Positions 1 to 64,000 of a stretch of DNA of 64,000 nt are shown here, piece by piece. This DNA comes from Nanobdellota archaeon (GTDB lineage Archaea; Aenigmatarchaeota; Aenigmatarchaeia; Aenigmatarchaeales; Aenigmatarchaeaceae). A program made the translations under genes and the position numbers. The stretch is taken from NCBI GenBank assembly GCA_018901655.1, contig JAHIEG010000004.1:4267-68266 (forward strand). The letters run 5' to 3'. How positions within the stretch are numbered: the stretch's first letter is position 1; each line of letters opens with the position of its first letter. A model generated the notes under the pieces. That model made no database searches and was not told the origin of the DNA. It worked only from the letters and a program-made list of their open reading frames with translations.

Positions 1-2
1 TA

Positions 3-1433
3 GCAAGAGCAATGAAAGCGTACTTAGGATTACCAGCTAAAGAATTAAAAATTGAAGATTCAAAGTTTACAATCAATGGCGAATCAGAAGTTAGACCAAT
101 CTTCTTAGCAGCAATTGTTGAAGGTGTTGAAATGACAGATGAATTAGTTAAATCATTAATGCAGATTCAAGAAAAACTTCATGGATCAGTTGGAAGAGAT
201 AGAAAAAAAGTTGCAATCGGAGTTCATGATTTAGATACAATACAGGGTTTAGCAATTGAATATCATGATGTAGATGATATTACATTTGTACCACTTCAAG
301 AAACTAGAGAGATGAATATTAAACAAATTTTGAATGAACATCCAAAAGGAAAAACTTATGCTCACTTACTAAATGATTCTTATCCAGTGTTTACTGACAA
401 AGAAGGTGTTTTAAGTTTTCCACCAATAATTAATTCTGATCGAACTAAAGTTACATCTAAAACTAAAAATTTATTTATCGACGTAACTGGAACAGATAGA
501 AAAGCTGTTGAACAATGTCTAAATATTATACTAACTAATATTGTAGAAAGAAAAGGAGTAATCAAAACAGTTAAAGTAAATAAAGAAAAGTTTCCAAAAC
601 TTAATCCGTCTTCAATCATTATAACAAAAGAAGAAATAAATAATTTATTAGGTTTAGAATTAGATGAAACACAAATTAAAAGTTATTTAGAAAAAATGTT
701 ATACACTGTTAAAGCAAAAGGTGGAAGGATAACAGTTTCTATTCCTCCTTACCGTTCTGATATTTTACATCCAGTTGATATAATAGAAGATGTTGCAATT
801 GGTTATGGTTATGATAAGTTTGTACCAACTGTTCCTAAATTAGCAACAATAGGTAATTTAAGTGAAAAAGAAGTGTTTACAAGAAAGGTTAGAGAAACCA
901 TGATTGGTTTTGGATTTAATGAATTTTTAAATTTTGTTTTAAGCTCTAAAGAAAATAATTTTGATAATATGTTAACCGGTGGAGAAGCAGTTGAATTAGT
1001 AAATCCTGTTTCATCTGAATATTCAGTTTGTAGAACTTGGATAACACCTTCATTAGTAAAAGTATTATCACACAATTTACATAATGAGTATCCTCAAAAA
1101 ATATTTGAAGTTGGTGATATAGTATTATTTGATAATTCAAAAGAAACTAAGACTAGAACAGTTAGATGTTTAGCTGGTGCAATTTCTCATGACAATGCTA
1201 ATTTGACAGAAATTAAATCCATAGTAGAAGGTGTATTAAATGAAATTGGAATTAAATTTGATATTAAATCAATAAATCATCCATCATTTATTCCAACTCG
1301 GTGTGGAGAGATATTTGTTAATACTAAGAGTATAGGATTCTTTGGAGAATTACATCCAAGAGTTTTAGAAAAGTGGGGTCTTGAAAGATCTGTAATTAGT
1401 TTTGAAATTAACTTAGAGGGATTATATGGATAG
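3..1433 (+). CDS. pheT: phenylalanyl-tRNA synthetase beta subunit (archaeal PheT), 5' partial: frame open to window edge
   Basis: Translation has the archaeal PheT B3/4 and catalytic-like C-terminal domains (…GVHDLD…, …[11 protein letters not shown]…, …FGELHP…). The frame is open upstream of the first ATG at 12. Confidence 0.8.
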
Positions 1434-1962
1434 TTTATTCCATTTCATATTTCCAATAATTGGAGCGCTTGCTGCTAAAGTTCACATTAAACATCCAATT
1501 AGAAATATTTTACTTGTTGCTGCACTTACGGTTCTAATTGATATTGATCATTTTATTGGACTAGAAAGAGCAACGTTTCACAATGTTTTTATAACAGTTC
1601 TTTTACCAATCGCGTTTATTGTGTGGGCATTTTCTCTTAAAAAGAATTTTTACATGAAAGCTTTTTCAATACTATTATTAATATTCCTTTCAAGCCATGT
1701 AATGTTAGACGTATTTACTGAACCAGGAGTTGCATTACTCTATCCATTTAGTTCTGAATATTATTCAATAGCATTTAATGTAGCAGTTCCTCTTACAAGT
1801 CAATTTGCAAGTGAAGGTTTAATCATATCATCAATTAGTATTGGGATATTATTATTTTTCATATTAGTTATACTCCCATGTTATTTCTTAGATGAGATAA
1901 TAGTTATTATGGAAAAGAAACATGAAAGTTTTTGGAAAGCTGTTAAAGATTTAAAGCATTAA
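1426..1962 (+). CDS. membrane-bound metal-dependent hydrolase-like protein (DUF457/YdjM-like), polytopic membrane
   Basis: Hydrophobic throughout with a conserved H…D…DIDH motif pattern. Start overlaps the pheT stop. Confidence 0.4.
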   Translation: MDSLFHFIFPIIGALAAKVHIKHPIRNILLVAALTVLIDIDHFIGLERATFHNVFITVLLPIAFIVWAFSLKKNFYMKAFSILLLIFLSSHVMLDVFTEPGVALLYPFSSEYYSIAFNVAVPLTSQFASEGLIISSISIGILLFFILVILPCYFLDEIIVIMEKKHESFWKAVKDLKH

Positions 1963-2752
1963 ACCATCCATCCAAATACTCTTTCAAACCAGTTTCCTTC
2001 TTTTTCTACAAACTCTGAACCAGAAATTTGTGCAGCCAATCTTCTAAACTCTTTAGATGATTTAGAACTTGGACTATTTTTTACAACTGGTATCTTACAC
2101 GCAATAGATCTTGGAATAGCAATATCTTCTGGAATAATAGAAATAATAGGTTTTTCTAACATGTGCTGAACATTTTCTATACTCATTTCATGTTTTAATC
2201 CTCTATATCGATTGATAACAATTCCTCGTACTGGTGTTCCAAATTGTTCAGCAATTTTAACAGTTTTTAATGCATCTGTTACTGCTGGAAGTTCTGGATT
2301 TGTTACAACTATAATTTCATCAGCAACGTTTATTGCAGCTAATGCTTCTTTACCAAGTCCTGCTGCTGCATCTATGATTATAATATCTGCTCTTCCTAAA
2401 AGATTAAGCATAACAGAATAAAGTTTTTCAATTCCAGTCTCTGCCATATCATCTGTCTTTAAAGAAGCTGGAATAATTTTTAATCCTGATTCGTGTTCAT
2501 ATATTGCTTCTGTTGCATCTACATCTCCTCTAAGTACGTCGTGTAAAGTTACTGGATAAAATGGTATTCCAAGATGTAGTGATAAATTTGGTGTTGTAAC
2601 ATTTGCATCTACTATTATTACTCTTTTTCCTTGTTTTATTAGAGACAATCCCAGGTTGGTTACAGTAGTGGTTTTTTCGGCCAAAAAAACAATATTTTAT
2701 TGGATTCCGACACCGCCCTTTCCCGAAATTATGCTTAGGACTCTAGTCATTT
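1959..2752 (-). pseudogene. minD: MinD/ParA-family cell-division ATPase with interrupted reading frame: a 30-nt insertion carrying an in-frame TAA sits inside the Walker A motif
   Basis: ATG at 2752 (overlapping the TGA of the upstream gene as ATGA) encodes MTRVLSIISGKGGVG, then IQ*NIVFLAE, then KTTTVTNLG… The rest of the protein is an intact MinD. The track ORF 1959..2684 starts at a TTG inside the insertion. Confidence 0.6.
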
Positions 2753-3887
2753 TTTTCTCCTCCACATAGCTGGTTTTGTTCTACTAAACTCAATTTTTTC
2801 GATTAGTTCTTTATTTCGAAATTTAGTTAAGTGTTTATACACAGCTGTATATGTCATATCTAATTGGAACATTAAGCTATAAATGGTTTTCGGTTTATCT
2901 AATTTATCATAAACTAACCACTGCCCTCTACCATCTTTTAATTTAAATTTCTGATAACTATTTAACAAATTATTTAAGCTATTTATTTTGTCTTTTGAAG
3001 TGAATCCAATTACATCTCTATATTTCACAAAATTGTCATATCCATGAATTCCTAGAACCAGCTGTATTGTTCTTCCGTTTTTACCAATTAGTATATTTTC
3101 TTGTCTTATAGAAGTAACCTCTATTCCGAGTTCTTCTATCAGTTGTCTGAGTTGGTTCATAAACTTGTAAAACGAATCCATATAATTCTCATTTTTAGAG
3201 AGTTTGAAAAGAATTTCCTTGCTACCAACCTTAACTGTAGACTCGTCGTCAAATAGTGCTCTAATAAAACTTTTCCTAACTTCCCTATTTCCACTTCTTA
3301 TCCATTTTGGGATCTCAAATTCTGTCGTAATCTTGTTTCCTACTATCGCCCCGGCCAAATTAAGTGTATCGCCTATTATTCTACTATAGCCTCTTGTTAT
3401 AACCTTATAGAAATGTTCATGGTAATGAGCGCATCTAAATATTTGTTTTATATATTTTAAAACTTCTTCTTGTAATTCATAACTACCATTAGTATACTCA
3501 AAACAGTGTGATTTACTATTGATATGACCATCACTTAAAGCGTGCCCGACTAATGATGCTAATTCTTTAGAAAGTTTTACTGGAAACTGGTCTAGTGTAA
3601 AAAAACAACCATTTTTATTATTTAATCTTATTTTTTTTAATATTATTCTTTAAAACTTTAATATCAATTTTGAGAACTTTACATACATCAAGCCATTTAT
3701 CAAATGTTATAAATCTATTTTCTTTAAGAATTTCTCCAAAAGAAGATTTGCATAAAACTTTTGTCTGAATTTCAAACTGTCTTAAAGAACCATATTTCTC
3801 ACAAATTCTATATTTAACAAGATTTCTAAACCCCTGTGTTAATTCTAAATAATAATTAAGACCTATCAAATTTTCTAGTTTTATCAT
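2749..3887 (-). pseudogene. N-terminal XRE-like HTH fused to a double-motif LAGLIDADG domain; two reading frames joined only by a +1 shift in an A8 run (plus-strand T8 at 3631..3638)
   Basis: Frame 1 (3887..3615) gives an HTH (…LRQFEIQTKVLCKSSFGEILKENRFITFDKWL…). Frame 2 (3649..2749) gives …LASLVGHALSDGHI… (LAGLIDADG motif 1) and …IRALFDDESTV… (motif 2). Paralogous to the intact gene at 49009..50220. Confidence 0.55.
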
Positions 3888-4002
3888 TAATTATCTGTAA
3901 ACAAAGTTGGGTATAAATGTTCTTTTACTCAGAAAGTAGAGAAATCACAGTAATAACTCTTGTCATAGTAAATTATGGTATAACAAAGAATAAAAAGCTT
4001 AT

Positions 4003-4311
4003 TTACGCGAGTTTCTCTAATGCTTCTTCCCAACGTCTCCTTACATCTGGTGTAAGAATTGGCATATTGTCTCTTGGTCTCCTTGGCATACAAGATTTGG
4101 TTCTATCTATACCAAGAATTTCGTCCATAAGACCTGGATCTAATACTATTTCACGCAATTCTATCAAATAATCTATATATTTTTCAACCCCGCCCATATG
4201 TTCTCTAGGAATATTTTTATACTCTTGACAGAATTCGCTAGATGTAATTTCGCGTTTTTCATATTTTTCATAAAGTTCTTTAACTTTATTGAGAGAAGGA
4301 TATTTGTCCAT
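4003..4311 (-). CDS. hypothetical protein
   Basis: 102-aa ORF with coding-like composition and no recognisable motif. Confidence 0.35.
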   Translation of the reverse strand: MDKYPSLNKVKELYEKYEKREITSSEFCQEYKNIPREHMGGVEKYIDYLIELREIVLDPGLMDEILGIDRTKSCMPRRPRDNMPILTPDVRRRWEEALEKLA

Positions 4312-4343
4312 AATACTAATTAGTAGAAAAACTATTTATAATA

Positions 4344-4616
4344 CTACTCCAATTTCCCTTCTTGAATATATTCGTCTATTATTTCAGTTAACATGCATAC
4401 TGGAATTCTAAGACTCTGATGCAAATCTGCTATATCAGATGTTCCCTTCATTTGAAAATACATCGCAACTTCTTTCTTTGCGTCTTCATAAACTATCTCT
4501 CTTTCAATAACTTCTCCTTCAATAATCTTGCCATCCTCAATAATCATTGTTTTAACCATAATACTAATTTGAAGAAAAGGGTATTTATATCCAGCCCATC
4601 CACATTGAAATTCCAA
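4344..4616 (-). CDS. hypothetical protein (true start possibly the internal MVKTMIIEDG…)
   Basis: ORF only. Confidence 0.3.
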   Translation of the reverse strand: MEFQCGWAGYKYPFLQISIMVKTMIIEDGKIIEGEVIEREIVYEDAKKEVAMYFQMKGTSDIADLHQSLRIPVCMLTEIIDEYIQEGKLE

Positions 4617-5661
4617 GTGCGAACATTAGTAAAGCGATTAAAAGATGAGTGTACTTCCAAACGTTCTTTCTAACCTTACTCGTCTTTTCAATACTCGAAA
4701 CTCCAAAATATATCATAAATACAAGTCCGATCATTGGTAAAATAAATATCAAATTATAAACCAATAAAAGTGGTAAAGCTGTTGTCCAAACCATTTCAGA
4801 TAATATCCCTCCAGCTACAAAGTATGGACCAATTGTACAAGGAGTTAAAAAGAGTGAAACGATTAAACCTGTTACAAATGCTCCAGGCACTGATGCTGTT
4901 TTTGATATTATTGCTCTCATCTTTGGTCTCCAACCTAAAGGCACTTCTGCTAAAGGCTTATCTGGAGTAAAGAAATCTTTCAAATTAATCAGACCTAATA
5001 AGATTGCAAAGCTTGCTAAAACTTTATAGAGAATTGATGAATTAAAACTTGCTAAACCACTTAATGATTTAAATCCTAAAACTATAAGTGATCCAAAAAT
5101 AAAATACACAGAAAATACTGCTAATGCAAAAGCAAGTCCTGCCCAAAGTATCTTTTTCTTTTTATCTGGATTTCTAATCATTATTGCTGTAAGTAACATT
5201 GTAAGAACTGCTAATTCACAAGGACTGACTGCATCTGCTGCAGCAAGTGCCATTAACTTTCCTAAATGCATTTCTTCAGGCTCGTTTATACATGTTGGTG
5301 TTTGACATCCAAATTCAATTGCTTTTTCTATCTCAACATCAAGTCCGTTTATACAAGGAATATCTCCTACACAAGTATAATCTGATATAAAGACTCTAGG
5401 AACTGAACCCCATTCGTTAGTTGGAACTCCATAATCAGTTAGCATATGTTTAAACAATTCTTGTTCAACTGATGCATCGTGTTTTATTAAAGTTAAATTA
5501 GTATATTTGACAGCCCAATCTTCTAAATATGGTTCTAAATTAACACAGTGAGGACACCCTTCTAGTCCAAAGTAATGTAATTCATGAACCTCTGCTAGCG
5601 CAGGTGTAACTAGTAAAATGAAAATCAAAATTGGAATTAAGATTTTATTCATACTGTTCAT
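4585..5661 (-). CDS. secreted thioredoxin-fold domain (CPHC) fused to a CcdA/DsbD-type transmembrane thiol-disulfide electron transporter
   Basis: N-terminal signal peptide and a CPHC redox motif, followed by a polytopic domain with the two conserved Cys of CcdA (…SPCELAV…, …TPCTIGP…). Confidence 0.7.
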   Translation of the reverse strand: MNSMNKILIPILIFILLVTPALAEVHELHYFGLEGCPHCVNLEPYLEDWAVKYTNLTLIKHDASVEQELFKHMLTDYGVPTNEWGSVPRVFISDYTCVGDIPCINGLDVEIEKAIEFGCQTPTCINEPEEMHLGKLMALAAADAVSPCELAVLTMLLTAIMIRNPDKKKKILWAGLAFALAVFSVYFIFGSLIVLGFKSLSGLASFNSSILYKVLASFAILLGLINLKDFFTPDKPLAEVPLGWRPKMRAIISKTASVPGAFVTGLIVSLFLTPCTIGPYFVAGGILSEMVWTTALPLLLVYNLIFILPMIGLVFMIYFGVSSIEKTSKVRKNVWKYTHLLIALLMFALGISMWMGWI

Positions 5662-5736
5662 AGAATTATTTAACGGTGTTACATTTAAAATATGTGGATT
5701 CTGAGGAATGTTACTAAAAGGTGTGGTGGACTTAAA

Positions 5737-5934
5737 CTATTTTTTCCAAATTCTTATTTGCACCATTACTGCACAAACCAATGATATGATCAAAAAGTAC
5801 CAAGGATTGATACTATTAACCCAATTCATTAAAGTAGGCCAGATTGTTATTGCAAATAATACAAAAGCTACAACAGCAATTTTTACTAAAGCTAAATCAA
5901 GTAGTTTTAACTTTTTCATTTGTTTTTCAAACAT
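5737..5934 (-). CDS. small membrane protein (2 TM), hypothetical
   Basis: 65-aa hydrophobic ORF, ending near the tRNA 3' end. Weak. Confidence 0.25.
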   Translation of the reverse strand: MFEKQMKKLKLLDLALVKIAVVAFVLFAITIWPTLMNWVNSINPWYFLIISLVCAVMVQIRIWKK

Positions 5935-5954
5935 GTTTTCACCTCTAATTATAA

Positions 5955-6032
5955 TGGTGCCCTCGACGGGATTCGAACCCGCGACTTTCTGATTAGAAGT
6001 CAGACACTCTATCCAAGCTGAGTTACGGGGGC
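5955..6032 (-). tRNA. tRNA-Arg (anticodon UCU), CCA encoded
   Basis: Reverse complement folds as a cloverleaf: acceptor GCCCCCG/CGAGGGC (one C·A mismatch at 5:68), D-arm ACTC…GAGT, anticodon stem TCTGA/TCAGA with loop CTTCTAA, T-arm GCGGG-TTCGAAT-CCCGT, 3' ACCA. Confidence 0.85.
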
Positions 6033-6081
6033 ATAATAAATATAGTAATTTAATAGAATTTAAAAGAATAAAAGGATGGGT

Positions 6082-6753
6082 CTATTGACCCTGCTGTCCA
6101 GAACTATTACCTTCAAATCCGTTTCCTTCTGTGTTCTGTTCTTGGTTCTGGGTTTCTCCCTGATTTTGCTCTTGATTCATTTCTTGTGCACAGTCGCATG
6201 TTTCTCCTTCTAAACAATCCCCTTGACATGTTTCTACTCCTGTACAACCTCCATCACATTCTTGAAGTCTTTCTCTTATTCTTTCTCTAATCTGTGATGT
6301 TGATTCTATTGCTTGATCTATTCCTGCTCGAGCTTCTTCAGGCACTCTCGATCTAAGTCTTTGTAAAACCTGTGTTTGTGTCTGTGCTGCTTCTTGAACT
6401 TTTGCTCCAAGTTCTGTTGTTGTTTCAGTAACTTCTTCTATATTTTCAATATACTCTTGAACTTTTTCCATTCTATATTGATATCTTTCAACCAATTGAT
6501 TCGTATATTGATATTCTCCAAGTTCATCTAATTCTTCAACTTCAGCCATTCTTCTAAGAGCATAAGCATATTGTAGTTTTGCTTTAGCTTCTTGTCTAAA
6601 TGTAAATGCAAGTGCTAAACCTTCTCCCATTTTCTTAAATCCATAAGACCAATGAGTTGGAAGTGCTCCTACATCTACTCCGAAGCTATTTGCTGCAACT
6701 ACAGGTGTTGCAAATACTAAGATTCCCATAATTATTGCTAATATTTTTTTCAT
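6082..6753 (-). CDS. secreted coiled-coil protein with a Cys-rich, Gln/Glu-rich C-terminus; hypothetical
   Basis: Signal peptide MKKILAIIMGILVFATPVVA, heptad-like central region, C-terminal CDGGCTGVETCQGDCLEGETCDC. Confidence 0.5.
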   Translation of the reverse strand: MKKILAIIMGILVFATPVVAANSFGVDVGALPTHWSYGFKKMGEGLALAFTFRQEAKAKLQYAYALRRMAEVEELDELGEYQYTNQLVERYQYRMEKVQEYIENIEEVTETTTELGAKVQEAAQTQTQVLQRLRSRVPEEARAGIDQAIESTSQIRERIRERLQECDGGCTGVETCQGDCLEGETCDCAQEMNQEQNQGETQNQEQNTEGNGFEGNSSGQQGQ

Positions 6754-6833
6754 ATAATCACTAAGTATATATTTGGGAACATCATATAAATGTATATGTG
6801 GAGAGACTGTTCGATATTGGGTGAATTAGAGTT

Positions 6834-7190
6834 ATGATAAACTTAGAACCAAAAATCACAAGAAAACGATTAATCGTAGAAGGAAGGTATACGATAAAAA
6901 TCGACGAAGAAATTATCAAAAACTTCTTAATCAAGTTAACTGAAAATTTAAAAATGAAAAAAATAATAGAACCTATTATATTTACTCCAAATGAACTTAA
7001 ACACCCAATACACCATGGAATAGCTGGTTTTATTGGTTGGGCAGAATCTGGAGGATCGGTTTATACTTGGGACAAATTTAATTTTTTTACTGTTGATATA
7101 TATACTTGTAAAGGATTCTCAGTAGAAGATGCTATAGAATTTATTAAAGATTATTTTAAAACAAGTGAGTTGGAATATCAAGAAATCTAA
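6834..7190 (+). CDS. speH: pyruvoyl-dependent decarboxylase proenzyme, SpeH family (S-adenosylmethionine or arginine decarboxylase)
   Basis: …AESGGSVYTWDKF…VDIYTCKGF… aligns to the SpeH ES(H) self-cleavage and DLFTCG motifs. Size (118 aa) fits. Confidence 0.6.
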   Translation: MINLEPKITRKRLIVEGRYTIKIDEEIIKNFLIKLTENLKMKKIIEPIIFTPNELKHPIHHGIAGFIGWAESGGSVYTWDKFNFFTVDIYTCKGFSVEDAIEFIKDYFKTSELEYQEI

Positions 7191-7201
7191 ATGGTAATAC
7201 T

Positions 7202-9808
7202 ATGACAGATTTTAAAAAGATTGAAGCAAAATGGCAAAAGAAATGGATAGAGTCAAAAATATTTGAAACCAAAGATAAAGGTAAAAAAATGTATATTCTT
7301 GAAATGTACCCCTATCCTTCTGGCTATGGTCTTCACATGGGTCATGCAAGAAACTATTCTATTGGTGATTCCTTTGCACGATTTAGAAGAATGCAAGGAT
7401 TTAATGTAATTTATCCAATGGGGTGGGATTCGTTTGGACTACCAGCTGAAAACGATGCAATTGAAAAGGGTATTCATCCAAATGAAAATATAAAGAAAAA
7501 CATTATTGTAATGAAAGAGCAAGCAAAAAGATTAAGTTTAAGCTATGATTGGTCAAAAGAATTAAACACCGCAGATCCAAATTATTATAAATGGACACAG
7601 TGGTTATTTTTAAAATTACTTGAATCTGGTTTAGCATATAGAAAATATGCACTAGGCAACTGGTGTCCTGGATGTCAAACAACTTTAGCTAATGAAGATG
7701 TTAAATCCGGAAAATGCTGGAGATGTGATTCTGAAGTTATTCAAAAAGATATTCAACAGTGGTTCTTTAAAATTACAAACTATGCTGATCGTTTATTAAA
7801 CGATATAGACAATGTAGACTGGTCTGAACGATTAAAAACAACCCAAAAAAATTGGATTGGTAAAAGTAATGGAGTAGATTTAATATTCCCTATTAAAGAT
7901 TCTAAAAAAGAAATTAAAACCTTTACAACAAGACCTGATACATATTTTGGAATTACATTTTTAGCAATGGCGCCTGAACATGAAATGGTTAACGAACTAA
8001 TTGAAAATAGTTCAAATAAAAAAGAGATTGAAAATTTTATTAAAGAAACTAGAAAATTAAGTGAACTTGAAAGAACTGCTTTACTAAAGGAAAAAAAAGG
8101 TGTGTTTACTGAAAAATATGCTATTAATCCAATTACGAAGGAAGAGATTCCAATATGGCTAGGAAATTATGTTGTATCAAGTTATGGAACTGGTGTAGTT
8201 ATTGCTGTTCCTGCTCACGATCAAAGAGATTTTGAGTTTGCAAAGCAAAATAAATTAAAAATAAAGATGGTTATCCAACCTAAAGACAGCGAACTGGATG
8301 CAAATAAAATAAAAGAGGCTTTTGTCGATGAAGGTGTAATGGCTAACTCTCCAGGATTTAATGGAACATATTCTAAAAACGCGAGTAAAGAAATTACTGA
8401 TTATCTTGTTAAAATGAAATGGGCTGAAAAAACAGTTAATTATAAATTAAGAGATTGGAATATTTCAAGACAAAGATATTGGGGTGCACCAATTCCAATT
8501 ATTTACTGTGATAAGTGTGGAATTGTTCCTGTTCCAGAAAAAGAATTACCTGTTGAATTACCACTTAATGTTGAATTTGGAAAGAAAGGAAGTACGCCTC
8601 TGGCTACAGATGAAAAGTTTATTAACACCAAGTGTCCAGTCTGTAAAGGTTCAGCAAAAAGAGAAACCGATACAATGACTACGTTTGTAGATTCTGCTTG
8701 GTATTATCTTAGATATTGTTCTCCTAATGATAAAGAAATATTTAATAAAAAGCTAGTTAACTATTGGATGCCAGTTGATCAATATATTGGTGGTATTGAA
8801 CATGCTGTTGGACACCTATTGTATTCTAGGTTTATTACAAAATTTTTAAAAGATAAAAAATATTTAGATTTTGATGAGCCATTTATGAAATTATTAAACC
8901 ATGGTATGGTGAATCTTGGTGGAAGTAAAATGAGTAAATCAAAGGGAAACGTAGTTGATCCACTAATTACAATTGAAAAGTATGGTGCCGATGCATTAAG
9001 AACATATTTATTATTTATGGCCAATCCGAGCAAAGAGGTTGAATGGTCTGAATCTGAATTAGTTTCAGTTTCTAAATTCATTGAAAAAACATATACTATG
9101 CTTGATCAAATGAAAGAAGCTAAAGGAAATAAATATATAGATAGTGTAGCACAAACTAAAATACAAAAAGTTACAAAACACCTTGAAGATCTTGAACAGA
9201 ACTATGCTGTAATTGAATTAATGGATTTCGCAAATAAATTAAATCGATATCCATCTGAATATGCTTACAAAATATTTTTGAAACTATTATCACCATTTGC
9301 TCCAGCAGTAGCAGAAGAAGTTTGGGAGAAATTAGGAGAAAAGAATTTTATCTCAATTACAAAATGGCCAACTGTTGATGTTAAAAAAATAAATCCAAAA
9401 GTAGAAGCTGGTGAAGAATATATTTATGATGTAATGAATGATATTAAAGAAATAATTAAATTGTCAAAAGTTAATCCAAATAAGATTAGCATCTTTGTAA
9501 CCCCGTCTTGGAAATATGATGTCTACAATATGATTGTAGAAGGTAAAAATCTTAGAGACATAATGAAAGATGAAAAAATAAATAAGCATGGTAAGCAAGC
9601 TACAAATTATATTATGAAATTAAATAAAAAAATTCCTTTAGATGATATGATAATGACAACAACAGTTGAAACAACTGCATTAAAAGAACATAAAAAAGAA
9701 TTTGAAGAAATCTTCAACTGTAAGATTGAAATTATTTCTGCTGAAAAATCAGACGCTCCTAAAGCAAAAATTGCTGAACCAAAGAAACCTGGAATACTAA
9801 TTGAATAG
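7202..9808 (+). CDS. leuS: leucyl-tRNA synthetase (archaeal type)
   Basis: HMGH (HIGH) motif, KMSKS motif, and the CP1 editing region. 868 aa. Confidence 0.95.
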   Translation: MTDFKKIEAKWQKKWIESKIFETKDKGKKMYILEMYPYPSGYGLHMGHARNYSIGDSFARFRRMQGFNVIYPMGWDSFGLPAENDAIEKGIHPNENIKKNIIVMKEQAKRLSLSYDWSKELNTADPNYYKWTQWLFLKLLESGLAYRKYALGNWCPGCQTTLANEDVKSGKCWRCDSEVIQKDIQQWFFKITNYADRLLNDIDNVDWSERLKTTQKNWIGKSNGVDLIFPIKDSKKEIKTFTTRPDTYFGITFLAMAPEHEMVNELIENSSNKKEIENFIKETRKLSELERTALLKEKKGVFTEKYAINPITKEEIPIWLGNYVVSSYGTGVVIAVPAHDQRDFEFAKQNKLKIKMVIQPKDSELDANKIKEAFVDEGVMANSPGFNGTYSKNASKEITDYLVKMKWAEKTVNYKLRDWNISRQRYWGAPIPIIYCDKCGIVPVPEKELPVELPLNVEFGKKGSTPLATDEKFINTKCPVCKGSAKRETDTMTTFVDSAWYYLRYCSPNDKEIFNKKLVNYWMPVDQYIGGIEHAVGHLLYSRFITKFLKDKKYLDFDEPFMKLLNHGMVNLGGSKMSKSKGNVVDPLITIEKYGADALRTYLLFMANPSKEVEWSESELVSVSKFIEKTYTMLDQMKEAKGNKYIDSVAQTKIQKVTKHLEDLEQNYAVIELMDFANKLNRYPSEYAYKIFLKLLSPFAPAVAEEVWEKLGEKNFISITKWPTVDVKKINPKVEAGEEYIYDVMNDIKEIIKLSKVNPNKISIFVTPSWKYDVYNMIVEGKNLRDIMKDEKINKHGKQATNYIMKLNKKIPLDDMIMTTTVETTALKEHKKEFEEIFNCKIEIISAEKSDAPKAKIAEPKKPGILIE

Positions 9809-9875
9809 CTATTCACCGTCACCAAAGTAAATAACATATATAAGGTCTAGAAGCAAAATAATAACTGGTGATAAA

Positions 9876-10034
9876 ATGAATATGACAGAATCTATTGGAA
9901 CAATGCTTGCTGTTCTTGGTTTGTTTATAGTTCTTGCTAGCATACAAACTTTTCAAAAAGATTTTAGTAATGTACCTTTCTGGTTAGGTGTCATATTTAC
10001 AGTAGCAGGTGCTGGAATTGCCAAATCAAAATAA
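9876..10034 (+). CDS. small membrane protein (52 aa, 2 TM), hypothetical; below ORF-track cutoff
   Basis: MNMTESIGTMLAVLGLFIVLASIQTF…WLGVIFTVAGAGIAKSK. Hydrophobic, read directly from the sequence. Confidence 0.25.
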   Translation: MNMTESIGTMLAVLGLFIVLASIQTFQKDFSNVPFWLGVIFTVAGAGIAKSK

Positions 10035-10287
10035 AGTTTCGGGAGAAGCTTTCTATAGATCAAGACATAATAATTGTTTAAATCGAAGAACAATCTATTA
10101 TGCTATATTCTCTGCTATTACTGGGATTATAGCTGGATGGTCTCTAACACTGTTTAAAAGCGATATATTTTTTGCTATAGGTATGACTCTACTAATAACA
10201 TCTGTAATTTGGATGACAATTATCAATGATAAAATATCTATTTTAGAAAATGAAATATTTTTAATTGAAAAACAGTTTGCTGATTGA
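10009..10287 (+). CDS. membrane protein, hypothetical
   Basis: ORF with two TM segments. Start uncertain. Confidence 0.3.
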   Translation: MLELPNQNKVSGEAFYRSRHNNCLNRRTIYYAIFSAITGIIAGWSLTLFKSDIFFAIGMTLLITSVIWMTIINDKISILENEIFLIEKQFAD

Positions 10288-10292
10288 ATAGA

Positions 10293-10312
10293 CTTAAATC
10301 CTTTTCTGTCTA
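10293..10312 (+). promoter_or_regulatory. TATA-box promoter (CTTAAATCC) + conserved TTTTCTGTCTA element, 23 nt upstream of ATG 10322 (leaderless)
   Basis: The same composite motif recurs at 14588 and 18840. Spacing to the ATG is constant. Confidence 0.5.
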
Positions 10313-10321
10313 AGTCTATTT

Positions 10322-10789
10322 ATGGAATATGAAATATGGATCGATTTAGTAAGATATAAAGAATATACTGGTAATATTGATATTGATTTAACAAAATTTA
10401 TTTTTGGGACTGGAGAAGGTGCTGATGAATATAATTATCATCCTTCTGATAAATGGGACGACAGACTAACAACTATAGGTTTTGAACACGGATCCAATCC
10501 GTGGGCCGAAATATTAGCTAAAAATTATACTAAAGAAGAAATGAAAAAATATGAAATAGAAGAACCAGAGTGCTCAAGAATTGGTTGGAAATTTACATTA
10601 GATTCTGATGATAAAGCAAAAGAAATGGCTAATTTTCTAATTAAAAAATCTAAAGAATTTATGTTAACTGATATAGAAGAATGGTCTGGTAAGCCTAGAT
10701 CAAAAGAAGAAAAAAATATACCAGGTGCAATATATAAGATTGGCAAAGATGGTATTGAAAAATTAAAAATTACTGAATTAGAAGATTAA
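10322..10789 (+). CDS. hypothetical acidic protein
   Basis: 155-aa ORF preceded by the conserved promoter. No family assignment. Confidence 0.45.
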   Translation: MEYEIWIDLVRYKEYTGNIDIDLTKFIFGTGEGADEYNYHPSDKWDDRLTTIGFEHGSNPWAEILAKNYTKEEMKKYEIEEPECSRIGWKFTLDSDDKAKEMANFLIKKSKEFMLTDIEEWSGKPRSKEEKNIPGAIYKIGKDGIEKLKITELED

Positions 10790-11532
10790 TATTCTTCAGA
10801 CGAATCCCACATTTCATCAAACTTAACTTTATAATCTGTATTACAATTCAAAAACCAAAGACCCTTACCTTCTTTATCAACTGTAATACCATGACGTTCA
10901 TCCATAACCATTATGTAAGGCCAGGCTTTCCCCAATCTAAATGCGATTCCTATTTTCTTAAGTCCATCCATTCGATCAGAATCAATTTCATTAGAAATTA
11001 TTTTAATCTTAACTCCTCTTTTTACTGCTCTTCTTAATGCATCTAAAATTAAAATATTATCAAAAAACCTTTGAGTTGTAATCAATAGTTCTTCTTTTGA
11101 TACATCAATTAAAAACGAGGCTCTATCTTCAAAATTCTTTTCATACTGTTCATACATTTTTTCTCCAAACCATACAACGTCTGTTCTAACAATTCCTTTA
11201 TACAGTTCTTCAAGTTTATCAAACATTCCACGCTTGTCAATGTATTTTTTTGTAACATAACTAAATAATCTTGGAAACGGATTAGCTGATCTTGCTAACC
11301 AAAATACTTTATTTTTACCAGCTATACTTTCAACAACTCCTTTTTGTTGAAGAGAATAAAGATACTTATATGCATTTGTAACTGACATGTCTAATTCATT
11401 TGCAATCGTTACTGCTGTAAATTTTGCCATATCTCGATTTTCTAAATTAAGCATGGCTCTAATCATTTTAACTTCTACGTCATCAAACTCGCCAGTTTGT
11501 TTTAATATATCACAGAATTCTTGTTTACTCAT
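10786..11532 (-). CDS. HTH transcriptional regulator, TrmB-like (N-terminal wHTH + C-terminal effector domain)
   Basis: N-terminal …FTAVTIANELDMSVTNAYKYLYSLQQKGVV… wHTH. Overall length and architecture are TrmB-like. Confidence 0.45.
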   Translation of the reverse strand: MSKQEFCDILKQTGEFDDVEVKMIRAMLNLENRDMAKFTAVTIANELDMSVTNAYKYLYSLQQKGVVESIAGKNKVFWLARSANPFPRLFSYVTKKYIDKRGMFDKLEELYKGIVRTDVVWFGEKMYEQYEKNFEDRASFLIDVSKEELLITTQRFFDNILILDALRRAVKRGVKIKIISNEIDSDRMDGLKKIGIAFRLGKAWPYIMVMDERHGITVDKEGKGLWFLNCNTDYKVKFDEMWDSSEEY

Positions 11533-11574
11533 AAATTATAAATTGTCTTATAATCTTTATAATGTTATCGGTTA

Positions 11575-11922
11575 TTATATACTAGCATATAATTCGTCCT
11601 TATTTACATGATAAGTGGTTTCTCCACCAATTTCCTCAAAAGTAAGATACCCCTTTTCTAAACAAGATGCGATATATTCGGCTGGATGTTTTTTTGAACC
11701 TATTAATGTTTTAACTAATTTATCAGGTTGTTTTTCTTTTCCTATAAACGCAGCAATTACTTCATATGCTTCTTTTTCTTCAATTCCTTCTGGATAAAAA
11801 AGTTCAAATCTTCTTACAATAAGCTTTTCAATATCAGGTCCATCGCTTCTAGTCAGTTTAGCATCAAACATTCCATCTTTTTTAGTTACTTTAATATTAA
11901 ACATTTTTTCCTCAAAAGCCAT
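11575..11922 (-). CDS. hypothetical protein (start chosen at MAFEEK…; track ORF extends to 11958)
   Basis: ORF only. Confidence 0.4.
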   Translation of the reverse strand: MAFEEKMFNIKVTKKDGMFDAKLTRSDGPDIEKLIVRRFELFYPEGIEEKEAYEVIAAFIGKEKQPDKLVKTLIGSKKHPAEYIASCLEKGYLTFEEIGGETTYHVNKDELYASI

Positions 11923-11946
11923 AACAAGTATGTTAACCAATAAACA

Positions 11947-11953
11947 TTTAAAT
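11947..11953 (+). promoter_or_regulatory. TATA box (TTTAAAT), 23 nt upstream of the FKBP gene ATG
   Basis: Same spacing as the other leaderless promoters in the window. Confidence 0.4.
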
Positions 11954-11975
11954 ATCACATAACCAAATAAACACC

Positions 11976-12677
11976 ATGGAAAAGAATGATTTCGTTAGAA
12001 TAAAGTACGATGCAAAAATTAAAGAAGGAAGTATAGAATTTGATAAATCAGAAGATATGCCTTTAGTTGTAGGGGCAAATTGGGTAATGAAACCAATTGA
12101 TGATGCTTTACTTAGTATGAAAGTTTCTGAAAAAAAGACAATAGAAATATTACCAGAACAAGGATATGGCCCAAGAGATGTTAAAATGATTAAAACTATT
12201 CCTTTAGCTGAATTTAAAAAACATGGTCAAAAACCAGTTCCAGGAATGATAATGAATATGGACAATAAGGCTGGTAAAATACTTTCTGTTACAGGTGGAA
12301 GGGTTAAAGTTGATCTTAATCATCCTCTAGCTGGAAAAACTCTAATATTTAATTTAGAAATTACTGAAAAAATTGAAGGTCCTGAAAACAAGATAAGAAT
12401 GATTATTGAATGGTTTATAAAACCAAGAACAGGGCCAGATGTACAACTATTAAAAGATATTAAAATTACAATAGTTGGTAAAGAAGTTGAATTAGATTTG
12501 CCACCTTTAGTGTCTCTAAATTCAATGTATAAGAAAAAGATTTCCGAAGATGTAACAAACTTACTTGATATGGAATCTGTAAAATATGTTGAAATTTTTA
12601 AAAAGCCAACTGCTTTAGATAAAAAGAAAATTGAAGAACTAAACGCAAAATTACCAGTAACCGAAATTAATAACTAA
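11976..12677 (+). CDS. FKBP-type peptidyl-prolyl cis-trans isomerase (archaeal long FKBP/SlyD-like with IF domain)
   Basis: FKBP core motifs (…PLVVGANWVMKPIDDAL…, …EQGYGPRD…, …HPLAGKTLIFNLEI…). Confidence 0.85.
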   Translation: MEKNDFVRIKYDAKIKEGSIEFDKSEDMPLVVGANWVMKPIDDALLSMKVSEKKTIEILPEQGYGPRDVKMIKTIPLAEFKKHGQKPVPGMIMNMDNKAGKILSVTGGRVKVDLNHPLAGKTLIFNLEITEKIEGPENKIRMIIEWFIKPRTGPDVQLLKDIKITIVGKEVELDLPPLVSLNSMYKKKISEDVTNLLDMESVKYVEIFKKPTALDKKKIEELNAKLPVTEINN

Positions 12678-13351
12678 AATTCTCCAGCAATTTCTTGTTT
12701 TAATCTTTTGAAGAAATCGGACATATATTCTAATCTTTCTTTTGCAACTTGTTTTCCTTTTTCAGTATAAAGTTTATTTGAAATAAATTTAAATTTAGTT
12801 TCATATTCCATTTGCGGTGAATGTTTATGAGGATCTTTAATTCTTCCTGTTATTTTTCCTTCAACAAAATTTTCCTTAACATATTCTTCAACACTTTGTT
12901 CCGTATACATTATTTGTCCATACTGACCGTTTGAAGTAAATGATCTAGCAAGCCCTATTGCCCCAAGCACATCAATTTTATCTGCATCAAATAATATTTT
13001 AGCTTCTATTGTTTCAGCTTTAATTTCACCCCTATATCGATGTGCTGAAATACAATGTGATATTTTATCGATGTCCTCATTTGAATAATTAAAATTTAAT
13101 AAAATCTCACCAGCCATTTTCGCACCAATGGTCGCATGATCAGTATTACCAGAATTGTCAGAATCCTCCTTTATTCTTCCAATATCGTGTAATAACACTG
13201 CAGGTTTTAAAATACCTAAATCAACATCTTGCTCATGTGAGGCTAAATATAATGATATATTGTATACTCTATTGGTATGGTCCATATCATGAGTTTTACA
13301 AACAAGTATATCAGCTACAATTTCTCTTATTTTTTCAATATTATGATCCAT
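12674..13351 (-). CDS. HD-domain phosphohydrolase
   Basis: H…HD…LLHDIG…D motifs. Start placed at MDHNIEK… because the palindromic TATA GGATTTAAATCC (13373..13384) lies 24 nt upstream of it. The track's N-terminal extension to 13411 would include the promoter. Confidence 0.7.
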   Translation of the reverse strand: MDHNIEKIREIVADILVCKTHDMDHTNRVYNISLYLASHEQDVDLGILKPAVLLHDIGRIKEDSDNSGNTDHATIGAKMAGEILLNFNYSNEDIDKISHCISAHRYRGEIKAETIEAKILFDADKIDVLGAIGLARSFTSNGQYGQIMYTEQSVEEYVKENFVEGKITGRIKDPHKHSPQMEYETKFKFISNKLYTEKGKQVAKERLEYMSDFFKRLKQEIAGEF

Positions 13352-13478
13352 ATTAATCATATAGAACAAAAAGGATTTAAATCCAACATTATATTCTAAA
13401 ATATAATGCATTTGTTAAGCAGAGAAAACCTTAAATACGTTCTCACACAGAATATAAACCATAAGTTAGGGTGATTGA

Positions 13479-14555
13479 ATGATAAAAAATGATTTAAGTT
13501 TCGCAGATGCAAAAGTAGTAGATGAAGATTTAAGAAAACTTCTAGAAGCACGACAAGCTCACATAAAAGTTATTGGAGTAGGCGGTGCTGGAAATAATAC
13601 AATTTCTAGAATGATGCAAGTAGGTGTTGAAGGAATAGAAATAATCGCAGTTAATACTGATGCACAAGATTTACTTTATACTGACGCAGATAATAAAGTT
13701 TTAATTGGTAAAGAATTAACAAAGGGACTTGGCGCTGGAGCAAATCCTAAAGTTGGAGAAGAAGGTGCTAAAGAAAATAGACAAGAACTAAAAGAAGCAA
13801 TAAAAGGAGCTGATTTAGTTTTTATAACATGTGGATTAGGTGGAGGAACCGGTACAGGTGCAGCACATGTAATTGCTGAAGTGGCTAAAAAAGAAGGAGC
13901 ACTTGTTATTGGAATTGTAACTTTACCTTTCACGATGGAAGGTCAAGGACGACTTGACAATGCATTATATGGATTAGGACAATTGGAAAAAATAGCTGAT
14001 ACATTAATTGTTGTTCCAAATGACAAATTATTAGATCTGGTTCCTGACATATCAATTGTAACTGCATTTAAGGTTTCTGATGAAATTCTTGTAAACGCTG
14101 TAAAAGGTATAACAGAATTAATTACAAAGCCAGGATTGGTTAATTTAGATTTCGCAGATGTTAGAACTGTAATGGGTAAAGGTGGATTATCTATGATTGG
14201 TATTGGGGAATCTGATACTGAAAATAGAGCACTCGAAGCCGTACAAAAAGCTTTAAACAATCCATTACTAGATGTTGAAATTCAAGGAGCAACTGGAGCA
14301 TTAATAAATGTTCTTGGTGGATCTGAAATGAGTATAAAAGAATGTCAACAAATTGTTGAATCGGTTTCTAGCAAATTAGCAGATGGAGCAAAAATAATCT
14401 GGGGTGCTCAAATTGAAAAGGATCTTGGAGATAAAGTCAAAGCAATGATTATTGTTACTGGCGTTGTTTCTGGTGATCCTGGAAAAATTGGGTTTTCAAA
14501 ACAAAAACAGAGTGAGATTGAACAGATACTTGGAATTGACTTTGTTGGCGAATAA
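13479..14555 (+). CDS. ftsZ: cell division GTPase FtsZ
   Basis: GVGGAGNN and GLGGGTGTGAA tubulin signature. SD GGTGA lies 5 nt upstream. Confidence 0.95.
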   Translation: MIKNDLSFADAKVVDEDLRKLLEARQAHIKVIGVGGAGNNTISRMMQVGVEGIEIIAVNTDAQDLLYTDADNKVLIGKELTKGLGAGANPKVGEEGAKENRQELKEAIKGADLVFITCGLGGGTGTGAAHVIAEVAKKEGALVIGIVTLPFTMEGQGRLDNALYGLGQLEKIADTLIVVPNDKLLDLVPDISIVTAFKVSDEILVNAVKGITELITKPGLVNLDFADVRTVMGKGGLSMIGIGESDTENRALEAVQKALNNPLLDVEIQGATGALINVLGGSEMSIKECQQIVESVSSKLADGAKIIWGAQIEKDLGDKVKAMIIVTGVVSGDPGKIGFSKQKQSEIEQILGIDFVGE

Positions 14556-14587
14556 AAATCATATTATGTTGGAGTAAGAATAAACAT

Positions 14588-14608
14588 TTAAATACTTCTC
14601 TGTCTAAT
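14588..14608 (+). promoter_or_regulatory. TATA box + CTTCTCTGTCTAA element upstream of secE
   Basis: TTTAAATAC followed by TCTGTCTAA, nearly identical to 10301..10313. Confidence 0.45.
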
Positions 14609-14633
14609 AGAAATTAGTTTCTAAGTGATTATT

Positions 14634-15038
14634 ATGGAAGAAATGGGAAAACCAGATGAAGAACCAAAAGAAGCTCCAGAAGAGCAAGTTCAGCCTATAG
14701 AAGTTAAAGAAGAGCCTAAGCCTGAGGTAAAAGAAGGAACAATGAATAAGAGGAGCTGGTTTAAGAAAAAAAAGAAAGAAAAAGAGAAAAGAGAAACAAC
14801 AATTATCCAAGAAACAGCTAAAAAGCAAAGAAAGCCGTTTTTTAAATTTAAGAAAAGACAACCTGGAGAACCTGGTAAAATAAAGAAAACAATATCTCAA
14901 TGGAAACGTACTTTAGAAGTAGCTAGAAAACCAGGGAAAGAAGAATATTTGGCTTCTGCAAAAATAACAGGTATAGGAATAGCTTTATTAGGTTTCATTG
15001 GTTTTATTATATTCATGCTTTTCCAATTGGTGAAATGA
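14634..15038 (+). CDS. secE: preprotein translocase subunit SecE/Sec61-gamma with a Lys/Glu-rich N-terminal extension
   Basis: C-terminal …KPGKEEYLASAKITGIGIALLGFIGFIIFMLFQLV matches the SecE TM/amphipathic region. Position between ftsZ and spt5 matches the conserved archaeal gene order. The track starts at GTG 14625. Confidence 0.7.
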   Translation: MEEMGKPDEEPKEAPEEQVQPIEVKEEPKPEVKEGTMNKRSWFKKKKKEKEKRETTIIQETAKKQRKPFFKFKKRQPGEPGKIKKTISQWKRTLEVARKPGKEEYLASAKITGIGIALLGFIGFIIFMLFQLVK

Positions 15039-15039
15039 A

Positions 15040-15492
15040 ATGATTTACATATTAAGAACAACATCTGGTCGAGAAAATGCTGTAATAGGTGCATTAGAAA
15101 CAAGACTAAGTACAGGAACGAGCGGAATTAAAGCATTATTACATCCTGGTGAGCTAAAAGGCTATTTATTCGTAGAAGGAGAATTACACGATATTGAAGA
15201 AACATTAAAAAATGTTCCACATATTAGAGGCATGATTAAAAAAGCATTACCTGTTTCAGAATTACAAAAGTTCCTTGAAACCAAAAAGATTGAAATGGAA
15301 GTAAGTAGAGGAGATATTGTAGAAGTAGTAGGTGGTCCATTTAAAAATGAAAAAGGTAAAATTACAAGAGTTGATGATTCGAGAGAAGAAGTTACAATTG
15401 AACTTTTAGAAGCTGCAATACCAATTCCAATTACAGTAGGTATGGCTTCAATAAGAGTATTAGAAAAAGCAGATGGTGAAAAGAGTGAGTAA
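15040..15492 (+). CDS. spt5: transcription elongation factor Spt5 (NusG homologue): NGN + KOW
   Basis: KOW motif GDIVEVVGGPFKNEKGKITRVD. Conserved position before rpl11. Confidence 0.85.
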   Translation: MIYILRTTSGRENAVIGALETRLSTGTSGIKALLHPGELKGYLFVEGELHDIEETLKNVPHIRGMIKKALPVSELQKFLETKKIEMEVSRGDIVEVVGGPFKNEKGKITRVDDSREEVTIELLEAAIPIPITVGMASIRVLEKADGEKSE

Positions 15493-16000
15493 AACAACAA
15501 TTAAATTATTAATAAGTGGTGGAAAAGCAAGCGCAGGTCCTCCATTAGGTCCAGCTCTAGCACCTCTAAAAATGAATATTCAAGAAATAGTAAAAGCTAT
15601 TAATGATAAGACAAAGGATTTTGCAGGAATTGATGTTCCAGTTAGTGTAGTAGTAGATACTACTGATAAGAGTTACAAAATTGTAGTTGGATCTCCACCT
15701 ACATCATCTCTGATTAAAAAGGAACTTGGTCTTCAAAAATTATCAAAAGCAGCTTTTGGAACCTATACCCCAAAAGAAGGAGAACAGGTTGTTCCTTTTA
15801 TAGGTGATTTAACAATGGATCAAATTATAAAAATTGCAAAGGCAAAAGGTGATAATTTACTAACTCATAAATTCAAATCAGGTGTGAAACAAATTGCTTC
15901 TTCTTGTGTAAGCAATGGTTGTACTATTGAAGGAAAACATCCTAAAGAAATTGTTCAAGAAATTGAAGAAGGAGTTTGGGATGAAAAAATAAATGGTTAG
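15473..16000 (+). CDS. rpl11: 50S ribosomal protein L11 (uL11)
   Basis: …GGKASAGPPLGPALAPL… signature. Confidence 0.9.
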   Translation: MVKRVSKTTIKLLISGGKASAGPPLGPALAPLKMNIQEIVKAINDKTKDFAGIDVPVSVVVDTTDKSYKIVVGSPPTSSLIKKELGLQKLSKAAFGTYTPKEGEQVVPFIGDLTMDQIIKIAKAKGDNLLTHKFKSGVKQIASSCVSNGCTIEGKHPKEIVQEIEEGVWDEKING

Positions 16001-16003
16001 ATT

Positions 16004-16537
16004 ATGTCTAACATTGAAGTTGAAATAAGAAGTTTTATTACAAAAGAACAATTTGAAAATCTATTAGAATTCTTTAAAACCAATGCAACTTTAGATAAAA
16101 CAGATTATCAAGAAACATATTATTTTGATTGTGAACAAGATCTTCGAATTCAGAAAAATAATTCTGGATGTAAAGTTTGGTTAAAAGAAGGTAAAATTCA
16201 TGATGATCATAGAAAAGAAATTGAAATTAGATTAGAAGGTAAAGATTTTGAAAAACTAGAAGATTTGTTTAAATCTCTAGGACACGGAGTACAAGTTAAA
16301 TGGTTTAGAGAACGAAATCAATTTGATTGGAATGGAATTAAAGTCTGTTTAGATTATACTAAAGGATATGGCTACATAATTGAATTAGAAAAGATGGCTT
16401 CTGAAGATAATAAGCAAGAAATTTTGTTAGAACTTAAACAGCGATTAAAAGAACTAAACGTCCTAGAAACACCTAAGGAAGAATTCAAAACCAAATTTGA
16501 TTACTATACTAATAATTGGAAATCCCTAACTATGTAA
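16004..16537 (+). CDS. CYTH-domain (triphosphate tunnel metalloenzyme/CyaB-like) protein
   Basis: N-terminal EVEIR (ExExK-type) motif, about 175 aa, alternating charged beta-strand pattern typical of CYTH. Inserted between rpl11 and rpl1. Confidence 0.55.
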   Translation: MSNIEVEIRSFITKEQFENLLEFFKTNATLDKTDYQETYYFDCEQDLRIQKNNSGCKVWLKEGKIHDDHRKEIEIRLEGKDFEKLEDLFKSLGHGVQVKWFRERNQFDWNGIKVCLDYTKGYGYIIELEKMASEDNKQEILLELKQRLKELNVLETPKEEFKTKFDYYTNNWKSLTM

Positions 16538-16600
16538 ACTTTAAATACCTTTAATTTGTAATAATAATAACTGTTTCGACAGTACGCAGAGTGCGATAAC

Positions 16601-17227
16601 ATGAATCTAAAAGAAGCAATAAAAGAAGCAAGAAACACAGAACGTAAGTTTAAACAAACTTTTGATATTATAATTAATCTTAAAAATATTGATCTAAAAA
16701 GACCAGAAAATAGAATTAAGACCGATGTTAATTTACCAAAAGGATTAGGAAAACCATCTAAAATTGGTTTAATAGTTGATGCATTAGCTTCTGAAACAGT
16801 TGGTTTGGAAAATGTAATAGTAATTAAAAGGGACGAGTTAATAAAACTAGATAAAAAGAAAATTAAAAAATTATGTTCTGAAGTAAAAATGTTCTTAGCA
16901 GAAGCACCACTTATGCCTCTAGTTGGTAAACACATGGGTCAGGTATTAGCACCAAAAGGAATGATGCCAAAACCAATTCCAACTACATTAAAGGATCTAA
17001 AAGGACCAATTGCTAAGTTCACAAATGATGTTAAAATTAATGTTACAAAATCACCAACAGCACAAGCACCACTTGGTACAGTTGATATGTCTGATGAAGA
17101 TATTGAAATAAATGCTAAAGCTGTTATCAATGCTGTTTCAGCTGCTCTGCCAAGGGGTAAAGAACAAATAAAATCATTGTTGATTAAAACAACTATGGGT
17201 AAGCCTGTGAGGGTGAGCAAATGGTAG
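16601..17227 (+). CDS. rpl1: 50S ribosomal protein L1 (uL1)
   Basis: uL1 family similarity throughout. GC-richer structured leader immediately upstream (16570..16600). Confidence 0.9.
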   Translation: MNLKEAIKEARNTERKFKQTFDIIINLKNIDLKRPENRIKTDVNLPKGLGKPSKIGLIVDALASETVGLENVIVIKRDELIKLDKKKIKKLCSEVKMFLAEAPLMPLVGKHMGQVLAPKGMMPKPIPTTLKDLKGPIAKFTNDVKINVTKSPTAQAPLGTVDMSDEDIEINAKAVINAVSAALPRGKEQIKSLLIKTTMGKPVRVSKW

Positions 17228-18120
17228 GACGTGAATCTGTAAGTCAGGCTAAGATTGAACAAACATTAGATTTAACTAAAAACATTAATGAAAAAAAAAT
17301 AATCGCAATATTTGATGTTACTGGAATGCCTGCAGCTGCTTTACAAAAAATAAAGTACGAGCTTTATGGAACTGCTGACCTGAAATCTGTAAAAAAAAGT
17401 ATGTTGCTAAAAGCAGTTGATGCCTCTGAAAAAAACAGTCTTAAAGAATATGTAGTTGGTCAACCAGGAATAATATTTACTACAATGAATCCATTCAAAC
17501 TTTACAAAGTAATACAAAAAAGTAAAACAAATGTAACTGCAAAAGCTGGAGATATTGCACCAAATGATATTGAAGTTAAGGCAGGACCGACAGAATTAAT
17601 GCCTGGGCCAGCGATATCTACATTATCAAAAGCTGGTCTTCAGTCAAAAGTTGAAGGTGGAAAAATAGCAGTATTGAAAGATAAGGTTGTTGCAAAAGCT
17701 GGAGATAAAATAACAGCAGAACTAGCATCTGTATTAAGTATGTTAAAGATTGAACCAATGGAAGTTGGTCTTAATCTTAAAGCTGTATATGAAGATGGAG
17801 TTATTTACACGAGTGACATATTGTCAATAGATGAAGAGCAGGTACTAAATGATATGGTTTCAGGATATCATCGTGCAATTAATCTATCAATTGAAAGTGG
17901 ATTCATAACAAAAGAAGCAGTACCAATAATGATTACAAAAGCTTTCAATGAAGCAAGAAGTTTAGCACTTGAAGCTGGAATTGTAAGTAAAGATATTATT
18001 GGAGAAATACTTGCAAAAGCTGTTGCTGAAATGAAATCAGTTGAAGACAAAGTTGGTCCAATTAAAGTTGAAGAAACTAAAGAAGAAGTAGTTTCAGAAA
18101 ATACAGAGGTGAAAGAATAA
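17221..18120 (+). CDS. rpl10: 50S ribosomal protein L10/P0 (uL10)
   Basis: P0 family. Acidic C-terminal tail. Confidence 0.9.
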   Translation: MVGRESVSQAKIEQTLDLTKNINEKKIIAIFDVTGMPAAALQKIKYELYGTADLKSVKKSMLLKAVDASEKNSLKEYVVGQPGIIFTTMNPFKLYKVIQKSKTNVTAKAGDIAPNDIEVKAGPTELMPGPAISTLSKAGLQSKVEGGKIAVLKDKVVAKAGDKITAELASVLSMLKIEPMEVGLNLKAVYEDGVIYTSDILSIDEEQVLNDMVSGYHRAINLSIESGFITKEAVPIMITKAFNEARSLALEAGIVSKDIIGEILAKAVAEMKSVEDKVGPIKVEETKEEVVSENTEVKE

Positions 18121-18323
18121 TGGATGGCCCAAGAAAAAAAATAGACGGTAGTCGAGACAAGAGTAAAAAGGAAGAAAGGTATGTTGAGCCAGGACGTGTA
18201 AAAAGAGGATATGGGGAGGCTTTTTATACTGAAAATATAAGAACAGATGACTTATACAAAAAAGCAGATGGTGCTAGTCATACTAAAGAAGAAAATCTTA
18301 AAAAAGGTGAAAAAGATGAATGA
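18120..18323 (+). CDS. small basic hypothetical protein (67 aa)
   Basis: ORF only. Lies between rpl10 and rpl12. Confidence 0.3.
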   Translation: MDGPRKKIDGSRDKSKKEERYVEPGRVKRGYGEAFYTENIRTDDLYKKADGASHTKEENLKKGEKDE

Positions 18324-18483
18324 ATCAATAGTAAAAGGACAAGAAATTATGAAAGATTGTAAAGAAGCAATTTTTGAAATATTCAAAGATGATGATGTAC
18401 CAAAGGAGAATCTAATAGCGTGTATTAATTCTCTATTTATTTGGAGTACAAAGGAGATTTATTTTAAATCAAAAGATAGGTGA
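18316..18483 (+). CDS. small hypothetical protein (start at MNESIV…)
   Basis: ORF only. Confidence 0.3.
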   Translation: MNESIVKGQEIMKDCKEAIFEIFKDDDVPKENLIACINSLFIWSTKEIYFKSKDR

Positions 18484-18489
18484 TAAAAC

Positions 18490-18783
18490 ATGAATTACGT
18501 ATATGGAGCTTTATTACTTCACTCAGCTGGAAAACCAATTGAAGAAGCAGCATTAAAAGCAGTAATCGGTGCAACAGGAGAAGCAGCAAACGAAGCACAG
18601 ATTAAAGCTTTAGTATCAGCTTTAGATGGTGTAAATATTGAAGAAGCAATCGCAAAAGCAGCAATGCCAGTAGCAGTTGCAGGACCAGCAGTTGAAGCAA
18701 AAGCAGAAAAGAAAGAAAAAGCAGAAGATTCAGAAAAGAAAGCAGAATCAGCAGCTGAAGGATTAGGTGCACTGTTTGGATAA
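18490..18783 (+). CDS. rpl12: 50S ribosomal stalk protein L12/P1 (aL12)
   Basis: N-terminal dimerisation helix, Ala/Glu-rich hinge, C-terminal …EGLGALFG. Confidence 0.85.
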
Positions 18784-18839
18784 GGAATTTTATTGTTCCT
18801 ATGAATCCAAATGTGTAGTCTAGGCACTATTTCTAAGGG

Positions 18840-18859
18840 TTTAAATCCTTTTCGGTCTA
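18840..18859 (+). promoter_or_regulatory. TATA box (TTTAAATCC) + TTTTCGGTCTA element, 24 nt upstream of ATG 18870
   Basis: 19/20 identical to 10293..10312. Confidence 0.5.
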
Positions 18860-18869
18860 TATTATATTT

Positions 18870-19235
18870 ATGGAAGGTCTCGGTAAAAATGCAAGAGGTA
18901 GTTTAAGAGCTGCAGAAGTATTGGTAGAATATGCTAAAAATTTGAGTGAAAATGATCTTTTCGATTATAACGATCGTGATTATAGTACTAGATTAAACAA
19001 TGCTAAAAAATATCTTAATAAAGATGATATAGAAAGTCTACACCTATCATTAGCCGTGTCTAATGAGATAATAGATGAAATTAATATTCTTAAAGAAATG
19101 GATTCGCTTTTAGAAGAAGCAAACAACATAGAAGACAAAATAGAAAGGCTCAAACAAATAGGGGTAAGCCCAACCATATATTCGAAATATACTGATAAAA
19201 TTTTAGAAAAACTTGGAAAGAAGCTAAAAGAATAA
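18870..19235 (+). CDS. hypothetical protein
   Basis: 121-aa ORF with the conserved promoter. Confidence 0.45.
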   Translation: MEGLGKNARGSLRAAEVLVEYAKNLSENDLFDYNDRDYSTRLNNAKKYLNKDDIESLHLSLAVSNEIIDEINILKEMDSLLEEANNIEDKIERLKQIGVSPTIYSKYTDKILEKLGKKLKE

Positions 19236-19257
19236 TTTTATTTACCTTTAATTCTAT

Positions 19258-21684
19258 ATGATTCATATGGATAAAAAAGATTTAATGAAACAATTGCAAG
19301 CAGATTGGGAGAAGTATTGGAAAATAGACTTCCTTATCGAAAAAGGTTTTAAACGATATCAATGTAAAAAATGTAATAAATTCTTTTGGTCAATCAAAAA
19401 AGACGATACTTGTAATGATAACACGTGCAAAGAAAAAGAGTTTCTTAAAAGAAAAATGATGAATAAAAGTTATGATTATTTTGAAGCTTGGGATGCGATT
19501 AAAAAATTCTTTGAATCTAAAGGACATCATGTTTTAGAAAGATATCCAACTGTTTGTAGATGGTTCCCACTATATTTTACAATAGCTGGAATAGTTGACT
19601 TTTACAGAATGGACAAAGACAAGTTTGTATTTGAATTTCCAAAGAGCCCAGTTATACTTTTACAACCATCAATGAGATTTAATGATATAGATGAAGTAGG
19701 ACGAAGTGGAGCACACTGGACATGTCATGGACATATTGAACAAGCAGGAACTTCTTATTGGAAGGAAGAGGCAATTAAATTAGATTTTGAATTATTAACA
19801 AATGTGTTTGGAATACCAGTAGAAGAACTAAACTTTATAGAAGATGCTTGGATGGGGCCTGGCGCTTTTGGCTATTCTTTAGAATATTTTGTTCCTGGAA
19901 TTGAACTTGGTAATTGTGTATTTACTGAGTTTAAAGGAACTCCTGATAAATATGAAAGATTAGAAAAACCTGTTATAGATATGGGTGCTGGAATTGAACG
20001 TTTCTGTTGGGTTTCTCAACAAACTCCTACTTCTTATGAAGCTGTAATGGGACCTGTTATAGAAAATATGAAAAACGGAGTTAAACTTAATGACGATTCT
20101 GTTAGAGCAATTTATTCAATAGCCGATCATGCTAGAACTATTTGTTTTGCAATTACAGATGGTGCAGTTCCTTCAAATGTTGGTGGTGGATATAATCTTA
20201 GGATTCTATTAAGACGAGCTTTTGGATTTATTGAAAAGTTTAACTTTGAATTTGATTTTAAGTGGGCTTGTAGAGAAACTGCAAATTTCTTTAGTCCAAT
20301 TAATCCTGAACTAAAAAAGAATATTAAAAATATTGAACGAGTAATTGATATTGAACATACTAAATACAAAGATAGTAAAAGTAGAATGAAATCTATTTTA
20401 GGAAACATAAAAAGTGTATCTGAAGATAAAATGATTGAACTTTATGATTCACATGGAATTACTCCTGAAATGATTAAAGAAATTATTCCTAATTTAAAGG
20501 TCCCAGAAGATTTCTATATGAAAATAACTGAAAAACACGAAATGGCAAAACCAGAAGTAATTGAAAAGCCAAAATACGATTTACCAAAAACAGATACTAC
20601 TATGGTTTACAAAAAGATTTACGAATTTGATGCTAAGGTTTTGAAAGTTGATGAAGAAAAAGTTGTTCTTGATAAAACTGCATTCTACCCAACGGGCGGT
20701 GGACAAGAGTTTGACAAGGGAACAATTAGTGGTCATAAAGTTTACAATGTAATCAATTCAAACGGCGTTGCAGTTCATTATGTTGAAAAACCTAAGTTCA
20801 AAAAAGGCGACACTGTTGAATGTAAAGTAGATGAAAATGCAAGGGCACAAATTATAAAACATCATTCTGCTACACATTTAATTAATTTAAGTTGTCAGAA
20901 AGTTTTAGGTCCTCACATTTGGCAAGAAGGATCAAAGAAAGATTTAGATAAGGCACACCTAGACATTTCACATTATGATACTATAAGTGAAAAAGAAATG
21001 AAAGCTATTGAAAAAACTGCAAATGATTTCATAAAGCAAAAAATAGAAATCAGAAAAGAAGTTATGTCAAGAATGGAAGCTGAACAAAAATATGGATTTA
21101 GAATTTATCAAGGAGCACCAGTTCCTTTACCAGAATTAACAATAATTTCTATTGATGATTTAGAGCATGAAGCATGTGGTGGTTTACATTTAGACAATAC
21201 TTCTGAAATTGAAGAAGTTCATATCTTCAGGGTTGGAAAAGTACAAGATGGATTTTATAGAATAGAATTTGTTGCTGGAACTAAATTAATTAAAGAAACA
21301 AAAGAGAAGTGGAAAAAATTAAGACAAAAGGAAGAAGATGAATTAAAAAAGAAAAAAGAAAGAATTGAAAACAAGAAAAAGAAATTAAAAACAATTAAAG
21401 CAAAAATACTTTATGGAATTTATTATGTTAACACTGATGATATTAAGGAATTAGAAGTTCATGGACAAGCATCTATTAAACAAGATGAAAGTAAATGGAC
21501 TATACTTGTAGGTAATGGTTGTGTATATGGAATTAAAGGTAAAGATTCAGATTATGATATTGAAAGTATTGTAAAAACAATTGGTGAAAAACTAGGTGGT
21601 CGTGCTGGTGGACAAGGAAATGAATTTAGAGGCGGTGGACCATTAAAAGATAAAGGAAAAGAAATTGTTGAGGAGATGAAATGA
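19258..21684 (+). CDS. alaS: alanyl-tRNA synthetase (archaeal type)
   Basis: N-terminal Cys cluster …RYQCKKCNKFFWS…, editing-domain HxxxH/CGG (…HSATHL…, …EACGGLH…), C-terminal DHHA1-like GGRAGGQG. Confidence 0.95.
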   Translation: MIHMDKKDLMKQLQADWEKYWKIDFLIEKGFKRYQCKKCNKFFWSIKKDDTCNDNTCKEKEFLKRKMMNKSYDYFEAWDAIKKFFESKGHHVLERYPTVCRWFPLYFTIAGIVDFYRMDKDKFVFEFPKSPVILLQPSMRFNDIDEVGRSGAHWTCHGHIEQAGTSYWKEEAIKLDFELLTNVFGIPVEELNFIEDAWMGPGAFGYSLEYFVPGIELGNCVFTEFKGTPDKYERLEKPVIDMGAGIERFCWVSQQTPTSYEAVMGPVIENMKNGVKLNDDSVRAIYSIADHARTICFAITDGAVPSNVGGGYNLRILLRRAFGFIEKFNFEFDFKWACRETANFFSPINPELKKNIKNIERVIDIEHTKYKDSKSRMKSILGNIKSVSEDKMIELYDSHGITPEMIKEIIPNLKVPEDFYMKITEKHEMAKPEVIEKPKYDLPKTDTTMVYKKIYEFDAKVLKVDEEKVVLDKTAFYPTGGGQEFDKGTISGHKVYNVINSNGVAVHYVEKPKFKKGDTVECKVDENARAQIIKHHSATHLINLSCQKVLGPHIWQEGSKKDLDKAHLDISHYDTISEKEMKAIEKTANDFIKQKIEIRKEVMSRMEAEQKYGFRIYQGAPVPLPELTIISIDDLEHEACGGLHLDNTSEIEEVHIFRVGKVQDGFYRIEFVAGTKLIKETKEKWKKLRQKEEDELKKKKERIENKKKKLKTIKAKILYGIYYVNTDDIKELEVHGQASIKQDESKWTILVGNGCVYGIKGKDSDYDIESIVKTIGEKLGGRAGGQGNEFRGGGPLKDKGKEIVEEMK

Positions 21685-22493
21685 GAATAGAAAAAGTTTA
21701 TAATAGGGGAATTAAAAAAATTAATGAGGATGAATATCTTATTAAGAATAATCTTTTTGCTGTTTTCGATGGTGCTTCTAGTTTAGTTAAGTTTGAAGAT
21801 AAACACGGAAAAACTGGTGGTAAAATAGCCTCAAATACTGCCAAAAAAATCTTTATTAAAAATAACTTACCATTAAAACAACTTGCTATTGAAGCTAACA
21901 ATAATATTATGGGGAAAATGATTAAATATAAAATTGATATATCTGATACACGAAATTATTGGACAACATGTCTTGCAGGGATTAGAATTAAAAAAGATAA
22001 GATAGAATGTGTTCAAATTGGTGATTCTGCCATTTTAATAATTTATAAAAATGGAAAATACAAACTACCTCTTGGTTATCATGATCATGATAGAGAAACT
22101 ATGATAAAATGGAAGGAACTAGCTGACAATAAATGTAAAAATATCTTTAAGAAATTAAAGAGTCAGATAGATAAGGTAAGACGGCAAACAAATATTACAT
22201 ATGGTGCACTGAATGGCGATAAAAGAGCAATTAAATTTATTAAAACTAAAACCATTTCAAATAAGAATATTAAATCAATAGTTTTATTCACAGATGGTCT
22301 ATTGGTTCCAAACGAAAACCCAAAAAACATTGGAAAGTTTGATAAATTTATTGAAATTATAAATAAAGAAGGAATTAAAAGTCTGCTCAAATATGTTCGT
22401 AAAATAGAAAAGGATGATCCTAACTGTTGGAAATACCCAAGATTTAAACAACATGATGATGCAACGGCTATAATGATTTCTTTTGGTGATTAA
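21681..22493 (+). CDS. PP2C-like Ser/Thr protein phosphatase domain protein
   Basis: …FAVFDGASS…, …IGDSAILII…, …FTDGLL… are spaced like PP2C metal-binding motifs. Confidence 0.5.
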   Translation: MRIEKVYNRGIKKINEDEYLIKNNLFAVFDGASSLVKFEDKHGKTGGKIASNTAKKIFIKNNLPLKQLAIEANNNIMGKMIKYKIDISDTRNYWTTCLAGIRIKKDKIECVQIGDSAILIIYKNGKYKLPLGYHDHDRETMIKWKELADNKCKNIFKKLKSQIDKVRRQTNITYGALNGDKRAIKFIKTKTISNKNIKSIVLFTDGLLVPNENPKNIGKFDKFIEIINKEGIKSLLKYVRKIEKDDPNCWKYPRFKQHDDATAIMISFGD

Positions 22494-22494
22494 A

Positions 22495-23124
22495 ATGAAA
22501 ATAATAGTTTTTGGTGACAGTGTAGCTTATGGAGCATGGGATTTAGAAGGTGGGTGGGTACAAAGATTAAGAAAATTTTTAGACAAAAAGGTTTTAGATT
22601 CAAATTATGATTTTTTTTGCTTATTATACAATTGTGGAATATCTGGTGATACTACCGAAGATCTATTAAGAAGATTTGAATTTGAAACAAATATAAGAGG
22701 CGCTGGTCTTATAGTCTTTGAAATTGGTATAAACGATTCTGTTCACCTATTAAAAGAAAATAAAAATTGGGTCGACATTAAAATTTTTGAAAATAATCTA
22801 AAAAAGTTAATTAAAATATCTCAAAATTTTACAAGTAAAATTATATTTGTTTCTTTGACACCAGTAGACGAGTCAAAAGTAACACCAATACCTTGGGACA
22901 AAGATAAATATTATACAAATGAAAACATAAAGAAATATAATGATATAATAAAAAACACGTGTAAAGAAAATAACATATATTTTATCGAAACATTTGATAG
23001 CTTTATGAAAAATGATTACAAAAAGCTATTAGAAGACGGATTACATCCAAATACAAAAGGTCACGAAATGATATTTAACACTGTCAAAGATTTTTTAATA
23101 AAAAATAAAATAATTAGTGGGTAG
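22495..23124 (+). CDS. SGNH/GDSL hydrolase
   Basis: N-terminal …IIVFGDSVAYG… (GDS block) and C-terminal …DGLHPN… (DxxH block). Confidence 0.75.
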   Translation: MKIIVFGDSVAYGAWDLEGGWVQRLRKFLDKKVLDSNYDFFCLLYNCGISGDTTEDLLRRFEFETNIRGAGLIVFEIGINDSVHLLKENKNWVDIKIFENNLKKLIKISQNFTSKIIFVSLTPVDESKVTPIPWDKDKYYTNENIKKYNDIIKNTCKENNIYFIETFDSFMKNDYKKLLEDGLHPNTKGHEMIFNTVKDFLIKNKIISG

Positions 23125-23282
23125 TATGACTAAGGGAAAACAAAGTAGAAAAGATTAAAAGCGCATGCAAAATCTTCTATTCCTAAATCTAAATGATATA
23201 AAATCCAGACTGGATAAGAGCTATAGCATCAGTAGTTGCAATTATTTTAACAATACTTGGTTTCTTATATTTTAGATAATAC

Positions 23283-23621
23283 TCATTTTTTGATTGTCAT
23301 TATTAGATATGGTCTTGATCTACTAATAATTCCTGGCGAATGTCCATCATCACCACCAAATTCTCTTTCAGTTCTACCTTCTTTAGTTTCAAATTCTAAT
23401 TCATTTGCCTTTAATTTTTTATTAATTTCCTGTAGTTTTTTTATATATGCTGGAAGTATTTTACTAAAATTTTCAAGTGTCTTATTAATAGATTCCTCCT
23501 TCCCCATAGATGATGAGATAGTATATGATAAGTCTAAAGAATGTCCCATATGACTAATGTCATCAAAAACAGATGATTTTGAATCACTGTCACTGTATTT
23601 TATTTTAACTGTTCCTACCAT
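23283..23621 (-). CDS. hypothetical protein
   Basis: ORF with TATA (rc of 23642..23650) 23 nt upstream. Confidence 0.4.
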   Translation of the reverse strand: MVGTVKIKYSDSDSKSSVFDDISHMGHSLDLSYTISSSMGKEESINKTLENFSKILPAYIKKLQEINKKLKANELEFETKEGRTEREFGGDDGHSPGIISRSRPYLIMTIKK

Positions 23622-23645
23622 AATAATTATTGTACAGAAAAGGAT

Positions 23646-24104
23646 TTAAATGGATAAACACTCTTCAATTTCTTCAAAATAAAGTCCACATATTTCGTCT
23701 AAAAGCTCTGAACCATCTTGTTCTCCGTTTAGATAAACTTCTTGTCTTCCTCTAATAAGTATCATTGGCATTTCCTTTGTAAAAAACTTATCTTCAACTA
23801 AAGAATATTCATTTGGATATTGAGGAATGTAAATTCTTTCAAGCATCATTTTTTGATTAAGTGTATTAATCATATTATTTAAAATATCAATTGTATCACT
23901 CTGATCATCATAATAAACTCGGACAACAACCATGTTTTGTTTAAAAAAATACGCTTCATCTGATTCTGCTAACGGTTCATCAAATATTAGTTTTTGTGAA
24001 ACCTCTGGTGGAACAGCAGATGATAATGCAATTGCCAGCGTGCTTCCTCCAAACATTAACAAAATAAAAAGTGCAATCAACTGTTTTTTCTTTTCTTTTT
24101 TCAT
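23646..24104 (-). CDS. secreted/membrane-anchored hypothetical protein
   Basis: N-terminal signal/anchor MKKEKKKQLIALFILLMFGGSTLAIALS. Confidence 0.45.
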   Translation of the reverse strand: MKKEKKKQLIALFILLMFGGSTLAIALSSAVPPEVSQKLIFDEPLAESDEAYFFKQNMVVVRVYYDDQSDTIDILNNMINTLNQKMMLERIYIPQYPNEYSLVEDKFFTKEMPMILIRGRQEVYLNGEQDGSELLDEICGLYFEEIEECLSI

Positions 24105-24105
24105 A

Positions 24106-24429
24106 TTATCCCTTTGTAAACAAATTACAATGACAATGACCTTGATCGTTTATCTCATCCATAGACCAAATACATGGACATACTTTTGGATCGTCTTCTT
24201 CATCATTACCAGCTACTATTCTACAAGGACAATAAAACTTTCCATTAGTTTCCTTTTTTCTTATAAGCCCTTCAATAATAATATCAGCGCGTTCAGTGTT
24301 TAGTGTTATTTTTTGAAATTTTGCATATTCAACATAAATGTTAAACATTCTCTTTTTTAGTTCGTCTTTTTCAAGCCCTTCACTAAATGCCTGTTCAATC
24401 TGTTCTTGTACTTCGAATCTATCCATCAT
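24106..24429 (-). CDS. ferredoxin:thioredoxin reductase catalytic-subunit-like protein (ferredoxin:disulfide reductase family)
   Basis: CPC…CPC…HC-C pattern (…CPCRIV…, …CPCIW…, …HCHC…) is diagnostic of the FTR-C [4Fe-4S]/disulfide centre. Confidence 0.65.
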   Translation of the reverse strand: MMDRFEVQEQIEQAFSEGLEKDELKKRMFNIYVEYAKFQKITLNTERADIIIEGLIRKKETNGKFYCPCRIVAGNDEEDDPKVCPCIWSMDEINDQGHCHCNLFTKG

Positions 24430-24483
24430 ATCGCCTCTAAGTATAAACTATATAACCCTTGTACTTTAAACTATTAAATAGTT

Positions 24484-24774
24484 ATGGTAGGTGATAAAAT
24501 GAAGAAAGAATTTAGTATAGAAGAGGCAAAGGAAATTGGTGAAAAGCTTGGAGTAAAATGGGATACGTTTGACGTTGATCAATTTAGACGAGGTATGAAT
24601 GTCGAACTAGAACATGGAACAGTTGATACAAATACAAATGTAACAAATGACGATGCTTTAATGACGGGAAAAATAACTCTAGCACATCTTAATGAAATAA
24701 GAGACTATTATGATCGTTTAGAAGAAATGGAAAAAACTGCTGAAGCTTTTTGGGAAAGCAAATCTACTGAATAA
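24484..24774 (+). CDS. hypothetical protein
   Basis: ORF only. Confidence 0.4.
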   Translation: MVGDKMKKEFSIEEAKEIGEKLGVKWDTFDVDQFRRGMNVELEHGTVDTNTNVTNDDALMTGKITLAHLNEIRDYYDRLEEMEKTAEAFWESKSTE

Positions 24775-25627
24775 TTTTTTCAGCCTCAGTTTGTAATTGT
24801 TTTATTATTCTAATAGATATTCCTGTCTTTTGACTTAATATGGTTGGATCAATTTTCACCATTTCGTTTATCAAAACGATTCCTACTGTTGCCAATTTAC
24901 CCTGCGTGTTTGTATCTAATGTATGTAAAGCTGTTATTGGATATAAATTATTTTGAACCATTAATTCTCTTAAAGAGTTTCCTCTAGGATAATTCCAACT
25001 TAATAATCTAATACCTTTTGCTTCTGCATATTTAATTACGTCTTTTGAAAACATTGTATTAGTTGCCAACCAAGATTGATCAAACTTTGGACCAAGACCT
25101 TTCTTTGAAGCATCCTGAATATCTAAAAATCTTGCATAAGTATAAAGAACATCTTTTACCCCTGTATAAATTCCAGGTGAAGCGTGATATTTACATTCAA
25201 TTACATAATTTTTCATATCTGGTGTATCTATTCCTTTTGGAACTTTAATTGATTTAGAAGCAATAACATCAATCTCATGTGTTATTCCAGATCCGCCTTT
25301 TAGTATAGAATTTATTTTTGTTTTATATCCATGAGACTTCAAAACACTTGCAACAAGTTGCTCAAATGAAAACCCACTTGGACCCAATCTTAATAGAGAA
25401 CCCTTAAGATCATAACGCATTGCAACCGTTGGCATATCTCTTCTCAATAAGTGTAATGTAATATTAAGAACTTCCTGAGTTGACATCCCACCTGTTACTT
25501 TCTGCTCAACTTTTTTAGCAATCTGATCAGCTAATTGTTTAGACGCCCCTGCTCTACGACAAGTTCGTCTTATCTTATTTATATTAAACTTAACTATTTT
25601 TCCAGTTGACTTAGTTATCCAAACCAT
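24764..25627 (-). CDS. ATP-cone domain + Mrr-like restriction-endonuclease-fold (PD-(D/E)xK) domain protein
   Basis: N-terminal …KIVKFNINKIRRTCRRAG… ATP-cone. C-terminal …HEIDVIAS…VIECKYH… D/ExK motif. Confidence 0.6.
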   Translation of the reverse strand: MVWITKSTGKIVKFNINKIRRTCRRAGASKQLADQIAKKVEQKVTGGMSTQEVLNITLHLLRRDMPTVAMRYDLKGSLLRLGPSGFSFEQLVASVLKSHGYKTKINSILKGGSGITHEIDVIASKSIKVPKGIDTPDMKNYVIECKYHASPGIYTGVKDVLYTYARFLDIQDASKKGLGPKFDQSWLATNTMFSKDVIKYAEAKGIRLLSWNYPRGNSLRELMVQNNLYPITALHTLDTNTQGKLATVGIVLINEMVKIDPTILSQKTGISIRIIKQLQTEAEKIIQ

Positions 25628-25645
25628 AAAAACTATTTATGCTTT

Positions 25646-26089
25646 ATGGTATATAATAGTTATATGGGAATAACGGTTGATATACAGATTGCAAGAAATC
25701 TTTATAGAATGAGAAAAGATTCTGGCGAAGATACTGCCAAAAGATATTTAGAAGATGGTAAGAAAAATCATCCAGATTTACTAGATTTTGACCAGTATAT
25801 GATATTTCTCGAAAATTATAATGCGTTAGAAAAAATATTTGATTTTAACTATACTCCTAGGAAAACTTTCTTTGGCGACAATAAAAATAAGCTTAAAATA
25901 TTAACAGAAAAATTAGTTGCTAAAAATGTTCAAATATCTGGATTGCCTATGGAACTTATTATATCTTGTGACAAACTGGCATTTGAAAAAGCTTTAGGAA
26001 TTGATCCATTATACACAACCGTTTCAGGAAGAGAAGAAGCTCGAGAACTACAAATACAACAAGCAAAGGATGCTATTGATCATCGTTAA
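25646..26089 (+). CDS. hypothetical protein
   Basis: ORF only. Confidence 0.4.
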   Translation: MVYNSYMGITVDIQIARNLYRMRKDSGEDTAKRYLEDGKKNHPDLLDFDQYMIFLENYNALEKIFDFNYTPRKTFFGDNKNKLKILTEKLVAKNVQISGLPMELIISCDKLAFEKALGIDPLYTTVSGREEARELQIQQAKDAIDHR

Positions 26090-26126
26090 TTTTATATAAG
26101 ATTACATAAAAATATGTAAGGGCGCT

Positions 26127-26969
26127 TTGACAATAAAAATTAAACTATGTGGACTAAATCTTTCTTCAGGTATCATGAATGCTTCCGGACCACTGTGTAC
26201 ATCTCTTAATGAACTAAAAAGACTTGGTAAATCTTCTTCTGGAGCCATCGTTTTAAAATCGGCAACAATTAAACCAAGATTAGGGAACCCTGAACCCAAA
26301 ATATTTGAATTTGAAAAAAGCTTAATACAATCAATGGGATTACCAAATCCTGGATATAAAAAATTCTTAACATACATTAAAGAATTAAAGCAATACAATA
26401 AACCAATAATAGCAAGTGTTGCTGGATTTTCTATTGATGAATATTTAGAAATGTGCATAGCATATGAAAACGCTGGCGTGGATATGATTGAATTAAACCT
26501 TTCTTGCCCAAATGTAAATAAAAAATTATTATGCTATGACCCAGAAACAACCGAATTATTAATAGAAAAATTGAAAGAAAAAATTAATATACCAATTTCA
26601 GTTAAACTTGGTCCATATGTTGATATGTATCTTATGAAAGAAATGAGTAAAGCATTGAAAAAAGCAGACTGTTTAGTTCTAATAAATTCAATACCTGGTG
26701 CAACTAGAATAGATATTGAAAGTGGGAAACCAAAGATTGGAGCTAATTATGGTGGATTAAGTGGTGAATCAATAAAAGCGATTGCTCTTGGAAATGTTAA
26801 AAATTTCTATGAATTAACTAAAAAGGATATAATCGGTGCTGGTGGTATTTTCACCGGTAATGATGTTTTGGAATTTATGAAAGCTGGTGCAAAAGCTGTA
26901 CAGGTTGGAACAGCATATTTATGGGAAGGTCCAAAAATTTTTGATAGATTAAATAAAGAATTATGGTAG
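26127..26969 (+). CDS. pyrD: dihydroorotate dehydrogenase-like flavoenzyme (PyrD class 1 family)
   Basis: …NASGP…, …IASVAGFS…, …LNLSCPNV…, …GGI.TG.D…VQVGTA… TIM-barrel FMN motifs. Confidence 0.8.
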   Translation: MTIKIKLCGLNLSSGIMNASGPLCTSLNELKRLGKSSSGAIVLKSATIKPRLGNPEPKIFEFEKSLIQSMGLPNPGYKKFLTYIKELKQYNKPIIASVAGFSIDEYLEMCIAYENAGVDMIELNLSCPNVNKKLLCYDPETTELLIEKLKEKINIPISVKLGPYVDMYLMKEMSKALKKADCLVLINSIPGATRIDIESGKPKIGANYGGLSGESIKAIALGNVKNFYELTKKDIIGAGGIFTGNDVLEFMKAGAKAVQVGTAYLWEGPKIFDRLNKELW

Positions 26970-27039
26970 CCCCACGAGGATTCGAACCTCGGTCTATTGC
27001 TCCAGAGGCAATCATACTTGGCCACTATACTATGGGGCT
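26964..27039 (-). tRNA. tRNA-Gln (anticodon CUG), CCA encoded; 3' end overlaps the pyrD stop codon on the opposite strand
   Basis: Reverse complement AGCCCCA-TA-GTAT…(D loop with GG)…-ATTGC-CTCTGGA-GCAAT-…-CGAGG-TTCGAAT-CCTCG-TGGGGCT-A-CCA. Confidence 0.8.
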
Positions 27040-27073
27040 ATAAGAAAAACTAATATTTTAACATTTAAGAAGA

Positions 27074-27196
27074 TTACTTATCTTTAAAAAATTTACACTC
27101 AATATTTAAACGAACATCTGGTATTCGAAAACCATAACATTGTCCTTTCTTACCATTCATGTTTTCAATAAGTTTACAGTCTTTACATTTAGGCAT
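27074..27196 (-). CDS. small Zn-ribbon-like protein (40 aa, CxxC…C…C); below ORF-track cutoff
   Basis: MPKCKDCKLIENMNGKKGQCYGFRIPDVRLNIECKFFKDK, read from the sequence. Confidence 0.3.
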   Translation of the reverse strand: MPKCKDCKLIENMNGKKGQCYGFRIPDVRLNIECKFFKDK

Positions 27197-27245
27197 AATT
27201 ATATTTGGGTCGATAAGCATATAAACGTATAATCATTAAAAGATA

Positions 27246-27662
27246 GTGATTAACATGCCAGTATTATCAATACAATTAAAAGAAATAGTAGCAAATAAAA
27301 AGTCAGACGCAGGTGGCAATGTAGAAATTAATAACAAAGTTGGAGAATCTGACGTAAAGGAAAGAAATATGCCTAATCTTGGGCAGAAAGGACTAGCAAT
27401 TGAATTTAGATATCTAACAGAATATAAAAAAGAAGAAGAAATTGTTGCAGAAATAAAAATGACTGGAGAAGTATTGTACATTGGAGAAGACTGTAAATTA
27501 ATTCTAGATACATGGAAAAAAGATGGTGTTTTACCAGAAGATCAACATGTTCAAATAGTTAATACAATCTTTAGAAGATGCGCAATAAAAGCTTTAGTAT
27601 TAGCAGAAGATTTACAACTACCACCACCAATTGGCTTACCATTTGCTAAGAAAAACGAATAA
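27246..27662 (+). CDS. hypothetical protein
   Basis: ORF only. Confidence 0.4.
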   Translation: MINMPVLSIQLKEIVANKKSDAGGNVEINNKVGESDVKERNMPNLGQKGLAIEFRYLTEYKKEEEIVAEIKMTGEVLYIGEDCKLILDTWKKDGVLPEDQHVQIVNTIFRRCAIKALVLAEDLQLPPPIGLPFAKKNE

Positions 27663-27703
27663 GAATAACTAGCTTTTTAAGTTGGGTTGTCATATTCTAA
27701 GTA

Positions 27704-29278
27704 ATGGAAAGGTTAATTTTAATTGGTGGGCAAGCTGGATTCGGCGCTAAAAGAACTTCTGAAATAATTGGAAAAATATTTACACAAATGGGTTATTATG
27801 TTTTCAATTATAGAGACTATCCTTCCCTAATTAGGGGTGGACACAATTTTAATGTTTTAAAAATTTCTAATAAACCTGTTTATTCGCACGATGAAAAATA
27901 TGATGTAATTATTGCATTTGATCAGAATACGATCAATAAACATAAAAAAAATCTTGAAACAAATGGTTACATTATTGGCGACAAAACTTTAAAATCAAAT
28001 AAAATACTTCATGTTGATACTCAAAAAATAATTAAAGACTACCACAAAGCAGTTTATGCTAACAACGTCTTAATTGGTGCATTAATGAAATCATTTGGTC
28101 TTAGTCTTAAAGAAACATATTCGTTTTTTGATAAAACTTTTAAAAATTCTAAAGAATTAAAAGAAATAATTAAATTTGGTTACGATAATACAAAAATTAA
28201 AAACAAAATATTCGCTGGTAGTAAAAATAAAAAATATTTCTTAACCGGAAACGATGCAATCTCTACTGGAGCAATAGCAACAGGACTAGATATTTACATG
28301 GCATATCCAATGACTCCGGCAACTGCTGTTTTACACAATCTTGCTGAAAAACAAAAACAACACAATATACTTTCAATTCAGATAGAAGATGAAATAGCTG
28401 TAGCTAATGCTGCAATTGGTGCAAGTTATACTGGAGCAAATGTTATGATTGGAACTTCTGGTGGTGGATTTGCTCTAATGGCAGAAACCATGAGTTTACA
28501 AGGAATAACAGAACTTCCTTTAACAATTTATTTATCACAAAGAACAGGGCCCGGAGAAGGTTTACCAACTTACACGGAACAATCTGATTTAAAATTTGCA
28601 TTAAATGCTGGAAATGGAGAATTCCCAAGAATAATTATAGCACCAGGAGATGCAAATGAATGCTCTTATAGAACAGCAGAAGCAATTTATCTTTCAAACA
28701 AATTTAAAATCTTATCAATATTACTTGGAGATAAACATATTTCCGAAAGCAATTATACTCATGATAAAATTTCAAATATAATTAAAACAATCGAGCGCAG
28801 GAAAAATATTCCAGGACTTGGTAAAAGTGTATTAACAAATAGTTATGAACATGATAAGTTTGGACACACAATTGAAGATGCAAAAATTACTAAATTAATG
28901 AAAGAAGAAAGAATGAAAAAACTTAAACTCGCAGAAAAAGAAATCAGCAAACTAAACCCTGTTTCAGTTTATGGAAAAGGAAATAAAACAATCGTTGGGT
29001 GGGGATCAACTAAAGGTGCAATGGTAGATGCAATAAAGGAAATGAAAGGTTATAAATTTTTACAAATATCTTATATCTCTCCATTCCCGATAAAAAAGGT
29101 TGAAAGTGTTTTAAAAAAATCTAAGAAAATAATTCTTATAGAAAACAATCAAACTGGTCAGTTAGGTGATATAATTAGAGAACAAACCGGTATTGAAATT
29201 AAAAACAAATTATTAAAATATGATGGTAGACCATTCACAAAAAATGAAATAATTAAAGGTGTTAAAAAATGGAAATAA
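27704..29278 (+). CDS. korA: 2-oxoacid:ferredoxin oxidoreductase, alpha subunit (two-subunit OFOR)
   Basis: Domain I/II/III of the alpha/gamma-fused OFOR subunit. Immediately followed by the TPP-binding beta subunit. Confidence 0.85.
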   Translation: MERLILIGGQAGFGAKRTSEIIGKIFTQMGYYVFNYRDYPSLIRGGHNFNVLKISNKPVYSHDEKYDVIIAFDQNTINKHKKNLETNGYIIGDKTLKSNKILHVDTQKIIKDYHKAVYANNVLIGALMKSFGLSLKETYSFFDKTFKNSKELKEIIKFGYDNTKIKNKIFAGSKNKKYFLTGNDAISTGAIATGLDIYMAYPMTPATAVLHNLAEKQKQHNILSIQIEDEIAVANAAIGASYTGANVMIGTSGGGFALMAETMSLQGITELPLTIYLSQRTGPGEGLPTYTEQSDLKFALNAGNGEFPRIIIAPGDANECSYRTAEAIYLSNKFKILSILLGDKHISESNYTHDKISNIIKTIERRKNIPGLGKSVLTNSYEHDKFGHTIEDAKITKLMKEERMKKLKLAEKEISKLNPVSVYGKGNKTIVGWGSTKGAMVDAIKEMKGYKFLQISYISPFPIKKVESVLKKSKKIILIENNQTGQLGDIIREQTGIEIKNKLLKYDGRPFTKNEIIKGVKKWK

Positions 29279-30120
29279 AAAACTTTGATACAAAAAAAAC
29301 CAATACTTGGTGTCCAGGATGTTTTAATTTTGCTATTCTTAATTCTATGAAGGAAACCCTAACAAACTTAGTTAATCAAAAGAAAATTAAAAAAGAAAAT
29401 ATTGTTTCTGTTTGTGGAGTAAGTTGCGCAGGAAAAATATTTGACTACATTAATGTAAACGGTTTCTTAAGTTTACATGGAAGAGTAATTGCTTCTGCAA
29501 TTGGGATTAATATCGGTAATCCTAATTTAAAAATAATTGGATTTTCAGGTGATGGTGAAACATATTCTGAAGGTTTAAATCATCTAGCACAAGCAGCAAG
29601 AAAAAATATTGATATGACTATGATAGTACATGATAATCAAGCATTTGCATTAACAACAGGACAACAAACCCCAACAACAGAAATAGGATACAGAGGGAAA
29701 TCTAATCCTAGTGGTACGTTTGACAAACCATTAAATCCAATAAGTTTTGCTCTAATATGTGGTGCTACATTTGTAGCAAGAACAACAGCAACTAACCCAA
29801 AACATATGAACAAGGTTTTTGAAGAAGCAATTAAACATAAAGGTTTTGCGTTTGTAGAAGTTTTACAACCATGTATAACGTTTCATAATAATATGGACTA
29901 CTTTAGAAAAAACATTTATGAAATAAAATTAAATGACTTTGACGGAGCAATGAAGCTTGCACTTGAATGGGATTACAATTTAAATGGAGCTAAAATACCA
30001 ATTGGTATATTTTACAAAGAGAGTAGAAAAACTTTTGTTGAACAATTACCAAACAAAGGTCCTTTCTATAATATTAAAAGAAGTACAAAAATTAATAATC
30101 TGATTAACGAGTTTAAATAA
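29269..30120 (+). CDS. korB: 2-oxoacid:ferredoxin oxidoreductase, beta subunit (TPP-binding)
   Basis: TPP motif …FSGDGETYSEGLNHL… and conserved Cys (…CPGC…). Confidence 0.85.
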   Translation: MEIKNFDTKKTNTWCPGCFNFAILNSMKETLTNLVNQKKIKKENIVSVCGVSCAGKIFDYINVNGFLSLHGRVIASAIGINIGNPNLKIIGFSGDGETYSEGLNHLAQAARKNIDMTMIVHDNQAFALTTGQQTPTTEIGYRGKSNPSGTFDKPLNPISFALICGATFVARTTATNPKHMNKVFEEAIKHKGFAFVEVLQPCITFHNNMDYFRKNIYEIKLNDFDGAMKLALEWDYNLNGAKIPIGIFYKESRKTFVEQLPNKGPFYNIKRSTKINNLINEFK

Positions 30121-30141
30121 ATTAGTTTTCTAATTTTTAAT

Positions 30142-30720
30142 ATGCGAATAGGAATAGACGTTGATCAGGTTTTACTTGATATTCTACCACCACTGTTAGA
30201 ATATCATAATGAAAGATATGGAACAAATAGTAGTGTTTCTGAACTAGCATCACGTAATTTGGCGCAAGTATGGAATTGTGATCAAAAGGAAACATTAAAA
30301 AGAATTCACGATTTTTATAATACAAAATATTTCAATAAAGTCGTCCCTATTACAGGAGCAGTTAAATCTGCTCAACAATTAGCTAAAAATTATGAATTAT
30401 ATACTGTAACTTCTAGAACAATAAAACATGCAGACAAAACAGTTAAACAAATCGAAAAACATTTCCCCAATATTTTTGATATGATACTATTTGATAATGA
30501 ATATAATAATGACACCATTGATATTCGTAAAAAGATTGAAGTTTGCCAAGATTATAATCTTAAAATTCTAGTTGATGATCATGCTAAAAACCTTAGAGAT
30601 ATTCCTTCTAATATGACTGGTATTTTATTTGATAGGCCCTGGAATCAAAAAGAAACTCCTAAGGATGTAATTCGTGCTTATGATTGGAAAGGTGTTATCG
30701 AACTAATAGAAAAAATATAA
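30142..30720 (+). CDS. HAD-superfamily 5'(3')-deoxyribonucleotidase-like phosphatase
   Basis: N-terminal …IGIDVDQVL… (DxD HAD motif I) and C-terminal …VDDH… motif. Confidence 0.6.
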   Translation: MRIGIDVDQVLLDILPPLLEYHNERYGTNSSVSELASRNLAQVWNCDQKETLKRIHDFYNTKYFNKVVPITGAVKSAQQLAKNYELYTVTSRTIKHADKTVKQIEKHFPNIFDMILFDNEYNNDTIDIRKKIEVCQDYNLKILVDDHAKNLRDIPSNMTGILFDRPWNQKETPKDVIRAYDWKGVIELIEKI

Positions 30721-30991
30721 TCGTTTATTCTTAGTGATCTTCACGCGCTATTGACTTTTCTCCTGAACTCTCACATTTTAGGGTGGGTCATTTTTTGTTT
30801 TGTCTAAAATCTTATATTCTATAAGATATACTTTATATAATATATATAGAAATATACCCATTAAGACATATACCATACGTCATAACTATTTAATCATATG
30901 TTATGAAATATATCTTTTATAACATATATTCTATAACACGCTTTTTACAACCATTACATTTTTACTATTTCATAGGCACTAATAACTACTA

Positions 30992-31330
30992 TTATTTTAC
31001 ATGACTATGAAAGTCTTGCACAGTTTTTGTCATAAACCCTAAAAATCGATCAGGCGAAAGATAATAATGGGTTTTATACTTCTTTTTACCACCGTCTTCA
31101 TAAACTCTTTTCTCCTGTATCAACTGTACTTTCTTAAGTGGATTAACAACGAAATAAAACGTACGTTTAGGCTTCTGGTACTCAGTAAACCCTATATCAA
31201 GTGCTTTACACAGCTCTTGATAGTCCATAGATTGTTCGGTTTTAAGGATCTCTATAACTTTTTGAGCCATATCTCTAATATGCTTATTACGTCCAGATTT
31301 TCCATACAACCAAGTTAATAAATCATTCAT
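30992..31330 (-). CDS. hypothetical protein (islet gene)
   Basis: ORF. Upstream region carries two CAAGTGTC repeats. Confidence 0.4.
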   Translation of the reverse strand: MNDLLTWLYGKSGRNKHIRDMAQKVIEILKTEQSMDYQELCKALDIGFTEYQKPKRTFYFVVNPLKKVQLIQEKRVYEDGGKKKYKTHYYLSPDRFLGFMTKTVQDFHSHVK

Positions 31331-31508
31331 TTTATCACCAAATATATTAGATTAACATCAAGTGTCCTTACTATAAAATTAGACCAAACTTGTATTTATA
31401 GATATGTCTATGGAACACATATCTGTGCAAATTAGCTTGATTATACGATATTGAAGATACTTAACTATTAGATATTAACAACAAGTGTCTTAATATTTTT
31501 CTAAAAAA

Positions 31509-31877
31509 TTATTTTGAAGTTTTAATAATTTTATTGATCTTGGCTGAAACTGCTTCCCTACTCGGTACTCTAACTTTATCAAATTTTCTTTGTAATCCTT
31601 CAAAATCGTGTGCAATATCAGTACCCAAATCTGTTAATTTTACTATCTTTATCCTGCCTTTTTTATCAAAACTTACTAAACCAAGATTCTTAAAATTGTC
31701 TAATACTTTAACTGTATGAGAATATGTACAATCAACAGATTTTGCAACTTGTGTTGCATATCTTACAGAATCTTTTTTTAAAGAAATAAGCATTTTAACT
31801 GGCTTTGAATGCAAAAATAATACATCAAGTTGATTTTGGTCTTCTTTTTTTATTACCATACTATTAGCCCCTAACAC
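31509..31877 (-). CDS. winged-helix transcriptional regulator (MarR/ArsR-like)
   Basis: …YATQVAKSVDCTYSHTVKVLDNFKNLGLVSFDKKGRIKIVKLTDLG… HTH + wing. Confidence 0.55.
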   Translation of the reverse strand: MLGANSMVIKKEDQNQLDVLFLHSKPVKMLISLKKDSVRYATQVAKSVDCTYSHTVKVLDNFKNLGLVSFDKKGRIKIVKLTDLGTDIAHDFEGLQRKFDKVRVPSREAVSAKINKIIKTSK

Positions 31878-31888
31878 TAATTTGTTTT

Positions 31889-31906
31889 AACACTTATTTA
31901 AGTGTT
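31889..31906. promoter_or_regulatory. perfect 8+8 inverted repeat AACACTTA-TT-TAAGTGTT overlapping the promoter of the wHTH gene (candidate auto-operator)
   Basis: Seen directly. Half-site AAGTGT also occurs at 31358..31367 and 31481..31490 (ATTAACA-N-CAAGTGTC direct repeats). Confidence 0.45.
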
Positions 31907-32064
31907 TTCTATATACACAATTATAACTAATATAACATATATGTTTTAATATATTTATAGTTTTATATGTTATAGTATATGTGCTTTTTATTATAATGTT
32001 TATAATAGATACTTTATAATATATATTATTTAGGATATCCTTTTAAAGTTGATAGATTAAACTC

Positions 32065-32868
32065 TCACATTTGGTATTTTGAAAAATATGTTATAATACT
32101 GTTCCAAATTTTTCTTGCATCGTCAATATTTGTCGACTTAAATGTGCCTTCACCCATAATGACCAGATAGACAATATATCTCCACCTTGGTTCAATCAGT
32201 TCTATTTTTGTTCTTCTACCACATTTGATTTTCTTTATTATATTAATTTTTTCCAAAACTCCTAAAGAAGAATACAGGTCTAACTTATTCGAAAGTTTGT
32301 AACCTTCATTTTCTATAAAATCTGAAACTGTTTCATACTTACCGACTGTCAATAAACTTAGAAAGTGGTACAGGGTTGAAGGGAATGTACTCCTTTCCTT
32401 TATCCAGTATTTATTGAACATATCATCTAAAATTTCAAAAAATATTTCCTCTTTACTATACTTACGTTCTAGAAAACCATTTAATTTGTTCATATGTTCA
32501 AATGGTAAAAATAAATCAAATATAATATTTCCATATATTACATTCGTTGCTGAATATCTCCCAGATGCCCTTTTAATTATTAAAATATTTCTCCAATTGT
32601 CTTTAGGATATATTTTTTGTAATAGTTGGTTTCTAAACGTTGCTTGGGATAGCATGTTCCTAACATATGTTGGATCCTTTTGTTTGTTACCCAAATCATC
32701 TATCCACTTTATTTCTAACATAATATTATTATATAAAAGAAAGTCTGGTTTAAACTTCCCTATAACCTGAACACTTGTTTTATAATTTATTTTGTTGATT
32801 TTTAGATATTTTTCAACCTCCATTTCTAATGCTCTGTAAGGTTTTTCTTTTATAGTATTCATAAACAT
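32065..32868 (-). CDS. PD-(D/E)xK nuclease-fold (DUF559/Vsr-like) N-terminal domain + C-terminal winged helix; hypothetical
   Basis: …KFKPDFLLYNNIMLEIKW… (D…ExK), then a C-terminal HTH-like segment. Confidence 0.45.
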   Translation of the reverse strand: MFMNTIKEKPYRALEMEVEKYLKINKINYKTSVQVIGKFKPDFLLYNNIMLEIKWIDDLGNKQKDPTYVRNMLSQATFRNQLLQKIYPKDNWRNILIIKRASGRYSATNVIYGNIIFDLFLPFEHMNKLNGFLERKYSKEEIFFEILDDMFNKYWIKERSTFPSTLYHFLSLLTVGKYETVSDFIENEGYKLSNKLDLYSSLGVLEKINIIKKIKCGRRTKIELIEPRWRYIVYLVIMGEGTFKSTNIDDARKIWNSIITYFSKYQM

Positions 32869-32963
32869 ATTATGATGTATATGTTTAAATGTTTAATTTT
32901 ATGATATATGTTGTACAAATGTGAAGGTTAAAAGTTTTTCATTATAATTATAATTGTGAGAAT

Positions 32964-33327
32964 ATGATAAATTGGAAAGATTGCCCCTACAGGGGTAAGG
33001 GGTTTTCAGATGAAAATGTATGTATAATAGATCCAGAACACTTTACAATAGATGATTTAAAATTCGATAAAATAGAAGCTGATACATTAAAAAAAAAGGT
33101 CTGGAATAGAAAAATCTTGGAGAATCTATCGAAATAATATCAAACGTATCTACAATGAGTGCCCCCATTTATCTAAAAGTGCTATATATAATAAAGAAGA
33201 AAGAATAGCTTGGTTTTTAGATAGTATAAAAATATATGAAAATGTTCAAAAGGTCATCCCAAATGAGAGCATCGTAGAATTAGGTATGAGGTGCCCGTGT
33301 CTATATCCAAATAAATATCAGGAATAG
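32964..33327 (+). pseudogene. Cys-containing small ORF broken by a +1 frameshift in an A8 run (33090..33097)
   Basis: Frame A is MINWKDCPYRGKGFSDENVC…DTLKKK. Frame C continues …SGIEKSWRIYRNNIKRIYNECPHLSK…RCPCLYPNKYQE*. Removing one A fuses them (about 120 aa). Confidence 0.35.
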
Positions 33328-33339
33328 TATATTCTTACT

Positions 33340-33543
33340 ATGGATTTACCATTAGCTCCTATTGAAAAAATGCTAAAAAGAACTCATATGAGAGTTTCTG
33401 ATGACGCAATCAAAGAATTTACAAAACTTTTAGAAGAAACAATAGCAGATATAGCAGCTGAAGCAGCAACCAGCGCAAAATCCCATAAAAGAAAGACGAT
33501 ACAAAGATCTGATATTCTTGACGCTAAACGGAAACTACTCTAA
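33340..33543 (+). CDS. archaeal histone (HMf family, histone fold)
   Basis: 67 aa: …LPLAPIEKMLKRTHMRVSDDAIKEF…AEAATSAKSHKRKTIQRSDILDA…. Confidence 0.9.
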   Translation: MDLPLAPIEKMLKRTHMRVSDDAIKEFTKLLEETIADIAAEAATSAKSHKRKTIQRSDILDAKRKLL

Positions 33544-33614
33544 GGGGTAAACAATTTATAAAGATTGGGTTACATTATAATATTACATTGTTACGACATG
33601 TACTGGTGGAATGA

Positions 33615-34592
33615 ATGGATGCTGACATAATAATAAAAAAAATAATAGAAAATACTGGAAAGTGTTTTGAAGAAGTTAATAGAACAATTCTAAATAAACA
33701 ACAAGAATTATCAAATTTAGTTTCTAAAGATGGTGCTGCATATATCGTTGCAAAAGAAATGGGATTGGATCTCTTTGAAAAAACTCAGAGAAGATTAGAA
33801 ATTAAAAATGTTGTTTCGGGAATTAAAAACCTCAATCTAAATGCAAGAATATTTCGAATTTTCCCACCTAAAGAATTTGAATATAAAGGAAAGAAATGTA
33901 AGGTTGCTAATGTTATACTTTCTGATGAAAGTGGAACAATAAGGATGTCTTTATGGGATACTCAATTAGATTTACTAGAAAAAAATAAACTAAAGGTTGG
34001 TCAGGCAGTTGAAATTTTTGGTGCATATACTAGAGACAATAGCGGTATTCCAGAAATTAGGCTTAGTAGACGTGGTGGAATAAATATTCTAGAAGATTCT
34101 GATATTCCGTTTGGAACAAAAGAAGAAATGGTTAGAACGGACATTTGTAATATACAAGAAGGTAAAAAATATGAAGTTCGTGCTGCTTTAGTTCAAATAT
34201 TTAATACTGGGCTTATATATGAAATGTGTCCAACCTGTAAAAAACGTGTTAAAAAGGAAGGAAGTGAATTTGTCTGTGAAACAGATGGGAAGGTTAAACC
34301 AGAATATCTAATTGTATTAAACGGTGTAATCGATGATGGTACTGGAAATGTTAGAACTGTATTGTTTAGAGATGATGCGGTTAAAGTTCTTGGAGTAGAT
34401 TTAGAAAAAATAATTGAAATTGGGCCTAGCCTGTTAAGTGAAGTAAAAACACTTGGTAAAGAATTTATATTTGAAGGATCTCTTAAAAAAAATAAAATGT
34501 TCAATAAAAGTGAATTCGTAATAAGTGGAATTAAAGACGTAAATGTAAAAGAAGAAGCTAATACGATAATAAACAGTCTTAGTAAAAAATAA
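33615..34592 (+). CDS. rpa: replication protein A (RPA/SSB) with OB folds and a Zn ribbon
   Basis: OB-fold blocks and a CPTCKKRV…CETDGK zinc ribbon. Lies next to radA. Confidence 0.75.
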   Translation: MDADIIIKKIIENTGKCFEEVNRTILNKQQELSNLVSKDGAAYIVAKEMGLDLFEKTQRRLEIKNVVSGIKNLNLNARIFRIFPPKEFEYKGKKCKVANVILSDESGTIRMSLWDTQLDLLEKNKLKVGQAVEIFGAYTRDNSGIPEIRLSRRGGINILEDSDIPFGTKEEMVRTDICNIQEGKKYEVRAALVQIFNTGLIYEMCPTCKKRVKKEGSEFVCETDGKVKPEYLIVLNGVIDDGTGNVRTVLFRDDAVKVLGVDLEKIIEIGPSLLSEVKTLGKEFIFEGSLKKNKMFNKSEFVISGIKDVNVKEEANTIINSLSKK

Positions 34593-34644
34593 TATTGTTA
34601 ACTTGGTTTAACTATTAAAATCACATAAAAATGAGGTGAAAAAA

Positions 34645-35742
34645 ATGGGGAGAAAAAAAAGAGAAGAAATTATAGAAACGGATGAAACAAACGAAGAAGT
34701 ATCAGAAGAACCGTTTGAAGAGTCAGATGAACCTGTTGAAATAGAAGAAGCTATAATAAACGAATCTATTCTTCTAAAAAGTTCAGGTACAAAAATTAAA
34801 GACATTAGTGAAATTCCAGGTGTTGGCGGCGCAATTGCAAAAAAAATAAAAGACGCTGGATTTGTTGATATGATGTCATTGGCAGCAGCATCGCCTGCTG
34901 AGCTAGCAAATGCAGCTACTGTTGGAGAAGCAACTGCAATAAAAATAATTGCAGCAGCTAGAGAAACTTTAGATATTGGATATGAAACAGCAGACAAGAT
35001 TATGATAAAAAGAGCTGCAATGGAAAAAATAACAACTGGTTCTAAAAACTTAGATGATCTTCTAGGTGGTGGAATTGAAACAATGGGAATAACAGAAGCA
35101 TATGGTCAATTTGCATCTGGTAAATCTCAATTAGCATTTCAACTCGCAGTCAATGTACAACTACCAAAGGAAAAAGGTGGATTAGAAGCTAAGTGTTTAT
35201 TTATCGACACTGAAGGAACATTTAGACCAGAAAGAATATCACAAATGGCAATAGGACTTGGATTAGATCCAGATAAAGTTTTGAAAAACATTGTCGTTGC
35301 AAGAGCTTACAACTCTAGTCATCAAATAATTCTAGCTGAAAAAGCAGGAGAAATTATTAGAGAAAATAATATCAAACTAATGATAGTTGATTCTATAACA
35401 GCAACATTTAGAGGAGATTTTACTGGAAGAGGAACATTAGCAGCAAGGCAACAATCATTGAATAGACACTTACACACCTTACAAAGATTAGCTGATGTAT
35501 ACAACATTGCAATCTATTATACAAATCAGGTAATGTCAAATCCAGGAATATTGTTTGGTGATCCAACAAGACCAATAGGTGGACACATTATTGGACACTT
35601 TGCAGACACAAGATTGTATTTGAGAAAGTCTAAAGATCAGATCAGAATTGCTAAATGTAAAGATTCACCAAATCTACCTGAGGCGGAAGCAGTATTTTTA
35701 GTTACACCAGAAGGTCTTACTGATCCTAAAGATAAAAAGTAG
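34645..35742 (+). CDS. radA: DNA repair and recombination protein RadA with an acidic N-terminal extension
   Basis: HhH (…IPGVGGAIAKKIKDAGF…), Walker A GQFASGKSQ, Walker B …LMIVDSITA…. SD GAGGTGA lies 5 nt upstream of ATG 34645. The track starts at GTG 34636. Confidence 0.9.
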   Translation: MGRKKREEIIETDETNEEVSEEPFEESDEPVEIEEAIINESILLKSSGTKIKDISEIPGVGGAIAKKIKDAGFVDMMSLAAASPAELANAATVGEATAIKIIAAARETLDIGYETADKIMIKRAAMEKITTGSKNLDDLLGGGIETMGITEAYGQFASGKSQLAFQLAVNVQLPKEKGGLEAKCLFIDTEGTFRPERISQMAIGLGLDPDKVLKNIVVARAYNSSHQIILAEKAGEIIRENNIKLMIVDSITATFRGDFTGRGTLAARQQSLNRHLHTLQRLADVYNIAIYYTNQVMSNPGILFGDPTRPIGGHIIGHFADTRLYLRKSKDQIRIAKCKDSPNLPEAEAVFLVTPEGLTDPKDKK

Positions 35743-35775
35743 CTAAAGCTAGTTTGAAAACTAAAAATAATTAGT

Positions 35776-36036
35776 TTAAACTATATCTTTTTCAGCAATG
35801 ATTACAAAGTCGCCAACAGATCTTACTGCTGAAAATGGTATTAGTAATCTTCCTTTATCGTCTTCAGATAATTGTAATTCTGATGCTTGTTTTGTTGGTT
35901 CTGCTAAAACAATATTCATAAGTTCTCCTGATTCTGTAATGAAAACTATATCACCGACTACTCCAAACTTTCTTCCAGATTCTTCTGATACAATAACTTT
36001 ACCAATCATCTGTTTTGCTCTTGCTTTTGTCTCCAT
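35776..36036 (-). CDS. PRC-barrel domain protein
   Basis: …GKVIVSEESGRKFGVVGDIVF…, a typical PRC-barrel. Confidence 0.6.
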   Translation of the reverse strand: METKARAKQMIGKVIVSEESGRKFGVVGDIVFITESGELMNIVLAEPTKQASELQLSEDDKGRLLIPFSAVRSVGDFVIIAEKDIV

Positions 36037-36088
36037 AAGTTCACCTCTTAATAATAATTTAATAACAGCTTTACTATATAAATTTATG

Positions 36089-36649
36089 TTATTTGTTTAA
36101 CTTCTTTACCATTTTTATGATTTTAACTTCAAGCTGCTTTTTAGTACCATTATTATCAATTTTGTATTTAGCTTGTCTAATTAGTCTTTCAAGTCCTCTA
36201 TGTTTTTCCGATATATCCCTATTTTTAATATATTCTTTAGTCTCGTCTTTACCAAATCTTCCTCTTTCTAATTCTCTTTTTAACCTTGTTTTAAAATTAC
36301 ACTTAATTGTAATAACAGAAACCTTATGATCTAGTAAATCTTCTAAAACTTGTAATTGGTCTATGTCTCTAAAACCCTCAACAATTATTAATTTCTTTCT
36401 AGATCTAACGATTTTTTCAAATACTTTTTGAACTAAAACAGCTTCTCGTCCGTACTGATGAAACCAATGAGCAACTGCTGCATCTGCTGTAGGAGAATAT
36501 TTTAATCCTTGTCTTTCAATCTCCTCTCTAATTATATCCCCAGAATGGATAGTTTTTGCTCCAAGTTTTTTCTTAACAAAATCAACTGCATAAGTTTTAC
36601 CAGATCCTGGAAGACCTACAATTAAAATAATTCTTTTGCCTTTTGTCAT
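36089..36649 (-). CDS. P-loop nucleotide/nucleoside kinase family protein (adenylate-kinase-like fold)
   Basis: …IILIVGLPGSGKTY… Walker A, about 186 aa. Confidence 0.55.
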   Translation of the reverse strand: MTKGKRIILIVGLPGSGKTYAVDFVKKKLGAKTIHSGDIIREEIERQGLKYSPTADAAVAHWFHQYGREAVLVQKVFEKIVRSRKKLIIVEGFRDIDQLQVLEDLLDHKVSVITIKCNFKTRLKRELERGRFGKDETKEYIKNRDISEKHRGLERLIRQAKYKIDNNGTKKQLEVKIIKMVKKLNK

Positions 36650-36684
36650 AATAGAATTAGACAGGTGTCATTAATAATATTATT

Positions 36685-37032
36685 TTATTCTGGAAAGCCT
36701 TCATAAAATTTTCTTGAACTATCTGGTTTCATTTTCTGTGCTACCATTAAAAACCCATATGTCTCTGCTGCTGGTGATGCAGCATCAATTCTTCTTCCAA
36801 CCATAATTTCTATTGCTGACCACATATCATTTATTCCATCAAAATATAATGCAGCTTCTACCCTTTGCTCTCTTGTTAAATTATCCAAATCAACTTCAAC
36901 AGATGTATCTTTTGAATATGTTTCGAGTAACATTGATACATATCCATCAATTGTTTTTGGATCATTTATTTCTTCAACCATATTATTATTTACTACCCAA
37001 AGGTATTTAAATAGATAACTATGCTTCAACAA
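36685..37032 (-). CDS. hypothetical protein
   Basis: ORF only. Confidence 0.35.
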   Translation of the reverse strand: MLKHSYLFKYLWVVNNNMVEEINDPKTIDGYVSMLLETYSKDTSVEVDLDNLTREQRVEAALYFDGINDMWSAIEIMVGRRIDAASPAAETYGFLMVAQKMKPDSSRKFYEGFPE

Positions 37033-38107
37033 ACATTGTTTTTACTTTAGGTGTTAAAGAATACATAAATGTCTTTCCTCTTGATTCTCTTTGAACAAAC
37101 CCGTCTAACATTAGTCGATGAAGAATATTATTAGTTGATCTAATTGCGTGTCCTTTTGTCTTATAGGACTTAAAATCAAGCTTTTCTATAATCAGAGACG
37201 GTGTAACCCAATTTTCATTAGATAAAAGTTCAACTATTTTTCTCTGTTTGTATGGAAGACTCTTAATTTGATCCATTGATGGTGGTTTAGGTGAAAAATA
37301 AACAACTGGTTCATCAACTCTCACATTTTGCGGTGTGAATTCCCTTAATCCATCAACATCTGATGCATCTATTACTTTTTTATCAACTCGACTAATTAAT
37401 TTATCACAGTGTTTTAAAACTTCTCTTGGAAATCCACCTGTTCGATGATAAATCTTATCAATTGCATCTTCTGTAAACGGAATCGTGCCTGAACCTCCTA
37501 CAGATTCAATTCTCTTTCTTATCAAATCTCGAGTATCGTCTCTTGTAAGTGATGTTAAGGTTATTCTATTAGTTATTCTTTGATCTAAGGTTTCAAGTTT
37601 CTCTTTTAACATTTCTTCAAGAACTGGTAATCCAGCCATTGTTAGACTAACATTATCTATTTGATCAACTGTTACTCTTAACCATTCTAAAACATCTTTA
37701 TTAGTTTCGTGTGCTTCATCAAGTAAAAATACCAAATGGTTGCCTTTTAGCTTATTATTTATATATTTTGGTAAATTATGTAGATTTGGTTTCTTTTTTA
37801 ATATTTTTTCCCAAAACGTTAATGGAAAAGCATCTAATGCTATGTCTACAAACATATCTGGATTTTGAGGCGGCTTACTTACATAGAACACATTTTCTCT
37901 AATATTATATTCAAGCCACTTTAACATAGAAGTCTTTCCAGAACCTGTATTTCCAGTCAAAAGAGCTACTTTATGCTTATTTTCTATATGATTCATCATA
38001 GCTTTTACTTGTTCCTCATACCCAGTAAATAACTTAGGATCTATTGTAAGTACAAAAGGATTCGATTTCCAATTCCATTTAGTTAAATTGTCTTGCATCT
38101 TAATCAA
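37019..38107 (-). CDS. AAA+ ATPase with C-terminal winged helix, Orc1/Cdc6-like (possible second initiator paralogue or Arch_ATPase family)
   Basis: Walker A GNTGSGKTS, Walker B LVFLLDEAHE, C-terminal wHTH …RKIVELLSNENWVTPSLIIEKL…. Its start abuts the repeat array. Confidence 0.55.
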   Translation of the reverse strand: MIKMQDNLTKWNWKSNPFVLTIDPKLFTGYEEQVKAMMNHIENKHKVALLTGNTGSGKTSMLKWLEYNIRENVFYVSKPPQNPDMFVDIALDAFPLTFWEKILKKKPNLHNLPKYINNKLKGNHLVFLLDEAHETNKDVLEWLRVTVDQIDNVSLTMAGLPVLEEMLKEKLETLDQRITNRITLTSLTRDDTRDLIRKRIESVGGSGTIPFTEDAIDKIYHRTGGFPREVLKHCDKLISRVDKKVIDASDVDGLREFTPQNVRVDEPVVYFSPKPPSMDQIKSLPYKQRKIVELLSNENWVTPSLIIEKLDFKSYKTKGHAIRSTNNILHRLMLDGFVQRESRGKTFMYSLTPKVKTMFVEA

Positions 38108-38142
38108 TTATATATTTATTTTCAGATATTTAAAGCTTTTTA

Positions 38143-38420
38143 GTTCACGTGAAGTTCATGTGAACATTTCGTGAAGGTTTCACGTGAAGTTGCTTTGTTT
38201 TTGTTAAAAAATCATATAATTTTGATTAAAAATGAAATGTGTGTTTTCGGCGTGAAGTTCATGTGAAGTTCACGTTACCTTCACGTGAAGGTCTAAATGT
38301 TCACGTGAACATTTATCAGAATGTTGAAATTACAATGCCCAATAAGTCGGTTTTGAGAGATATTCACGTGAAGTTCACGCGTGAAGATGTGAAGGTTTCG
38401 TGAAGAACAAAGTGAAGGTT
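38143..38420. repeat. array of about 12 copies of the palindromic motif (T)TCACGTGAAG(G/T)T in direct and inverted orientation (ORB-like), with an A/T-rich stretch; candidate replication origin or initiator binding platform
   Basis: Seen directly: GTTCACGTGAAGTTCATGTGAAC, TTTCACGTGAAG, a perfect 20-nt palindrome AAATGTTCACGTGAACATTT (38297..38316), ATTCACGTGAAGTTCACGCGTGAAG, and others. A/T-rich 38193..38245. Confidence 0.6.
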
Positions 38421-38491
38421 TAATGAATAAATGCAATTAAAATACCTTAAAAATAGTCTCTCATGATACTATAGATTAACCATATGTTTAT

Positions 38492-39229
38492 CTATAATAC
38501 ATCTTCAAACCCGTGTTCAATAGTAGATATACGCACTTTTATAGTTGGCAACAGCTTCTTAGCAGTCTGGCCAAGCTTTCGCATTATCTCCACGCTTGGA
38601 CTCTTCATATCTCCATAACTAGGATCAAGTGTATTTGCTGGTCTAAATTGTTGTAAACTATACATCTCAAATCCGCCAGATTTAACAATATCACACATTT
38701 GAACCATGTCCTCTTCAGAATCATTAATCCCTGGAACTATGGTTGTTCTAGCTTCTTTAGAAACATCACTTGATTTTAAAATAACCATTGATCTCTGTAC
38801 ATTTTTTACGATCTCAGAAAAATTAGATGTACCAATAGCTAATCCATACTTATCATATGGCGCTTTAACATCAATTGCAACAAAGTCTAACATTCCTATC
38901 ACTTTTTCAAGAACGTTTGGAAATGATGCGTTTGTATCTAATTTTAACTTCTTTACTCCTTTTAATTTTATAATCAATTCAACCGTATCGGCCTGCATTA
39001 AAGGTTCTCCACCTGTTATAACTACGCCTTCTATTAAAAAATTATTATTAATCTCTTCTACTATCTCATCTACTTCTGCTTTTTTACAAACCATTGGATC
39101 GTTTAATACTACCTCTCTATTATGACAAAATGGACATCTAAAATCACAACCACAGAGATATATTACAGCACTTATCTTACCTGGATAATCTATTGTAGAA
39201 TTATCAACTATTCCTGCAAGGTCTAGCAT
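38492..39229 (-). CDS. nrdG: anaerobic ribonucleotide reductase activating protein (radical SAM, NrdG-like)
   Basis: CxxxCxxC (…CGCDFRCPFC…), …GGEPL…, about 245 aa. Last gene of the nrdD operon. Confidence 0.75.
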   Translation of the reverse strand: MLDLAGIVDNSTIDYPGKISAVIYLCGCDFRCPFCHNREVVLNDPMVCKKAEVDEIVEEINNNFLIEGVVITGGEPLMQADTVELIIKLKGVKKLKLDTNASFPNVLEKVIGMLDFVAIDVKAPYDKYGLAIGTSNFSEIVKNVQRSMVILKSSDVSKEARTTIVPGINDSEEDMVQMCDIVKSGGFEMYSLQQFRPANTLDPSYGDMKSPSVEIMRKLGQTAKKLLPTIKVRISTIEHGFEDVL

Positions 39230-39230
39230 A

Positions 39231-39590
39231 TTATCTACCTAATGCTTTTAGAAGTTCTTCTTTAGTAGGAATCTGACTAATAAATCTAGGAACACCATCT
39301 ATTATTATCGAAGGTGTTGAAGCTATTTGATAAGTTAATGCTTCTAATGATATGTCTTCTCCAACAACTGCAGCTGGACTATTTTCTGGAGTTATCTGTT
39401 CAACATAATTAACTATTGTATATTTTTCTCCCTCAAGTACAATTGATCCTGGGCTTAAGTCTGTTCCATCTACTAACTTCTCTACAAATTGCTTTCCTTC
39501 TATCCAACCTAATTCTTTACAAACTTCTCTTACTACTTTTCTTGCAGCTGGACATTTTGGACACATAACTGATGTATATAATATTAACAT
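39231..39590 (-). CDS. thioredoxin/glutaredoxin-like redoxin (CPKC active site)
   Basis: …YTSVMCPKCPAARKV… near the N-terminus, thioredoxin-fold length. Confidence 0.7.
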   Translation of the reverse strand: MLILYTSVMCPKCPAARKVVREVCKELGWIEGKQFVEKLVDGTDLSPGSIVLEGEKYTIVNYVEQITPENSPAAVVGEDISLEALTYQIASTPSIIIDGVPRFISQIPTKEELLKALGR

Positions 39591-39594
39591 TTTA

Positions 39595-39792
39595 TCACTT
39601 TATTGTTACTGCTATCGGTTCTGATACTTCTTTCTTATCTTCTGGTTCAGCATGAACTCCATATCTTCTTCTATCTTTTAATTCTTGAAGTTTGGCAGCA
39701 TTCCAACCACTTACATTTTGATAGTATCCTGTTATTCTAGACCATACTTGCACATTTTTACTTTTACACTTTGAACATTCACATTCTATCAT
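39595..39792 (-). CDS. nrdD: class III RNR glycyl-radical domain encoded as a stand-alone 65-aa ORF (NrdD C-terminal fragment: half Zn-ribbon + RxxGY glycyl radical motif)
   Basis: MIECECSKC…WSRITGYYQNVSGWNAAKLQELKDRRRY matches the NrdD C-terminus (…RVxGY…WN.GK..E…R). Own SD GAGGTGA 5 nt upstream. All three frames are closed between it and nrdD-large. Confidence 0.7.
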   Translation of the reverse strand: MIECECSKCKSKNVQVWSRITGYYQNVSGWNAAKLQELKDRRRYGVHAEPEDKKEVSEPIAVTIK

Positions 39793-39806
39793 ATTTTCAC
39801 CTCATT

Positions 39807-42800
39807 TTAAGCCCCACCTACAAAACCACAATCATCACACACTGCCAAGTCTTTTGTAAACGCAAAGTATTGTATTGCTGTTTTTGTTGCAATGTTTTTA
39901 GTTAATTGGGTTATTGCATCTGGGTCTGGATTAGCATCAGCAAGCCATATATGACTCATTGCTCCTCCATCTGTTAAAGGATGAAAGGATCCTTCTATTT
40001 GTAATCTTTTGAATAGTGGCACATTTGCATCTGGCCTTACGTGAAATGAATTGGTATAATATATTGATTTTGTATCTGAATTTCCTTGATAAATTACTTT
40101 ATTTGGATATCGTCTTTTATCTATCATTGCTAAACGACCACCCGTTGATTCAGCTGGAGTTCTTGCCAAAGCAAAATTTAATCCTGTTTCTTCTCTAAGT
40201 GCTGCTATCTTAGTTTTTAAATATTTCATTATTTTTAATCCAAACATCCAAGCTGACTGACTTTCATGTAATTCAGAACCTGTATAATATTTTACCATTT
40301 CATTAAATCCAATATGACCAATTGTATAACTCTGTTTTAAAGGTTCTAAGTATCTATCACCTTTTTCATTTACTATTTGACTCATGAAAGGTAACATTCC
40401 ATTTTGTAAATTCTTTTCTATTAAATCTTTTCTAAGAATCATAATTCTTTTAATCAATTCTAATCTCTCATCAATTATTTCATATATTCTGCTTTCTTCT
40501 TTATCAGACTCATATGCAATTTGTGGTAAGTTTAAAGTTACTACTTGTAATGATCCTCCTCTGACAGTTCCGTTTAACATGTCATCTGCATCTGATGATT
40601 TATCTAATGGCATAAGATAGGCACAACAGTTCGATGAAAATATTCCATCTGATGTTAAAAAATTATGATACTTTTCAACATTAATTAAATCATATACGTA
40701 TCGGCTTTTTACTTCTTCTATTTTCTTTACTTCAAATAAGTGTAAATCGCTTCTTATGAATTTTGAATATAATTCATCGTTCATTTCGAGTCTTTTTTCT
40801 GTTACTCTTTTACCAATTTGACACCTGTTCCAATGTCCTGTTTTTAAATTTTCTCTTTTAATATCAAATGGATTAACTGGGACCCTTTCATAAGAATCAA
40901 ATGATTTACCTAATATTGTAGGAACGTTATCAGAAAATGGCACTGATTCCAGAAATGAGCTCTTTCTTAAATTACTTGTTAATCTTAACGAATGAGAATT
41001 TTCTCCATGATATTTATCAAATGGAACCCCTATTCTCAAACCAAGTACAAAAATATCATCAATTAAGTCTCTATTACACAAATGTAAATCTATCTTATCT
41101 GAATTTGAACCGTCTCCTCTAAACATTCCAAGCATGAAATCCTTTATAATATACCAAGGAGAAGTCATGAGTATTTTTGGTACTCTTTTGGTTTTAGCAT
41201 CATAATTTGTTCCAATATTATCAAATAGTTCAACAAGTTCTTTGCTATAAACATAAACTGTGTTTGTATTATTCTTTTCTGAAATATCAAACTTAGCTTC
41301 TAAACCAAATTTTTCCTTAAGTATTTTAGCTGTATCGTCAATGTATTCTTTTTCTTTAATATTGAATGAGAATGATATCTTGTTATATCTTGTTTTCTTA
41401 TTTGCTATGTGCATATATCCTTCACTTGCAAAATATCCAAGAAGTCTTGCAAATTTAGCATCTATTTCTATTTTTTTATTATTAAAATCAACAAATCGAT
41501 CAAATTCAAACTCAAGTGGTAAATTCTTAGCACCAATTAAATAGTCTCCTTTCTTGACATCTTCCATTCTTATTTCACTTATCTTATTATTCCTCACAAC
41601 TGGTATTTTGTGTTTTTCTGTTCCTGAAAAAGTCCTATTTCCATCAAGAATTAATTTGAAAATCTTTTCTTTTGTTTCGTGTTTCATTACTTTTTCTATT
41701 TTTGTTTTCTTTATTTCAAGCGTATTTGTATCGAATGATATTGCATAATCATTACATTTTGATAGCTTAACTTTTCCTTCAATGCCGCTTCCTTTCTCGA
41801 CTATAGATTTTTTCATTATAGATTCAACATATTCTCCTATTTCGATATTTATGAGTCTATCATCTCTTAAAATCAATATCTTCTCTTCACCTGGTATTGA
41901 TTGATAACATGAAAATTCAGGCATATATGGCTGTTTAATTATGTAATATGGTGTTCCAAACTTTGCTGCAAGACTAGAAACTTTATACGTCTCTTCATTG
42001 TATCTTCCAGCTGCTAAATCTTTTGGATCCATTTGTACTTCAAACTTAGGAAAGTTAAATGGTTTTCCTTGCCAATCTCCTTTATCAAACACGTCTAAAA
42101 ATGCATTAAATAGTTTTCTTGTCTCATCTTCATAGTCTCCATAAGTTCCTGTTGCTCCACTTTTTCTTAATCCAATTATTGGAATGTCTTTTAACATATT
42201 TGGAACATGCATATCTAAATCGATTGAAGAAAATACAACCTGTCCTCCTCGCGCAACATACATTTGACTATTATGCAAAGCTATACCACTGATTGAAATA
42301 AAGTTCTGTGTTTCTTCTATCTCTAAATCATAAACATAAATTTCTTTATCTAATTTTTTAATACTTGTTATTTTTTCCAAGAATAGGTCATGGTTTAGAG
42401 GATTACAAGGAATGTTAGAAACATTCGTCATTGTTCCATTAAATGGTGCTAACATATAATCTGGCGTCTGTGGTACTCCTTTATTTTTTATTATATTTTC
42501 CAGTTTCAATGCCTTTTCATTCACAAATCCTATCTGATCCAAAAATTTCTTTGCAGAACTAATATCACATATATATAATAAATTAGAATCTTCATTTGCT
42601 TTTGTCTTTACTCCTTTGATAATAATCTCTTCTCCAGCTTTTCTAAATATCTTAGATTTAAATACAAGACCAAATCTTAAAAATGCAAATCTTAACTGTT
42701 CTAAAAGCTTTTTACTCGATGTTGTCATACCTACCATTCTTGAATCTGAAACATAACCGTCACTATTTACATAAGACTTTAAAAATTGTGACAATTTTTC

Positions 42801-44759
42801 TTTAGGTAAAGCTAATAGCCATGATGGTATTTTCTTATCTATAGCGTGTTCCCCCAGACCAAGAATGTCTCTAAATAACAAAGCCGCCAGCTTACCACCA
42901 AATCTTAAATTATACTCCTCTGCTTCATATGGATCAACTGACCCAAACACATGTTTTACACAAAATATGGCATCTTTTTTTATTAATTCGTTGTGGTCTA
43001 TACCAAGTCCTATTCCCATATTTTCATCAGAGGAATTAGTATAGCCTTCTGCAACATAGTATCCTATAAGTCTCAACAGTTCATCTGAAATACTTAATTT
43101 CAATGGCAAATAATATTTCTTTTTTGAAAATGTAGAAGATGTAACAAGTATATTTGATAAGACGCTTTTAGGCACATTATGTTTATCTACAATCTCTGTT
43201 AATTTTTTAAAACTTATTGTTCTTTTGCCTTCTAAAGCCTGTTTAACAAACCAACTATCTCCGATTTCTTTAGATGCTGAACCTAAAAAATCTATTAGTG
43301 GTTTGATGTTTGTAATTCTTAGCTTATGATAATCTCTTTTCTTTAATTCTTCATAAATATCTATAAATTCCTTGTCTATAGAAAAATCAATGTTTTTTAT
43401 TCCAACTATAAAATCATCATGCTTTAACTTAGACGTTTTTACTGGAACGATTTTTTCGCCATTAAATGTAAAAACAGAATGATGCCCCGTTAAACTAATC
43501 TTTTTGCCAAAGTTTGTTCTTATTTCATATAAATCAGATGCTTTATGTCTAGACACTCCTGTTATCTGCATCTGTTTAATGGTTCCGTTTTCATCAAAAC
43601 TAAGTGTTTTATATTTCCTATTTTTTGTTTTGACAATTTCGCTTTTACTGTATCTGTGAACATCATTACTATTATCCACTATATTATCAACAAAATCTTT
43701 TATCTTAAAAATTCTAAATTCGTTTTCTTCGTCTATTACTGGTATCTCTTCTTCTCCATCAATGCTCATTTCATAAATAAACATTTGAGCTAGTTGTTTC
43801 ATCTGCTTTTCAGATAATCCAGAAACAGCTGGTGCCATAAAAGTATTAAAGAATGAAAACCCCTGTCCTCCTGCACAATTAGTCTGTGATGCTGCTAAAA
43901 TTTTTGCAGCGTGTAAAAAAGCAACTTCTGCGTTTTTTGCTGGACCAGCTATTGATGTATGCCTTCCTGTTCCATCTGGTTTAAAACCGTGTTTTAGGAA
44001 AAATCTAACATCATGACTAAAACAAAATGGTCGACTAAAGAAATAATCCATATCGTGAATATGAATGCTTCCATTCATGTGTGCATTTGCCATTTCTTTA
44101 GGAAGGATTTTAGTTAATGTGTATTCTTTACTTACTCGGTCAGCCATTATTTTATGAATTGTTTCTGGATTATACTGTAGGTTTGCATTTTCTTTTGATC
44201 CTCTATTTATTATTTGAGTTACATCATAAACTGGCATTCCAATTCTTGTATATAGTGCTCTTTCTTTTTCATAACCACTTTCTAAAAGTTTAACATTTAC
44301 TATTTCTCTTATTAGTGGTGCAGAAACATGTTCAATATTCATTGCTTTAATAAATTTTTCTGTCTCAAATGCAATCCGATCTGCATCTATAGGATTAAGT
44401 TCTGTTTCTCTAACAATTGATTCTGCGATTTTAACTCTATCAAATCTTTCAAAGGTCTGCATAGAAGTGCTTACATATATTTCTCCTGCTTTGAATCTTC
44501 TTGATGCAGGCGAATCATATTTTTGTAATAAAGCATAAATTAAAGGTCTAATATCTGACATCTTTACTCTTGAATCAGCGTAGTTATCAATTTCATTTGA
44601 TATTTTTCTTGCTATCTCTTCAGAAGTTCCTGCTCTTAGACATGATGAAAATGTTCTATCTTTAGAATAACGTTCAGTTTTTGCTAACCAGAATAGTACG
44701 TTACCCTTATCTTTGGTATAAAAATCTTCAATTACTTTAGGAGATATCTTACTAGACAT
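39807..44759 (-). CDS. nrdD: anaerobic (class III) ribonucleoside-triphosphate reductase, large part, containing two inteins; ends inside the Zn-ribbon (…CDDCGFVGGA*)
   Basis: Exteins (aa 1-331, 831-950, 1378-1650) carry NrdD motifs (N-terminal ATP-cone-like region, …NCAGGQGFSFF…). Two insertions have intein Hint/LAGLIDADG blocks. Confidence 0.9.
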   Translation of the reverse strand: MSSKISPKVIEDFYTKDKGNVLFWLAKTERYSKDRTFSSCLRAGTSEEIARKISNEIDNYADSRVKMSDIRPLIYALLQKYDSPASRRFKAGEIYVSTSMQTFERFDRVKIAESIVRETELNPIDADRIAFETEKFIKAMNIEHVSAPLIREIVNVKLLESGYEKERALYTRIGMPVYDVTQIINRGSKENANLQYNPETIHKIMADRVSKEYTLTKILPKEMANAHMNGSIHIHDMDYFFSRPFCFSHDVRFFLKHGFKPDGTGRHTSIAGPAKNAEVAFLHAAKILAASQTNCAGGQGFSFFNTFMAPAVSGLSEKQMKQLAQMFIYEMSIDGEEEIPVIDEENEFRIFKIKDFVDNIVDNSNDVHRYSKSEIVKTKNRKYKTLSFDENGTIKQMQITGVSRHKASDLYEIRTNFGKKISLTGHHSVFTFNGEKIVPVKTSKLKHDDFIVGIKNIDFSIDKEFIDIYEELKKRDYHKLRITNIKPLIDFLGSASKEIGDSWFVKQALEGKRTISFKKLTEIVDKHNVPKSVLSNILVTSSTFSKKKYYLPLKLSISDELLRLIGYYVAEGYTNSSDENMGIGLGIDHNELIKKDAIFCVKHVFGSVDPYEAEEYNLRFGGKLAALLFRDILGLGEHAIDKKIPSWLLALPKEKLSQFLKSYVNSDGYVSDSRMVGMTTSSKKLLEQLRFAFLRFGLVFKSKIFRKAGEEIIIKGVKTKANEDSNLLYICDISSAKKFLDQIGFVNEKALKLENIIKNKGVPQTPDYMLAPFNGTMTNVSNIPCNPLNHDLFLEKITSIKKLDKEIYVYDLEIEETQNFISISGIALHNSQMYVARGGQVVFSSIDLDMHVPNMLKDIPIIGLRKSGATGTYGDYEDETRKLFNAFLDVFDKGDWQGKPFNFPKFEVQMDPKDLAAGRYNEETYKVSSLAAKFGTPYYIIKQPYMPEFSCYQSIPGEEKILILRDDRLINIEIGEYVESIMKKSIVEKGSGIEGKVKLSKCNDYAISFDTNTLEIKKTKIEKVMKHETKEKIFKLILDGNRTFSGTEKHKIPVVRNNKISEIRMEDVKKGDYLIGAKNLPLEFEFDRFVDFNNKKIEIDAKFARLLGYFASEGYMHIANKKTRYNKISFSFNIKEKEYIDDTAKILKEKFGLEAKFDISEKNNTNTVYVYSKELVELFDNIGTNYDAKTKRVPKILMTSPWYIIKDFMLGMFRGDGSNSDKIDLHLCNRDLIDDIFVLGLRIGVPFDKYHGENSHSLRLTSNLRKSSFLESVPFSDNVPTILGKSFDSYERVPVNPFDIKRENLKTGHWNRCQIGKRVTEKRLEMNDELYSKFIRSDLHLFEVKKIEEVKSRYVYDLINVEKYHNFLTSDGIFSSNCCAYLMPLDKSSDADDMLNGTVRGGSLQVVTLNLPQIAYESDKEESRIYEIIDERLELIKRIMILRKDLIEKNLQNGMLPFMSQIVNEKGDRYLEPLKQSYTIGHIGFNEMVKYYTGSELHESQSAWMFGLKIMKYLKTKIAALREETGLNFALARTPAESTGGRLAMIDKRRYPNKVIYQGNSDTKSIYYTNSFHVRPDANVPLFKRLQIEGSFHPLTDGGAMSHIWLADANPDPDAITQLTKNIATKTAIQYFAFTKDLAVCDDCGFVGGA
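40629..41909 (-). mobile_element. intein 2 in NrdD (about 427 aa) with LAGLIDADG homing-endonuclease domain
   Basis: Begins CYQSIPGEEKILI, LAGLIDADG motifs …FARLLGYFASEGY… and …FMLGMFRGDGS…, ends …VYDLINVEKYHNFLTSDGIFSSN followed by C. Confidence 0.8.
42270..43766 (-). mobile_element. intein 1 in NrdD (about 499 aa) with LAGLIDADG homing-endonuclease domain
   Basis: Begins SIDGEEEIPV (block A-like), LAGLIDADG-type motifs …LLRLIGYYVAEGY… and …LKSYVNSDGYV…, ends …VYDLEIEETQNFISISGIALHN followed by S. Confidence 0.8.
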
Positions 44760-44948
44760 TTCTACGCCTCTTTTTTGTTTTTCGGAACTGATTGTATCAG
44801 GTATTGATACAGTAACTAATTGGTTAACTAGATTAAGTAAAAGATATTTCTCATTAAGCTATTTAAAGTCTTCTATGCTCTAGAACAGAAATTACCCATT
44901 AGTAATGAATGTATTTAATTGAATGTAAATTTATACAAAAAGGTTAAT

Positions 44949-45353
44949 TTAAACACCTAATGGTAAAAGTATACTGTCACTGATAAAAGGTTCTCGCTTA
45001 GCTATTGAACCATCTGAAAGTTTAATGCCTCTTACATAATCACATACATTATAATACTCGGCATATACCGGATGAGTTGATTTTTTTTGAATACATTGAC
45101 CTTCACATTTTCTTTGTTCATCGGTAGCTAATGTCTTAACTTTGTTAAGATTTGCATCCCTACCTAAATAAGACTCCTTTTCACTATAAAATTTTTTATC
45201 AAGATATCCTCTTTGTTTTATTTTATTTTCATATTCTTTAGAACAAATAATACATTCTATGAAAACGCTTGGATCATGAGGACCAAATACAGATATAGAA
45301 TCTTCATCGTCATCATCAAAATCTCCATTATAATCCAACCCGTGTAATAACAT
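44949..45353 (-). CDS. hypothetical Cys-containing protein
   Basis: ORF with TATA 23 nt upstream (rc of 45376..45382). Confidence 0.4.
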   Translation of the reverse strand: MLLHGLDYNGDFDDDDEDSISVFGPHDPSVFIECIICSKEYENKIKQRGYLDKKFYSEKESYLGRDANLNKVKTLATDEQRKCEGQCIQKKSTHPVYAEYYNVCDYVRGIKLSDGSIAKREPFISDSILLPLGV

Positions 45354-45436
45354 AAATATATTACTATAGAAAAGGATTTAAACCACTACTAACTTGGGTA
45401 ACTAAGTCTCAAAACGAACCTATTACAACTCTAAAT

Positions 45437-45790
45437 ATGGATAACTCTCTAATACTTAAGATTTCTATTACAATTGCTATAATTGGTATCATTGGGCTCT
45501 ATGCCTTTACTTCTATATCTGTCAATCAGATGGAAGTTTCTAAAATCGTGGATTTTATGGGAGAACGAGTTACTGTTGAAGGAACAGTTGATAAGTATTA
45601 TACTAGTAAAGATGGTCATGTGTTTTTTGACATATATGATTTTTCTGGATCAGTTGATGTAGTTGCTTTTCGTAACTCTAACATAGAAGAAGCTTATACA
45701 ATTAAAGATGGCGATAAGATTAAAGTTACTGGAAAAGTTCAAGAGTATAAAGGTGGTTTAGAAATTATTGTTTCTAAGATTGATTCTTAG
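45437..45790 (+). CDS. membrane-anchored OB-fold (tRNA_anti-like) nucleic-acid-binding domain protein
   Basis: N-terminal TM segment, then …GERVTVEGTV…GDKIKVTGKVQEYKGGLEI… OB-fold pattern. Confidence 0.5.
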   Translation: MDNSLILKISITIAIIGIIGLYAFTSISVNQMEVSKIVDFMGERVTVEGTVDKYYTSKDGHVFFDIYDFSGSVDVVAFRNSNIEEAYTIKDGDKIKVTGKVQEYKGGLEIIVSKIDS

Positions 45791-45806
45791 TGGATTATCA
45801 TTAAAG

Positions 45807-46136
45807 TCATCTATGTATATTCTTCCTCATCTTGTGTTTATCTAAGGCCTTTTTAACAACATTACTAACAATTTCATGTCTACTCATATCTACATATATT
45901 GGATTTAATTTACAAAATTTAAGCCTAACGCCAACAGATTCTATCAAATCTGTAATTTGTATATAATCTAAAAGGTACTCTTCTACTATTCTATTAACCG
46001 TATTCGCATTTAATTTTCGATTATATTCTGCTTCAATCATTCTTTGTATTCCGCGTATATGAAGCTGCCCGTGTCTTTGTAGAACTTCAAGTATTAATAA
46101 CATGTTTTCTTTAGTTTTTTGTTGTATTTGTCTCAT
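45807..46136 (-). CDS. hypothetical protein, possible winged-helix
   Basis: ORF only. Confidence 0.35.
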   Translation of the reverse strand: MRQIQQKTKENMLLILEVLQRHGQLHIRGIQRMIEAEYNRKLNANTVNRIVEEYLLDYIQITDLIESVGVRLKFCKLNPIYVDMSRHEIVSNVVKKALDKHKMRKNIHR

Positions 46137-46271
46137 AATGTAACACGTGATATATATAGCATTTTATAATTTATATCCTTATCAATACTGGTCTTTTAGT
46201 TGTTAATATTAGAAACTAAGCTCTTTTAAGCCTTTATTCAAACCCCATTTTACTACTATATTTTACTGTTC

Positions 46272-46889
46272 TCACAATTGTGTTGGTATAACAGGGTTAT
46301 GACACAGTTTGTCATAAAACTCATCATCATATTTCTCTTCATATTTATCATAATAGTCAGAAAGCAATTTGGCTATACCTTTTACTGCTGAAACACTTTT
46401 ATGATTTATATTAAACTGTTGTTTTTCACCAATTTCTCTAACAAATTCTTTATAGTCCAACAAAGACACAATACAAATATTATTTTTATTCCATCTAATT
46501 CCTCTTGCAAGCACTTCATTGCTCCCAACCTTAATTGGGAATATTATAGATGTTGTAACATTATTTGTTTCTAGAGAAAGATAGTTTTTATTAGAATCCA
46601 ATCCTTTCAAATACTGGTCTTTTACTGAATCTATATCGATATCAGCTACTTTGCCATTTAAATATTTATGAATTAAGACATTTCCAGAAAACGGATAAGT
46701 TGCTAAAAAGCCAACATTTCTTATTTCACTATCATTTTGATCTAATGTTCCAAAAATAAAATTTCTTGAATTAGTTGAATAAATTTCAGTTCTTATTTCT
46801 TCTATATTAGCCTCTTTTGAATCAAATTCATATAATTCATTTATAATTTTTTCTGACGCTTCTGGATTATAATGAAATTCTTTTATCAT
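46272..46889 (-). CDS. hypothetical protein
   Basis: ORF with TATA 23 nt upstream (rc of 46912..46918). Confidence 0.4.
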   Translation of the reverse strand: MIKEFHYNPEASEKIINELYEFDSKEANIEEIRTEIYSTNSRNFIFGTLDQNDSEIRNVGFLATYPFSGNVLIHKYLNGKVADIDIDSVKDQYLKGLDSNKNYLSLETNNVTTSIIFPIKVGSNEVLARGIRWNKNNICIVSLLDYKEFVREIGEKQQFNINHKSVSAVKGIAKLLSDYYDKYEEKYDDEFYDKLCHNPVIPTQL

Positions 46890-46940
46890 AATAAAATTAG
46901 AATAGTAAAGGATTTAAGTCTTATTTATCTAATTCTTCAT

Positions 46941-47348
46941 ATGATTGGCACTGTTGATTTTCAAAGAGATGTAACAGTTTATTTAACTCCAGAAGAAATT
47001 TCTAAAATATCATCTGAGGTAATTGAAGGTGTACTGATTAGAATAAGCAACAAGAAACAACAAGGACAAGTATTTGTTTCTGTAAACGATGAACGAAAAA
47101 GTGAAAATGGTTATGGTGTTGGCATTGTAGACAGACTATGGGAAGAATGTCCAATTGCTGAGCTGTTTGTTGGAGACTATGCATACCAAAGACTTAAGGA
47201 ACGTGGAGGATATGGAACCCGATACGGTCAGATTGGTAGTAAAATAGACATAAACGATTTATCTAAAATCGGCAGATTGGAAGCCAGTGGGGTAAAACAA
47301 CTTGAATGGTATGTAGAAAATAAGGATAAACTTTCAGATAAATTTTAA
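46941..47348 (+). CDS. hypothetical protein (start at MIGTVD…)
   Basis: ORF only. Confidence 0.35.
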   Translation: MIGTVDFQRDVTVYLTPEEISKISSEVIEGVLIRISNKKQQGQVFVSVNDERKSENGYGVGIVDRLWEECPIAELFVGDYAYQRLKERGGYGTRYGQIGSKIDINDLSKIGRLEASGVKQLEWYVENKDKLSDKF

Positions 47349-47351
47349 TAA

Positions 47352-49034
47352 TTATCTTAACTTAACAGCAACTCCTTTCTTAAAATCTTTAATTTCTTTT
47401 TTGTTTAACAACGCCATTCCTGTTATAATTGGTTTACTATCTGAAACTATCAATACTTCTTCTCCTGGATAAATATCATCTGTTCGTTCAACAAACTTAG
47501 TAAATAATGATCTTCCACTTTTTACATGCTCAAGTATCTCTGATGGTACTTCAACTGTTTTCATCTTAATATATTTTGATCCTTCTAAGGTTGGTATAAA
47601 GAATCCATCATGTGGTCTTATTGTTCCAAGTAATTTTTTGTTTTTCCAAACTCTTCTAATCCGTCCTGTCTTTCTTGAAACTTCTGTGCTAAAACTTGTT
47701 TTAAACTTTGAACTAAATTGATATTCAATTGTTTTATTTACAATATCACTATTACTTGCTTTACCAATTGGTTCAACCTGATCTGGAACTATTGATTGTC
47801 CAAATGGATAAACTCCTTTTAATTCGATTGGTACTTTTCCAAACGGTTTCTTAACAAAATATTTTTTAGATTTAACTCCTTTAACCATTTTCTTAGCTCT
47901 TAGAACTTCTGGTCTATATTTCGATTCTTCGCCACACCATCGCAATGCGGATTTCTTCGAGATTGGTTCGTTCCCCAACAAATATTTTCTATATTTTTTG
48001 AGAACAAATTGTAACGCCTCAAGCAATGCCGGATGTGCTCTTGCTCTTTGTTGTACTAACTCCCACAAACTATTATCTCTGATTGCTTGGCGTATGGATC
48101 TTAATTCCGCGAATGTAACATAAAGATTGTGTCTTGCCAATTCTTTTACTTTTGCTGAATTTTCTAATTCTATTAATTCTTTAACCGTGTATTTTGTGCA
48201 TATCGGACATGAACATGGCAACTCTATTAATTCTTCTAATCTATGCGTTCCGTAATTTGTCATATATCTATTATCATATGCGTATAATGCGTAGGCAGCT
48301 GAATCAAAAATATCAGAACCTATGGCAACAGCCAAACTCATAAAACTAGGCAGACCCAAGCCAAATGCGTGGAGCGGCTTATTTGAAGGTATGTTCATTT
48401 TCGCTGTTATAATCTGCTGGCATACTGTTTTAAAATCATATCTTATCATCTTCGGCACAATCGAACCAATAGCATATGCATCAAAATCTAATTTGCCAAC
48501 GGATTTTGCACATTTTTTAACAAGATCAAGGTGTTCTCCGCCTTGTATCGGAGCCATCCATGATATTTTTGAATTCTCTGTTAATAATTTGCATTCTTTC
48601 GCTCTTTTAATTGTTTCGAGCACTGTTTTTTTCGCGTCATCATATTTTAAATCTCCAGATGTAACATCTAAAAAGGTTCCAATGTCTGGTTTTATTTTCT
48701 CTTGAAATTCAATTATCTCTTTATTTGTTAAATTAATAGACGACCCGAACATTGTTTGATATGCCCCACTGTCTGTCATTATCATACCGTCAAAATTCAA
48801 GAAATCATGAAGTCCTCGTTTCGAAATATCTTCCATTAACCTTGATCTTTTAATCAGATACGCATTTGTAATTATTAGTTTCGCCCCAAATTCTTTTTTT
48901 AATTCGGCTGGCGTTATTATCATTTTCCCAGGATTTATTACTACAGCCAGTTCTGGGAGCACTATGTTCCGATCACCCAAAGTTAGTTTAGATATTCGAC
49001 CTGAACAATCACGAGAGAGAAGTTCTAACATCAT
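47352..49034 (-). CDS. tgtA: archaeosine tRNA-guanine transglycosylase (ArcTGT) with C-terminal PUA domain
   Basis: TGT catalytic barrel, Zn site …CSCPICTKY…, C-terminal PUA-like segment. 560 aa. Confidence 0.9.
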   Translation of the reverse strand: MMLELLSRDCSGRISKLTLGDRNIVLPELAVVINPGKMIITPAELKKEFGAKLIITNAYLIKRSRLMEDISKRGLHDFLNFDGMIMTDSGAYQTMFGSSINLTNKEIIEFQEKIKPDIGTFLDVTSGDLKYDDAKKTVLETIKRAKECKLLTENSKISWMAPIQGGEHLDLVKKCAKSVGKLDFDAYAIGSIVPKMIRYDFKTVCQQIITAKMNIPSNKPLHAFGLGLPSFMSLAVAIGSDIFDSAAYALYAYDNRYMTNYGTHRLEELIELPCSCPICTKYTVKELIELENSAKVKELARHNLYVTFAELRSIRQAIRDNSLWELVQQRARAHPALLEALQFVLKKYRKYLLGNEPISKKSALRWCGEESKYRPEVLRAKKMVKGVKSKKYFVKKPFGKVPIELKGVYPFGQSIVPDQVEPIGKASNSDIVNKTIEYQFSSKFKTSFSTEVSRKTGRIRRVWKNKKLLGTIRPHDGFFIPTLEGSKYIKMKTVEVPSEILEHVKSGRSLFTKFVERTDDIYPGEEVLIVSDSKPIITGMALLNKKEIKDFKKGVAVKLR

Positions 49035-50220
49035 TTAACCTCCATACAGATTTTTTATTACTTCCAATCCTTTCTATTGTGCCCATTCTTTGTAGATTAT
49101 TAAGATGTTTCCGCATAGTTATTTGTGACCTATCAAATCTTATCGAAAGATCTTTACTTTTAAGAACATCTTTGTTATCAAACTCCTTTAATATTATCTG
49201 TTGAATTTCTCCTTTTTTATATTGTTTATTAAACTTACGAGAAACTAGTGCCACTATCCTTTCTTTTTTGAGCATATGAATGAAACTTACCTTTTCTTTA
49301 AATGTCTTGATTTGATATTGTCCCGTAATTCCGAAACCTAGACATATCCTATCTCTTTCTTTTCTAGATCTCATTTTTCTAACCGCATCGGGACTTACAC
49401 CCAAACCTATCAACATTTTTCTTGTATGTTCCAGAAACTCATTCAGATTTTCTGCTATTTGTGTCTTTTTATCAAAACATATTCTTATGTTATTATGTTT
49501 GTAACATACTGTTCCTTCATCATCAAATAACGCCTGTAAGAATGCTGACTTAATTTCATTTGATCCGTTCAGAATCCAATCTGGTATAAAATATTGTTTC
49601 TCTGTCTTCTTACCATCTGGTGCTCCGCATAAAATTAATAATTTACCGATAACATTCGAAAATGTTATCATAGTTTTTACTTTATTTGTAACGGTTATAA
49701 CTTCTGTTCCAGTGTTTAGATTTTTTCCGAAGACTTTGACGACATCTTTCCTAACACTTTCAACCAACTCCTTTCTTGTATTTGAATATTGAAACTGATT
49801 TGCTCTTTTACTGATATGTCCATCGCCCATCGCATGAGCAACAAGTCTAGCCAAAGCAGCTGATGATACTACTGGCAATTTAACAGGAATCAGTTGATGA
49901 TGCTTACCGCGCATATATTTTATATTTTTCTCAATATCAGAATATGGTATTTCTGATAGCTTTGATATGTTTCTAATCATATGCGAACTAGCTAAAGCCT
50001 CTTCTCTTATTCCTTTTCTGTTTCGAAAGCCATTTTTTATTTCTATCACATGAGAATCGTGCATATTAAATATCTTGGCCAGTTTTTTCCACTCTCCTCC
50101 AGCGTTATATCTTGCTCTGTCAAATAGTTTTTTTCTGAATTCGTCGTTGATGCCGATAAAAATACTGTTTGGTAAATTATCTAATGATATTAAATTCGTG
50201 CGATCCGTCATATAAATCAC
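49009..50220 (-). CDS. free-standing HTH + double-LAGLIDADG + C-terminal winged-helix protein (intact paralogue of 2749..3887)
   Basis: N-terminal …GEWKKLAKIFNMHDSHVIEIKNGFR… HTH, …LARLVAHAMGDGHIS… (motif 1), …LQALFDDEGTV… (motif 2), C-terminal …HLNNLQRMGTIERIGSNKKSVWRL…. Confidence 0.65.
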   Translation of the reverse strand: MIYMTDRTNLISLDNLPNSIFIGINDEFRKKLFDRARYNAGGEWKKLAKIFNMHDSHVIEIKNGFRNRKGIREEALASSHMIRNISKLSEIPYSDIEKNIKYMRGKHHQLIPVKLPVVSSAALARLVAHAMGDGHISKRANQFQYSNTRKELVESVRKDVVKVFGKNLNTGTEVITVTNKVKTMITFSNVIGKLLILCGAPDGKKTEKQYFIPDWILNGSNEIKSAFLQALFDDEGTVCYKHNNIRICFDKKTQIAENLNEFLEHTRKMLIGLGVSPDAVRKMRSRKERDRICLGFGITGQYQIKTFKEKVSFIHMLKKERIVALVSRKFNKQYKKGEIQQIILKEFDNKDVLKSKDLSIRFDRSQITMRKHLNNLQRMGTIERIGSNKKSVWRLNDVRTSLS

Positions 50221-50542
50221 TTATAGTAATAAGGTTGATTTTATTTAAATGCTAAGCTATCTCTATAGATAGAGTTATGGTCTGTATAGATTCTACTGTA
50301 TCATGTATGAATGAATCTGGGTTTATCATTGTTCTCACTTGAACTGTTCAACGTTTACTCACGCTGATTAGAAGTGCAACTCGGTTGCTTAATATAAATT
50401 TAAAATGGTAGTTAATTACAAGATTTACAAGCTTTATAATATAGAAAAATATAATTATTATCAGTGTTCAGGAGGATAATCCAGGTATTGGGGAATTAAG
50501 TCTTATGACTTGAAACTCAGCTTTGTTTCGGCAAAGTGATAT

Positions 50543-50758
50543 TTGGGCCTTAAACTGAACACCATGTTTAAGAGATATGTTATCATGATAAACAAACTTT
50601 CAAAAAAACAATTTTGGTTTTTGCACTTTTTAGTATTTTTATCCTTGTTAGCATTATGGGGATATATCGAAACCAGTAATAAGTATTTAATTTTATTATC
50701 AGCATTATCTTTCTACGGTGCTTTATGCGAGGCATTTAAAGCGTTGTTAAGAAAATAA
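50543..50758 (+). CDS. small membrane protein (2 TM), hypothetical
   Basis: 71-aa hydrophobic ORF. Confidence 0.35.
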   Translation: MGLKLNTMFKRYVIMINKLSKKQFWFLHFLVFLSLLALWGYIETSNKYLILLSALSFYGALCEAFKALLRK

Positions 50759-50821
50759 AAATTTAGAGCGTTAGTTATTTTAGTTAGTTTTATACCTAAC
50801 ATAATAAGCAGATTTATAAAT

Positions 50822-50831
50822 GGGGGGGGGG
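50822..50831. repeat. G10 homopolymer tract immediately upstream (about 10 nt) of the lipoprotein gene start
   Basis: Seen directly: TGGGGGGGGGGAATTATAATTATG. Extreme outlier in an approximately 30% GC sequence. Confidence 0.9.
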
Positions 50832-50841
50832 AATTATAATT

Positions 50842-51717
50842 ATGAAAAAGGTAATGCTAATCGCTTTGTTAACGATAGCAATAATTTCTGTTAGTGGTTG
50901 TATTCAAGGAGATACTGATACGAAAACAGGAGGGGCACCTGCAATAGCGATTACCTATAATATGTATGGTGAAATTTTGAGTTATTCTATTCAAGGAAAT
51001 ACAATAGATCTTACAGTCCAAGCTTCTATAATAGATTATGAATTAGAAGATAAGACAGTTGATATAACAGCAGAAATTGGTGGAACCATAGCGACAAATA
51101 AAATAGAGAATAATAAAAATTTGGCGTTGTACTTTGTGAAGGGTAAAGAAGAGGATGCGTGGGTACTTTCTGAAATTATAGAGGATTTAGCAAAATATAA
51201 AGAACGTGGATTGACTTATCATAAAAATGATCTGAAAATAAACCAGCTTACAAATGTTGAAACCTATGAAAACGCAACTGCACAACAAATAATATCATCA
51301 GTCATTAATAATATTGGAGAAGAAACAGAATTGGCAATTGAACTCCAGAATTATCAAGACAATGATATTACATACAGAATACTTAATGCTGATATAAGAA
51401 GCGAATTTGCTAATGATGTTGTTGAAGCATGTCAAATAAGTTTTGATGATACTGAAAATATAATAGTAGGAAGAGAAAGCAGTTTGATTCCATACACAAC
51501 AGAAATACTTAGATTCAATGTTTTATGTGATGATACAGTTGAAAAAGAAAACACACGAGAATCTTGTGATATTAATGGAGAAAACTGTCAAACAATAACT
51601 ACTCCAAATAAATTTATTCTGTGGGGCCAAATTGAATTTACAGACGAACTTGGTTTATTGAATAAACATATTATACCAGAACAAAGGGTTCTTAAACAAC
51701 ATATAGATATAGAATAA
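50842..51717 (+). CDS. putative lipoprotein/surface protein (signal peptide + lipobox-like VSGC)
   Basis: MKKVMLIALLTIAIISVSGC…, remainder hydrophilic. Confidence 0.55.
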   Translation: MKKVMLIALLTIAIISVSGCIQGDTDTKTGGAPAIAITYNMYGEILSYSIQGNTIDLTVQASIIDYELEDKTVDITAEIGGTIATNKIENNKNLALYFVKGKEEDAWVLSEIIEDLAKYKERGLTYHKNDLKINQLTNVETYENATAQQIISSVINNIGEETELAIELQNYQDNDITYRILNADIRSEFANDVVEACQISFDDTENIIVGRESSLIPYTTEILRFNVLCDDTVEKENTRESCDINGENCQTITTPNKFILWGQIEFTDELGLLNKHIIPEQRVLKQHIDIE

Positions 51718-51918
51718 GTGATTTATTTCTCCAACATTTTTCTAATCCTCTCTCCAATTTCAGGAGCATACTTATAGAAAGCAGGCCTGAAATGTGGCAT
51801 TATTGTAGGAGTTCTGATAGTATGTTTTCCTATAGTAAATTTACAGATTCTCCCATTTGCATCTCTATCAATTAGTTCTAACATAACAATTTATACGAAC
51901 AGGAGATTATAATAAGTT

Positions 51919-52461
51919 ATGTCTGAAGTATATCCTCCGTCAGAAGACTCATATCTAATAGCTAAACATATTCCGCGGGATTTGAAAGGTAAAAAGGTTT
52001 TAGACATAGGAACTGGTTCTGGATTACTTGCTATTACAGCTGCTATTAATGGCGGTGAAGTTCTTGCTATTGATGTTAATGAATTTGCTCTAAAAGCTAC
52101 TCAAAGAAGTGCTGATCAATTTGGAGTTAAGGTTGAAACAAGAATTAGTGATTTATTTGTTAATGTAAAAGGAAAATTTGATTTAATTTTATTTAATCCG
52201 CCATATGTTCCAACTGATGAGAATGATAAATACCTTTCTACAGAAATGCAACTTGCAACTACTTCTGGAAGCGATGGGACTGATTTAATTAATCATTTCC
52301 TAAAAGAATTCAAATCTCACTTAAACACTAGTGGTAAAGTTCTGATGATTATATCATCTACAAATAAAATTAAGGACAATTTAGAAAATAAAGGATGGAA
52401 AGAAGTTGATAACGCCGCATTCTTTTTTGAAAGAATTTATTTAATGGAATGTTTTAAATAG
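51919..52461 (+). CDS. HemK/Mtq2-family methyltransferase (NPPY motif; probable release-factor glutamine N5-methyltransferase)
   Basis: SAM motif …VLDIGTGSGLLAI… and …LILFNPPYVP…. Confidence 0.7.
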   Translation: MSEVYPPSEDSYLIAKHIPRDLKGKKVLDIGTGSGLLAITAAINGGEVLAIDVNEFALKATQRSADQFGVKVETRISDLFVNVKGKFDLILFNPPYVPTDENDKYLSTEMQLATTSGSDGTDLINHFLKEFKSHLNTSGKVLMIISSTNKIKDNLENKGWKEVDNAAFFFERIYLMECFK

Positions 52462-52608
52462 TTTTCTATACTACTATTATTATGCCTAAAAGAAAAAGAA
52501 CAGAACGAGACGCAATTGAAATACTAGTTGAAGAAGGTCGTTATCGACCATCATATCAAAACGACATAATGCTTGAAGTAGAAATAAATAAAATCAGAAA
52601 TAAATATT

Positions 52609-52854
52609 CTAAAGACTAAAATACCAAACAACTGAAACTACAATATGTAACACTCCTGTTAAAATTGTTAACCATGCTAAAGGCTTATGGTTCTGACAAA
52701 GTTTTTTATTCTTATCACATTCTTTACCTTTACATTTATGAAAATTTTCACATCTACTTGCCCATGGCATAGAATAACAAGTAGCGAAATTTAGTACAAA
52801 AAACAGTCCGCCAATTATTCCTGTCATCCACACTAGTTCAACAGATATAATCAT
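52609..52854 (-). CDS. small membrane protein, hypothetical
   Basis: Hydrophobic ORF with several Cys. Confidence 0.4.
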   Translation of the reverse strand: MIISVELVWMTGIIGGLFFVLNFATCYSMPWASRCENFHKCKGKECDKNKKLCQNHKPLAWLTILTGVLHIVVSVVWYFSL

Positions 52855-53180
52855 TTCTTTCTACCTTTCTTAGTTCCTAATATTGATAATAATGCATAAC
52901 CGATCATAATATCACTTAACATTATTGCATTGTCTGCCATTGTTCCCACGACACTATATTGTAAATGAGCAATGACTCCACCTAGGCCAATCAGTGTGTT
53001 TAACCAAAATCCATATATTCTTGTCTTATCACTTAGATACAAAGCTGTTATTACAAATGCATCAAACAACGCAAGTGGTAAAAGCCATGTTATATCTGGA
53101 TGAACTTTTAGATGTAGCAATACTGCTGACATTGGTAGTAAGAACAATGCTAGTACCAATGAAATCTGAGTTTTGTTCAT
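52851..53180 (-). CDS. membrane protein (3 TM), hypothetical
   Basis: Hydrophobic ORF co-oriented with 52609..52854. Confidence 0.45.
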   Translation of the reverse strand: MNKTQISLVLALFLLPMSAVLLHLKVHPDITWLLPLALFDAFVITALYLSDKTRIYGFWLNTLIGLGGVIAHLQYSVVGTMADNAIMLSDIMIGYALLSILGTKKGRKK

Positions 53181-53207
53181 AATGTATTTATATATCTTGT
53201 ATATAAA

Positions 53208-54482
53208 ATGCTTTCTATGACTGAAAAAACATTATACTTAAACTCTGGTAAGTGTAGTCATGCTAAATGTGTATTTTGTGGATGGGGTACATATGAGTAT
53301 CCAAAATTAAGTTTTAATGAGTTAAAAGAATGGTTTGACACGAGGGTGGATGAAGTTGAAACTCTTAAAATATTTAATTCTGGTTCTTTTTTAGATAATA
53401 ATCAGGTTGATCCGAAGTTTAGAAAATGGTTAATCAAAAGATGTGAAGAACTTGAAATTAAAAACTTAGTTATTGAGTCAAGGCCAGAGTTTGTTACTCA
53501 AGAAAGTTTAAACGAAATGAAATCAAATAAAGTCCATATTACGGTTGCAATTGGTTTAGAAGTTGCTGATAATGAAGTTCTTAAAAATGTTAATAAGGGG
53601 TTTACAGTTGAAGATTATTTAAACGCAGCTAAAATTCTTAAGAAAAATAATTTTGGATTAAGAAGTTATGTTTTAGTAAATATTCCTTTTGAAACAGATG
53701 AGAGTTTAGAAAAAAGTATTAAAATTGCTAAAGAAAATTCTGATTCAGTTGTTATTATAAATTGGTTCCCACATGGATATTCTCCAGCATTTAATCTGTG
53801 GCTCGAAGGAAAACATAAACCACTTGATAAAACCGAGTTTGAAGAAAAGACTAAAACCTTTACTAATGTTGAAAAAGACTTTGATAACTTTGTGTTTAAA
53901 CCACTTTGGCCAAAAAATAAACAACGATGGATTAATGGTGCAACTGAAAAAGAATTAAAACATCCTTATTATGAAATCTGGCAAGACTTTATTGTACGAT
54001 TCTATAAAAATAAAAGAAAAAATGTTTTATTCGTTCCTTGTGCATTTAGAAAACCATATACTAGATCAAAATTACATAAAGCAATTAGAAGAGCACTTTT
54101 TAAAATTCCAAATTCACGAGAACTTCACTTAATTGTCATAAGTTCACCTGGAGTTATTCCATATGAGTTTGCTGACAAATATCCATTCAATAAATATGAT
54201 TGGAAAGAATGGGAAGAAACGCCTGAGATAAAACAAATGTATATTGAAGTAAATCAGAAACGTATTGAAAACTATTTACAAACTCACAAATATGAAAAAT
54301 ATTTTTGTTATCTAAGACCTGATTCTGAAAGTTACAAAGCACTACATAATGCATGTGATATGCTTGGAATAAAAATTATTGATTGTATTTCAGACGAAAC
54401 ATTTGAGAAAATTAAAGATGAAAAGAATGCTTTATCTCTTGATGAACCGCTTGAAGATTTGAAAAAGAATTTAGTTTTCTAA
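53208..54482 (+). CDS. radical-SAM-like protein with non-canonical CX4CX2C cluster motif (Elp3/TIGR01210-like N-terminal domain) + uncharacterised C-terminal domain
   Basis: …NSGKCSHAKCVFCGWG… near the N-terminus. No GNAT domain. C-terminal 170 aa unassigned. Confidence 0.45.
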   Translation: MLSMTEKTLYLNSGKCSHAKCVFCGWGTYEYPKLSFNELKEWFDTRVDEVETLKIFNSGSFLDNNQVDPKFRKWLIKRCEELEIKNLVIESRPEFVTQESLNEMKSNKVHITVAIGLEVADNEVLKNVNKGFTVEDYLNAAKILKKNNFGLRSYVLVNIPFETDESLEKSIKIAKENSDSVVIINWFPHGYSPAFNLWLEGKHKPLDKTEFEEKTKTFTNVEKDFDNFVFKPLWPKNKQRWINGATEKELKHPYYEIWQDFIVRFYKNKRKNVLFVPCAFRKPYTRSKLHKAIRRALFKIPNSRELHLIVISSPGVIPYEFADKYPFNKYDWKEWEETPEIKQMYIEVNQKRIENYLQTHKYEKYFCYLRPDSESYKALHNACDMLGIKIIDCISDETFEKIKDEKNALSLDEPLEDLKKNLVF

Positions 54483-55552
54483 ATTAGCCATTTGTTTTTG
54501 AAAATTAGTTTCCTGTCAAGATAAATCCTTCCGCCTTTGCTCATGTCCTTGACTATATCCCAATGAAGCGCGCTTTTATTCGGAGCACCGCACTCCTTAT
54601 ATGCCATACCAAACGCGAAATGCGTTGTATTAAGAATTTTTTCATCAAATAATAAGTTCTTTGTAAACTTAGTTACCTTTGGGTTCATACCAAGTCCGAT
54701 CTCTCCAAGATATCTTGAACCTGCATCTATATCTAACATCTTGTTTAAGAACTTCTCATTTTTAGAAGCGGTAGCTTTAATACACTTACCGTTTTTAAAT
54801 TCACAATAAATATTATTTACTTCTACACCGTTTTTGATTGCTGGAAAGTCAAACGTAATATAACCATTAACTGAATTTTTAACAGGTGCACCAAATACTT
54901 CTCCACCTGGCATGTTTTCATGTCCTGAATCTAATACAAAGCTTTTTGGAAATATTTTCATTTTCAAATCTGTTCCTACTCCAATAAAATGTAATTCTTT
55001 ACCTGTATTTAATTTATTTTTAATCACTGTCCAACGTTTTGAAAGTTTTTTATAATCAATAAAACAAGCGTTATACAAAAAGTCTTCATACTCTTCTATA
55101 CTCATCTCTGCATCTTGTGCTAAAGCTTGAGTTGGAAAATCTAAAGTCACTCTGTGTATCTTTGGTTTTGCATTAACTACATAATCTGATATCTTATTTG
55201 TTACCTTACTACGAATTGCTATTCTATTTGGATCAACATTTGAAAACTCTCTTGTATTCATATCAGCTCCGATTCCAATGTATTTTTGTGTTTGTTTAAG
55301 CTCATTAAAATAAAGTTTTGGAAATTTCTTTAACTGTTCAACTGACGCGTTTTTATAATAAAAATATGAAAGTCCCGGTATACCAAGATTAACTACTGGA
55401 TATGCTCCTTTTTTTAGAATTAATTTATACACTTCTTTAACCAATTCTTGAGCTGGAGTTGAAGATGAAATAATAACCCTTTCTCCTTTTTTTACAAAGA
55501 CAGAATAGTCAACGATTACTTTTGCTAACTTTGTTATTTTTGTATCAACCAT
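54479..55552 (-). CDS. aminopeptidase, M29 (AmpS/aminopeptidase T) family
   Basis: N-terminus …LAKVIVDYSVFVKKGERVIISSSTPAQELVKEVYKLILKKGAYP… matches M29. Confidence 0.6.
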   Translation of the reverse strand: MVDTKITKLAKVIVDYSVFVKKGERVIISSSTPAQELVKEVYKLILKKGAYPVVNLGIPGLSYFYYKNASVEQLKKFPKLYFNELKQTQKYIGIGADMNTREFSNVDPNRIAIRSKVTNKISDYVVNAKPKIHRVTLDFPTQALAQDAEMSIEEYEDFLYNACFIDYKKLSKRWTVIKNKLNTGKELHFIGVGTDLKMKIFPKSFVLDSGHENMPGGEVFGAPVKNSVNGYITFDFPAIKNGVEVNNIYCEFKNGKCIKATASKNEKFLNKMLDIDAGSRYLGEIGLGMNPKVTKFTKNLLFDEKILNTTHFAFGMAYKECGAPNKSALHWDIVKDMSKGGRIYLDRKLIFKNKWLI

Positions 55553-55556
55553 ATAA

Positions 55557-56204
55557 TCACTTAATCGCCTTAGTTAAATTAACTATTCCTTTCCTCTTTA
55601 ATAAATACATATCCTCAAATCGTATTCCGAAGTTAGTAGAATGGATTCCTGGTTCTAATGTAAAAATATCACCAACTTTAAATCTATGTTTGGATTTTGG
55701 AGTTATCTTTGGACTTTGATGTATTCTCTTTCCAACTCCATGTCCTAAAGCATATGGAAATCTTATCTTTGTTTTAGACTTAATAAAGGCTCTAGCAACT
55801 TTGTCTACTTCTTTACATTTAACACCTGGTCTAACTTGATTCTCTGCTAAACTTTTTGCATTTTTAATTATCTTCATTAATTTCTTTTGACGCGAAGTTG
55901 GTTTAATACAAATTGTTCTTGTAACATCTGATCTTGAATTTCCTATAACTATTCCCATGTCAACAATAACCAACTCTGTTTTCTTAACTCTCCGATATGT
56001 TGGTTTAGGATGAACTCTTGATGAGTTTTTACCAGAAGAAACTATTGTTGGAAATGCTAAACCCTTAGCTCCTAATTTCATTGCATATTTTTTTATTTCA
56101 GTTGCTATTTGTTTTTCCGTTAACTCGTTAGAAATTAATTTACGCGCGAGTTTAAAACAAGATTTTGTAATCTTAATGCTTCTATCTAAGTCTTTCATAA
56201 ACAA
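55557..56204 (-). CDS. M24-family metallopeptidase (pita-bread fold; short MetAP/Xaa-Pro aminopeptidase-like)
   Basis: …FPTIVSSGKNSSRVHPKP…, …VIVDMGIV…, …HGVGKRIHQSP…, …FTLEPGIH…GIRFEDMYLL…. Confidence 0.55.
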   Translation of the reverse strand: MFMKDLDRSIKITKSCFKLARKLISNELTEKQIATEIKKYAMKLGAKGLAFPTIVSSGKNSSRVHPKPTYRRVKKTELVIVDMGIVIGNSRSDVTRTICIKPTSRQKKLMKIIKNAKSLAENQVRPGVKCKEVDKVARAFIKSKTKIRFPYALGHGVGKRIHQSPKITPKSKHRFKVGDIFTLEPGIHSTNFGIRFEDMYLLKRKGIVNLTKAIK

Positions 56205-56228
56205 TAGTGGGAAAGAGAAAATAAAAAG

Positions 56229-57434
56229 CTACTCTAGGTCTTCTAGAGTAATTACTTTAAGTCCTCTAGGAATTCTCATTCGTTCCATTGAAGTACCAAC
56301 TACGGTTTTAATTCCATTTCTTGCCGAAAGATCAGCAATCTTTTGGTCAACTGGTCCATCTAAAACCAAAGTCTCTGCTTTTGATTCTCTAATTGTATTG
56401 TAAATCTCTTTGATTGGTACTTTTCCAATTGCTTCCAATTTCTTTCCAAAATAATATGCTCCCTTAGAACCTGAAAGTTGATTCATTGCTTCTTTGAAAA
56501 CTTGTTTTTGATCTGTCTCAACCCTCATCTTTCTTCGAACATATGGTTTTGATTCATAAGTTTTATTTTCTGTTCGTTCAAATGATTTATTTTCATCTCG
56601 ATCAAAAGACTTTTTTTCAAACTTATCTTCTTTACCATATGGTTGTTTTTCTCTAAGTGCTTTGAATAGTTCTTTCTTAGACAGATCTTCTACTTCTTTA
56701 CCTTCAGGTGCTCTTGCTACGAAATCTACTGAACCAACTGCTGCTAGTTCTTTCAAAATCATATCACCACCTCGATCTCCATCTAAAAACACTGTTGTTT
56801 CTTTTATTTTAGAAAGAGATGCTACAATTGGTGGTACTGAAGTTCCTTGAACAGCAATAGCATTTCTAATTCCATTTTTTAATAGTTTTAAAACATCTGC
56901 TCTTCCTTCAACTACTATTATTGAATCAGAGTCTCCTACATCTGGCCCAGCTGGTAGTCCTTGAAATTCGACGATTTCTCCACTTCGAACTGCGCTTTTA
57001 ATTTGTTCAGAAAGTTCATCAATTTCTGCATCTCCGTCTCCCATTGTTTCTAAAAGTTGCTGAGCTCGATCAACTACATATTTTCTTTTACCAATTCTAG
57101 AATCATCTATTTTTTCAACTTGTAGTTTTGTATTACAAGGTCCTATTCTTTCAATCGTCTCCATCGTTGCAGCCAATAAGGCTGTTTCAGAAGAGTCCAG
57201 TGAAGATGGAATTGTAATTACTCCACTTGTTTTACCCTTCTCTGTTCTTAGATTAACATCAATTCTTCCTACTCTTCCAGTTTTTTGAAGTTCTCTTAAA
57301 TCCATATCTGCTCCAAGTAAACCTTCAGTTTGACCAAATACTGCTCCAATTACATCTGGCTTTTCTACTGTACCATCAGCTTGAAAATTAATATAAATGA
57401 TATACTTTGACGCTGACTGCGCTAATTTTCCCAT
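56229..57434 (-). CDS. dnaG: archaeal DnaG-type primase (Toprim)
   Basis: …IIVVEGRADVLKL… and …FLDGDRGGDMI… Toprim motifs. 401 aa. Confidence 0.85.
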   Translation of the reverse strand: MGKLAQSASKYIIYINFQADGTVEKPDVIGAVFGQTEGLLGADMDLRELQKTGRVGRIDVNLRTEKGKTSGVITIPSSLDSSETALLAATMETIERIGPCNTKLQVEKIDDSRIGKRKYVVDRAQQLLETMGDGDAEIDELSEQIKSAVRSGEIVEFQGLPAGPDVGDSDSIIVVEGRADVLKLLKNGIRNAIAVQGTSVPPIVASLSKIKETTVFLDGDRGGDMILKELAAVGSVDFVARAPEGKEVEDLSKKELFKALREKQPYGKEDKFEKKSFDRDENKSFERTENKTYESKPYVRRKMRVETDQKQVFKEAMNQLSGSKGAYYFGKKLEAIGKVPIKEIYNTIRESKAETLVLDGPVDQKIADLSARNGIKTVVGTSMERMRIPRGLKVITLEDLE

Positions 57435-57592
57435 TTAATCACCTTGTTTATTAGTTAATTGAAAGAAATAGTTCGTACCTATGTACTACATACTATATGT
57501 GGCCTCAACGCCGGAATCATGATAGTTATTCTTTCAATCCTATTTAGTAGTGGTTTTTGAAGGTATTTAAGCTTTTTATTCTAAACTAGATT

Positions 57593-57904
57593 ATGGCTAT
57601 AGAAGATATACCAAAAGAAATTGTTGTTTTAGCATACTTTGATGCAAATGGTTCTCGCAAAATAAGTACTAAAAATATAAAAGAAGATCTGGGTCGATCT
57701 TATGTCAATGCATTTGGAAGACTGTCTTATAAATTTGGATGTGAAATTAATGCTGTTGGTAAGGCATTTAGGAGTCGTGGATACATATATTCTATAAATG
57801 ATAAAGGAAGGGCAGATCTTGAATCATGGATAGAAAGTCATAAAGACATTGCAAGTGAATTGAATGGAATTTATATTGCAAAATTTATTGAAACAAACAT
57901 ATAA
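57593..57904 (+). CDS. small winged-helix-like hypothetical protein (paralogue of 57937..58230)
   Basis: …IYSINDKGRADLESWIESHKD… parallels …IYSITNEGIHNLNKWEEEHKED… in the neighbouring gene. Confidence 0.35.
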   Translation: MAIEDIPKEIVVLAYFDANGSRKISTKNIKEDLGRSYVNAFGRLSYKFGCEINAVGKAFRSRGYIYSINDKGRADLESWIESHKDIASELNGIYIAKFIETNI

Positions 57905-57936
57905 TACTAATTTAAAATTCCCAACCAATAATATTT

Positions 57937-58230
57937 ATGAATAACCCACTTGATAAATATATGACTAGCATAGTGCTTTTAGAATATCTAACAATGAAAA
58001 AAGAAGCCTGTAATAAACACATTAGCACCGTGCTTGGTAAAAAATATAGCAGGATAATTTATAAATTAAAAAATTCAAATGAAATAACTGGTTATCCTGA
58101 ATTTGGTGGTGGACCTAAAATATATTCAATAACAAATGAGGGGATACATAATTTGAATAAGTGGGAAGAAGAACATAAAGAAGATTCTATATTTCTAAAA
58201 TCTTTACTTTCGAAGATTTCCCACGAATAA
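57937..58230 (+). CDS. small winged-helix-like hypothetical protein (tandem paralogue)
   Basis: See the previous entry. Confidence 0.35.
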   Translation: MNNPLDKYMTSIVLLEYLTMKKEACNKHISTVLGKKYSRIIYKLKNSNEITGYPEFGGGPKIYSITNEGIHNLNKWEEEHKEDSIFLKSLLSKISHE

Positions 58231-58390
58231 TCTTACAAAACCCATAGCGCTTTTTCATTTCTTTAATCAATTCAAGATTAGCTTTATTATCTTTAGCTGG
58301 ACTTTTGAGAGATATTTCCCAAACCGCACCTTCTTTGATTTTGAACTCATTAGAATTTGTTTTAATCTTAGCCTTGATTATCATATCCAC
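58187..58390 (-). CDS. DUF167/YggU-family small protein
   Basis: …KIKEGAVWEISLKSPAKDNKANLELIKEMKK…KIIRGKSSKVKILEI matches the UPF0235 pattern (…G.AN..L…G..sr.K.v). Confidence 0.5.
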   Translation of the reverse strand: MDMIIKAKIKTNSNEFKIKEGAVWEISLKSPAKDNKANLELIKEMKKRYGFCKIIRGKSSKVKILEI

Positions 58391-58410
58391 ATTTAAGCTT
58401 TCCGGTATAT

Positions 58411-58737
58411 ATGTTTATTATGAAAGATTTTATGTATTTTGGAAATTATAATCTAGATAATTTAGAAGAAAGAGGTTATATACCGATTGGTAAGCCTGGA
58501 CTAATAACCGGTGAGATATTGCTGGTGGAAGAGCATGAAGATTTGATGAGAACAGCAATTAAACAATCTAATGGTGATGATTTTGAGTGTGATGGTGTTT
58601 CTATCTATGTTAGACACGATACAAGGGATAATATTAATGACCGGGCTAACCATGTAAAAATTGCATTTATTGAGCACTATAAGGATATTCAAAAGATACC
58701 GATACTAACAATTGTACAGCCACTAAAGAAAATATAA
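58411..58737 (+). CDS. hypothetical protein
   Basis: ORF only. Confidence 0.35.
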   Translation: MFIMKDFMYFGNYNLDNLEERGYIPIGKPGLITGEILLVEEHEDLMRTAIKQSNGDDFECDGVSIYVRHDTRDNINDRANHVKIAFIEHYKDIQKIPILTIVQPLKKI

Positions 58738-58738
58738 A

Positions 58739-59284
58739 TTATAATTCAGCAGCTTCTTCTCTACATTCTGGACACGCCCATCTAGAATTAACACTCATTA
58801 AATCATCTGAATAGTTTCCACACAAATCACAATCACCGTCAGTGTTTTCTTCAAAGCTAGCTGGTGCTTCCATTAATAATCTTTCTCTAAGAATCTCAAT
58901 AGCTGCAGGGCATATTCTTGCCACTTCTCTATCAGAAATTATTCCTACCAACTTTCCTCCTTCTACAACTGGTAATCTTTCAAAACCATATTTGCTCATT
59001 TTCCTTGCCGCGTCTCCAAGATCCTCTTCTCCAGTAGCCATTACAAGATTTTTACTCATTATTTCACTCAATTTAATATCCTTACCTGTTAACCCTTTAG
59101 AAACTATTTTATTTACCATATCTTCTCTAGTTACAATTCCTACAATCTTACTTCCTTCACATATAACTAAACAGCCTACGTCTTTCTTTCTCATTGTATC
59201 TGCTCCTTCAACTACCGTTTGATCTGGTCTAGCTGTAACTACCTCGGTTACCATTGCGTCTTTGACTAAGATGTCTGTTACCAT
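58739..59284 (-). CDS. CBS-domain pair protein with C-terminal Zn ribbon
   Basis: Two CBS repeats (…VTARPDQTVVEGADTMRKKDVGCLVI…, …VMATGEEDLGDAARKMSKYGFERLPVV…) and C-terminal CDLCG…CPEC. Confidence 0.75.
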   Translation of the reverse strand: MVTDILVKDAMVTEVVTARPDQTVVEGADTMRKKDVGCLVICEGSKIVGIVTREDMVNKIVSKGLTGKDIKLSEIMSKNLVMATGEEDLGDAARKMSKYGFERLPVVEGGKLVGIISDREVARICPAAIEILRERLLMEAPASFEENTDGDCDLCGNYSDDLMSVNSRWACPECREEAAEL

Positions 59285-59323
59285 ATTTAGTATAAACCTT
59301 GTTAAGAATTTAAAGATTTGTAT

Positions 59324-59668
59324 CTACCCAACAATAGATTCTAAACATAAAATTGTTTCGTCTAATACTGCGTTCATCATATCTACTTCATCTTTACATA
59401 TTTGTTTACCTGTAAGTGAAGACGGACGATAATTAATAGCTGTATCGATCTTATCTGATAGCTCTTTATCATCAATTTTAATAAAATACTTCATAAGTTC
59501 AAGATTACTAGAAACAACACTAAACCAATTACCACGATATTTATATTTACAGGCTTCTTCTCGATCCATTGTTCTAATATCTTGTTCTGGTTGTTCATCT
59601 GTATAGTCGTGTCTCTGATGACGAAGTAAAACCCAATATTTTCCTATCAATTCATTGCTCATAATCAT
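59324..59668 (-). CDS. hypothetical protein
   Basis: ORF only. Confidence 0.35.
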   Translation of the reverse strand: MIMSNELIGKYWVLLRHQRHDYTDEQPEQDIRTMDREEACKYKYRGNWFSVVSSNLELMKYFIKIDDKELSDKIDTAINYRPSSLTGKQICKDEVDMMNAVLDETILCLESIVG

Positions 59669-59740
59669 AGTTACTATTCAATAGTTATAAATACAACATC
59701 TAATATTGTTTTATATTCTATCTACGTCAATAAGTATAGT

Positions 59741-60457
59741 ATGGAAGATGATATTGCTAAAGAATCATTGTCTAAGAAGATAGCTGGTGAAATTGTTCTA
59801 AGTGAAGAACCTGGAAAAACAATACAAAAGTGGAGAAATATATTCAAAATACCTCAAAGGACTTTAGCTAATGAACTTGGTATGATGCCTTCTGTTATAT
59901 CTGATTATGAAAATGGTAGACGACAAAGCCCAGGAATTAAGATTATCAGAAAAATTGTAACTTCTATGATTAATTTAGATGAAAAGGCTGGTGGTAAAGT
60001 GATTAGAGAGTTTTCAAACATGCCTTCAAATAACAACGTTAATGACGCTCTAATAGATAGTAAGGAATTTAGTAAGGGTATTATTATTAAAGATTTTTGT
60101 AAGAAAATCAAGGCAGAGTTGGTAGTAAGACGGGATATGGAAAACGACAAGATTTATGGTTATAGTATAATCGACGCTCTAAAAGCTATAGTAGAATTAT
60201 CGCCAAGTGAGATGGTTAGACTTCATGGATTAACTAGCAAGAAAGCTCTAATATTTTCAGGTGCTAATACTGGACGAAGTTCTATGATCGCTCTAAAAAT
60301 AGGTAATGTTAGACCTGGTCTAGTCGTTCTTCAGACAAAAGAAAAAGATATCGACGTTCTTGCAAGACGGATCGCTCATATTGAAGGTATTCCGGTAGCT
60401 GTTCTTGATATTAAAACTTCTGAACTCAAATCAGCTATTAAGAAGGTATTTAAATGA
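59741..60457 (+). CDS. XRE-type HTH transcriptional regulator with C-terminal domain (archaeal COG1395-like)
   Basis: …QKWRNIFKIPQRTLANELGMMPSVISDYENGRR… HTH. Confidence 0.55.
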   Translation: MEDDIAKESLSKKIAGEIVLSEEPGKTIQKWRNIFKIPQRTLANELGMMPSVISDYENGRRQSPGIKIIRKIVTSMINLDEKAGGKVIREFSNMPSNNNVNDALIDSKEFSKGIIIKDFCKKIKAELVVRRDMENDKIYGYSIIDALKAIVELSPSEMVRLHGLTSKKALIFSGANTGRSSMIALKIGNVRPGLVVLQTKEKDIDVLARRIAHIEGIPVAVLDIKTSELKSAIKKVFK

Positions 60458-60639
60458 GTCCTTTTGTAAAAGGTTCAAAAGAAGGTCAAAAATTTATTAA
60501 TGATGTTATTAAAATTACAGAAAAATTATCTAAAAGGGACGAATATTCTCTAGAAAAAGGTACGTGTTGTTGTCCACAAAAAAATTATTATTTTAATATC
60601 TGATTAAGACCCACACCCCATCGTTTCCTAACGAACTGC

Positions 60640-60900
60640 TCTATATAATAATATATATAAACATTATTATATTATAATAACAGTGTTATATTTTTCATTT
60701 AAAATCGTTGTTATTTTTCTCTAGTTTTAGAAATGTTCCAAAGGAAACAGTGGTGGTAGCGACGATATTACCCCGTTATACCCCTATATTGCATATAAAA
60801 ATGAAGGAACGTGAAGTTCCATAGGCAGCAAAGGGGTAACGTGAAGATAGGTATAAATATGTTCACGGGACAAATCTACATAAGAAGTAGAGGTTATAAC
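60640..60900. promoter_or_regulatory. A/T-rich stretch + three CGTGAAG/CGTGAAC elements + GGAAACAGTGG ORB-like element immediately upstream of orc1/cdc6: candidate origin of replication
   Basis: Seen: A/T-rich 60640..60720; GAACGTGAAGTTCCA (60806..60820), TAACGTGAAGATAGG (60838..60852), ATGTTCACGGGAC (60859..60871, inverted); GTTCCAAAGGAAACAGTGGTGG (60734..60755). Confidence 0.5.
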
Positions 60901-62088
60901 ATGACACTAGAGAATATATTTGACAAATACATGAACAATAATAATATATTCACCAATAGGTCTGTGCTGTCAATTTCATTCACCCCAGAATCTATTCCCC
61001 ACCGGGAGGCACAGATGAACGAACTTGGTCGGATCCTTGCCCCGTCACTTAGGGGCGAGAAACCAAGTAATGTTTTTGTTTATGGTCGAACTGGAACAGG
61101 TAAATCTGTTGTTACTAGACTTGTAGGAGCAGAACTCGAAAAAAGATCAAAAGAGAATGGACATTCTGTAAAAGTAGTTTATTTGAATTGTAAGATGAAA
61201 ACAGCTGATACGGAATATAGATTACTGGCTAGCTTATCTAATGAATTTGGAGTTCATGTTCCGTTTACTGGACTTCCAACAGACCAAGTTTATAAAATTT
61301 TCTTTAATTGTATTGATTCAGTTAAACAAAATGTGATTATAATTATCGATGAAATAGATGCTCTTATTCAGAAAAATGGAGATGAAATTCTTTATAATTT
61401 AACAAGAATTAATCAGGATCTAAAAAATTCCACCCTTTCGATTATAGGAATTACTAATGATTTAGGATTTATTAATAATTTAGATCCAAGAATTAAGTCA
61501 TCTCTTGGTGAAGAAGAGCTTATTTTTCCACCATATGACGCTGTCCAACTTCAAGATATTCTTAGAAATAGAGCAGAACAAGCATTTGTTGTAAAATCAT
61601 TAGATGTGGGGGTTATTGAAAAATGTGCTGCTTTAGCAGCTCAAGAACACGGAGATGCACGAAGGGCTTTAGACCTGTTAAGAGTATCTGGAGAACTAGC
61701 TGAACGAACAGGTTCAATAGTAGTAAACATATCTCATGTTGATCAGGCAGAGGATAAAATAGATATTGATCGAACAGTTGAATTAATGAGAGCACAACCA
61801 AAACAATCTCAGGCTGTTTTGTGGTCAATTGTTAAAAACGATAAAAAAAACAATATAGAAACTGGAGATATAATTGATGTTTATCATGAGGTTTGTAGAG
61901 AGAACTGTCTTAAACCTTTAACACAAAGAAGGGTTTCTGATTTAATATCAGAATTAGACATGTTTCAGGTAATTAATACTAAAGTTATTTCAAAAGGGAG
62001 ATATGGAAGAACAAGAGTTGTTTCTCTAAACGTCTCTGATAATATTCATACAAAATTAACAAATATGTTACAACAGAATTTCTTGTGA
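60901..62088 (+). CDS. cdc6: Orc1/Cdc6 replication initiator
   Basis: Walker A GRTGTGKS, Walker B IIIIDEID, C-terminal wHTH. Start placed at ATG 60901 (MTLENIFDKYM…). The track's GTG start at 60811 lies inside the repeat region. Confidence 0.9.
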   Translation: MTLENIFDKYMNNNNIFTNRSVLSISFTPESIPHREAQMNELGRILAPSLRGEKPSNVFVYGRTGTGKSVVTRLVGAELEKRSKENGHSVKVVYLNCKMKTADTEYRLLASLSNEFGVHVPFTGLPTDQVYKIFFNCIDSVKQNVIIIIDEIDALIQKNGDEILYNLTRINQDLKNSTLSIIGITNDLGFINNLDPRIKSSLGEEELIFPPYDAVQLQDILRNRAEQAFVVKSLDVGVIEKCAALAAQEHGDARRALDLLRVSGELAERTGSIVVNISHVDQAEDKIDIDRTVELMRAQPKQSQAVLWSIVKNDKKNNIETGDIIDVYHEVCRENCLKPLTQRRVSDLISELDMFQVINTKVISKGRYGRTRVVSLNVSDNIHTKLTNMLQQNFL

Positions 62089-62092
62089 TTTT

Positions 62093-63040
62093 ATGGAAAT
62101 AGTAAAAGATTTAATGAAAATGGGAATATTGGTGGATCAGGAAGCTATTGATGCACTGAATAATCTTAAAGATACTGAACTTACTGTGGTTGTTGAAAAA
62201 ACAAAAATAGAAAGACCACTTGTATTAACTCCTGAGTTGGTTTCAATGTATTTGAAATCTACTAAATATGAAATTATTAAACAATTTGAGAGCAAGGAAG
62301 CTTATACAATTCAGGACATAGTTGAACAGTTAAATAAAAGATATGATTTTATTCAAGGCCTGTTAATGAGAAAAGTAGAACTGTCAAACATAGTTTCAAT
62401 AAATAAGTGTGAAAGTGGAAAACTTACTGTAATAGGACTGGTTAAGAAAAAAGAAGATAGTGGAACAAATGATATTCTTGAATTAGAAGACAAGACCGGA
62501 ACACTAAAAGCAGTTATTTCAAAAGATCTTGGTAAAGATATTAAAATTGATGATGTAATCGCGGTTTATGGAAACTATAATAATAAACTTTTGTTTGGAG
62601 AAACATTAAGATATCCAGATGTTCCACTTAGAAAAGCAGGGTGTTCTGAGAAAGAAACAAGGGTTAGTTTTATAATAAACTATGATTTTCAAAAACAAAT
62701 GGATATTGACTCAGAATATATCATAATTAGTAATTGTGATGGTTTAGACGGGGTTAAACAAAGATACCCAAGATCAAAAGTGTTTGTTATTGGAACAGAT
62801 ATTAGGTCTCCTTGTTTAATCAATATTGATGGCGTTGTGTTTATGATAATTTTAGATATTGATCCACTAAAAGCGCTAAAGAGAAGATATGTTTCGATTG
62901 ATAAAACAGATTTTTTGGTAAATACAGTACCAGATATAATTTTAACAAATAGGGAAATTGAAACGAACTATAAATCAATAAGTGTTATTAGTAAATCTGT
63001 TGAAATAAATTTAAAAACTAGAGAAATTAATATAATTTAA
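62093..63040 (+). CDS. DNA polymerase II small subunit (DP1)-like protein: N-terminal helical domain + OB fold, but short (315 aa) with no recognisable phosphoesterase motifs
   Basis: N-terminus MEIVKDLMKMGILVDQEAIDAL… and OB block …GKLTVIGLVKKKEDSGTNDILELEDKTGTLKAVIS… resemble DP1. No GDxxD/GNHD/GNHE motifs. Confidence 0.45.
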   Translation: MEIVKDLMKMGILVDQEAIDALNNLKDTELTVVVEKTKIERPLVLTPELVSMYLKSTKYEIIKQFESKEAYTIQDIVEQLNKRYDFIQGLLMRKVELSNIVSINKCESGKLTVIGLVKKKEDSGTNDILELEDKTGTLKAVISKDLGKDIKIDDVIAVYGNYNNKLLFGETLRYPDVPLRKAGCSEKETRVSFIINYDFQKQMDIDSEYIIISNCDGLDGVKQRYPRSKVFVIGTDIRSPCLINIDGVVFMIILDIDPLKALKRRYVSIDKTDFLVNTVPDIILTNREIETNYKSISVISKSVEINLKTREINII

Positions 63041-63345
63041 TAGTTCCATGGTAGCCTTTCTTTGAATTTACTTATATCTTCAGTTGATCCTTTTATTTCA
63101 TATTCAAAACCAGGAAGTACACTATCTTCTGATTTTCCAATTACTTCTACAGGAAAGTGCCGATTCACATATCCTATACTATATTTTTTTATCCAAGAAC
63201 CTTTTGGGATTTTAATTGTTTCTGTTATATAATCTACCTCATGTGTATTTTCATCATAACTTATATTTACCTCTACGTTTGTGTTAGAATCAACTTCTGT
63301 TGTGATAACATTTGAATCTTCAATCATGTAGATTTTATTATTCAA
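63037..63345 (-). CDS. hypothetical protein
   Basis: ORF only. Confidence 0.35.
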   Translation of the reverse strand: MNNKIYMIEDSNVITTEVDSNTNVEVNISYDENTHEVDYITETIKIPKGSWIKKYSIGYVNRHFPVEVIGKSEDSVLPGFEYEIKGSTEDISKFKERLPWNY

Positions 63346-63453
63346 TAAAAAGATATATAAATGTAATTAGCCCTTCGTCAATCGATGTATTTAACATTAG
63401 TAATACCTTTAACTCTTTAAATAATTTCAGGTGTAATATGATACAGTGATTAT

Positions 63454-64000
63454 ATGAAGTTACAGATTCTCGATTGCGATCATATTCTTGTAAACGGAAA
63501 TCCAGTAATAAGACTATTTTGTAAAGATGAAAAGGGCGAGTCTTTTTGTGTATTCAAAGAAGGATTTTTACCATACTTTTATTTACACGTTTCAAAAGAA
63601 TTCTCAAATGAAGATGTAAAATATGAGATTGAAAAACAAGGATTAAAATTTGAAGAAGAAGAAAAATTTACTCCAGTAGGTTATCAGGAAAAAGAGAAGA
63701 AAGTACTAAAGATAATTGGAAGAGATCCTGCTAAGATGTCAGAAATTAGAGAGTGGGTAAGTAAATTTGGAACATTGTATGAAGCAGATGTTTTATTCAA
63801 ATATAGATTTATGGTTGATCATGGTTTGAGAGGAATGGGTTGGATAGAAGTTGAAGGAAATCCAGTAAGAACAAATACAGTTAAGTGTAAATCGATTGAT
63901 GCAAAAACAATTACCCCGATTGAAGTTTTACAAAATGCGCCGTTAAGATATATGGCGTTTGATCTTGAAGCAATTGCTGCAGATCGTGGATTGCCAATTT
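63454..64000 (+). CDS. polB: family B DNA polymerase, N-terminal part (3' partial at window edge)
   Basis: N-terminal domain and Exo I motif …YMAFDLE…. Frame open to position 64000. Confidence 0.9.
   Translation, partial: MKLQILDCDHILVNGNPVIRLFCKDEKGESFCVFKEGFLPYFYLHVSKEFSNEDVKYEIEKQGLKFEEEEKFTPVGYQEKEKKVLKIIGRDPAKMSEIREWVSKFGTLYEADVLFKYRFMVDHGLRGMGWIEVEGNPVRTNTVKCKSIDAKTITPIEVLQNAPLRYMAFDLEAIAADRGLPI

What the first reader, a model, noticed from the sequence alone, without database searches (positions are those of the whole stretch)
2641..2760. MinD P-loop interrupted by a 30-nt hairpin-forming insertion containing an in-frame TAA
The minD ATG (2752) overlaps the upstream gene's TGA (ATGA), and everything but the P-loop is a well-conserved MinD. 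Exactly between GKGGVG and KTTT sits ATCCAATAAAATATTGTTTTTTTGGCCGAA (30 nt, in frame, TAA included). The sense strand can fold as TCGG-AAT-CCAA-loop-TTGG-CCGA: two 4-bp helices separated by a 3-nt bulge. That resembles half of an archaeal bulge-helix-bulge splice substrate, though no canonical second bulge is evident. Options are a recent pseudogenising insertion, a miniature intron-like element, or an assembly artefact. A BHB-type intron in a protein-coding gene would be notable, since such introns are known in very few archaeal mRNAs.
Basis: partly seen in the sequence, partly recalled or inferred. Interest (0 to 1): 0.65.

Follow-up and report, generated by a model that had tools for sequence, protein, structure and literature searches.

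The report
Tiny archaeal intron splitting minD P-loop

Summary
minD on the minus strand (ATG 2750, stop 1959) carries a clean 30-nt insert between GKGGVG and KTTT. Relatives at 83-87% identity lack it, and other assemblies of this genome carry it.

[quoted passage not shown] The geometry is in fact complete: GGUG|UCGG|AA^U|CCAA...UUGG|CCGA|AA^A|AACC. Cutting after the second nucleotide of each bulge removes 2704..2675 and restores GGA AAA ACC (G-K-T).

A second minD (L006, 63% identical protein) has a homologous intron of 32 nt at the same site. Unspliced it shifts the frame; the same cutting rule restores GVGKTTT. The helix-forming ends are conserved and the loop has diverged. dN/dS shows no relaxed selection.

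Both intron-bearing genes lie directly downstream of the two most closely related members of an HTH-LAGLIDADG-wHTH family. This family sits next to GKGGVGK-type ATPase genes and other housekeeping genes. The first 60 minD codons look like a co-conversion tract.

Best reading: a BHB mini-intron spliced by EndA and RtcB (confidence 0.78), possibly mobilised with a free-standing homing endonuclease (about 0.45). Splicing itself is untested.

The parts
2705..2750 (-). minD exon 1 (46 nt): ATG...GGC GGT GTC GGA A. It encodes MTRVLSIISGKGGVG plus the first base of the Lys codon.
   Evidence: Translation. BHB cut rule. Alignment with intron-less relatives.
2675..2704 (-). Predicted BHB mini-intron, 30 nt: UCCAAUAAAAUAUUGUUUUUUUGGCCGAAA. 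It is in phase 1 inside the Lys codon of GKGGVGK.
   Evidence: A homologous 32-nt intron lies at L006 4404..4435.
1959..2674 (-). minD exon 2: AA ACC ACT ACT... to the stop. It is otherwise an intact archaeal MinD.
   Evidence: dN/dS of 0.10-0.17 against relatives.
2707..2710 (-). Central 4-bp BHB helix, 5' strand (UCGG, exonic). It pairs with CCGA at 2677..2680.
   Evidence: Identical in L006.
2677..2680 (-). Central 4-bp BHB helix, 3' strand (CCGA, intronic).
2704..2706 (-). 5' splice-site bulge AA^U. The predicted cut is between 2705 and 2704.
   Evidence: Rule: cleavage between the 2nd and 3rd bulge nucleotide (PMC2738675). Polarity from the synthetic BHB duplex in PMC12397907.
2674..2676 (-). 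3' splice-site bulge AA^A. The predicted cut is between 2675 and 2674.
   Evidence: Same rule. Splicing gives GGA AAA ACC.
2681..2703 (-). Intron-internal outer helix h' (CCAA 2703..2700 with UUGG 2684..2681) and a distal stem-loop (AAAAU 2698..2694 with GUUUU 2690..2686).
   Evidence: MFE folds. In L006 the helix is CCGAU/AUUGG and the distal stem is AAGC/GCUU. That is one wobble change and one compensatory change.
2670..2714 (-). Span holding the exon-exon outer helix h: GGUG (2714..2711) against AACC (2673..2670). Three of four positions pair, with a G.A mismatch next to the bulge.
   Evidence: This helix is absent in L006, which therefore has a relaxed HBh' form.
2747..3887 (-). HTH - double LAGLIDADG - winged-HTH gene (homing-endonuclease-like). 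Its stop overlaps the minD ATG. Here it is split by a +1 frameshift in an A8 run (3631..3638) into an 89-aa ORF and a 203-aa-called ORF.
   Evidence: Homologues are 377-390 aa and uninterrupted.
2751..4584 (-). About 1.8 kb present here between the SfLAP-like gene and minD. It is absent from relative L003, where the two genes are adjacent. It carries a 90-aa ORF, a 102-aa ORF and the LAGLIDADG gene.
   Evidence: Gene orders. tblastn.

Best explanation
The 30 nt at 2704..2675 (minus strand) are a miniature archaeal bulge-helix-bulge (BHB) intron inside the Lys codon of the deviant Walker A box (GKGGVG|K) of minD.

**Proposed mechanism**
- In the pre-mRNA, the last exon bases UCGG pair with intron bases CCGA to form the 4-bp central helix.
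- AA^U and AA^A form the two 3-nt bulges.
- CCAA/UUGG plus a distal stem close the intron.
- GGU/ACC weakly closes the exon side.
- The tRNA splicing endonuclease EndA cuts after the second nucleotide of each bulge, and RtcB ligase joins the exons.
- The result is ...GGU GUC GGA AAA ACC ACU..., that is, an intact MinD P-loop.

**Shown here**: the geometry, the exact restoration of the ORF, a homologous 32-nt intron in a second lineage, and purifying selection on the host gene.

**Inferred**: that EndA and RtcB of this organism actually carry out the splicing.

**Secondary inference, less certain (about 0.45)**: the intron travels with the adjacent free-standing LAGLIDADG endonuclease gene. That enzyme would cut intron-less P-loop coding sequence, and the intron would interrupt its recognition site. 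This is the 'collaborative homing' arrangement.
For: 1. **Geometry.** Each strand reads outer helix / 4-nt central helix / 3-nt bulge / outer helix. This matches the solved BHB substrate in PMC12397907. Cutting between bulge nucleotides 2 and 3 (PMC2738675) removes exactly 30 nt and restores GKGGVGKTTT.
2. **Chance.** Random or shuffled inserts at this site reach an ORF-restoring HBh' motif in 272-292 of 400,000 trials for the window and 171-239 of 400,000 for L006.
3. **Second lineage.** L006 minD (63% amino-acid identity) has a 32-nt insert at the same phase-1 site. Unspliced it shifts the frame and brings a TAG into frame. The same rule (UCGG|GA^U ... CCGA|AA^A) restores GVGKTTT.
4. **Conservation pattern.** The two introns share their helix-forming ends (TCCRAT...TTGGCCGAAA) but have diverged loops. 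They differ by one wobble and one compensatory pair change.
5. **Intact host genes.** Both are intact over about 240 codons. Window versus relatives gives dN/dS 0.10-0.17, the same as among intron-less relatives (0.10-0.15). Window-specific changes are 4 non-synonymous to 9 synonymous. L006 versus its nearest relative gives 0.08.
6. **Not an assembly accident.** The allele is on record from NCBI, ENA, Logan and JGI assemblies.
7. **Precedent.** BHB introns in cbf5 mRNA use relaxed motifs too. DPANN EndA enzymes carry loops linked to many disrupted tRNA genes, which that paper reads as broadened substrate range (PMC5829648).
8. **Mobility add-on.**
   - The LAGLIDADG genes of the two intron-bearing loci are each other's closest relatives (69% identity; the next is 56%).
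   - Each minD has closer intron-less relatives.
   - Relatives L002, L003 and L004 lack both the endonuclease gene and the intron.
   - In minD codons 1-60 the window sides with L006 at 8 of 19 informative sites, against 3 of 115 in the rest of the gene (Fisher p = 5e-6).
   - Acidic residues in both LAGLIDADG motifs (D119, E215; read here as the catalytic positions) are invariant.
   - The predicted fold matches intein and archaeal-intron homing endonucleases.
Against: - There are no transcript data. Splicing is inferred from sequence only.
- The outer exon helix h is imperfect in the window (G.A next to the bulge) and absent in L006. The motif is therefore the relaxed HBh' type, and the substrate range of this organism's EndA is unknown.
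- Loose BHB-like motifs are very common in this 30.5% GC sequence: about 500 per strand under the stricter definition and about 3,500 under the relaxed one.
- Fold energies are not exceptional (z -0.9 to -2.3).
- Only two independent introns were found, so covariation rests on two changed pairs.
- The intron contains a U7 run, which could act as an archaeal terminator signal.
- EndA and RtcB were not found in the 64-kb window.
- Against the mobility add-on:
  - The endonuclease gene in the window is frameshifted.
  - Several endonuclease-positive loci have no intron.
  - The protein's architecture also resembles the domesticated regulator WhiA.
Confidence: 0.78

Rival explanations
1. Unspliced, gene-killing insertion. 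The insert is a scar or an 'immunity' insertion that destroys the neighbouring endonuclease's recognition site. minD is a recent pseudogene, or is made only as a P-loop-less protein from the TTG at 2684. It persists because it is linked to a selfish endonuclease gene or because MinD is dispensable.
For: - The insert has an in-frame TAA and splits an essential motif.
- Gene callers annotate a truncated 241-aa product.
- The insert is confined to loci that carry the endonuclease gene.
- The endonuclease gene itself is decaying in the window.
- If disruptions were recent, the ORFs would still look intact.
Against: - Two homologous inserts of different length (30 and 32 nt) keep exactly the BHB-forming ends while their loops have diverged. 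A scar under no selection would not show this pattern.
- Both restore the ORF only under the BHB cut rule (about 7e-4 and 5e-4 by chance).
- There are no further disabling mutations, and dN/dS is as low as in intron-less relatives.
- The divergence between the introns and between the endonucleases (69% amino-acid identity) implies long residence in functional-looking genes.
Confidence: 0.12
2. Assembly or sequencing artefact: a chimeric or hairpin-induced insertion that is absent from the real genome.
For: - The insert is hairpin-forming and AT-rich with a homopolymer run.
- The source is a metagenome-assembled genome.
- It was not possible to check whether the several assemblies come from independent samples.
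Against: - The identical allele occurs in contigs of 69 kb (NCBI), 55 kb (ENA, MEGAHIT), 12.7 kb (JGI) and 5-10 kb (Logan).
- A homologous but non-identical insert occurs in a different organism and run (L006, SRR22315509).
- The insert does not recur in the window and is not a copy of nearby sequence.
Confidence: 0.03
3. Programmed translational bypassing. The ribosome hops over the insert, as in phage T4 gene 60 or the mitochondrial 'byp' elements.
For: - A short hairpin-forming insert sits in a conserved coding region.
- A stop codon follows shortly after a GGA codon.
- T4 gene 60 also takes off from GGA (from memory).
Against: - Take-off and landing codons do not match: GGA versus GAA in the window and GGG versus GAA in L006.
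- The stop codon is not adjacent to the take-off codon.
- The conserved parts of the two inserts are the BHB helices and bulges.
- No such mechanism is known in archaea (own knowledge).
Confidence: 0.02
4. The intron is real, but the neighbouring LAGLIDADG protein is not a homing endonuclease. It would be a domesticated WhiA-like DNA-binding regulator of the downstream gene, and the intron's link to it would be coincidental or regulatory.
For: - The architecture of a LAGLIDADG scaffold plus HTH domains resembles WhiA (Foldseek 3hyi, E 2e-7, and 8dy9).
- The gene is always co-oriented with, and overlaps, the downstream gene like an operon partner.
- Many endonuclease-positive loci have no intron.
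- The family is large and keeps a constant length: 190 clusters at E <= 1e-30.
Against: - The acidic residues of both LAGLIDADG motifs are invariant (D119, E215), whereas WhiA has lost them (own knowledge).
- The best structural and profile matches are intein homing-endonuclease domains.
- Presence is patchy among close relatives at a conserved locus.
- Family members sit beside unrelated housekeeping genes: minD, Fer4-ATPase, arcTGT, Hjc, proteasome, topoisomerase and GlmS.
- minD shows a co-conversion-like mosaic.
- A likely intein occupies the same P-loop site in another minD.
Confidence: 0.35

Closest known systems
cbf5 pre-mRNA introns of Crenarchaeota (Watanabe 2002; Yokobori 2009, PMC2738675)
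   Same: - A short BHB-type intron interrupts a protein-coding ORF.
- The motif is relaxed rather than strict.
- The predicted cuts between bulge nucleotides 2 and 3 coincide with the exon borders.
- Distribution among relatives is patchy.
   Different: - The host gene differs (minD, inside the Walker A box) and so does the lineage (DPANN 'Nanoarchaeota', not Crenarchaeota).
- It lies next to a LAGLIDADG gene.
- Splicing has been shown for cbf5 and is only predicted here.
- As of 2020, cbf5 was the only ORF-interrupting case reported (PMC7714728).
Archaeal rRNA and tRNA BHB introns, including rRNA introns that encode LAGLIDADG endonucleases (I-DmoI, I-Tsp061I)
   Same: - The same splice-site architecture and presumably the same enzymes (EndA, RtcB).
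- Association of a BHB intron with a LAGLIDADG endonuclease. The neighbour's predicted fold matches I-Tsp061I and I-DmoI.
   Different: - Here the intron is only 30-32 nt and cannot encode anything. The LAGLIDADG gene is free-standing and ends 46 nt upstream of the intron.
- The host is an mRNA, not a stable RNA.
Collaborative homing: free-standing F-CphI plus the psbA group I intron in cyanophage S-PM2 (Zeng et al. 2009; PMC6083498)
   Same: - An ORF-less intron in a conserved gene lies directly beside a free-standing endonuclease gene.
- The intron would split the enzyme's target and protect the host copy.
- The two elements are inherited together.
   Different: - This is a BHB (protein-spliced) intron rather than a self-splicing group I intron.
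- The setting is an archaeal chromosome rather than a phage.
- The enzyme is a LAGLIDADG type rather than an Endo VII-like type.
- Cleavage specificity is untested here.
P-loop inteins with LAGLIDADG endonuclease domains
   Same: - The same kind of target, the codons of a Walker A box.
- The neighbour's LAGLIDADG core is most similar to intein endonuclease domains.
- A likely intein sits 2 nt from the intron site in another minD (L103).
   Different: - The element in the window is removed at the RNA level, not the protein level. It contains a stop codon and is only 30 nt long.
WhiA (DUF199), a domesticated LAGLIDADG plus HTH transcription factor
   Same: The neighbouring protein shares the overall plan of a double LAGLIDADG scaffold followed by a C-terminal HTH.
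   Different: - The acidic residues in both motifs (read here as catalytic) are retained.
- It has an extra N-terminal HTH.
- Distribution is patchy.
- It is archaeal (DPANN), not Gram-positive bacterial.

Membership tests
Archaeal BHB (EndA-dependent) intron | A 4-bp central helix with a 3-nt bulge 3' of each of its strands, on opposite strands. | tested here: met
   Window: UCGG/CCGA with AAU and AAA. Polarity was checked against the solved substrate. L006 has the same helix with GAU and AAA.
Archaeal BHB (EndA-dependent) intron | Both outer helices (h and h') close the bulges, giving the strict hBHBh' form. | tested here: inconclusive
   h' is good: CCAA/UUGG in the window and CCGAU/AUUGG in L006. 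h has 3 of 4 pairs with a G.A mismatch next to the bulge in the window, and is absent in L006. Both therefore qualify only as the relaxed HBh' form.
Archaeal BHB (EndA-dependent) intron | Cleavage between bulge nucleotides 2 and 3 yields a functional product. | tested here: met
   Removal of 30 nt (window) or 32 nt (L006) restores GKGGVGKTTT in frame. The chance rate is about 5-7e-4.
Archaeal BHB (EndA-dependent) intron | Excision by EndA and ligation by RtcB, shown in vivo or in vitro. | not testable with these tools
   No transcript data are available. No spliced-form protein is in the protein collection: the clusters of P0001 and P0141 hold only truncated calls.
Archaeal BHB (EndA-dependent) intron | The host encodes EndA and RtcB. 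| not tested
   Neither was found among the 40 larger ORFs of the window scanned with Pfam. The rest of the genome was not available. Both enzymes are expected in archaea generally (own knowledge).
Free-standing LAGLIDADG homing endonuclease | A double LAGLIDADG fold with the acidic residue retained in both motifs. | tested here: met
   GDG (D119) and FDDE (E215) are invariant in 18 homologues. The AF2 model has pLDDT 90 and its top Foldseek hits are intein and archaeal-intron endonucleases.
Free-standing LAGLIDADG homing endonuclease | Optional presence at an otherwise conserved locus, next to a conserved gene. | tested here: met
   Present in the window, L006, L008 and L100. Absent from L002, L003 and L004 at the same SfLAP/minD/YdjM/PheT locus.
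Free-standing LAGLIDADG homing endonuclease | Site-specific cleavage of alleles that lack the endonuclease gene. | not testable with these tools
   This needs an enzyme assay. The window copy is frameshifted in an A8 run.
Collaborative homing (endonuclease plus ORF-less intron) | The intron insertion site lies inside the endonuclease's recognition site and blocks cleavage. | not testable with these tools
   Indirect evidence only:
- The intron occurs only beside the two most closely related endonuclease genes.
- minD codons 1-60 show a co-conversion-like mosaic (p = 5e-6).
Programmed translational bypass (T4 gene 60 / byp elements) | Matched take-off and landing codons flanking the gap. | tested here: not met
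   GGA versus GAA in the window and GGG versus GAA in L006.
Pseudogene | Further disabling mutations or relaxed selection. | tested here: not met
   There are no other stops or frameshifts. dN/dS is 0.10-0.17, equal to that of intron-less relatives. Power is limited if the insertion is recent.

The most novel reading that the evidence does not exclude
A miniature BHB intron in an archaeal protein-coding gene forms a two-part mobile element with a free-standing LAGLIDADG homing endonuclease. The endonuclease targets the codons of the deviant Walker A box (GKGGVGK) of MinD-superfamily ATPases. The intron splits that target and protects its carrier, and the two spread together by gene conversion among DPANN archaea. 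The same P-loop site is also used by an intein. This would be the first 'collaborative homing' system built on a protein-spliced (EndA) intron, and the first route shown for BHB introns to invade mRNAs.
Probability: 0.4. Interest if true: 0.88.

Novelty: new variant of a known kind. Interest (0 to 1): 0.8.

Why it matters
**Rarity.** Introns in archaeal protein-coding genes are almost unknown. Up to 2020 the literature lists only cbf5 in Crenarchaeota, plus one 5'-UTR intron in Haloferax (PMC7714728).

**What this case would add.**
- A second host gene and a distant lineage (DPANN).
- An intron sitting in the catalytic P-loop, so that the protein cannot work unless the mRNA is spliced.
- A clean test of mRNA splicing by the tRNA splicing machinery.

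**Annotation consequence.** Gene callers mis-annotate such genes as truncated. NCBI lists a 241-aa 'MinD'. Similar mini-introns may therefore be hidden elsewhere.

**Origin of mRNA introns.** If the link with the neighbouring LAGLIDADG gene is real, it gives a mechanism for how BHB introns enter mRNAs. It would also extend 'collaborative homing' from phage group I introns to archaeal chromosomes.

**A new endonuclease family.** It points to a large, undescribed family of free-standing HTH-LAGLIDADG-wHTH genes parked at the 5' ends of housekeeping genes.

Tried and rejected
- **Repeated or mobile element.** No other copy of the 30-mer exists in the window with up to 3 mismatches. Shared k-mers are only AT-rich chance matches.
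- **Reversed BHB polarity.** I first drew the BHB with the bulges 5' of the central helix and concluded that no frame-restoring BHB existed. Checking the solved substrate sequence showed the polarity was the other way round.
- **Motif scans for more introns in the window.** These were useless. There were about 500 hits per strand under the stricter definition and about 3,500 under the relaxed one. Of the relaxed hits, 212 'merge ORFs' by chance. Whether other mini-introns exist in this genome remains open.
- **A second intron at the break in the LAGLIDADG gene.** Rejected. Comparison with P0122 shows a 1-nt frameshift in an A8 run.
- **Search for further introns.**
  - A viral-contig pattern scan gave 0 hits.
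  - Among 25 GKGGxG boxes in about 100 fetched loci, only the window (identical to L001) and L006 are interrupted.
  - The look-up of P0149 failed. P0149 and P0150 turned out to be the same proteins with Leu as the first residue.
- **Intein in L103.** No Pfam, NCBIfam or PDB support for the C-terminal intein motif. It rests on the motif ...VYDFQISEEGAHFIHGTGIVISN|T, read by eye.
- **Rfam.** Only the two tRNAs reach threshold. They have no introns.
- **EndA and RtcB.** Not found among the Pfam-annotated ORFs of the window.
Full report
**1. What is there**

The window is 30.5% GC. Its proteins match a 'Nanoarchaeota archaeon' MAG, a DPANN archaeon. The truncated MinD is MBU3904701.1 on a 69-kb contig.

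minD lies on the minus strand. It overlaps the upstream ORF's TGA as ATGA, and its stop is at 1959. The translation reads MTRVLSIISGKGGVG-IQ*NIVFLAE-KTTTV... The 30-mer ATCCAATAAAATATTGTTTTTTTGGCCGAA occupies 2705..2676 and is unique in the window.

With the insert removed, the protein is a full-length archaeal MinD (Pfam CbiA, ParA, AAA_31). Its closest relatives are uninterrupted 253-aa proteins at 73-87% identity. DNA alignment with two of them (L002, L003) shows a clean 30-nt gap exactly at GG|AAAAAC.

The interrupted allele is identical in an ENA MEGAHIT contig (L001). Its truncated product is recorded from NCBI, ENA, Logan and JGI assemblies. I could not check whether these come from independent samples.

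**2. The hairpin is a complete BHB once polarity is right**

I first reached the same negative result with the bulges drawn on the wrong side of the central helix.

The solved BHB substrate quoted in PMC12397907 is 5'-AAUCGACC-GACC-AdUA-GCUGCA-3' paired with 5'-AAUGCAGC-GGUC-AAA-GGUCG-3'. It shows that each strand runs outer helix, then the 4-nt central helix, then the 3-nt bulge, then outer helix. Cleavage falls between bulge nucleotides 2 and 3. PMC2738675 says the same for the cbf5 introns.

Applied to the window, the two strands read GGUG|UCGG|AA^U|CCAA ... UUGG|CCGA|AA^A|AACC.
- The central helix is UCGG/CCGA (2710..2707 with 2680..2677).
- The bulges are 2706..2704 and 2676..2674.
- The intron-internal helix CCAA/UUGG is extended by AAAAU/GUUUU.
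- The exon-exon helix is GGU/ACC after a G.A mismatch.

This is the minimum-free-energy fold. The two predicted cuts remove 2704..2675, exactly 30 nt. They join ...GUC GGA A to AA ACC ACU..., which gives G-K-T.

**3. How much is chance?**

BHB-like motifs as such are cheap in this AT-rich sequence. There are about 500 per strand under a fairly strict definition and about 3,500 under the relaxed one. Fold energies are unremarkable (z -0.9 to -2.3).

What is improbable is the register. With the exons fixed, random or shuffled 30-mers at this site give an HBh' motif whose cuts restore the protein in 272-292 of 400,000 trials, about 7e-4.

**4. A second, independent intron**

The upstream LAGLIDADG gene led to locus L006 (Logan SRR22315509). 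Its minD is only 63% identical in protein to the window's. Gene callers also truncate it, to 242 aa.

Its sequence is ...GGC GGC GUC GGG A^UCCGAUUUAAGCAAUAGCUUUAUUGGCCGAA^A AAC AAC C.... Here the insert is 32 nt, so without splicing the gene is frameshifted. The same rule (UCGG|GA^U|CCGA...UUGG|CCGA|AA^A) removes 4404..4435 and restores GVGKTTTVTNLG in frame. The chance rate for this is 4-6e-4.

The two introns share their ends (UCCRAU ... UUGGCCGAAA), while the 13-15-nt middle has diverged. RNAalifold recovers the central helix, the bulge, h' and a distal stem. One pair shows an A-U to G.U change and one shows a compensatory A-U to G-C change. In L006 the exon-exon helix h is missing, so the family is of the relaxed HBh' kind. 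The cbf5 introns are also of this kind.

**5. The host genes look functional**

Neither minD has any other defect.
- dN/dS of the window against L002, L003 and L004 is 0.10-0.17. Among those intron-less genes it is 0.10-0.15.
- Changes unique to the window lineage are 4 non-synonymous to 9 synonymous.
- L006 against its nearest relative gives 0.08, with synonymous sites saturated.

The diverged intron loops, and the 69% identity of the linked endonucleases, imply that this intron lineage has long lived in genes under purifying selection. That fits a spliced, phenotypically silent element and not a scar.

Translational bypassing is unlikely because take-off and landing codons do not match (GGA or GGG against GAA).

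**6. The neighbour: a homing-endonuclease-like gene**

The ORF whose stop overlaps the minD ATG belongs to a 377-390-aa family. In the window it is split by a 1-nt frameshift in an A8 run (3631..3638). This produces the 89-aa ORF 3618..3887 and the C-terminal part that is called as 203 aa.

The family has an N-terminal HTH, two LAGLIDADG domains and a C-terminal MarR/ArsR-type winged helix. The acidic residues of both LAGLIDADG motifs are invariant (D119, E215).

An AlphaFold model (pLDDT 90) matches, in order:
- intein homing-endonuclease domains best (TliVMA, PI-SceI);
- then WhiA;
- then the archaeal intron enzymes I-Tsp061I and I-DmoI.

NCBIfam profiles of intein-containing RtcB and RFC also hit its core. 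The family is large, with 190 clusters at E <= 1e-30.

**7. Where the family sits**

In every close homologue whose downstream DNA could be read, the gene ends at, overlapping, or within about 10 nt of the start of a deviant-Walker-A ATPase gene.
- Next to minD: window, L006, L007/L008, L100/L101, L014/L015.
- Next to a Fer4-containing MinD-superfamily ATPase: L010, L012, L016-L018, L020, L099, L102.

More distant members sit just upstream of Hjc, proteasome, topoisomerase, GlmS, radical-SAM and class I aminoacyl-tRNA synthetase genes. These genes were identified by eye from their N-terminal sequences.

A 30%-identical paralogue in this very window (50220..49009) overlaps the start of arcTGT.

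Close relatives of the window at the same SfLAP-minD-YdjM-PheT locus lack the gene. This is the distribution expected of free-standing homing endonuclease genes. A WhiA-like regulator remains possible.

**8. Link between intron and endonuclease gene**

- Only 3 of 25 GKGGxG boxes in all fetched loci are interrupted: the window, its duplicate L001, and L006.
- Their LAGLIDADG genes are each other's closest relatives (69% identity; the next is 56%).
- Each minD has closer intron-less relatives.
- At sites where L002, L003 and L004 agree and L006 differs, the window sides with L006 at 8 of 19 sites in codons 1-60, but at 3 of 115 sites in codons 61-254 (Fisher p = 4.7e-6). The shared sites include the GUC codon that builds the central helix. 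This looks like a co-conversion tract around the intron.
- L103, a minD 77% identical to L006's, continues upstream of TTTVTNLG as ...VYDFQISEEGAHFIHGTGIVISN|T. By eye this is an intein C-terminus inserted after the P-loop Lys, 2 nt from the intron site. No profile supports it.

Together these observations suggest that the P-loop codons are a homing site. They also suggest that the intron and the endonuclease gene move as a unit, as in the F-CphI/psbA 'collaborative homing' case (PMC6083498). This part is inference. Several endonuclease-positive loci have no intron, and the window's copy is frameshifted.

**9. Comparison with what is known, and verdict**

ORF-interrupting BHB introns were known only in crenarchaeal cbf5, plus a 5'-UTR intron in Haloferax (PMC7714728). 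No paper in the searched library links DPANN to mRNA BHB introns. DPANN EndA enzymes carry an extra loop associated with many disrupted tRNA genes (PMC5829648), so a relaxed substrate is plausible.

I rate a spliced BHB mini-intron at 0.78, and the endonuclease-linked mobility at about 0.4-0.5. Pseudogene, artefact and bypassing together take the remainder. Nothing here demonstrates splicing. The junction-read and EndA-cleavage tests listed under next steps would decide it.

Noticed in passing
window 3618..3887 and 2747..3610 (minus strand); A8 run at 3631..3638: The LAGLIDADG-HTH gene upstream of minD is split by a single-base frameshift in an A8 run, compared with its intact 379-aa homologue P0122. 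The same split is called in the ENA and JGI assemblies. It could be decay of a fixed homing endonuclease gene, a homopolymer error, or programmed slippage.
   Followed up: partly
window 49009..50220 (minus strand), overlapping the start of 47352..49034: A second, intact paralogue of the same HTH-LAGLIDADG-wHTH family (30% identity to P0122, E 1e-36). It overlaps the first 26 nt of the archaeosine tRNA-guanine transglycosylase gene. No interruption was seen in that gene.
   Followed up: partly
L103 1..350 (ENA ERZ23499535 scaffold_48315): A minD 77% identical to L006's. It has non-MinD sequence ending ...VYDFQISEEGAHFIHGTGIVISN immediately before TTTVTNLG. By eye this looks like an intein C-terminus inserted after the P-loop Lys, 2 nt from the intron site. 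The contig is cut, an ATGA frame change lies upstream, and no Pfam, NCBIfam or PDB match supports it.
   Followed up: partly
L021-L097 (e.g. L033, L045, L052, L056, L062, L070, L086, L093): More distant members of the LAGLIDADG family lie just upstream of, often overlapping, the starts of unrelated housekeeping genes: Hjc resolvase, proteasome subunit, topoisomerase, GlmS, radical-SAM enzymes and a class I aminoacyl-tRNA synthetase. The genes were identified by eye from their N-terminal sequences. The family has about 190 clusters at E <= 1e-30.
   Followed up: partly
L010, L012, L016-L018, L020, L099, L102: Close homologues of the LAGLIDADG gene sit next to a different ATPase family. These are MinD-superfamily proteins with an inserted ferredoxin domain, in clusters with DUF5320, NifB-like and cation-efflux genes. 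They share only the GKGGVGK box with minD, as if the endonuclease follows that nucleotide motif.
   Followed up: partly
window 2570..2750 (minD codons 1-60): This stretch of minD is mosaic. At informative sites it often matches the distant L006 allele rather than the close relatives (8:11, against 3:112 in the rest of the gene). Codons 40-60 are 93% identical in DNA to L006.
   Followed up: yes
window 2684..2690 (minus strand): The intron contains a U7 run, which in archaea could act as a transcription termination signal inside minD. It is not conserved in the L006 intron.
   Followed up: no
window 3352..3358 and 2678..2684: The 7-mer TTGGCCG (minus strand) occurs only twice in 64 kb. One copy forms the 3' end of the intron and the other lies inside the LAGLIDADG gene about 670 nt away. 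This is probably chance, since about one occurrence is expected.
   Followed up: no
   Followed up: no
L004 (SRR22315506) and L006 (SRR22315509); L001 (ERZ27247124) and L007 (ERZ27247703): Intron-less, endonuclease-less minD alleles and intron- or endonuclease-bearing alleles come from runs with neighbouring accession numbers. Donor and recipient populations may therefore co-occur in the same study sites.
   Followed up: no

What the first reader, a model, noticed from the sequence alone, without database searches (positions are those of the whole stretch)
2749..3887. Free-standing HTH + LAGLIDADG gene broken at an A8 run, paralogous to the intact 49009..50220 gene
Two overlapping frames (HTH; double LAGLIDADG) become a single approximately 380-aa protein if one A is removed from the A8 run at 3631..3638. 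The intact paralogue at 49009..50220 has the same architecture (XRE-like HTH, LVAHAMGDGHIS / LQALFDDEGTV, C-terminal wHTH). Neither sits in an intron or intein, and neither flanks an obvious target. This looks like a domesticated homing-endonuclease fold used as a DNA-binding regulator, present in at least two copies. A second accessory ORF (32964..33327) is also broken by a single extra A in an A8 run. Intact essential genes carry A8/A9 runs without damage (for example rpl10 at 17291..17299 and korB at 29284..29291). The frameshifts may therefore be real, either pseudogenes or transcriptional-slippage sites, rather than systematic homopolymer error.
Basis: partly seen in the sequence, partly recalled or inferred. 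Interest (0 to 1): 0.6.

Follow-up and report, generated by a model that had tools for sequence, protein, structure and literature searches.

The report
Homing-endonuclease cassette inserted into archaeal minD
The broken gene belongs to a large, undescribed family of stand-alone LAGLIDADG nucleases in tiny DPANN archaea, and it most likely arrived as a mobile cassette that landed inside the cell-division gene minD together with a 30-base intron-like insert.

Summary
On the minus strand, 2747..3887 encodes a 379-aa protein: XRE-type HTH, double LAGLIDADG core, winged HTH. It is broken by one extra A in an A8 run (3631..3638). The intact copy at 49009..50220 is a 28%-identical paralogue.

The "domesticated regulator with no target" reading is not favoured.
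- The family is large: 448 cluster representatives at E<1e-30, and every organism-labelled locus is DPANN apart from three low-scoring hits in bins labelled Methanosarcinales.
- It keeps both catalytic acidic residues in about 99% of 150 divergent members. WhiA has lost them.
- Orthologues always sit directly upstream of a MinD-type ATPase.
- The closest relatives with identical synteny lack the gene.
- In the window, a fossil of the native minD promoter plus codons 1-9 lies upstream of the LAGLIDADG gene.
- Downstream, minD is split inside its Walker A codons by a 30-nt insert (32 nt in the nearest orthologue). The insert folds as a relaxed bulge-helix-bulge motif, and canonical excision restores GKGGVGKT exactly.

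Best reading (about 0.5): a free-standing homing endonuclease gene plus a mini-intron invaded minD, and the nuclease gene is now decaying. Nuclease activity, RNA splicing and the read-level reality of the frameshift remain untested.

The parts
2747..3887 (-). Free-standing LAGLIDADG endonuclease gene (379 aa if one A is removed), frameshifted in this genome
   Evidence: two overlapping frames; intact orthologues of 376-392 aa. Pfam LAGLIDADG_3 above cut-off; confident model whose best matches are intein homing endonucleases and WhiA.
3631..3638 (-). A8 run (T8 on the + strand) carrying the +1 frameshift
   Evidence: Orthologues have xTA AAA AT here, with no long run. The sequence is identical in L006 (ENA) and L007 (Logan).
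3636..3842 (-). N-terminal XRE-type helix-turn-helix domain (residues ~16-84)
   Evidence: family-profile positions 16-84 match controller protein C.BclI (2b5a), E=4.4e-5; helical bundle with pLDDT above 90.
2951..3589 (-). Double LAGLIDADG core (residues ~100-312). Motif 1 is LASLVGHALSDGH (D119 at 3530..3532). Motif 2 is FIRALFDDES (E215 at 3242..3244).
   Evidence: Conservation across 150 representatives: D119 143/144, E215 acidic 149/150, K300 K/R 142/144, K185 109/150.
2756..2929 (-). C-terminal winged helix-turn-helix (residues ~320-377)
   Evidence: HTH_5 at E=0.0016, below Pfam's cut-off; matches to the MarR/ArsR-type regulators ZitR and AdcR, to the archaeal winged-helix regulator Lrs14, and to NolR (Foldseek).
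3925..4002 (-). Fossil of the native minD promoter and 5' end. ATG at 3964..3966; codons 1-9 read MTRVITVIS and are followed by 4 unrelated codons and TAA.
   Evidence: window 3944..4002 is 91.5% identical over 59 nt to L055 1352-1410 (intergenic region plus the minD start), E=1.6e-18; alignment; local score 49 against a shuffle maximum of 16; no such fossil in six other loci. Homology to L001 starts at 3928.
2705..2750 (-). minD exon 1 (MTRVLSIISGKGGVG plus 1 nt). Its ATG overlaps the endonuclease TGA stop (ATGA).
   Evidence: Against L001: 4 identical, 7 synonymous and 4 non-synonymous codons, so it is still under coding selection.
2675..2704 (-). 30-nt intron-like insert in the Walker A codons of minD. 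It contains an in-frame TAA and is a relaxed bulge-helix-bulge candidate. Boundaries are ambiguous by 1 nt.
   Evidence: insert at the same codon in the window (30 nt) and L001 (32 nt), absent in L002 and L012; the unconstrained MFE of both gives UCGG/CCGA helix, a 3-nt bulge, and a CCAA/UUGG (window) or CCGAU/AUUGG (L001) helix; canonical cleavage positions restore the frame; the chance frequency of this geometry at a fixed site is 5.6e-4.
1959..2674 (-). minD exon 2 (KTTTVTNLG... to the stop)
   Evidence: Exon 1 joined to exon 2 scores 250 bits on TIGR01969 archaeal MinD, cut-off 201.75. It is 87% identical to uninterrupted MinD P0179/P0180.
49009..50220 (-). Intact paralogue with the same three-domain architecture. 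It overlaps the start of the archaeosine tRNA-guanine transglycosylase gene (47352..49034) by 26 nt.
   Evidence: No orthologue above 30% identity in 5.8 billion proteins. NCBI MBU3904764.1.

Best explanation
The gene at 2747..3887 is a free-standing LAGLIDADG homing endonuclease gene (HEG). It belongs to a large, undescribed DPANN-archaeal family. In this family an intein-type double-LAGLIDADG nuclease core has acquired an N-terminal XRE HTH and a C-terminal winged HTH as extra DNA-binding modules.

In this lineage the gene arrived as a cassette: HEG, then a replacement minD 5' exon of 15 codons, then a 30-nt bulge-helix-bulge mini-intron. The cassette was inserted into the resident minD gene at its Walker A (P-loop) codons. 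The original promoter and first nine codons of minD were left stranded upstream.

Inferred mechanism: the nuclease cuts HEG-less minD alleles in or near the P-loop coding sequence. Repair from a cassette-bearing donor copies the cassette in. The mini-intron splits the target in the carrier. The tRNA-splicing endonuclease and RtcB ligase remove it from the mRNA, so that MinD is still made.

After fixation there is no selection on the nuclease. The window's copy has acquired a +1 frameshift in a lineage-specific A-run, so it is a very recent pseudogene, rescued at most at a low level by slippage.

**Shown:** fold, family size, conservation of catalytic residues, gene neighbourhood, presence/absence among relatives, the fossil, the position of the insert, its predicted fold, and restoration of the frame.
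**Inferred:** nuclease activity, the target, homing, and RNA splicing.
For: **Fold and catalytic residues**
- LAGLIDADG_3 above cut-off. NCBIfam matches the endonuclease parts of intein-containing RtcB, RFC and GyrA.
- pLDDT 91.8. Foldseek: TliVMA, PI-PfuI, PI-SceI and WhiA.
- D119 143/144, E215 acidic 149/150, D214 149/150 and K300 K/R 142/144 across 150 representatives at 18-46% identity. K300 aligns with PI-PfuI K322. Inactive intein endonucleases and WhiA lose these residues (PMC8966425, PMC3384342).

**Accessory and mobile**
- L055 (MinD 86%, PheRS-beta 81%, SfLAP 83% identical) and L056/L057 have the same SfLAP-minD-YdjM-PheRS synteny. They have no LAGLIDADG gene and an uninterrupted minD.
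- No orthologue above 64% exists, although twelve MinD homologues at 73-87% identity do.
- HEG identity window-L001 is 64%, equal to housekeeping genes (58-64%). Window-L002 HEG is 49% at the same housekeeping distance (59-65%).

**Insertion footprint**
- Native minD promoter plus codons 1-9 upstream of the HEG.

**Linkage to minD**
- Every orthologue with downstream sequence is followed, usually with overlap, by a MinD-type ATPase, even where the upstream genes differ.

**Intron**
- Same codon in two lineages, 30 and 32 nt. The BHB-like geometry appears in both unconstrained folds.
- The canonical cleavage rule restores GKGGVG|KTT in both. Chance frequency is 5.6e-4.
- Exon 1 divergence is dominated by synonymous changes.
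- 118 of the 120 best MinD homologues are uninterrupted.

**Frameshift**
- The A-run is lineage-specific. The rest of the ORF is intact. The sequence is identical in several assemblies.
Against: - No cleavage assay, no RNA data and no read-level check exist.
- Only two independent intron-bearing sequences are known. They are homologous, so the shared fold is not independent evidence, and there is no double-sided compensatory pair.
- The 3' bulge is relaxed (4-8 nt) and the exon-exon helix is weak. Fold z-scores are modest: -0.3 for the window and -2.4 for L001.
- The conserved intron 3' end TTGGCCGAA could also be read as a TTG-Ala-Glu start of a truncated protein, and gene callers do read it that way.
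- L002, L012 and the ferredoxin-insert MinD group carry the HEG upstream of an uninterrupted minD. The nuclease therefore cannot simply cut every P-loop sequence, and the long-lasting HEG-minD linkage at 43-64% identity could reflect a host function.
- No family member was found in viral contigs.
- The fossil shows an insertion event but does not prove that an endonuclease caused it.
Confidence: 0.5

Rival explanations
1. Domesticated regulator. The LAGLIDADG saddle and the two HTH modules only bind DNA, and the protein controls the downstream operon (minD here, arcTGT for the paralogue), as WhiA does in Gram-positive bacteria.
For: - The architecture resembles WhiA: full-length 3hyi is the third-best structural match.
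- There are two extra HTH domains.
- Each subgroup has its own conserved downstream gene, often with overlapping stop and start.
- The gene is chromosomal and absent from viral contigs.
Against: - The catalytic D and E, and the Lys that aligns with PI-PfuI K322, are retained in about 99% of divergent members. WhiA lost all of them and cannot cut DNA (PMC3384342).
- The closest relatives express minD without this gene.
- The gene is frameshifted here while minD remains under selection.
- There is an insertion fossil.
- No hit to WhiA Pfam models.
Confidence: 0.2
2. Host-beneficial partner of MinD/ParA-type ATPases. The protein would be a site-specific DNA-binding adaptor (a centromere-binding-protein analogue) or a nuclease working with the ATPase in chromosome segregation or positioning.
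For: - Strict adjacency to MinD-type ATPases of two subfamilies across about 11 loci whose other neighbours differ.
- Stop/start overlap suggests translational coupling.
Against: - Distant family members are not next to ParA/MinD genes.
- The closest relatives have MinD without it.
- The paralogue sits next to arcTGT.
- There is no precedent for a catalytically intact LAGLIDADG protein acting as an adaptor.
Confidence: 0.1
3. The frameshift is not biological. The true sequence is A7 and the gene is intact, so the break is a homopolymer consensus error shared by assemblies of the same reads.
For: - All assemblies carrying it are 100% identical over 5-6 kb and may derive from one sample.
- The rest of the ORF has no other lesion.
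- A second frame break also sits in an A-run.
Against: - Two different assemblers agree (MEGAHIT and Logan).
- Fourteen other runs of 8 or more, including an A9 in a ribosomal-protein gene, are undamaged.
- If the reads are short-read Illumina data (not checked), consensus errors at A8 would be rare (general knowledge).
Confidence: 0.15
4. Programmed recoding. The A8 run is a transcriptional-slippage or +1 frameshift site that sets the ratio of an 89-aa HTH protein to the full-length nuclease.
For: - The A8 run lies exactly at the domain boundary between the HTH and the nuclease core.
- A/T-rich genomes tolerate slippage-rescued genes (general knowledge).
Against: - It is not conserved: all 16 orthologues are in-frame without the run.
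- A -1 shift gives an immediate stop, so only a +1/-2 shift or deletion of one A restores the frame (sequence).
- No stimulatory structure was sought or found.
Confidence: 0.05

Closest known systems
Intein-associated LAGLIDADG homing endonucleases (PI-PfuI 1dq3, PI-SceI 1ef0, TliVMA 7qsu)
   Same: These are the closest matches in sequence and structure for the double-LAGLIDADG core. The acidic residues at the ends of both LAGLIDADG helices are kept, as is the Lys that aligns with PI-PfuI K322. Like them, it relies on accessory DNA-binding domains.
   Different: There is no Hint/splicing domain, and the gene is not in-frame inside a host protein. The accessory domains are an XRE HTH and a winged HTH, not the intein DNA-recognition region or stirrup.
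WhiA/DUF199 (3hyi), the domesticated LAGLIDADG regulator of Gram-positive bacteria
   Same: A monomeric double-LAGLIDADG fold tethered to a C-terminal HTH. It is chromosomal and free-standing. It is the third-best structural match.
   Different: [quoted passage not shown] This family has an extra N-terminal HTH, is archaeal (DPANN), gives no hit to WhiA Pfam models, and is absent from the closest relatives.
Free-standing homing endonucleases with collaborative (trans) homing: T4 mobE with the I-TevIII intron, and cyanophage F-CphI with the psbA intron
   Same: A stand-alone nuclease gene lies next to a conserved gene whose coding sequence is split by an intron that lacks its own endonuclease. 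The proposed logic is the same: the intron interrupts the target and travels with the HEG (PMC2790892, PMC6083498).
   Different: Those cases are phage HNH or EndoVII enzymes paired with self-splicing group I introns. Here it is a cellular archaeal LAGLIDADG enzyme paired with a protein-spliced BHB mini-intron. Cleavage and homing have not been shown.
Archaeal pre-mRNA BHB intron in cbf5 (Crenarchaeota)
   Same: A short intron in a protein-coding gene, bounded by a bulge-helix-bulge motif and patchily distributed among relatives (PMC2738675). Relaxed motifs need broad-specificity EndA enzymes, which DPANN lineages have (PMC5829648).
   Different: The gene (minD Walker A) and the phylum are different. 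Only the 5' bulge is canonical. The intron is associated with an adjacent endonuclease gene. There is no RNA evidence yet.
Mobile archaeal rRNA introns encoding LAGLIDADG enzymes (I-DmoI and relatives), and yeast HO endonuclease
   Same: Pairing of a LAGLIDADG nuclease with BHB-bounded introns is the classical archaeal mobile-intron design. HO is an intein-derived LAGLIDADG enzyme that became free-standing and gained a new DNA-binding domain (PMC3384342).
   Different: Here the ORF lies outside the intron and the intron is only 30 nt. HO serves a host function (mating-type switching), which has not been shown here.

Membership tests
LAGLIDADG homing endonuclease | [quoted passage not shown] | tested here: met
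   Pfam LAGLIDADG_3 at 27.1 and 28.8 bits, cut-off 22.5. The secondary-structure order of the AF2 model fits the fold. Foldseek E=1.8e-9 to 3.7e-7 against intein endonucleases.
LAGLIDADG homing endonuclease | Metal-binding acidic residue at the C-terminal end of each LAGLIDADG helix | tested here: met
   D119 (..SDGH) and E215 (..FDDES) are present in the window. They are invariant in 30 relatives and present in 143/144 and 149/150 of divergent representatives.
LAGLIDADG homing endonuclease | Mobile-element behaviour: presence/absence at one site among close relatives, lying within or next to a conserved target gene | tested here: met
   Absent in L055 and L056/57, which share the synteny. Insertion fossil found. 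This was shown for one locus only.
LAGLIDADG homing endonuclease | Site-specific double-strand cleavage of the element-free allele | not testable with these tools
   Needs purified protein and L055-type minD DNA.
Intein | Hint splicing blocks and an in-frame insertion inside a host protein | tested here: not met
   The protein starts with an HTH domain and has its own start and stop. NCBIfam hits cover only the endonuclease segment of intein-containing proteins.
WhiA/DUF199 | LAGLIDADG fold plus a C-terminal HTH | tested here: met
   This is a similarity of architecture only.
WhiA/DUF199 | [quoted passage not shown] | tested here: not met
   The residues are retained, whereas WhiA has lost them (PMC3384342). 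No WhiA_N, LAGLIDADG_WhiA or HTH_WhiA hit at E<=1.
Archaeal bulge-helix-bulge intron | A 4-bp central helix flanked by two 3-nt bulges, with cleavage after the second bulge nucleotide | tested here: inconclusive
   The central helix UCGG/CCGA, the 5' 3-nt bulge and the inner helix are present in the MFE of both sequences. The 3' bulge is enlarged and the outer helix is weak, so the motif is the relaxed HBh' type.
Archaeal bulge-helix-bulge intron | Excision at the predicted sites restores a conserved reading frame | tested here: met
   It restores GKGGVGKTT in both the window and L001. The product scores 250 bits on archaeal MinD.
Archaeal bulge-helix-bulge intron | A spliced RNA and a circular intron are observed, and EndA cleaves the transcript | not testable with these tools
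   No transcriptome is available. EndA of this genome was not looked for.
Programmed frameshift or transcriptional slippage site | The slippery run and the two-frame arrangement are conserved in orthologues | tested here: not met
   All orthologues are single-frame and lack the run.
ParA/MinD partner (centromere-binding adaptor) | Obligate co-occurrence with the ATPase across relatives | tested here: not met
   L055 and L056/57 have MinD alone. Distant family members have other neighbours.

The most novel reading that the evidence does not exclude
A composite mobile element in a cellular archaeon. A free-standing LAGLIDADG homing endonuclease gene travels with a 30-nt bulge-helix-bulge intron that splits the enzyme's own target, the Walker A codons of minD. 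The host tRNA-splicing machinery removes the intron from the mRNA. This would be the first archaeal counterpart of phage "collaborative homing". It would also be the first protein-gene intron in DPANN archaea known to me (none turned up), and the founding case of a family of hundreds to thousands of such nucleases, each subgroup parked upstream of its own housekeeping gene.
Probability: 0.3. Interest if true: 0.85.

Novelty: new variant of a known kind. Interest (0 to 1): 0.66.

Why it matters
**Mobile-element load in DPANN genomes.** If the family is active, DPANN genomes are among the smallest cellular genomes, yet they would carry a large and so far unannotated load of free-standing homing endonucleases. 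The architecture (HTH, LAGLIDADG x2, winged HTH) is new. It is of interest for mobile-element biology, and long-target LAGLIDADG enzymes are also genome-engineering scaffolds.

**Archaeal mRNA splicing.** The minD insert would extend archaeal mRNA splicing beyond the crenarchaeal cbf5 case to a cell-division gene in DPANN. It would also link a BHB intron to an endonuclease encoded outside it.

**Annotation.** Gene callers currently report this MinD as a 241-aa protein lacking its P-loop (MBU3904701.1), and the endonuclease as two fragments. Similar mis-calls are likely elsewhere in DPANN bins.

Tried and rejected
- **ParB-like partner of ParA/MinD.** I considered this after seeing the conserved adjacency. 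I downgraded it when distant homologues showed other neighbours and the closest relatives had MinD alone.
- **Defence system.** PADLOC gave nothing for the fused protein. The paralogue's winged HTH gave only weak CARF/Csa3-type hits.
- **Viral association.** No relatives in IMG/VR.
- **Known RNA family for the insert.** Rfam finds only two tRNAs in the window. A regex for the intron termini finds no second copy in 444 kb of fetched loci.
- **Fossil of arcTGT upstream of the paralogue.** None: score 24 against a shuffle mean of 26.
- **Fossils upstream of the gene in L001, L002, L012, L042, L047, L005.** None.
- **Third intron candidate P0248 (236 aa).** The gene is simply cut by the contig end.
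- **P0301.** It differs from the window's MinD only at residue 1 (L for M), apparently the TTG start read literally. The look-up found nothing and used the last slot.
- **Translational bypass of the 30-nt insert.** Rejected. There is no matching landing codon, and the L001 insert is 32 nt.
- **The two small ORFs (4003..4311, 4344..4616) and the fused 32964..33327 ORF.** No Pfam hit.
- **Literature.** No paper in the library describes this family or a DPANN protein-gene intron.
Full report
**1. What is in the sequence**

The feature lies on the minus strand.
- An 89-aa ORF runs from the ATG at 3887 to a TAA (3618..3887).
- A second frame is open from 3649 down to the TGA at 2747.
- The two frames overlap at a run of eight A's in the coding sense (T8 at 3631..3638 on the + strand).
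- Deleting one A gives a continuous 379-aa protein.

This is not a chance juxtaposition. A search of 5.8 billion proteins returns 17 close hits at 43-64% identity. Fifteen of them are full-length (376-392 aa) and align end to end with the fused sequence; the best is P0001, 64% identity over 100% coverage. The intact gene at 49009..50220 is a true paralogue: 28% identity and E=9e-30. An HMM of the family finds no third copy in the window.

**2. Is the frameshift real?**

Orthologues read ...N-I-[V/L]-K-I-R... (AAT ATT xTA AAA ATx AGA). The window reads AAT ATT AAA AAA (A)TA AGA. The run was therefore created by a V/L-to-K substitution in this lineage and then lengthened by one A. No orthologue shares either the run or a two-frame arrangement, so a conserved recoding site is excluded. 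A -1 shift would hit TAA at once. Only loss of one A, or a +1 shift, restores the frame.

The frameshifted sequence is 100% identical in an ENA MEGAHIT contig and in a Logan assembly of SRR6976411. NCBI and JGI gene calls agree with it. Of 16 A/T runs of 8 or more in the window, only this one and the A9 at 33089..33097 coincide with frame breaks. Most of the others lie inside long open frames, including an A9 and an A8 in 17221..18120.

I therefore think the lesion is real, with probability about 0.8. Only read pile-ups can settle it. Downstream of the break, the first possible start codon (TTG at 3358) lies beyond the first LAGLIDADG helix. As assembled, the gene cannot make a complete nuclease.

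**3. What the protein is**

- **Sequence models.** Pfam LAGLIDADG_3 is matched above its cut-off by both copies. NCBIfam matches are confined to the endonuclease inserts of intein-containing RtcB, RFC and GyrA.
- **Structure.** An AlphaFold model built on 30 relatives is confident (pLDDT 91.8). Its best PDB matches are the endonuclease domains of the TliVMA intein, PI-PfuI and PI-SceI, followed by WhiA.
- **Flanking domains.** A family profile matches the XRE-type controller protein C.BclI over residues 16-84. It matches winged-helix regulators, mostly MarR/ArsR-type, over residues ~305-376.

There are no intein splicing blocks.

**4. Family size and catalytic residues**

An exhaustive profile search of 1.84 billion cluster representatives gives 7166 hits at E<=1e-3, 2385 at 1e-10 and 448 at 1e-30. 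The weak tail surely includes intein endonucleases. Of the best 150, 105 have the full three-domain architecture and 19 lack only the C-terminal domain. Of the 30 loci found in species-representative genomes, most are labelled Aenigmatarchaeota, Woesearchaeota or Nanoarchaeia. Several are unclassified archaeal bins, and three low-scoring hits sit in bins labelled Methanosarcinales. The window itself is an NCBI bin labelled "Nanoarchaeota archaeon".

Conservation across those 150 sequences (18-46% identical to the query):

| Residue | Position | Conservation |
|---|---|---|
| D119 | end of helix 1 | D in 143/144 |
| E215 | end of helix 2 | E or D in 149/150 |
| D214 | helix 2 | 149/150 |
| K300 | after helix alpha-3' | K/R in 142/144 |
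| K185 | after helix alpha-3 | K in 109/150 |

K300 aligns with K322 of PI-PfuI. K185 and K300 lie just after helix alpha-3 of each half. That is where I-CreI K98 and PI-SceI K301/K403 sit; this placement is inferred from topology and my own knowledge, not from a superposition.

WhiA has lost exactly these residues and cannot cut DNA (PMC3384342). Degenerate intein endonucleases lose them too (PMC8966425). Their near-invariance here is the main argument against a purely DNA-binding role.

**5. Neighbourhood**

In the window the TGA of the gene overlaps the ATG of the next gene (ATGA at 2747..2750). In every orthologue for which downstream sequence exists, the next gene on the same strand, usually overlapping, is a MinD/ParA-superfamily ATPase.
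- Archaeal MinD follows in the window, L001, L002/L003/L004/L043 and L012.
- A MinD with an inserted ferredoxin domain follows in L005, L042, L045-L048 and L050.
- The genes upstream of the LAGLIDADG gene differ between these loci.

More distant family members are not next to MinD. Several subgroups nonetheless have their own recurrent downstream gene. Examples, assigned by eye from the translated sequences, are a radical-SAM-like gene in L016, L020, L021 and L025, an Hjc-like gene in L029, and a P-loop NTPase in L023.

**6. The gene is accessory, and it was inserted**

The closest relatives of this genome that I could find are L055 and L056/L057.
- L055 is 86% identical in MinD, 81% in PheRS-beta and 83% in SfLAP.
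- Both have the same order SfLAP - minD - YdjM - PheRS-beta.
- Neither has a LAGLIDADG gene.

This is consistent with the earlier search. No LAGLIDADG orthologue above 64% identity exists in the database, although twelve MinD homologues at 73-87% identity do.

Most telling is window 3944..4002, just upstream of the LAGLIDADG gene. It is 91.5% identical over 59 nt to the L055 intergenic region plus the first 23 nt of L055 minD (E=1.6e-18). It reads promoter-ATG ACA AGA GTT ATT ACT GTG ATT TCT (MTRVITVIS, identical to L055), then four unrelated codons and TAA. Homology to L001, the nearest LAGLIDADG-bearing locus, begins 16 nt further on, at 3928. No such fossil exists upstream of the gene in six other loci.

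The window's ancestor therefore had an L055-like minD. A cassette was inserted after codon 9.

The window-L001 endonuclease pair is as similar (64%) as the housekeeping genes of the two genomes (58-64%). The window-L002 pair is only 49% identical at the same housekeeping distance. This hints that the cassette is younger than the host split.

**7. The interrupted minD (found in passing, then followed up)**

After the ATGA overlap come 15 codons, MTRVLSIISGKGGVG. Then comes a 30-nt insert containing an in-frame TAA. Then KTTTVTNLG... follows to the end of the 1959..2684 ORF.
- L001 has a 32-nt, frame-shifting insert at exactly the same codon. Its termini are similar (UCC...UUGGCCGAAA) but its interior is different.
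- L002, L012, L055, L056 and 118 of the 120 best MinD homologues are uninterrupted.
- Joining the two parts gives a protein that scores 250 bits on the archaeal MinD model (cut-off 201.75) and reproduces the conserved MTRV..SGKGGVGKTTTVTNLG.

Unconstrained MFE folding of both sequences gives the same motif:
- a 4-bp helix, UCGG (end of exon 1) paired with CCGA (end of the insert);
- a 3-nt bulge, AAU or GAU;
- an inner helix, CCAA/UUGG or CCGAU/AUUGG, capped by unrelated hairpins;
- an enlarged A-rich 3' bulge.

Applying the canonical archaeal rule (cleavage after the second bulge nucleotide) gives an intron at 2675..2704 and the junction GUC GGA A|AA ACC. In L001 it gives GUC GGG A|AA ACA. 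Both restore V-G-K-T. That geometry occurs at a prespecified site and length with frequency 5.6e-4 in this window.

Exon 1 differs between the window and L001 by 7 synonymous and 4 conservative codon changes, with 4 codons identical. It is therefore still selected as coding sequence, which makes sense only if it is joined to exon 2.

Caveats:
- There are only two homologous examples and no double compensatory pair.
- The 3' bulge is relaxed and the outer helix is weak (HBh' type).
- The z-scores are modest.
- TTGGCCGAA could alternatively encode a TTG-Ala-Glu start, which is how annotation pipelines read it.

Relaxed motifs are cleaved by broad-specificity splicing endonucleases, and DPANN lineages carry such variants (PMC5829648). 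The pre-mRNA BHB introns that turned up in the literature I searched are those of crenarchaeal cbf5 (PMC2738675).

**8. Synthesis**

The simplest account of sections 4-7 is that this is a free-standing homing endonuclease gene, not a domesticated regulator. It keeps a complete catalytic set. It is absent from the nearest relatives. It has left an insertion scar inside a highly conserved gene. It sits about 45 nt from an intron that splits the most conserved DNA stretch of that gene. In this genome it has begun to decay, as expected once a homing element is fixed.

The arrangement parallels "collaborative homing" in phages, where a stand-alone endonuclease targets the insertion site of a neighbouring endonuclease-less intron (PMC2790892, PMC6083498). 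It also echoes the classical archaeal pairing of LAGLIDADG enzymes with BHB introns.

Against this reading:
- Several orthologues sit upstream of an uninterrupted minD.
- The linkage to MinD-type genes is old.
- Nothing has been shown biochemically.

I give the mobile-endonuclease reading 0.5, a WhiA-like regulator 0.2, and a MinD-associated host function 0.1. On the separate question of the frameshift, I put it at about 0.15 an artefact, about 0.05 programmed, and otherwise a real recent lesion.

**9. Novelty and score**

The fold and the idea of free-standing LAGLIDADG genes are known. Several things are new, as far as the searchable literature shows:
- the HTH / LAGLIDADG / winged-HTH architecture;
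- its abundance in DPANN archaea;
- the minD insertion footprint;
- the candidate mRNA intron.

I rate it a new variant of a known kind, with interest 0.66.

Noticed in passing
window 2675..2704 (minus strand); L001 4403..4434: minD, directly downstream of the LAGLIDADG gene, is split inside its Walker A codons by a 30-nt insert (32 nt in L001). The insert folds as a relaxed bulge-helix-bulge motif, and canonical excision restores GKGGVGKT. Public annotation calls the gene as a 241-aa MinD without a P-loop (MBU3904701.1).
   Followed up: yes
window 3925..4002 (minus strand): A fossil of the native minD promoter plus codons 1-9 (MTRVITVIS) is stranded upstream of the LAGLIDADG gene. It is 91.5% identical to the L055 intergenic region and minD start.
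   Followed up: yes
window 4003..4584 (minus strand); L056 2729..3478: The gap between the SfLAP/DsbD-like gene and the minD promoter is a variable spot. The window holds two small ORFs with no Pfam hit (4003..4311, 4344..4616). L056/L057 hold a KNTase_C/Pol-beta nucleotidyltransferase gene. L055 holds nothing.
   Followed up: partly
The fused 120-aa product has no Pfam hit. I did not search for homologues.
   Followed up: partly
L016, L020, L021, L025 (each ~3700..6100); L029; L023; L024; L028/L033: Other subgroups of the family each sit just upstream of, and often overlap, a particular housekeeping gene. By eye these are a ~385-aa radical-SAM-like gene (four Woesearchaeota loci), an Hjc-like resolvase, a THEP1-like NTPase, an AlaRS-like gene, and a ~310-aa winged-helix protein. 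I did not test whether relatives lack the endonuclease at these loci.
   Followed up: no
window 49009..49034: The intact paralogue overlaps the start of the archaeosine tRNA-guanine transglycosylase gene (47352..49034) by 26 nt. It has no relative above 30% identity in 5.8 billion proteins, so it is an orphan branch of the family.
   Followed up: partly
L005 7155..7511; L042 2953..3831; L046, L047, L048, L050: In about half of the orthologue loci the downstream ATPase is a MinD-superfamily protein with an inserted 4Fe-4S ferredoxin domain rather than classical archaeal MinD. The endonuclease gene still overlaps its start.
   Followed up: partly

Follow-up and report, generated by a model that had tools for sequence, protein, structure and literature searches.

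The region described here occupies positions 30721-33339 of the window (the whole stretch of 64,000 nucleotides that was analysed), in a reduced DPANN genome of about 30% GC. For comparison, related loci, genomes or contigs labelled L005 to L030 were used, in which named relatives carry the label Aenigmatarchaeota, the source itself being classed by NCBI under Nanoarchaeota. The region is bordered by a HAD gene (NT5C/HAD; 30142-30720, plus strand) and by an archaeal histone gene (33340-33543, plus strand; Pfam CBFD_NFYB_HMF, E 7.8e-13), which by synteny is the start of a conserved histone-RPA-RadA block. ORF calling placed three genes on the minus strand, encoding a 112-aa protein (30992-31330, convergent with the HAD gene), a wHTH regulator of 116 aa with an ATG start (31509-31859) and a predicted nuclease of 267 aa (32065-32868). 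A fourth, Cys-rich gene on the plus strand (32964-33327; 120 aa once repaired) is frameshifted and aligns with an ORF of L027. The features named in the original prediction (three minus-strand genes, spacers, a palindrome, two repeats and a frameshifted Cys ORF) could all be located, but several of their labels were weakened by the comparisons below. The statement that all genes oppose their neighbours is correct for three of the four, the Cys ORF being co-oriented with the histone gene.

Four spacers separate these genes: 271 bp between the HAD and 112-aa genes (30721-30991), with conserved blocks alignable to L018, L027, L028 and L020; 178 bp forming the control region of the 112-aa gene (31331-31508; six-genome alignment); 205 bp upstream of the wHTH gene (31860-32064, 18% GC; alignments with L018, L020, L023 and L026); and, as seen in the sequence, a divergent promoter spacer of 95 bp between the nuclease gene and the Cys ORF (32869-32963, 18% GC). 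As predicted, they are long and AT-rich, with a GC content of 18-26% against 28% over all intergenic DNA of the window, where the median spacer length is 53.5 bp. The region is a tetranucleotide outlier (top 1%), most likely because only about 57% of it consists of intact ORFs. In the compositional check proposed originally, gene GC contents of 0.33, 0.274 and 0.277 fall inside the window range (0.308 +/- 0.028) and codon usage resembles that of the rest of the window.

More than 390 homologs were found for the wHTH protein; those listed are 55-87% identical and belong to Aenigmatarchaeota where named. The family profile matches the winged-helix protein AF_1382 (PDB 2QVO, E 2.2e-7). The single sequence remains below the threshold for Pfam HTH_27 (17.7 bits, cut-off 22.2), PF13463 is precomputed on several homologs, and among the PADLOC defence models a resemblance to Csa3/CasR is confined to the winged-helix domain. 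The 112-aa protein is 60-81% identical to the product of the gene following wHTH in L018, L020, L027 and L028. Sub-threshold matches of winged-helix type (DUF7648, PF0610-like_N, E2F_TDP) are the only ones obtained for it, with no match in the PDB search, and it is probably a second winged-helix DNA-binding protein.

The wHTH gene is always paired with the 112-aa gene, and the pair diverges from histone-RPA-RadA. This order, with the histone gene pointing one way and wHTH followed by the 112-aa gene pointing the other, is kept in L020-22, L023-25 and L028, and the blastn match to L018 extends to position 30842. The full arrangement recurs in L027, where a forward HAD gene is followed by the 112-aa, wHTH and nuclease genes in reverse orientation and by a forward Cys ORF and histone gene; the L027 nuclease differs from that of the window and is Cas4-like. 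Judged by this conserved synteny, the wHTH and 112-aa genes are conserved core genes of this Aenigmatarchaeota-type DPANN lineage. Two other searches concerned the neighbouring block. Synteny through RPA among genome contigs gave one short, uninformative contig (L009, histone inverted), while a metagenome scan with the RadA alignment, with poor peptide patterns, returned only RecA-like matches of 23-33% identity.

The original prediction had interpreted the entire 2.6-kb block as one horizontally acquired or selfish cassette, in which the wHTH protein would act as repressor through a palindrome and repeats sharing an AAGTGT half-site. The long AT-rich spacers, the tetranucleotide outlier status, the three genes co-oriented against their neighbours and a perfect palindrome, AACACTTATTTAAGTGTT (31889-31906), between a TATA-like element (TATATA, 31910-31915) and the wHTH start are in line with such a cassette. 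However, the number of perfect palindromes with 8-bp arms is 18, against 17.1 +/- 4.3 expected from Markov simulations, and the right arm of AACACTTATTTAAGTGTT is missing in the closest relatives; its left half is part of a conserved AAC(A/C)CTTAAATA element. The palindrome is present where it was reported, but it occurs at chance frequency, is not conserved and is not special. Since it is neither conserved nor unusual, its proposed link to the repeats via AAGTGT has no comparative support. Typical gene composition, the conservation and synteny of the wHTH and 112-aa genes in many relatives and the recurrence of the full gene order in L027 also oppose the cassette. The synteny comparison, which the prediction itself had named as the decisive check, found the block at the same place in relatives, which counts against acquisition. 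A single cassette with its own repressor is scarcely credible on these grounds and appears largely refuted by the conserved synteny.

Conservation in the spacers is concentrated in other elements. The predicted pair of direct repeats ATTAACANCAAGTGTC (31351-31366 and 31474-31489) was confirmed as exact copies; read on the minus strand as GACACTTGNTGTTAAT, these form box 2 and box 1, respectively, and are conserved in relatives. A third exact copy of the repeat pattern is found within the LeuRS gene (8621). The boxes lie about 123 bp apart and bracket the promoter of the 112-aa gene, one after the wHTH stop codon and the other at the predicted transcription start and leader. A palindrome AGATATGT-N9-ACATATCT (31400-31424) abuts the TATA box (31393-31400), and a Shine-Dalgarno sequence, GGTGAT, is located at 31334-31339. 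All elements of this control region are conserved in the six-genome alignment, its core being identical to L018 at 47 of 49 positions.

A further motif, AAATGTGAGAGTT, is found on the minus strand at 30766-30778, approximately 215 nt past the stop codon of the 112-aa gene, and at 32060-32072, 210 nt upstream of the wHTH ATG, where it overlaps the stop codon of the nuclease gene. It is situated at -209 to -215 from the wHTH start in L018, L020, L027 and L028 and at +210 to +218 nt past the 112-aa stop in four relatives; among the positions observed in relatives are -210 and -97 (relative to the wHTH start) as well as +28 and +215 (relative to the 112-aa stop). Another copy precedes an AAA_22 ATPase gene that is clustered with RPA, RadA and histone. 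An inverted copy with two mismatches (32917-32929) is present in the 95-bp spacer, and its surroundings together with 32057-32073 form a 14/17 inverted repeat around the nuclease gene, one arm of which is the pre-existing conserved motif. AACTCTCACATTT was taken neither for a direct repeat of att type nor for terminal inverted repeats, because the motif occurs at the same distances in relatives without the nuclease. The two GACACTTGNTGTTAAT boxes, the AGATATGT-N9-ACATATCT palindrome and AAATGTGAGAGTT are, on the evidence of these alignments, conserved candidate control elements.

Conservation is higher in the spacer cores than in the coding DNA beside them, and each core holds a hairpin-capable inverted repeat, as would be expected if they were small non-coding RNA genes instead of protein-binding DNA sites. 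The spacers gave no match in the Rfam search, though, and RNAalifold returned no stems but short, invariant ones, in which compensatory changes are essentially absent. The stem in the control region of the 112-aa gene shows no covariation and more likely acts as a DNA site than as an RNA structure, and one of the stems abuts the TATA box in a promoter-like arrangement, so that RNA genes are considered highly unlikely. About equally improbable is a replication origin or chromatin boundary beside the replication and recombination genes, to which the recurrence of AAATGTGAGAGTT at fixed positions flanking the module and ahead of the AAA_22 ATPase gene, as well as a spacer of just 18% GC, could point. 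The motif copies are direct and not inverted around an unwinding element, GC skew has no clear local switch at the region, and there is no adjacent Orc1/Cdc6 gene: the AAA_22 protein matches ExeA-like ATPases best and is ORC-CDC6-like only at E 0.0047. To our knowledge, AAATGTGAGAGTT does not resemble the ORB consensus, and the combination typical of archaeal origins (inverted ORB repeats, an AT-rich unwinding element and an orc1/cdc6 neighbour) was not found at this locus.

The prediction of a frameshifted Cys-containing ORF was borne out. The plus-strand ORF 32964-33137 runs on in another frame after an A9 run (33089-33097), reaches a stop codon at 33325-33327 and, once repaired, ends 12 nt before the histone ATG. 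An intact homolog of 126 aa in L027 aligns across the break with both halves (34% identity, E 3e-28) and has the same 12-nt junction with the histone gene; the homolog search with the repaired ORF found no others. The frameshift is the same in the ENA and Logan assemblies. By this alignment, the Cys ORF is a genuine gene whose frame is broken at the A9 run, and it may be a recent pseudogene.

The 267-aa protein had been described as a DUF559/Vsr-like PD-(D/E)xK protein with a wHTH domain. No DUF559/Vsr match was obtained at E <= 0.1 in Pfam or NCBIfam and that label was dropped. In an alignment of five family members, P41, D42 and K54 never vary, and four members have E52, which is replaced by Q in the most distant one, in agreement with the predicted catalytic motif of the PD-(D/E)xK superfamily. 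The AF2 model, of medium confidence (pLDDT 71.7), has an N-terminal alpha-beta-beta-beta-alpha-beta domain (helix 5-24, strands at about 43 and 49-56, helix 73-86, strand 92-99) followed by a winged helix (helices 164-174, 181-188 and 192-207; strands 211-216 and 219-224). Foldseek gave no significant nuclease match, the best being a CDAN1-interacting nuclease (E 0.15) and a DUF559 protein (E 0.97); for the C-terminal part, the best PDB matches were MarR and ArsR winged helices. There was no Pfam match at E <= 0.1 and no PADLOC match. Sub-threshold similarities were seen to PDDEXK_3 (14.6 bits, cut-off 22), GxxExxY (14.9 bits, cut-off 35) and a PHROG endonuclease (E 0.04). The family comprises about five clusters among 1.84 billion representatives, and tblastn against phage and plasmid collections as well as a scan of viral contigs with the nuclease, wHTH and 112-aa proteins found nothing. 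The model and the conserved motif point to a rare PD-(D/E)xK plus winged-helix nuclease. Its dN/dS of 0.16 indicates purifying selection.

The nuclease gene fills a slot, between wHTH and the Cys ORF/histone, that varies among genomes. It is empty in L020 and L023, filled by a VTT-domain gene in L028 and by a Cas4-like PDDEXK_1 gene in L027; its occupant in the window, L026 and L008 belongs to the 267-aa family, and L020, L023/24/25 and L028 are without the nuclease. Homology to L020 is unbroken from 32067 to 31065 and picks up again in the histone gene, leaving approximately 1.26 kb extra in the window, and homology with nuclease-free relatives stops at the motif at 32060-32072. The window carries an intergenic gene where close relatives have an empty site, as is characteristic of homing genes. 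Between the window and L026, its closest relative, known from one partial 1.4-kb contig with one flank, dS is 0.20 in the nuclease gene and 1.03 in the adjacent wHTH gene, a contrast that is significant for this one partial contig (Fisher p = 1.3e-7), although replacement of the wHTH gene could also yield the same pattern. The spacer is 89% identical between the two, and identity falls at the wHTH promoter. For the window's own lineage, no pair of empty and filled sites with defined ends was obtained.

Other family members are found in unrelated contexts that look mobile. In L005 the nuclease gene has 28% GC between flanks of about 50% GC and is flanked by two pairs of perfect 15-bp inverted repeats; the junctions recur in two further assemblies, and no clean target duplication was found. 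An integron-like cassette array was rejected for this locus, as it has a single pair of flanking direct repeats. The L029 nuclease adjoins a tyrosine integrase, and that of L030 is encoded on a 44.5-kb contig with phage-type HNH genes. The search for tRNAs and attachment sites found no tRNA beside the nuclease gene in L005, L008, L029 or L030. A tRNA-Gln was observed in L027, 4.5 kb from the Cas4-like slot gene. An element of IS or MITE type was rejected as well, no transposase domain being found. The mobility claimed originally for the whole block is thereby narrowed: signs of it are seen for the 267-aa nuclease, but the wHTH/112-aa core is inherited, and in this region only the nuclease looks horizontally mobile.

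A nuclease gene directly upstream of wHTH in the same orientation was found in three lineages (window/L026, L008 and L027), which makes a functional link rather than parasitism possible. The nuclease might then not be selfish at all; it would be a chromosomal repair or recombination nuclease that cooperates with, or is controlled by, the wHTH module next to it and the RPA/RadA cluster, and lineages would fill the slot with different PD-(D/E)xK nucleases (the 267-aa family in the window, L026 and L008, the Cas4-like gene in L027). Purifying selection and the neighbouring RPA, RadA and histone genes agree with this role. It is nevertheless regarded as unlikely: L020, L023 and L028 keep the rest of the locus without the nuclease, the dS of the nuclease gene is at odds with that of the neighbouring gene, and other family members accompany an integrase or phage-type HNH genes or form an AT-rich insert in a genome of 50% GC.

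We consider it likely that the region combines an inherited core with one mobile gene. In this view, the wHTH protein and its 112-aa partner would form a two-gene module of this DPANN lineage, facing away from histone-RPA-RadA, and a small Cys-rich gene, broken here, would belong directly upstream of histone in this sub-lineage. The long AT-rich spacers would be conserved promoter and control regions and not scars of acquisition. The 112-aa gene appears to have its own TATA box, abutted by AGATATGT-N9-ACATATCT, in a promoter bracketed by the GACACTTGNTGTTAAT boxes, with AAATGTGAGAGTT at constant distances on either side of the module; these sites may be bound by one or both of the winged-helix proteins, which would thereby regulate the module. 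The variable slot between wHTH and the Cys ORF/histone would here hold the PD-(D/E)xK plus winged-helix gene, whose product is predicted to be a solitary nuclease of restriction or homing type, functional as judged by dN/dS, and which may move horizontally, recombining into this permissive site between genes and into other mobile contexts.

A bolder and rather doubtful extension would make the 267-aa protein the founder of an undescribed family: free-standing endonucleases of homing type, with PD-(D/E)xK and winged-helix domains, from DPANN archaea and their viruses. This family would repeatedly have targeted the stretch ahead of a conserved regulator gene and would have crossed into an unrelated archaeal genome of 50% GC, possibly from symbiont to host. 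In addition, the conserved boxes that surround the wHTH/112-aa pair may mark out a regulon common to the lineage, coupling two small winged-helix proteins to histone-RPA-RadA.

Overall the finding is an ordinary one, with one modestly interesting gene. It indicates that an AT-rich, strand-inverted block of low coding density in a DPANN genome of 30% GC can be a conserved regulatory neighbourhood, and that comparative synteny, not composition, decides between an island and an inherited locus. A conserved pair of small putative DNA-binding proteins with candidate operators beside histone-RPA-RadA offers a way into the study of transcription control in organisms for which hardly any regulator has been characterised. 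With the nuclease, the PD-(D/E)xK-winged-helix endonucleases, which are of use as modification-dependent or site-specific enzymes, would gain a rare family, and the distribution of the nuclease documents gene flow among DPANN genomes, virus-like contigs and a compositionally unrelated archaeon.

Several known systems can be set beside these genes. The wHTH profile matches AF_1382 of Archaeoglobus fulgidus, itself uncharacterised, over residues 14-89; the window protein differs in having an additional basic tail at its C-terminus and is part of a tightly conserved family specific to its lineage. Frameshifts in poly(A) tracts that are rescued by transcriptional slippage are known from AT-rich reduced genomes such as those of insect endosymbionts, and the Cys ORF is similar in that its single-base frameshift falls exactly at the A9 run, both halves are conserved and the genome is likewise AT-rich and reduced. 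The slot gene of L027 is Cas4-like (Pfam 4.3e-9, PADLOC Cas4 1.1e-9), whereas the window nuclease has no BLASTP similarity to it at E <= 0.1, does not carry the Cys cluster and has a winged helix.

DpnI has a length of about 254 aa. In its modelled form, the window nuclease likewise combines a nuclease domain and a winged helix in one polypeptide of roughly 250 aa, with the same domain order and a similar size as R.DpnI and the N6-methyladenine-dependent PD-(D/E)XK-winged-helix endonucleases (type IIM/IV). Such fusion enzymes are encoded by solitary, horizontally mobile genes. In them the PD-(D/E)XK catalytic domain is N-terminal and the winged helix C-terminal (PMC3424567, PMC4117772, PMC11037411). 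Among the called neighbours of the window nuclease none was noticed as a methyltransferase. The nuclease differs from these systems in its DPANN host and in having no detectable sequence relationship to them: Pfam gave no DpnI-family match at E <= 0.1, and in the PDB profile search at E <= 10 an ArsR winged helix was the only match, with no DpnI chain.

Among homing enzymes, those of the PD-(D/E)xK type are rare. Free-standing homing endonuclease genes are exemplified by Seg and Mob of phage T4 (PMC2988022, PMC2790892). Although it lies on a cellular chromosome and not on a phage, the window nuclease resembles this type in its intergenic position and in its patchy presence at one site, and on the one flank available, in one partial contig, the adjoining sequence diverges less than the next gene, a pattern that co-conversion could produce.

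The region at 30721-33339 is a regulatory neighbourhood of an ordinary kind, conserved and specific to its lineage; it hosts a small frameshifted gene and a rare nuclease gene that is probably mobile. The original prediction of a horizontally acquired or selfish cassette with its own repressor circuit was largely sound in its observations and mostly mistaken in their interpretation. An ENA assembly and a Logan assembly carry the same sequence, with the region identical base-for-base. Its proteins are entered at NCBI under a "Nanoarchaeota archaeon" MAG (KJ906_01175 to 01190), and the winged-helix homologs with organism names are Aenigmatarchaeota. The window has a GC content of about 30% and encodes an archaeal histone, RPA and RadA. 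Three genes, for a 112-aa protein (30992-31330), a 116-aa winged-helix regulator (wHTH, 31509-31859) and a 267-aa protein (32065-32868), lie on the minus strand as predicted, whereas the fourth, a Cys-containing ORF, lies on the plus strand. The spacers are indeed long (271, 178, 205 and 95 bp, against a window median of 53.5 bp) and AT-rich (18-26% GC, against 28% across all intergenic DNA). In GC content and codon usage, the three genes do not stand apart from the rest of the window. By tetranucleotide usage the 2.6-kb block does rank as an outlier (top 1%), for which its low share of intact ORFs (about 57%) is the most likely reason. No protein of the region passed the curated family thresholds of Pfam, NCBIfam, PHROGs or PADLOC.

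More than 390 homologs of wHTH were found, the 120 listed being 55-87% identical. Synteny was read from the contigs of five homologs. A recurrent order (homologous contigs L020-22 and L028) comprises an AAA_22 ATPase, an ADK-like kinase, PRC, then RadA, RPA and histone in one orientation, followed by wHTH in the other and a gene of about 110 aa. Contigs L023-25 share this order up to wHTH, after which comes a 132-aa gene non-homologous to the 112-aa gene. In L018, L020, L027 and L028, the gene after wHTH encodes a protein sharing 60-81% identity with the 112-aa one. Contig L027 reproduces the window's entire order: a 126-aa Cys ORF, a nuclease gene, wHTH, the 112-aa gene and a convergent NT5C/HAD gene. 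At the end of this contig, the histone start (MDLPLAPV) follows the Cys ORF after 12 nt, the same spacing as in the window. Conservation of the whole order in a relative had been named beforehand as an outcome that would refute a cassette, and the conserved, syntenic wHTH/112-aa pair and the recurrence in L027 essentially refute that reading for the region as a whole. The pair belongs to the core and was not acquired.

The HAD/NT5C gene (window 30142-30720, L027 2807-3388) keeps its convergent position at only 34% identity, although the 112-aa protein next to it reaches 81% between the two; very unequal rates or replacement by a paralog could account for the contrast. An unusual nuclease fusion of ATP-cone, Mrr_cat and AF1548-like_C domains is conserved near the locus in several relatives (window 24764-25627, L023 9925-10797, L027 6406-7272).

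The predicted palindrome in the wHTH promoter and both ATTAACANCAAGTGTC repeats were confirmed in position. An operator function of the palindrome found no support, since perfect palindromes with 8-bp arms number 18 against 17.1 +/- 4.3 by chance and only the left half, AAC(A/C)CTTAAATA, is conserved; L026 reads AACACTTAAATAATTAAT here and L018 AACCCTTAAATAATTCG. An exact third copy of ATTAACANCAAGTGTC lies in the LeuRS gene (8621-8636, coding FINTKCP), which is unexpected at 0.25 chance matches even with two mismatches allowed, and is treated as coincidence. Alignment of the wHTH/112-aa spacer from six genomes revealed both GACACTTGNTGTTAAT boxes, a palindrome AGATATGT-N9-ACATATCT abutting TATAAATA, and a GGTGAT ribosome-binding site. 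The spacer core is identical at 47 of 49 positions between the window and L018, and the whole aligned block averages about 72%. Judging from the usual archaeal TATA-to-start spacing, box 2 (31351-31366) would mark the transcription start and leader; box 1 (31474-31489) lies about 123 bp upstream of it, just past the wHTH stop.

Relatives share a further motif, AAATGTGAGAGTT, which lies -209 to -215 and -96 to -103 from their wHTH ATG and, beyond the 112-aa stop codon, at about 28 nt and again at 210 to 218 nt. Of these copies, those at -210 (32060-32072) and +215 (30766-30778) are retained in the window, and a degenerate one precedes the AAA_22 gene. That this repeated motif marks an origin or a chromatin boundary seems highly improbable. 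Because the spacer elements matched no Rfam family and their short stems showed no compensatory change, they are read as candidate protein-binding DNA sites, and small-RNA genes in the spacers are likewise very doubtful. The spacers appear to be conserved control regions. The 393-bp spacer before the conserved AAA_22 ATPase gene has two perfect palindromes side by side, ACCTTCACGTGAAGGT and AAATGTTCACGTGAACATTT, both with a TTCACGTGAA core (38277-38314); they form a candidate operator cluster, with a degenerate AAATGTGAGAGTT-type motif nearby at 38388. Inside the AAA_22 gene, AACTCTCACATTT occurs exactly (37316-37328, coding QNVRVDE), and L028 has this DNA motif at the matching place in the gene (1129), where its conservation is that of coding sequence.

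The predicted frameshift in the Cys ORF was upheld. Its first-frame part (32964-33137) passes at an A9 run (33089-33097) into another frame, with a stop at 33325-33327, 12 nt before the histone ATG. Removal of one A yields a 120-aa protein; the unbroken 126-aa protein of L027 matches both of its halves (34% identity, E 3e-28), and motifs are kept on either side of the break (CPYR..F..E..CI.DP.HF, C.HL.K and C.CLYPNKYQ). It is therefore a real small Cys-rich gene conserved upstream of histone, and in this genome either a recent pseudogene or expressed via slippage at the A9 run. A homolog search found none beyond L027, and the gene is a histone-tied feature of the window/L027 sub-lineage.

The space between wHTH and the Cys ORF/histone unit is variable. 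Against L020, blastn gave one unbroken match (32067 to 31065) and a second in histone (33467-33331), separated by about 106 bp in L020 and 1264 bp in the window. In L020 and L023 nothing occupies this slot; L028 has a VTT-domain membrane protein there, and L027 a Cas4-like PDDEXK_1 nuclease. Between the window and L027, the nuclease gene is the sole non-orthologous element. In L026, the closest relative (wHTH 83% identical), the nuclease sits at the same place with 92% amino-acid identity across the 197 residues available; in L008, a 267-aa family gene lies directly upstream of a wHTH homolog just 50% identical. Because three lineages have a nuclease in the same slot and orientation, a housekeeping enzyme tied to the wHTH module is conceivable, if unlikely. 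Compared with L026, the window's nuclease has a Nei-Gojobori dS of 0.20 (dN/dS 0.16) and the wHTH gene next to it one of 1.03 (synonymous differences at 20.5 of 115 sites against 40.5 of 72; Fisher p = 1.3e-7), and identity drops at the wHTH promoter. This mosaic fits the view that lineages have recently exchanged the nuclease segment.

Elsewhere, the L005 nuclease gene (28% GC) lies within a contig of about 50% GC that has an Orc1/Cdc6-type gene. In its segment (6878-8013), two perfect 15-bp inverted-repeat pairs (6930-6944 with 7822-7836, 6965-6979 with 7796-7810) flank the gene, and an AT-rich HNH gene comes after it; its junctions recur in two Logan assemblies. Outside the pairs are direct repeats, CT(T/C)CACCCAAATTGCT and TCGCAACTTCGT, the right-hand copy split by a 50-nt hairpin-like insert; Logan contigs end within or near these flanks. 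A second AT-rich segment of this contig (8142-9432, 27-30% GC) contains an HNH_4 endonuclease gene and a small ORF whose one hit, to dUTPase_2, is weak and below threshold; it resembles a small island of foreign genes, possibly of defence type. In L029, a tyrosine integrase adjoins the family gene. The 44.5-kb L030 contig, probably a virus of an AT-rich host, carries the most distant homolog at one end (1-7331), among small one-strand ORFs with two phage-type HNH endonucleases, an intein-bearing ATPase-like ORF and a phrog_4273 match (E 2e-19). The 267-aa gene is functional and sporadic, and occurs in mobile-looking contexts. Homing elements are present in this genome, as the minus-strand NrdD gene (anaerobic ribonucleotide reductase, 1650 aa, 39807-44759) contains two inteins with LAGLIDADG homing-endonuclease domains (precomputed Pfam).

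The 267-aa family has only two other clusters (55-56% full-length identity) among 5.8 billion proteins; two more (35% and 24%) came from searching 1.84 billion representatives with a profile. P41-D42 and K54 do not vary, and four of five members have E52. The AlphaFold model (pLDDT 71.7, input five sequences) predicts an alpha-beta-beta-beta-alpha-beta N-terminal half and a confident C-terminal winged helix. Foldseek returned MarR/ArsR-type winged helices only and no significant nuclease; the case for a nuclease is therefore made by the motif, the predicted topology and three profile hits below threshold. We take the protein to be a putative solitary restriction-type or homing-type endonuclease, spreading by recombination. 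The nearest described architecture is the DpnI-type PD-(D/E)XK-winged helix fusion (PMC3424567, PMC4117772, PMC11037411); Pfam (E <= 0.1) and a PDB profile search (E <= 10) showed no sequence relationship to DpnI.
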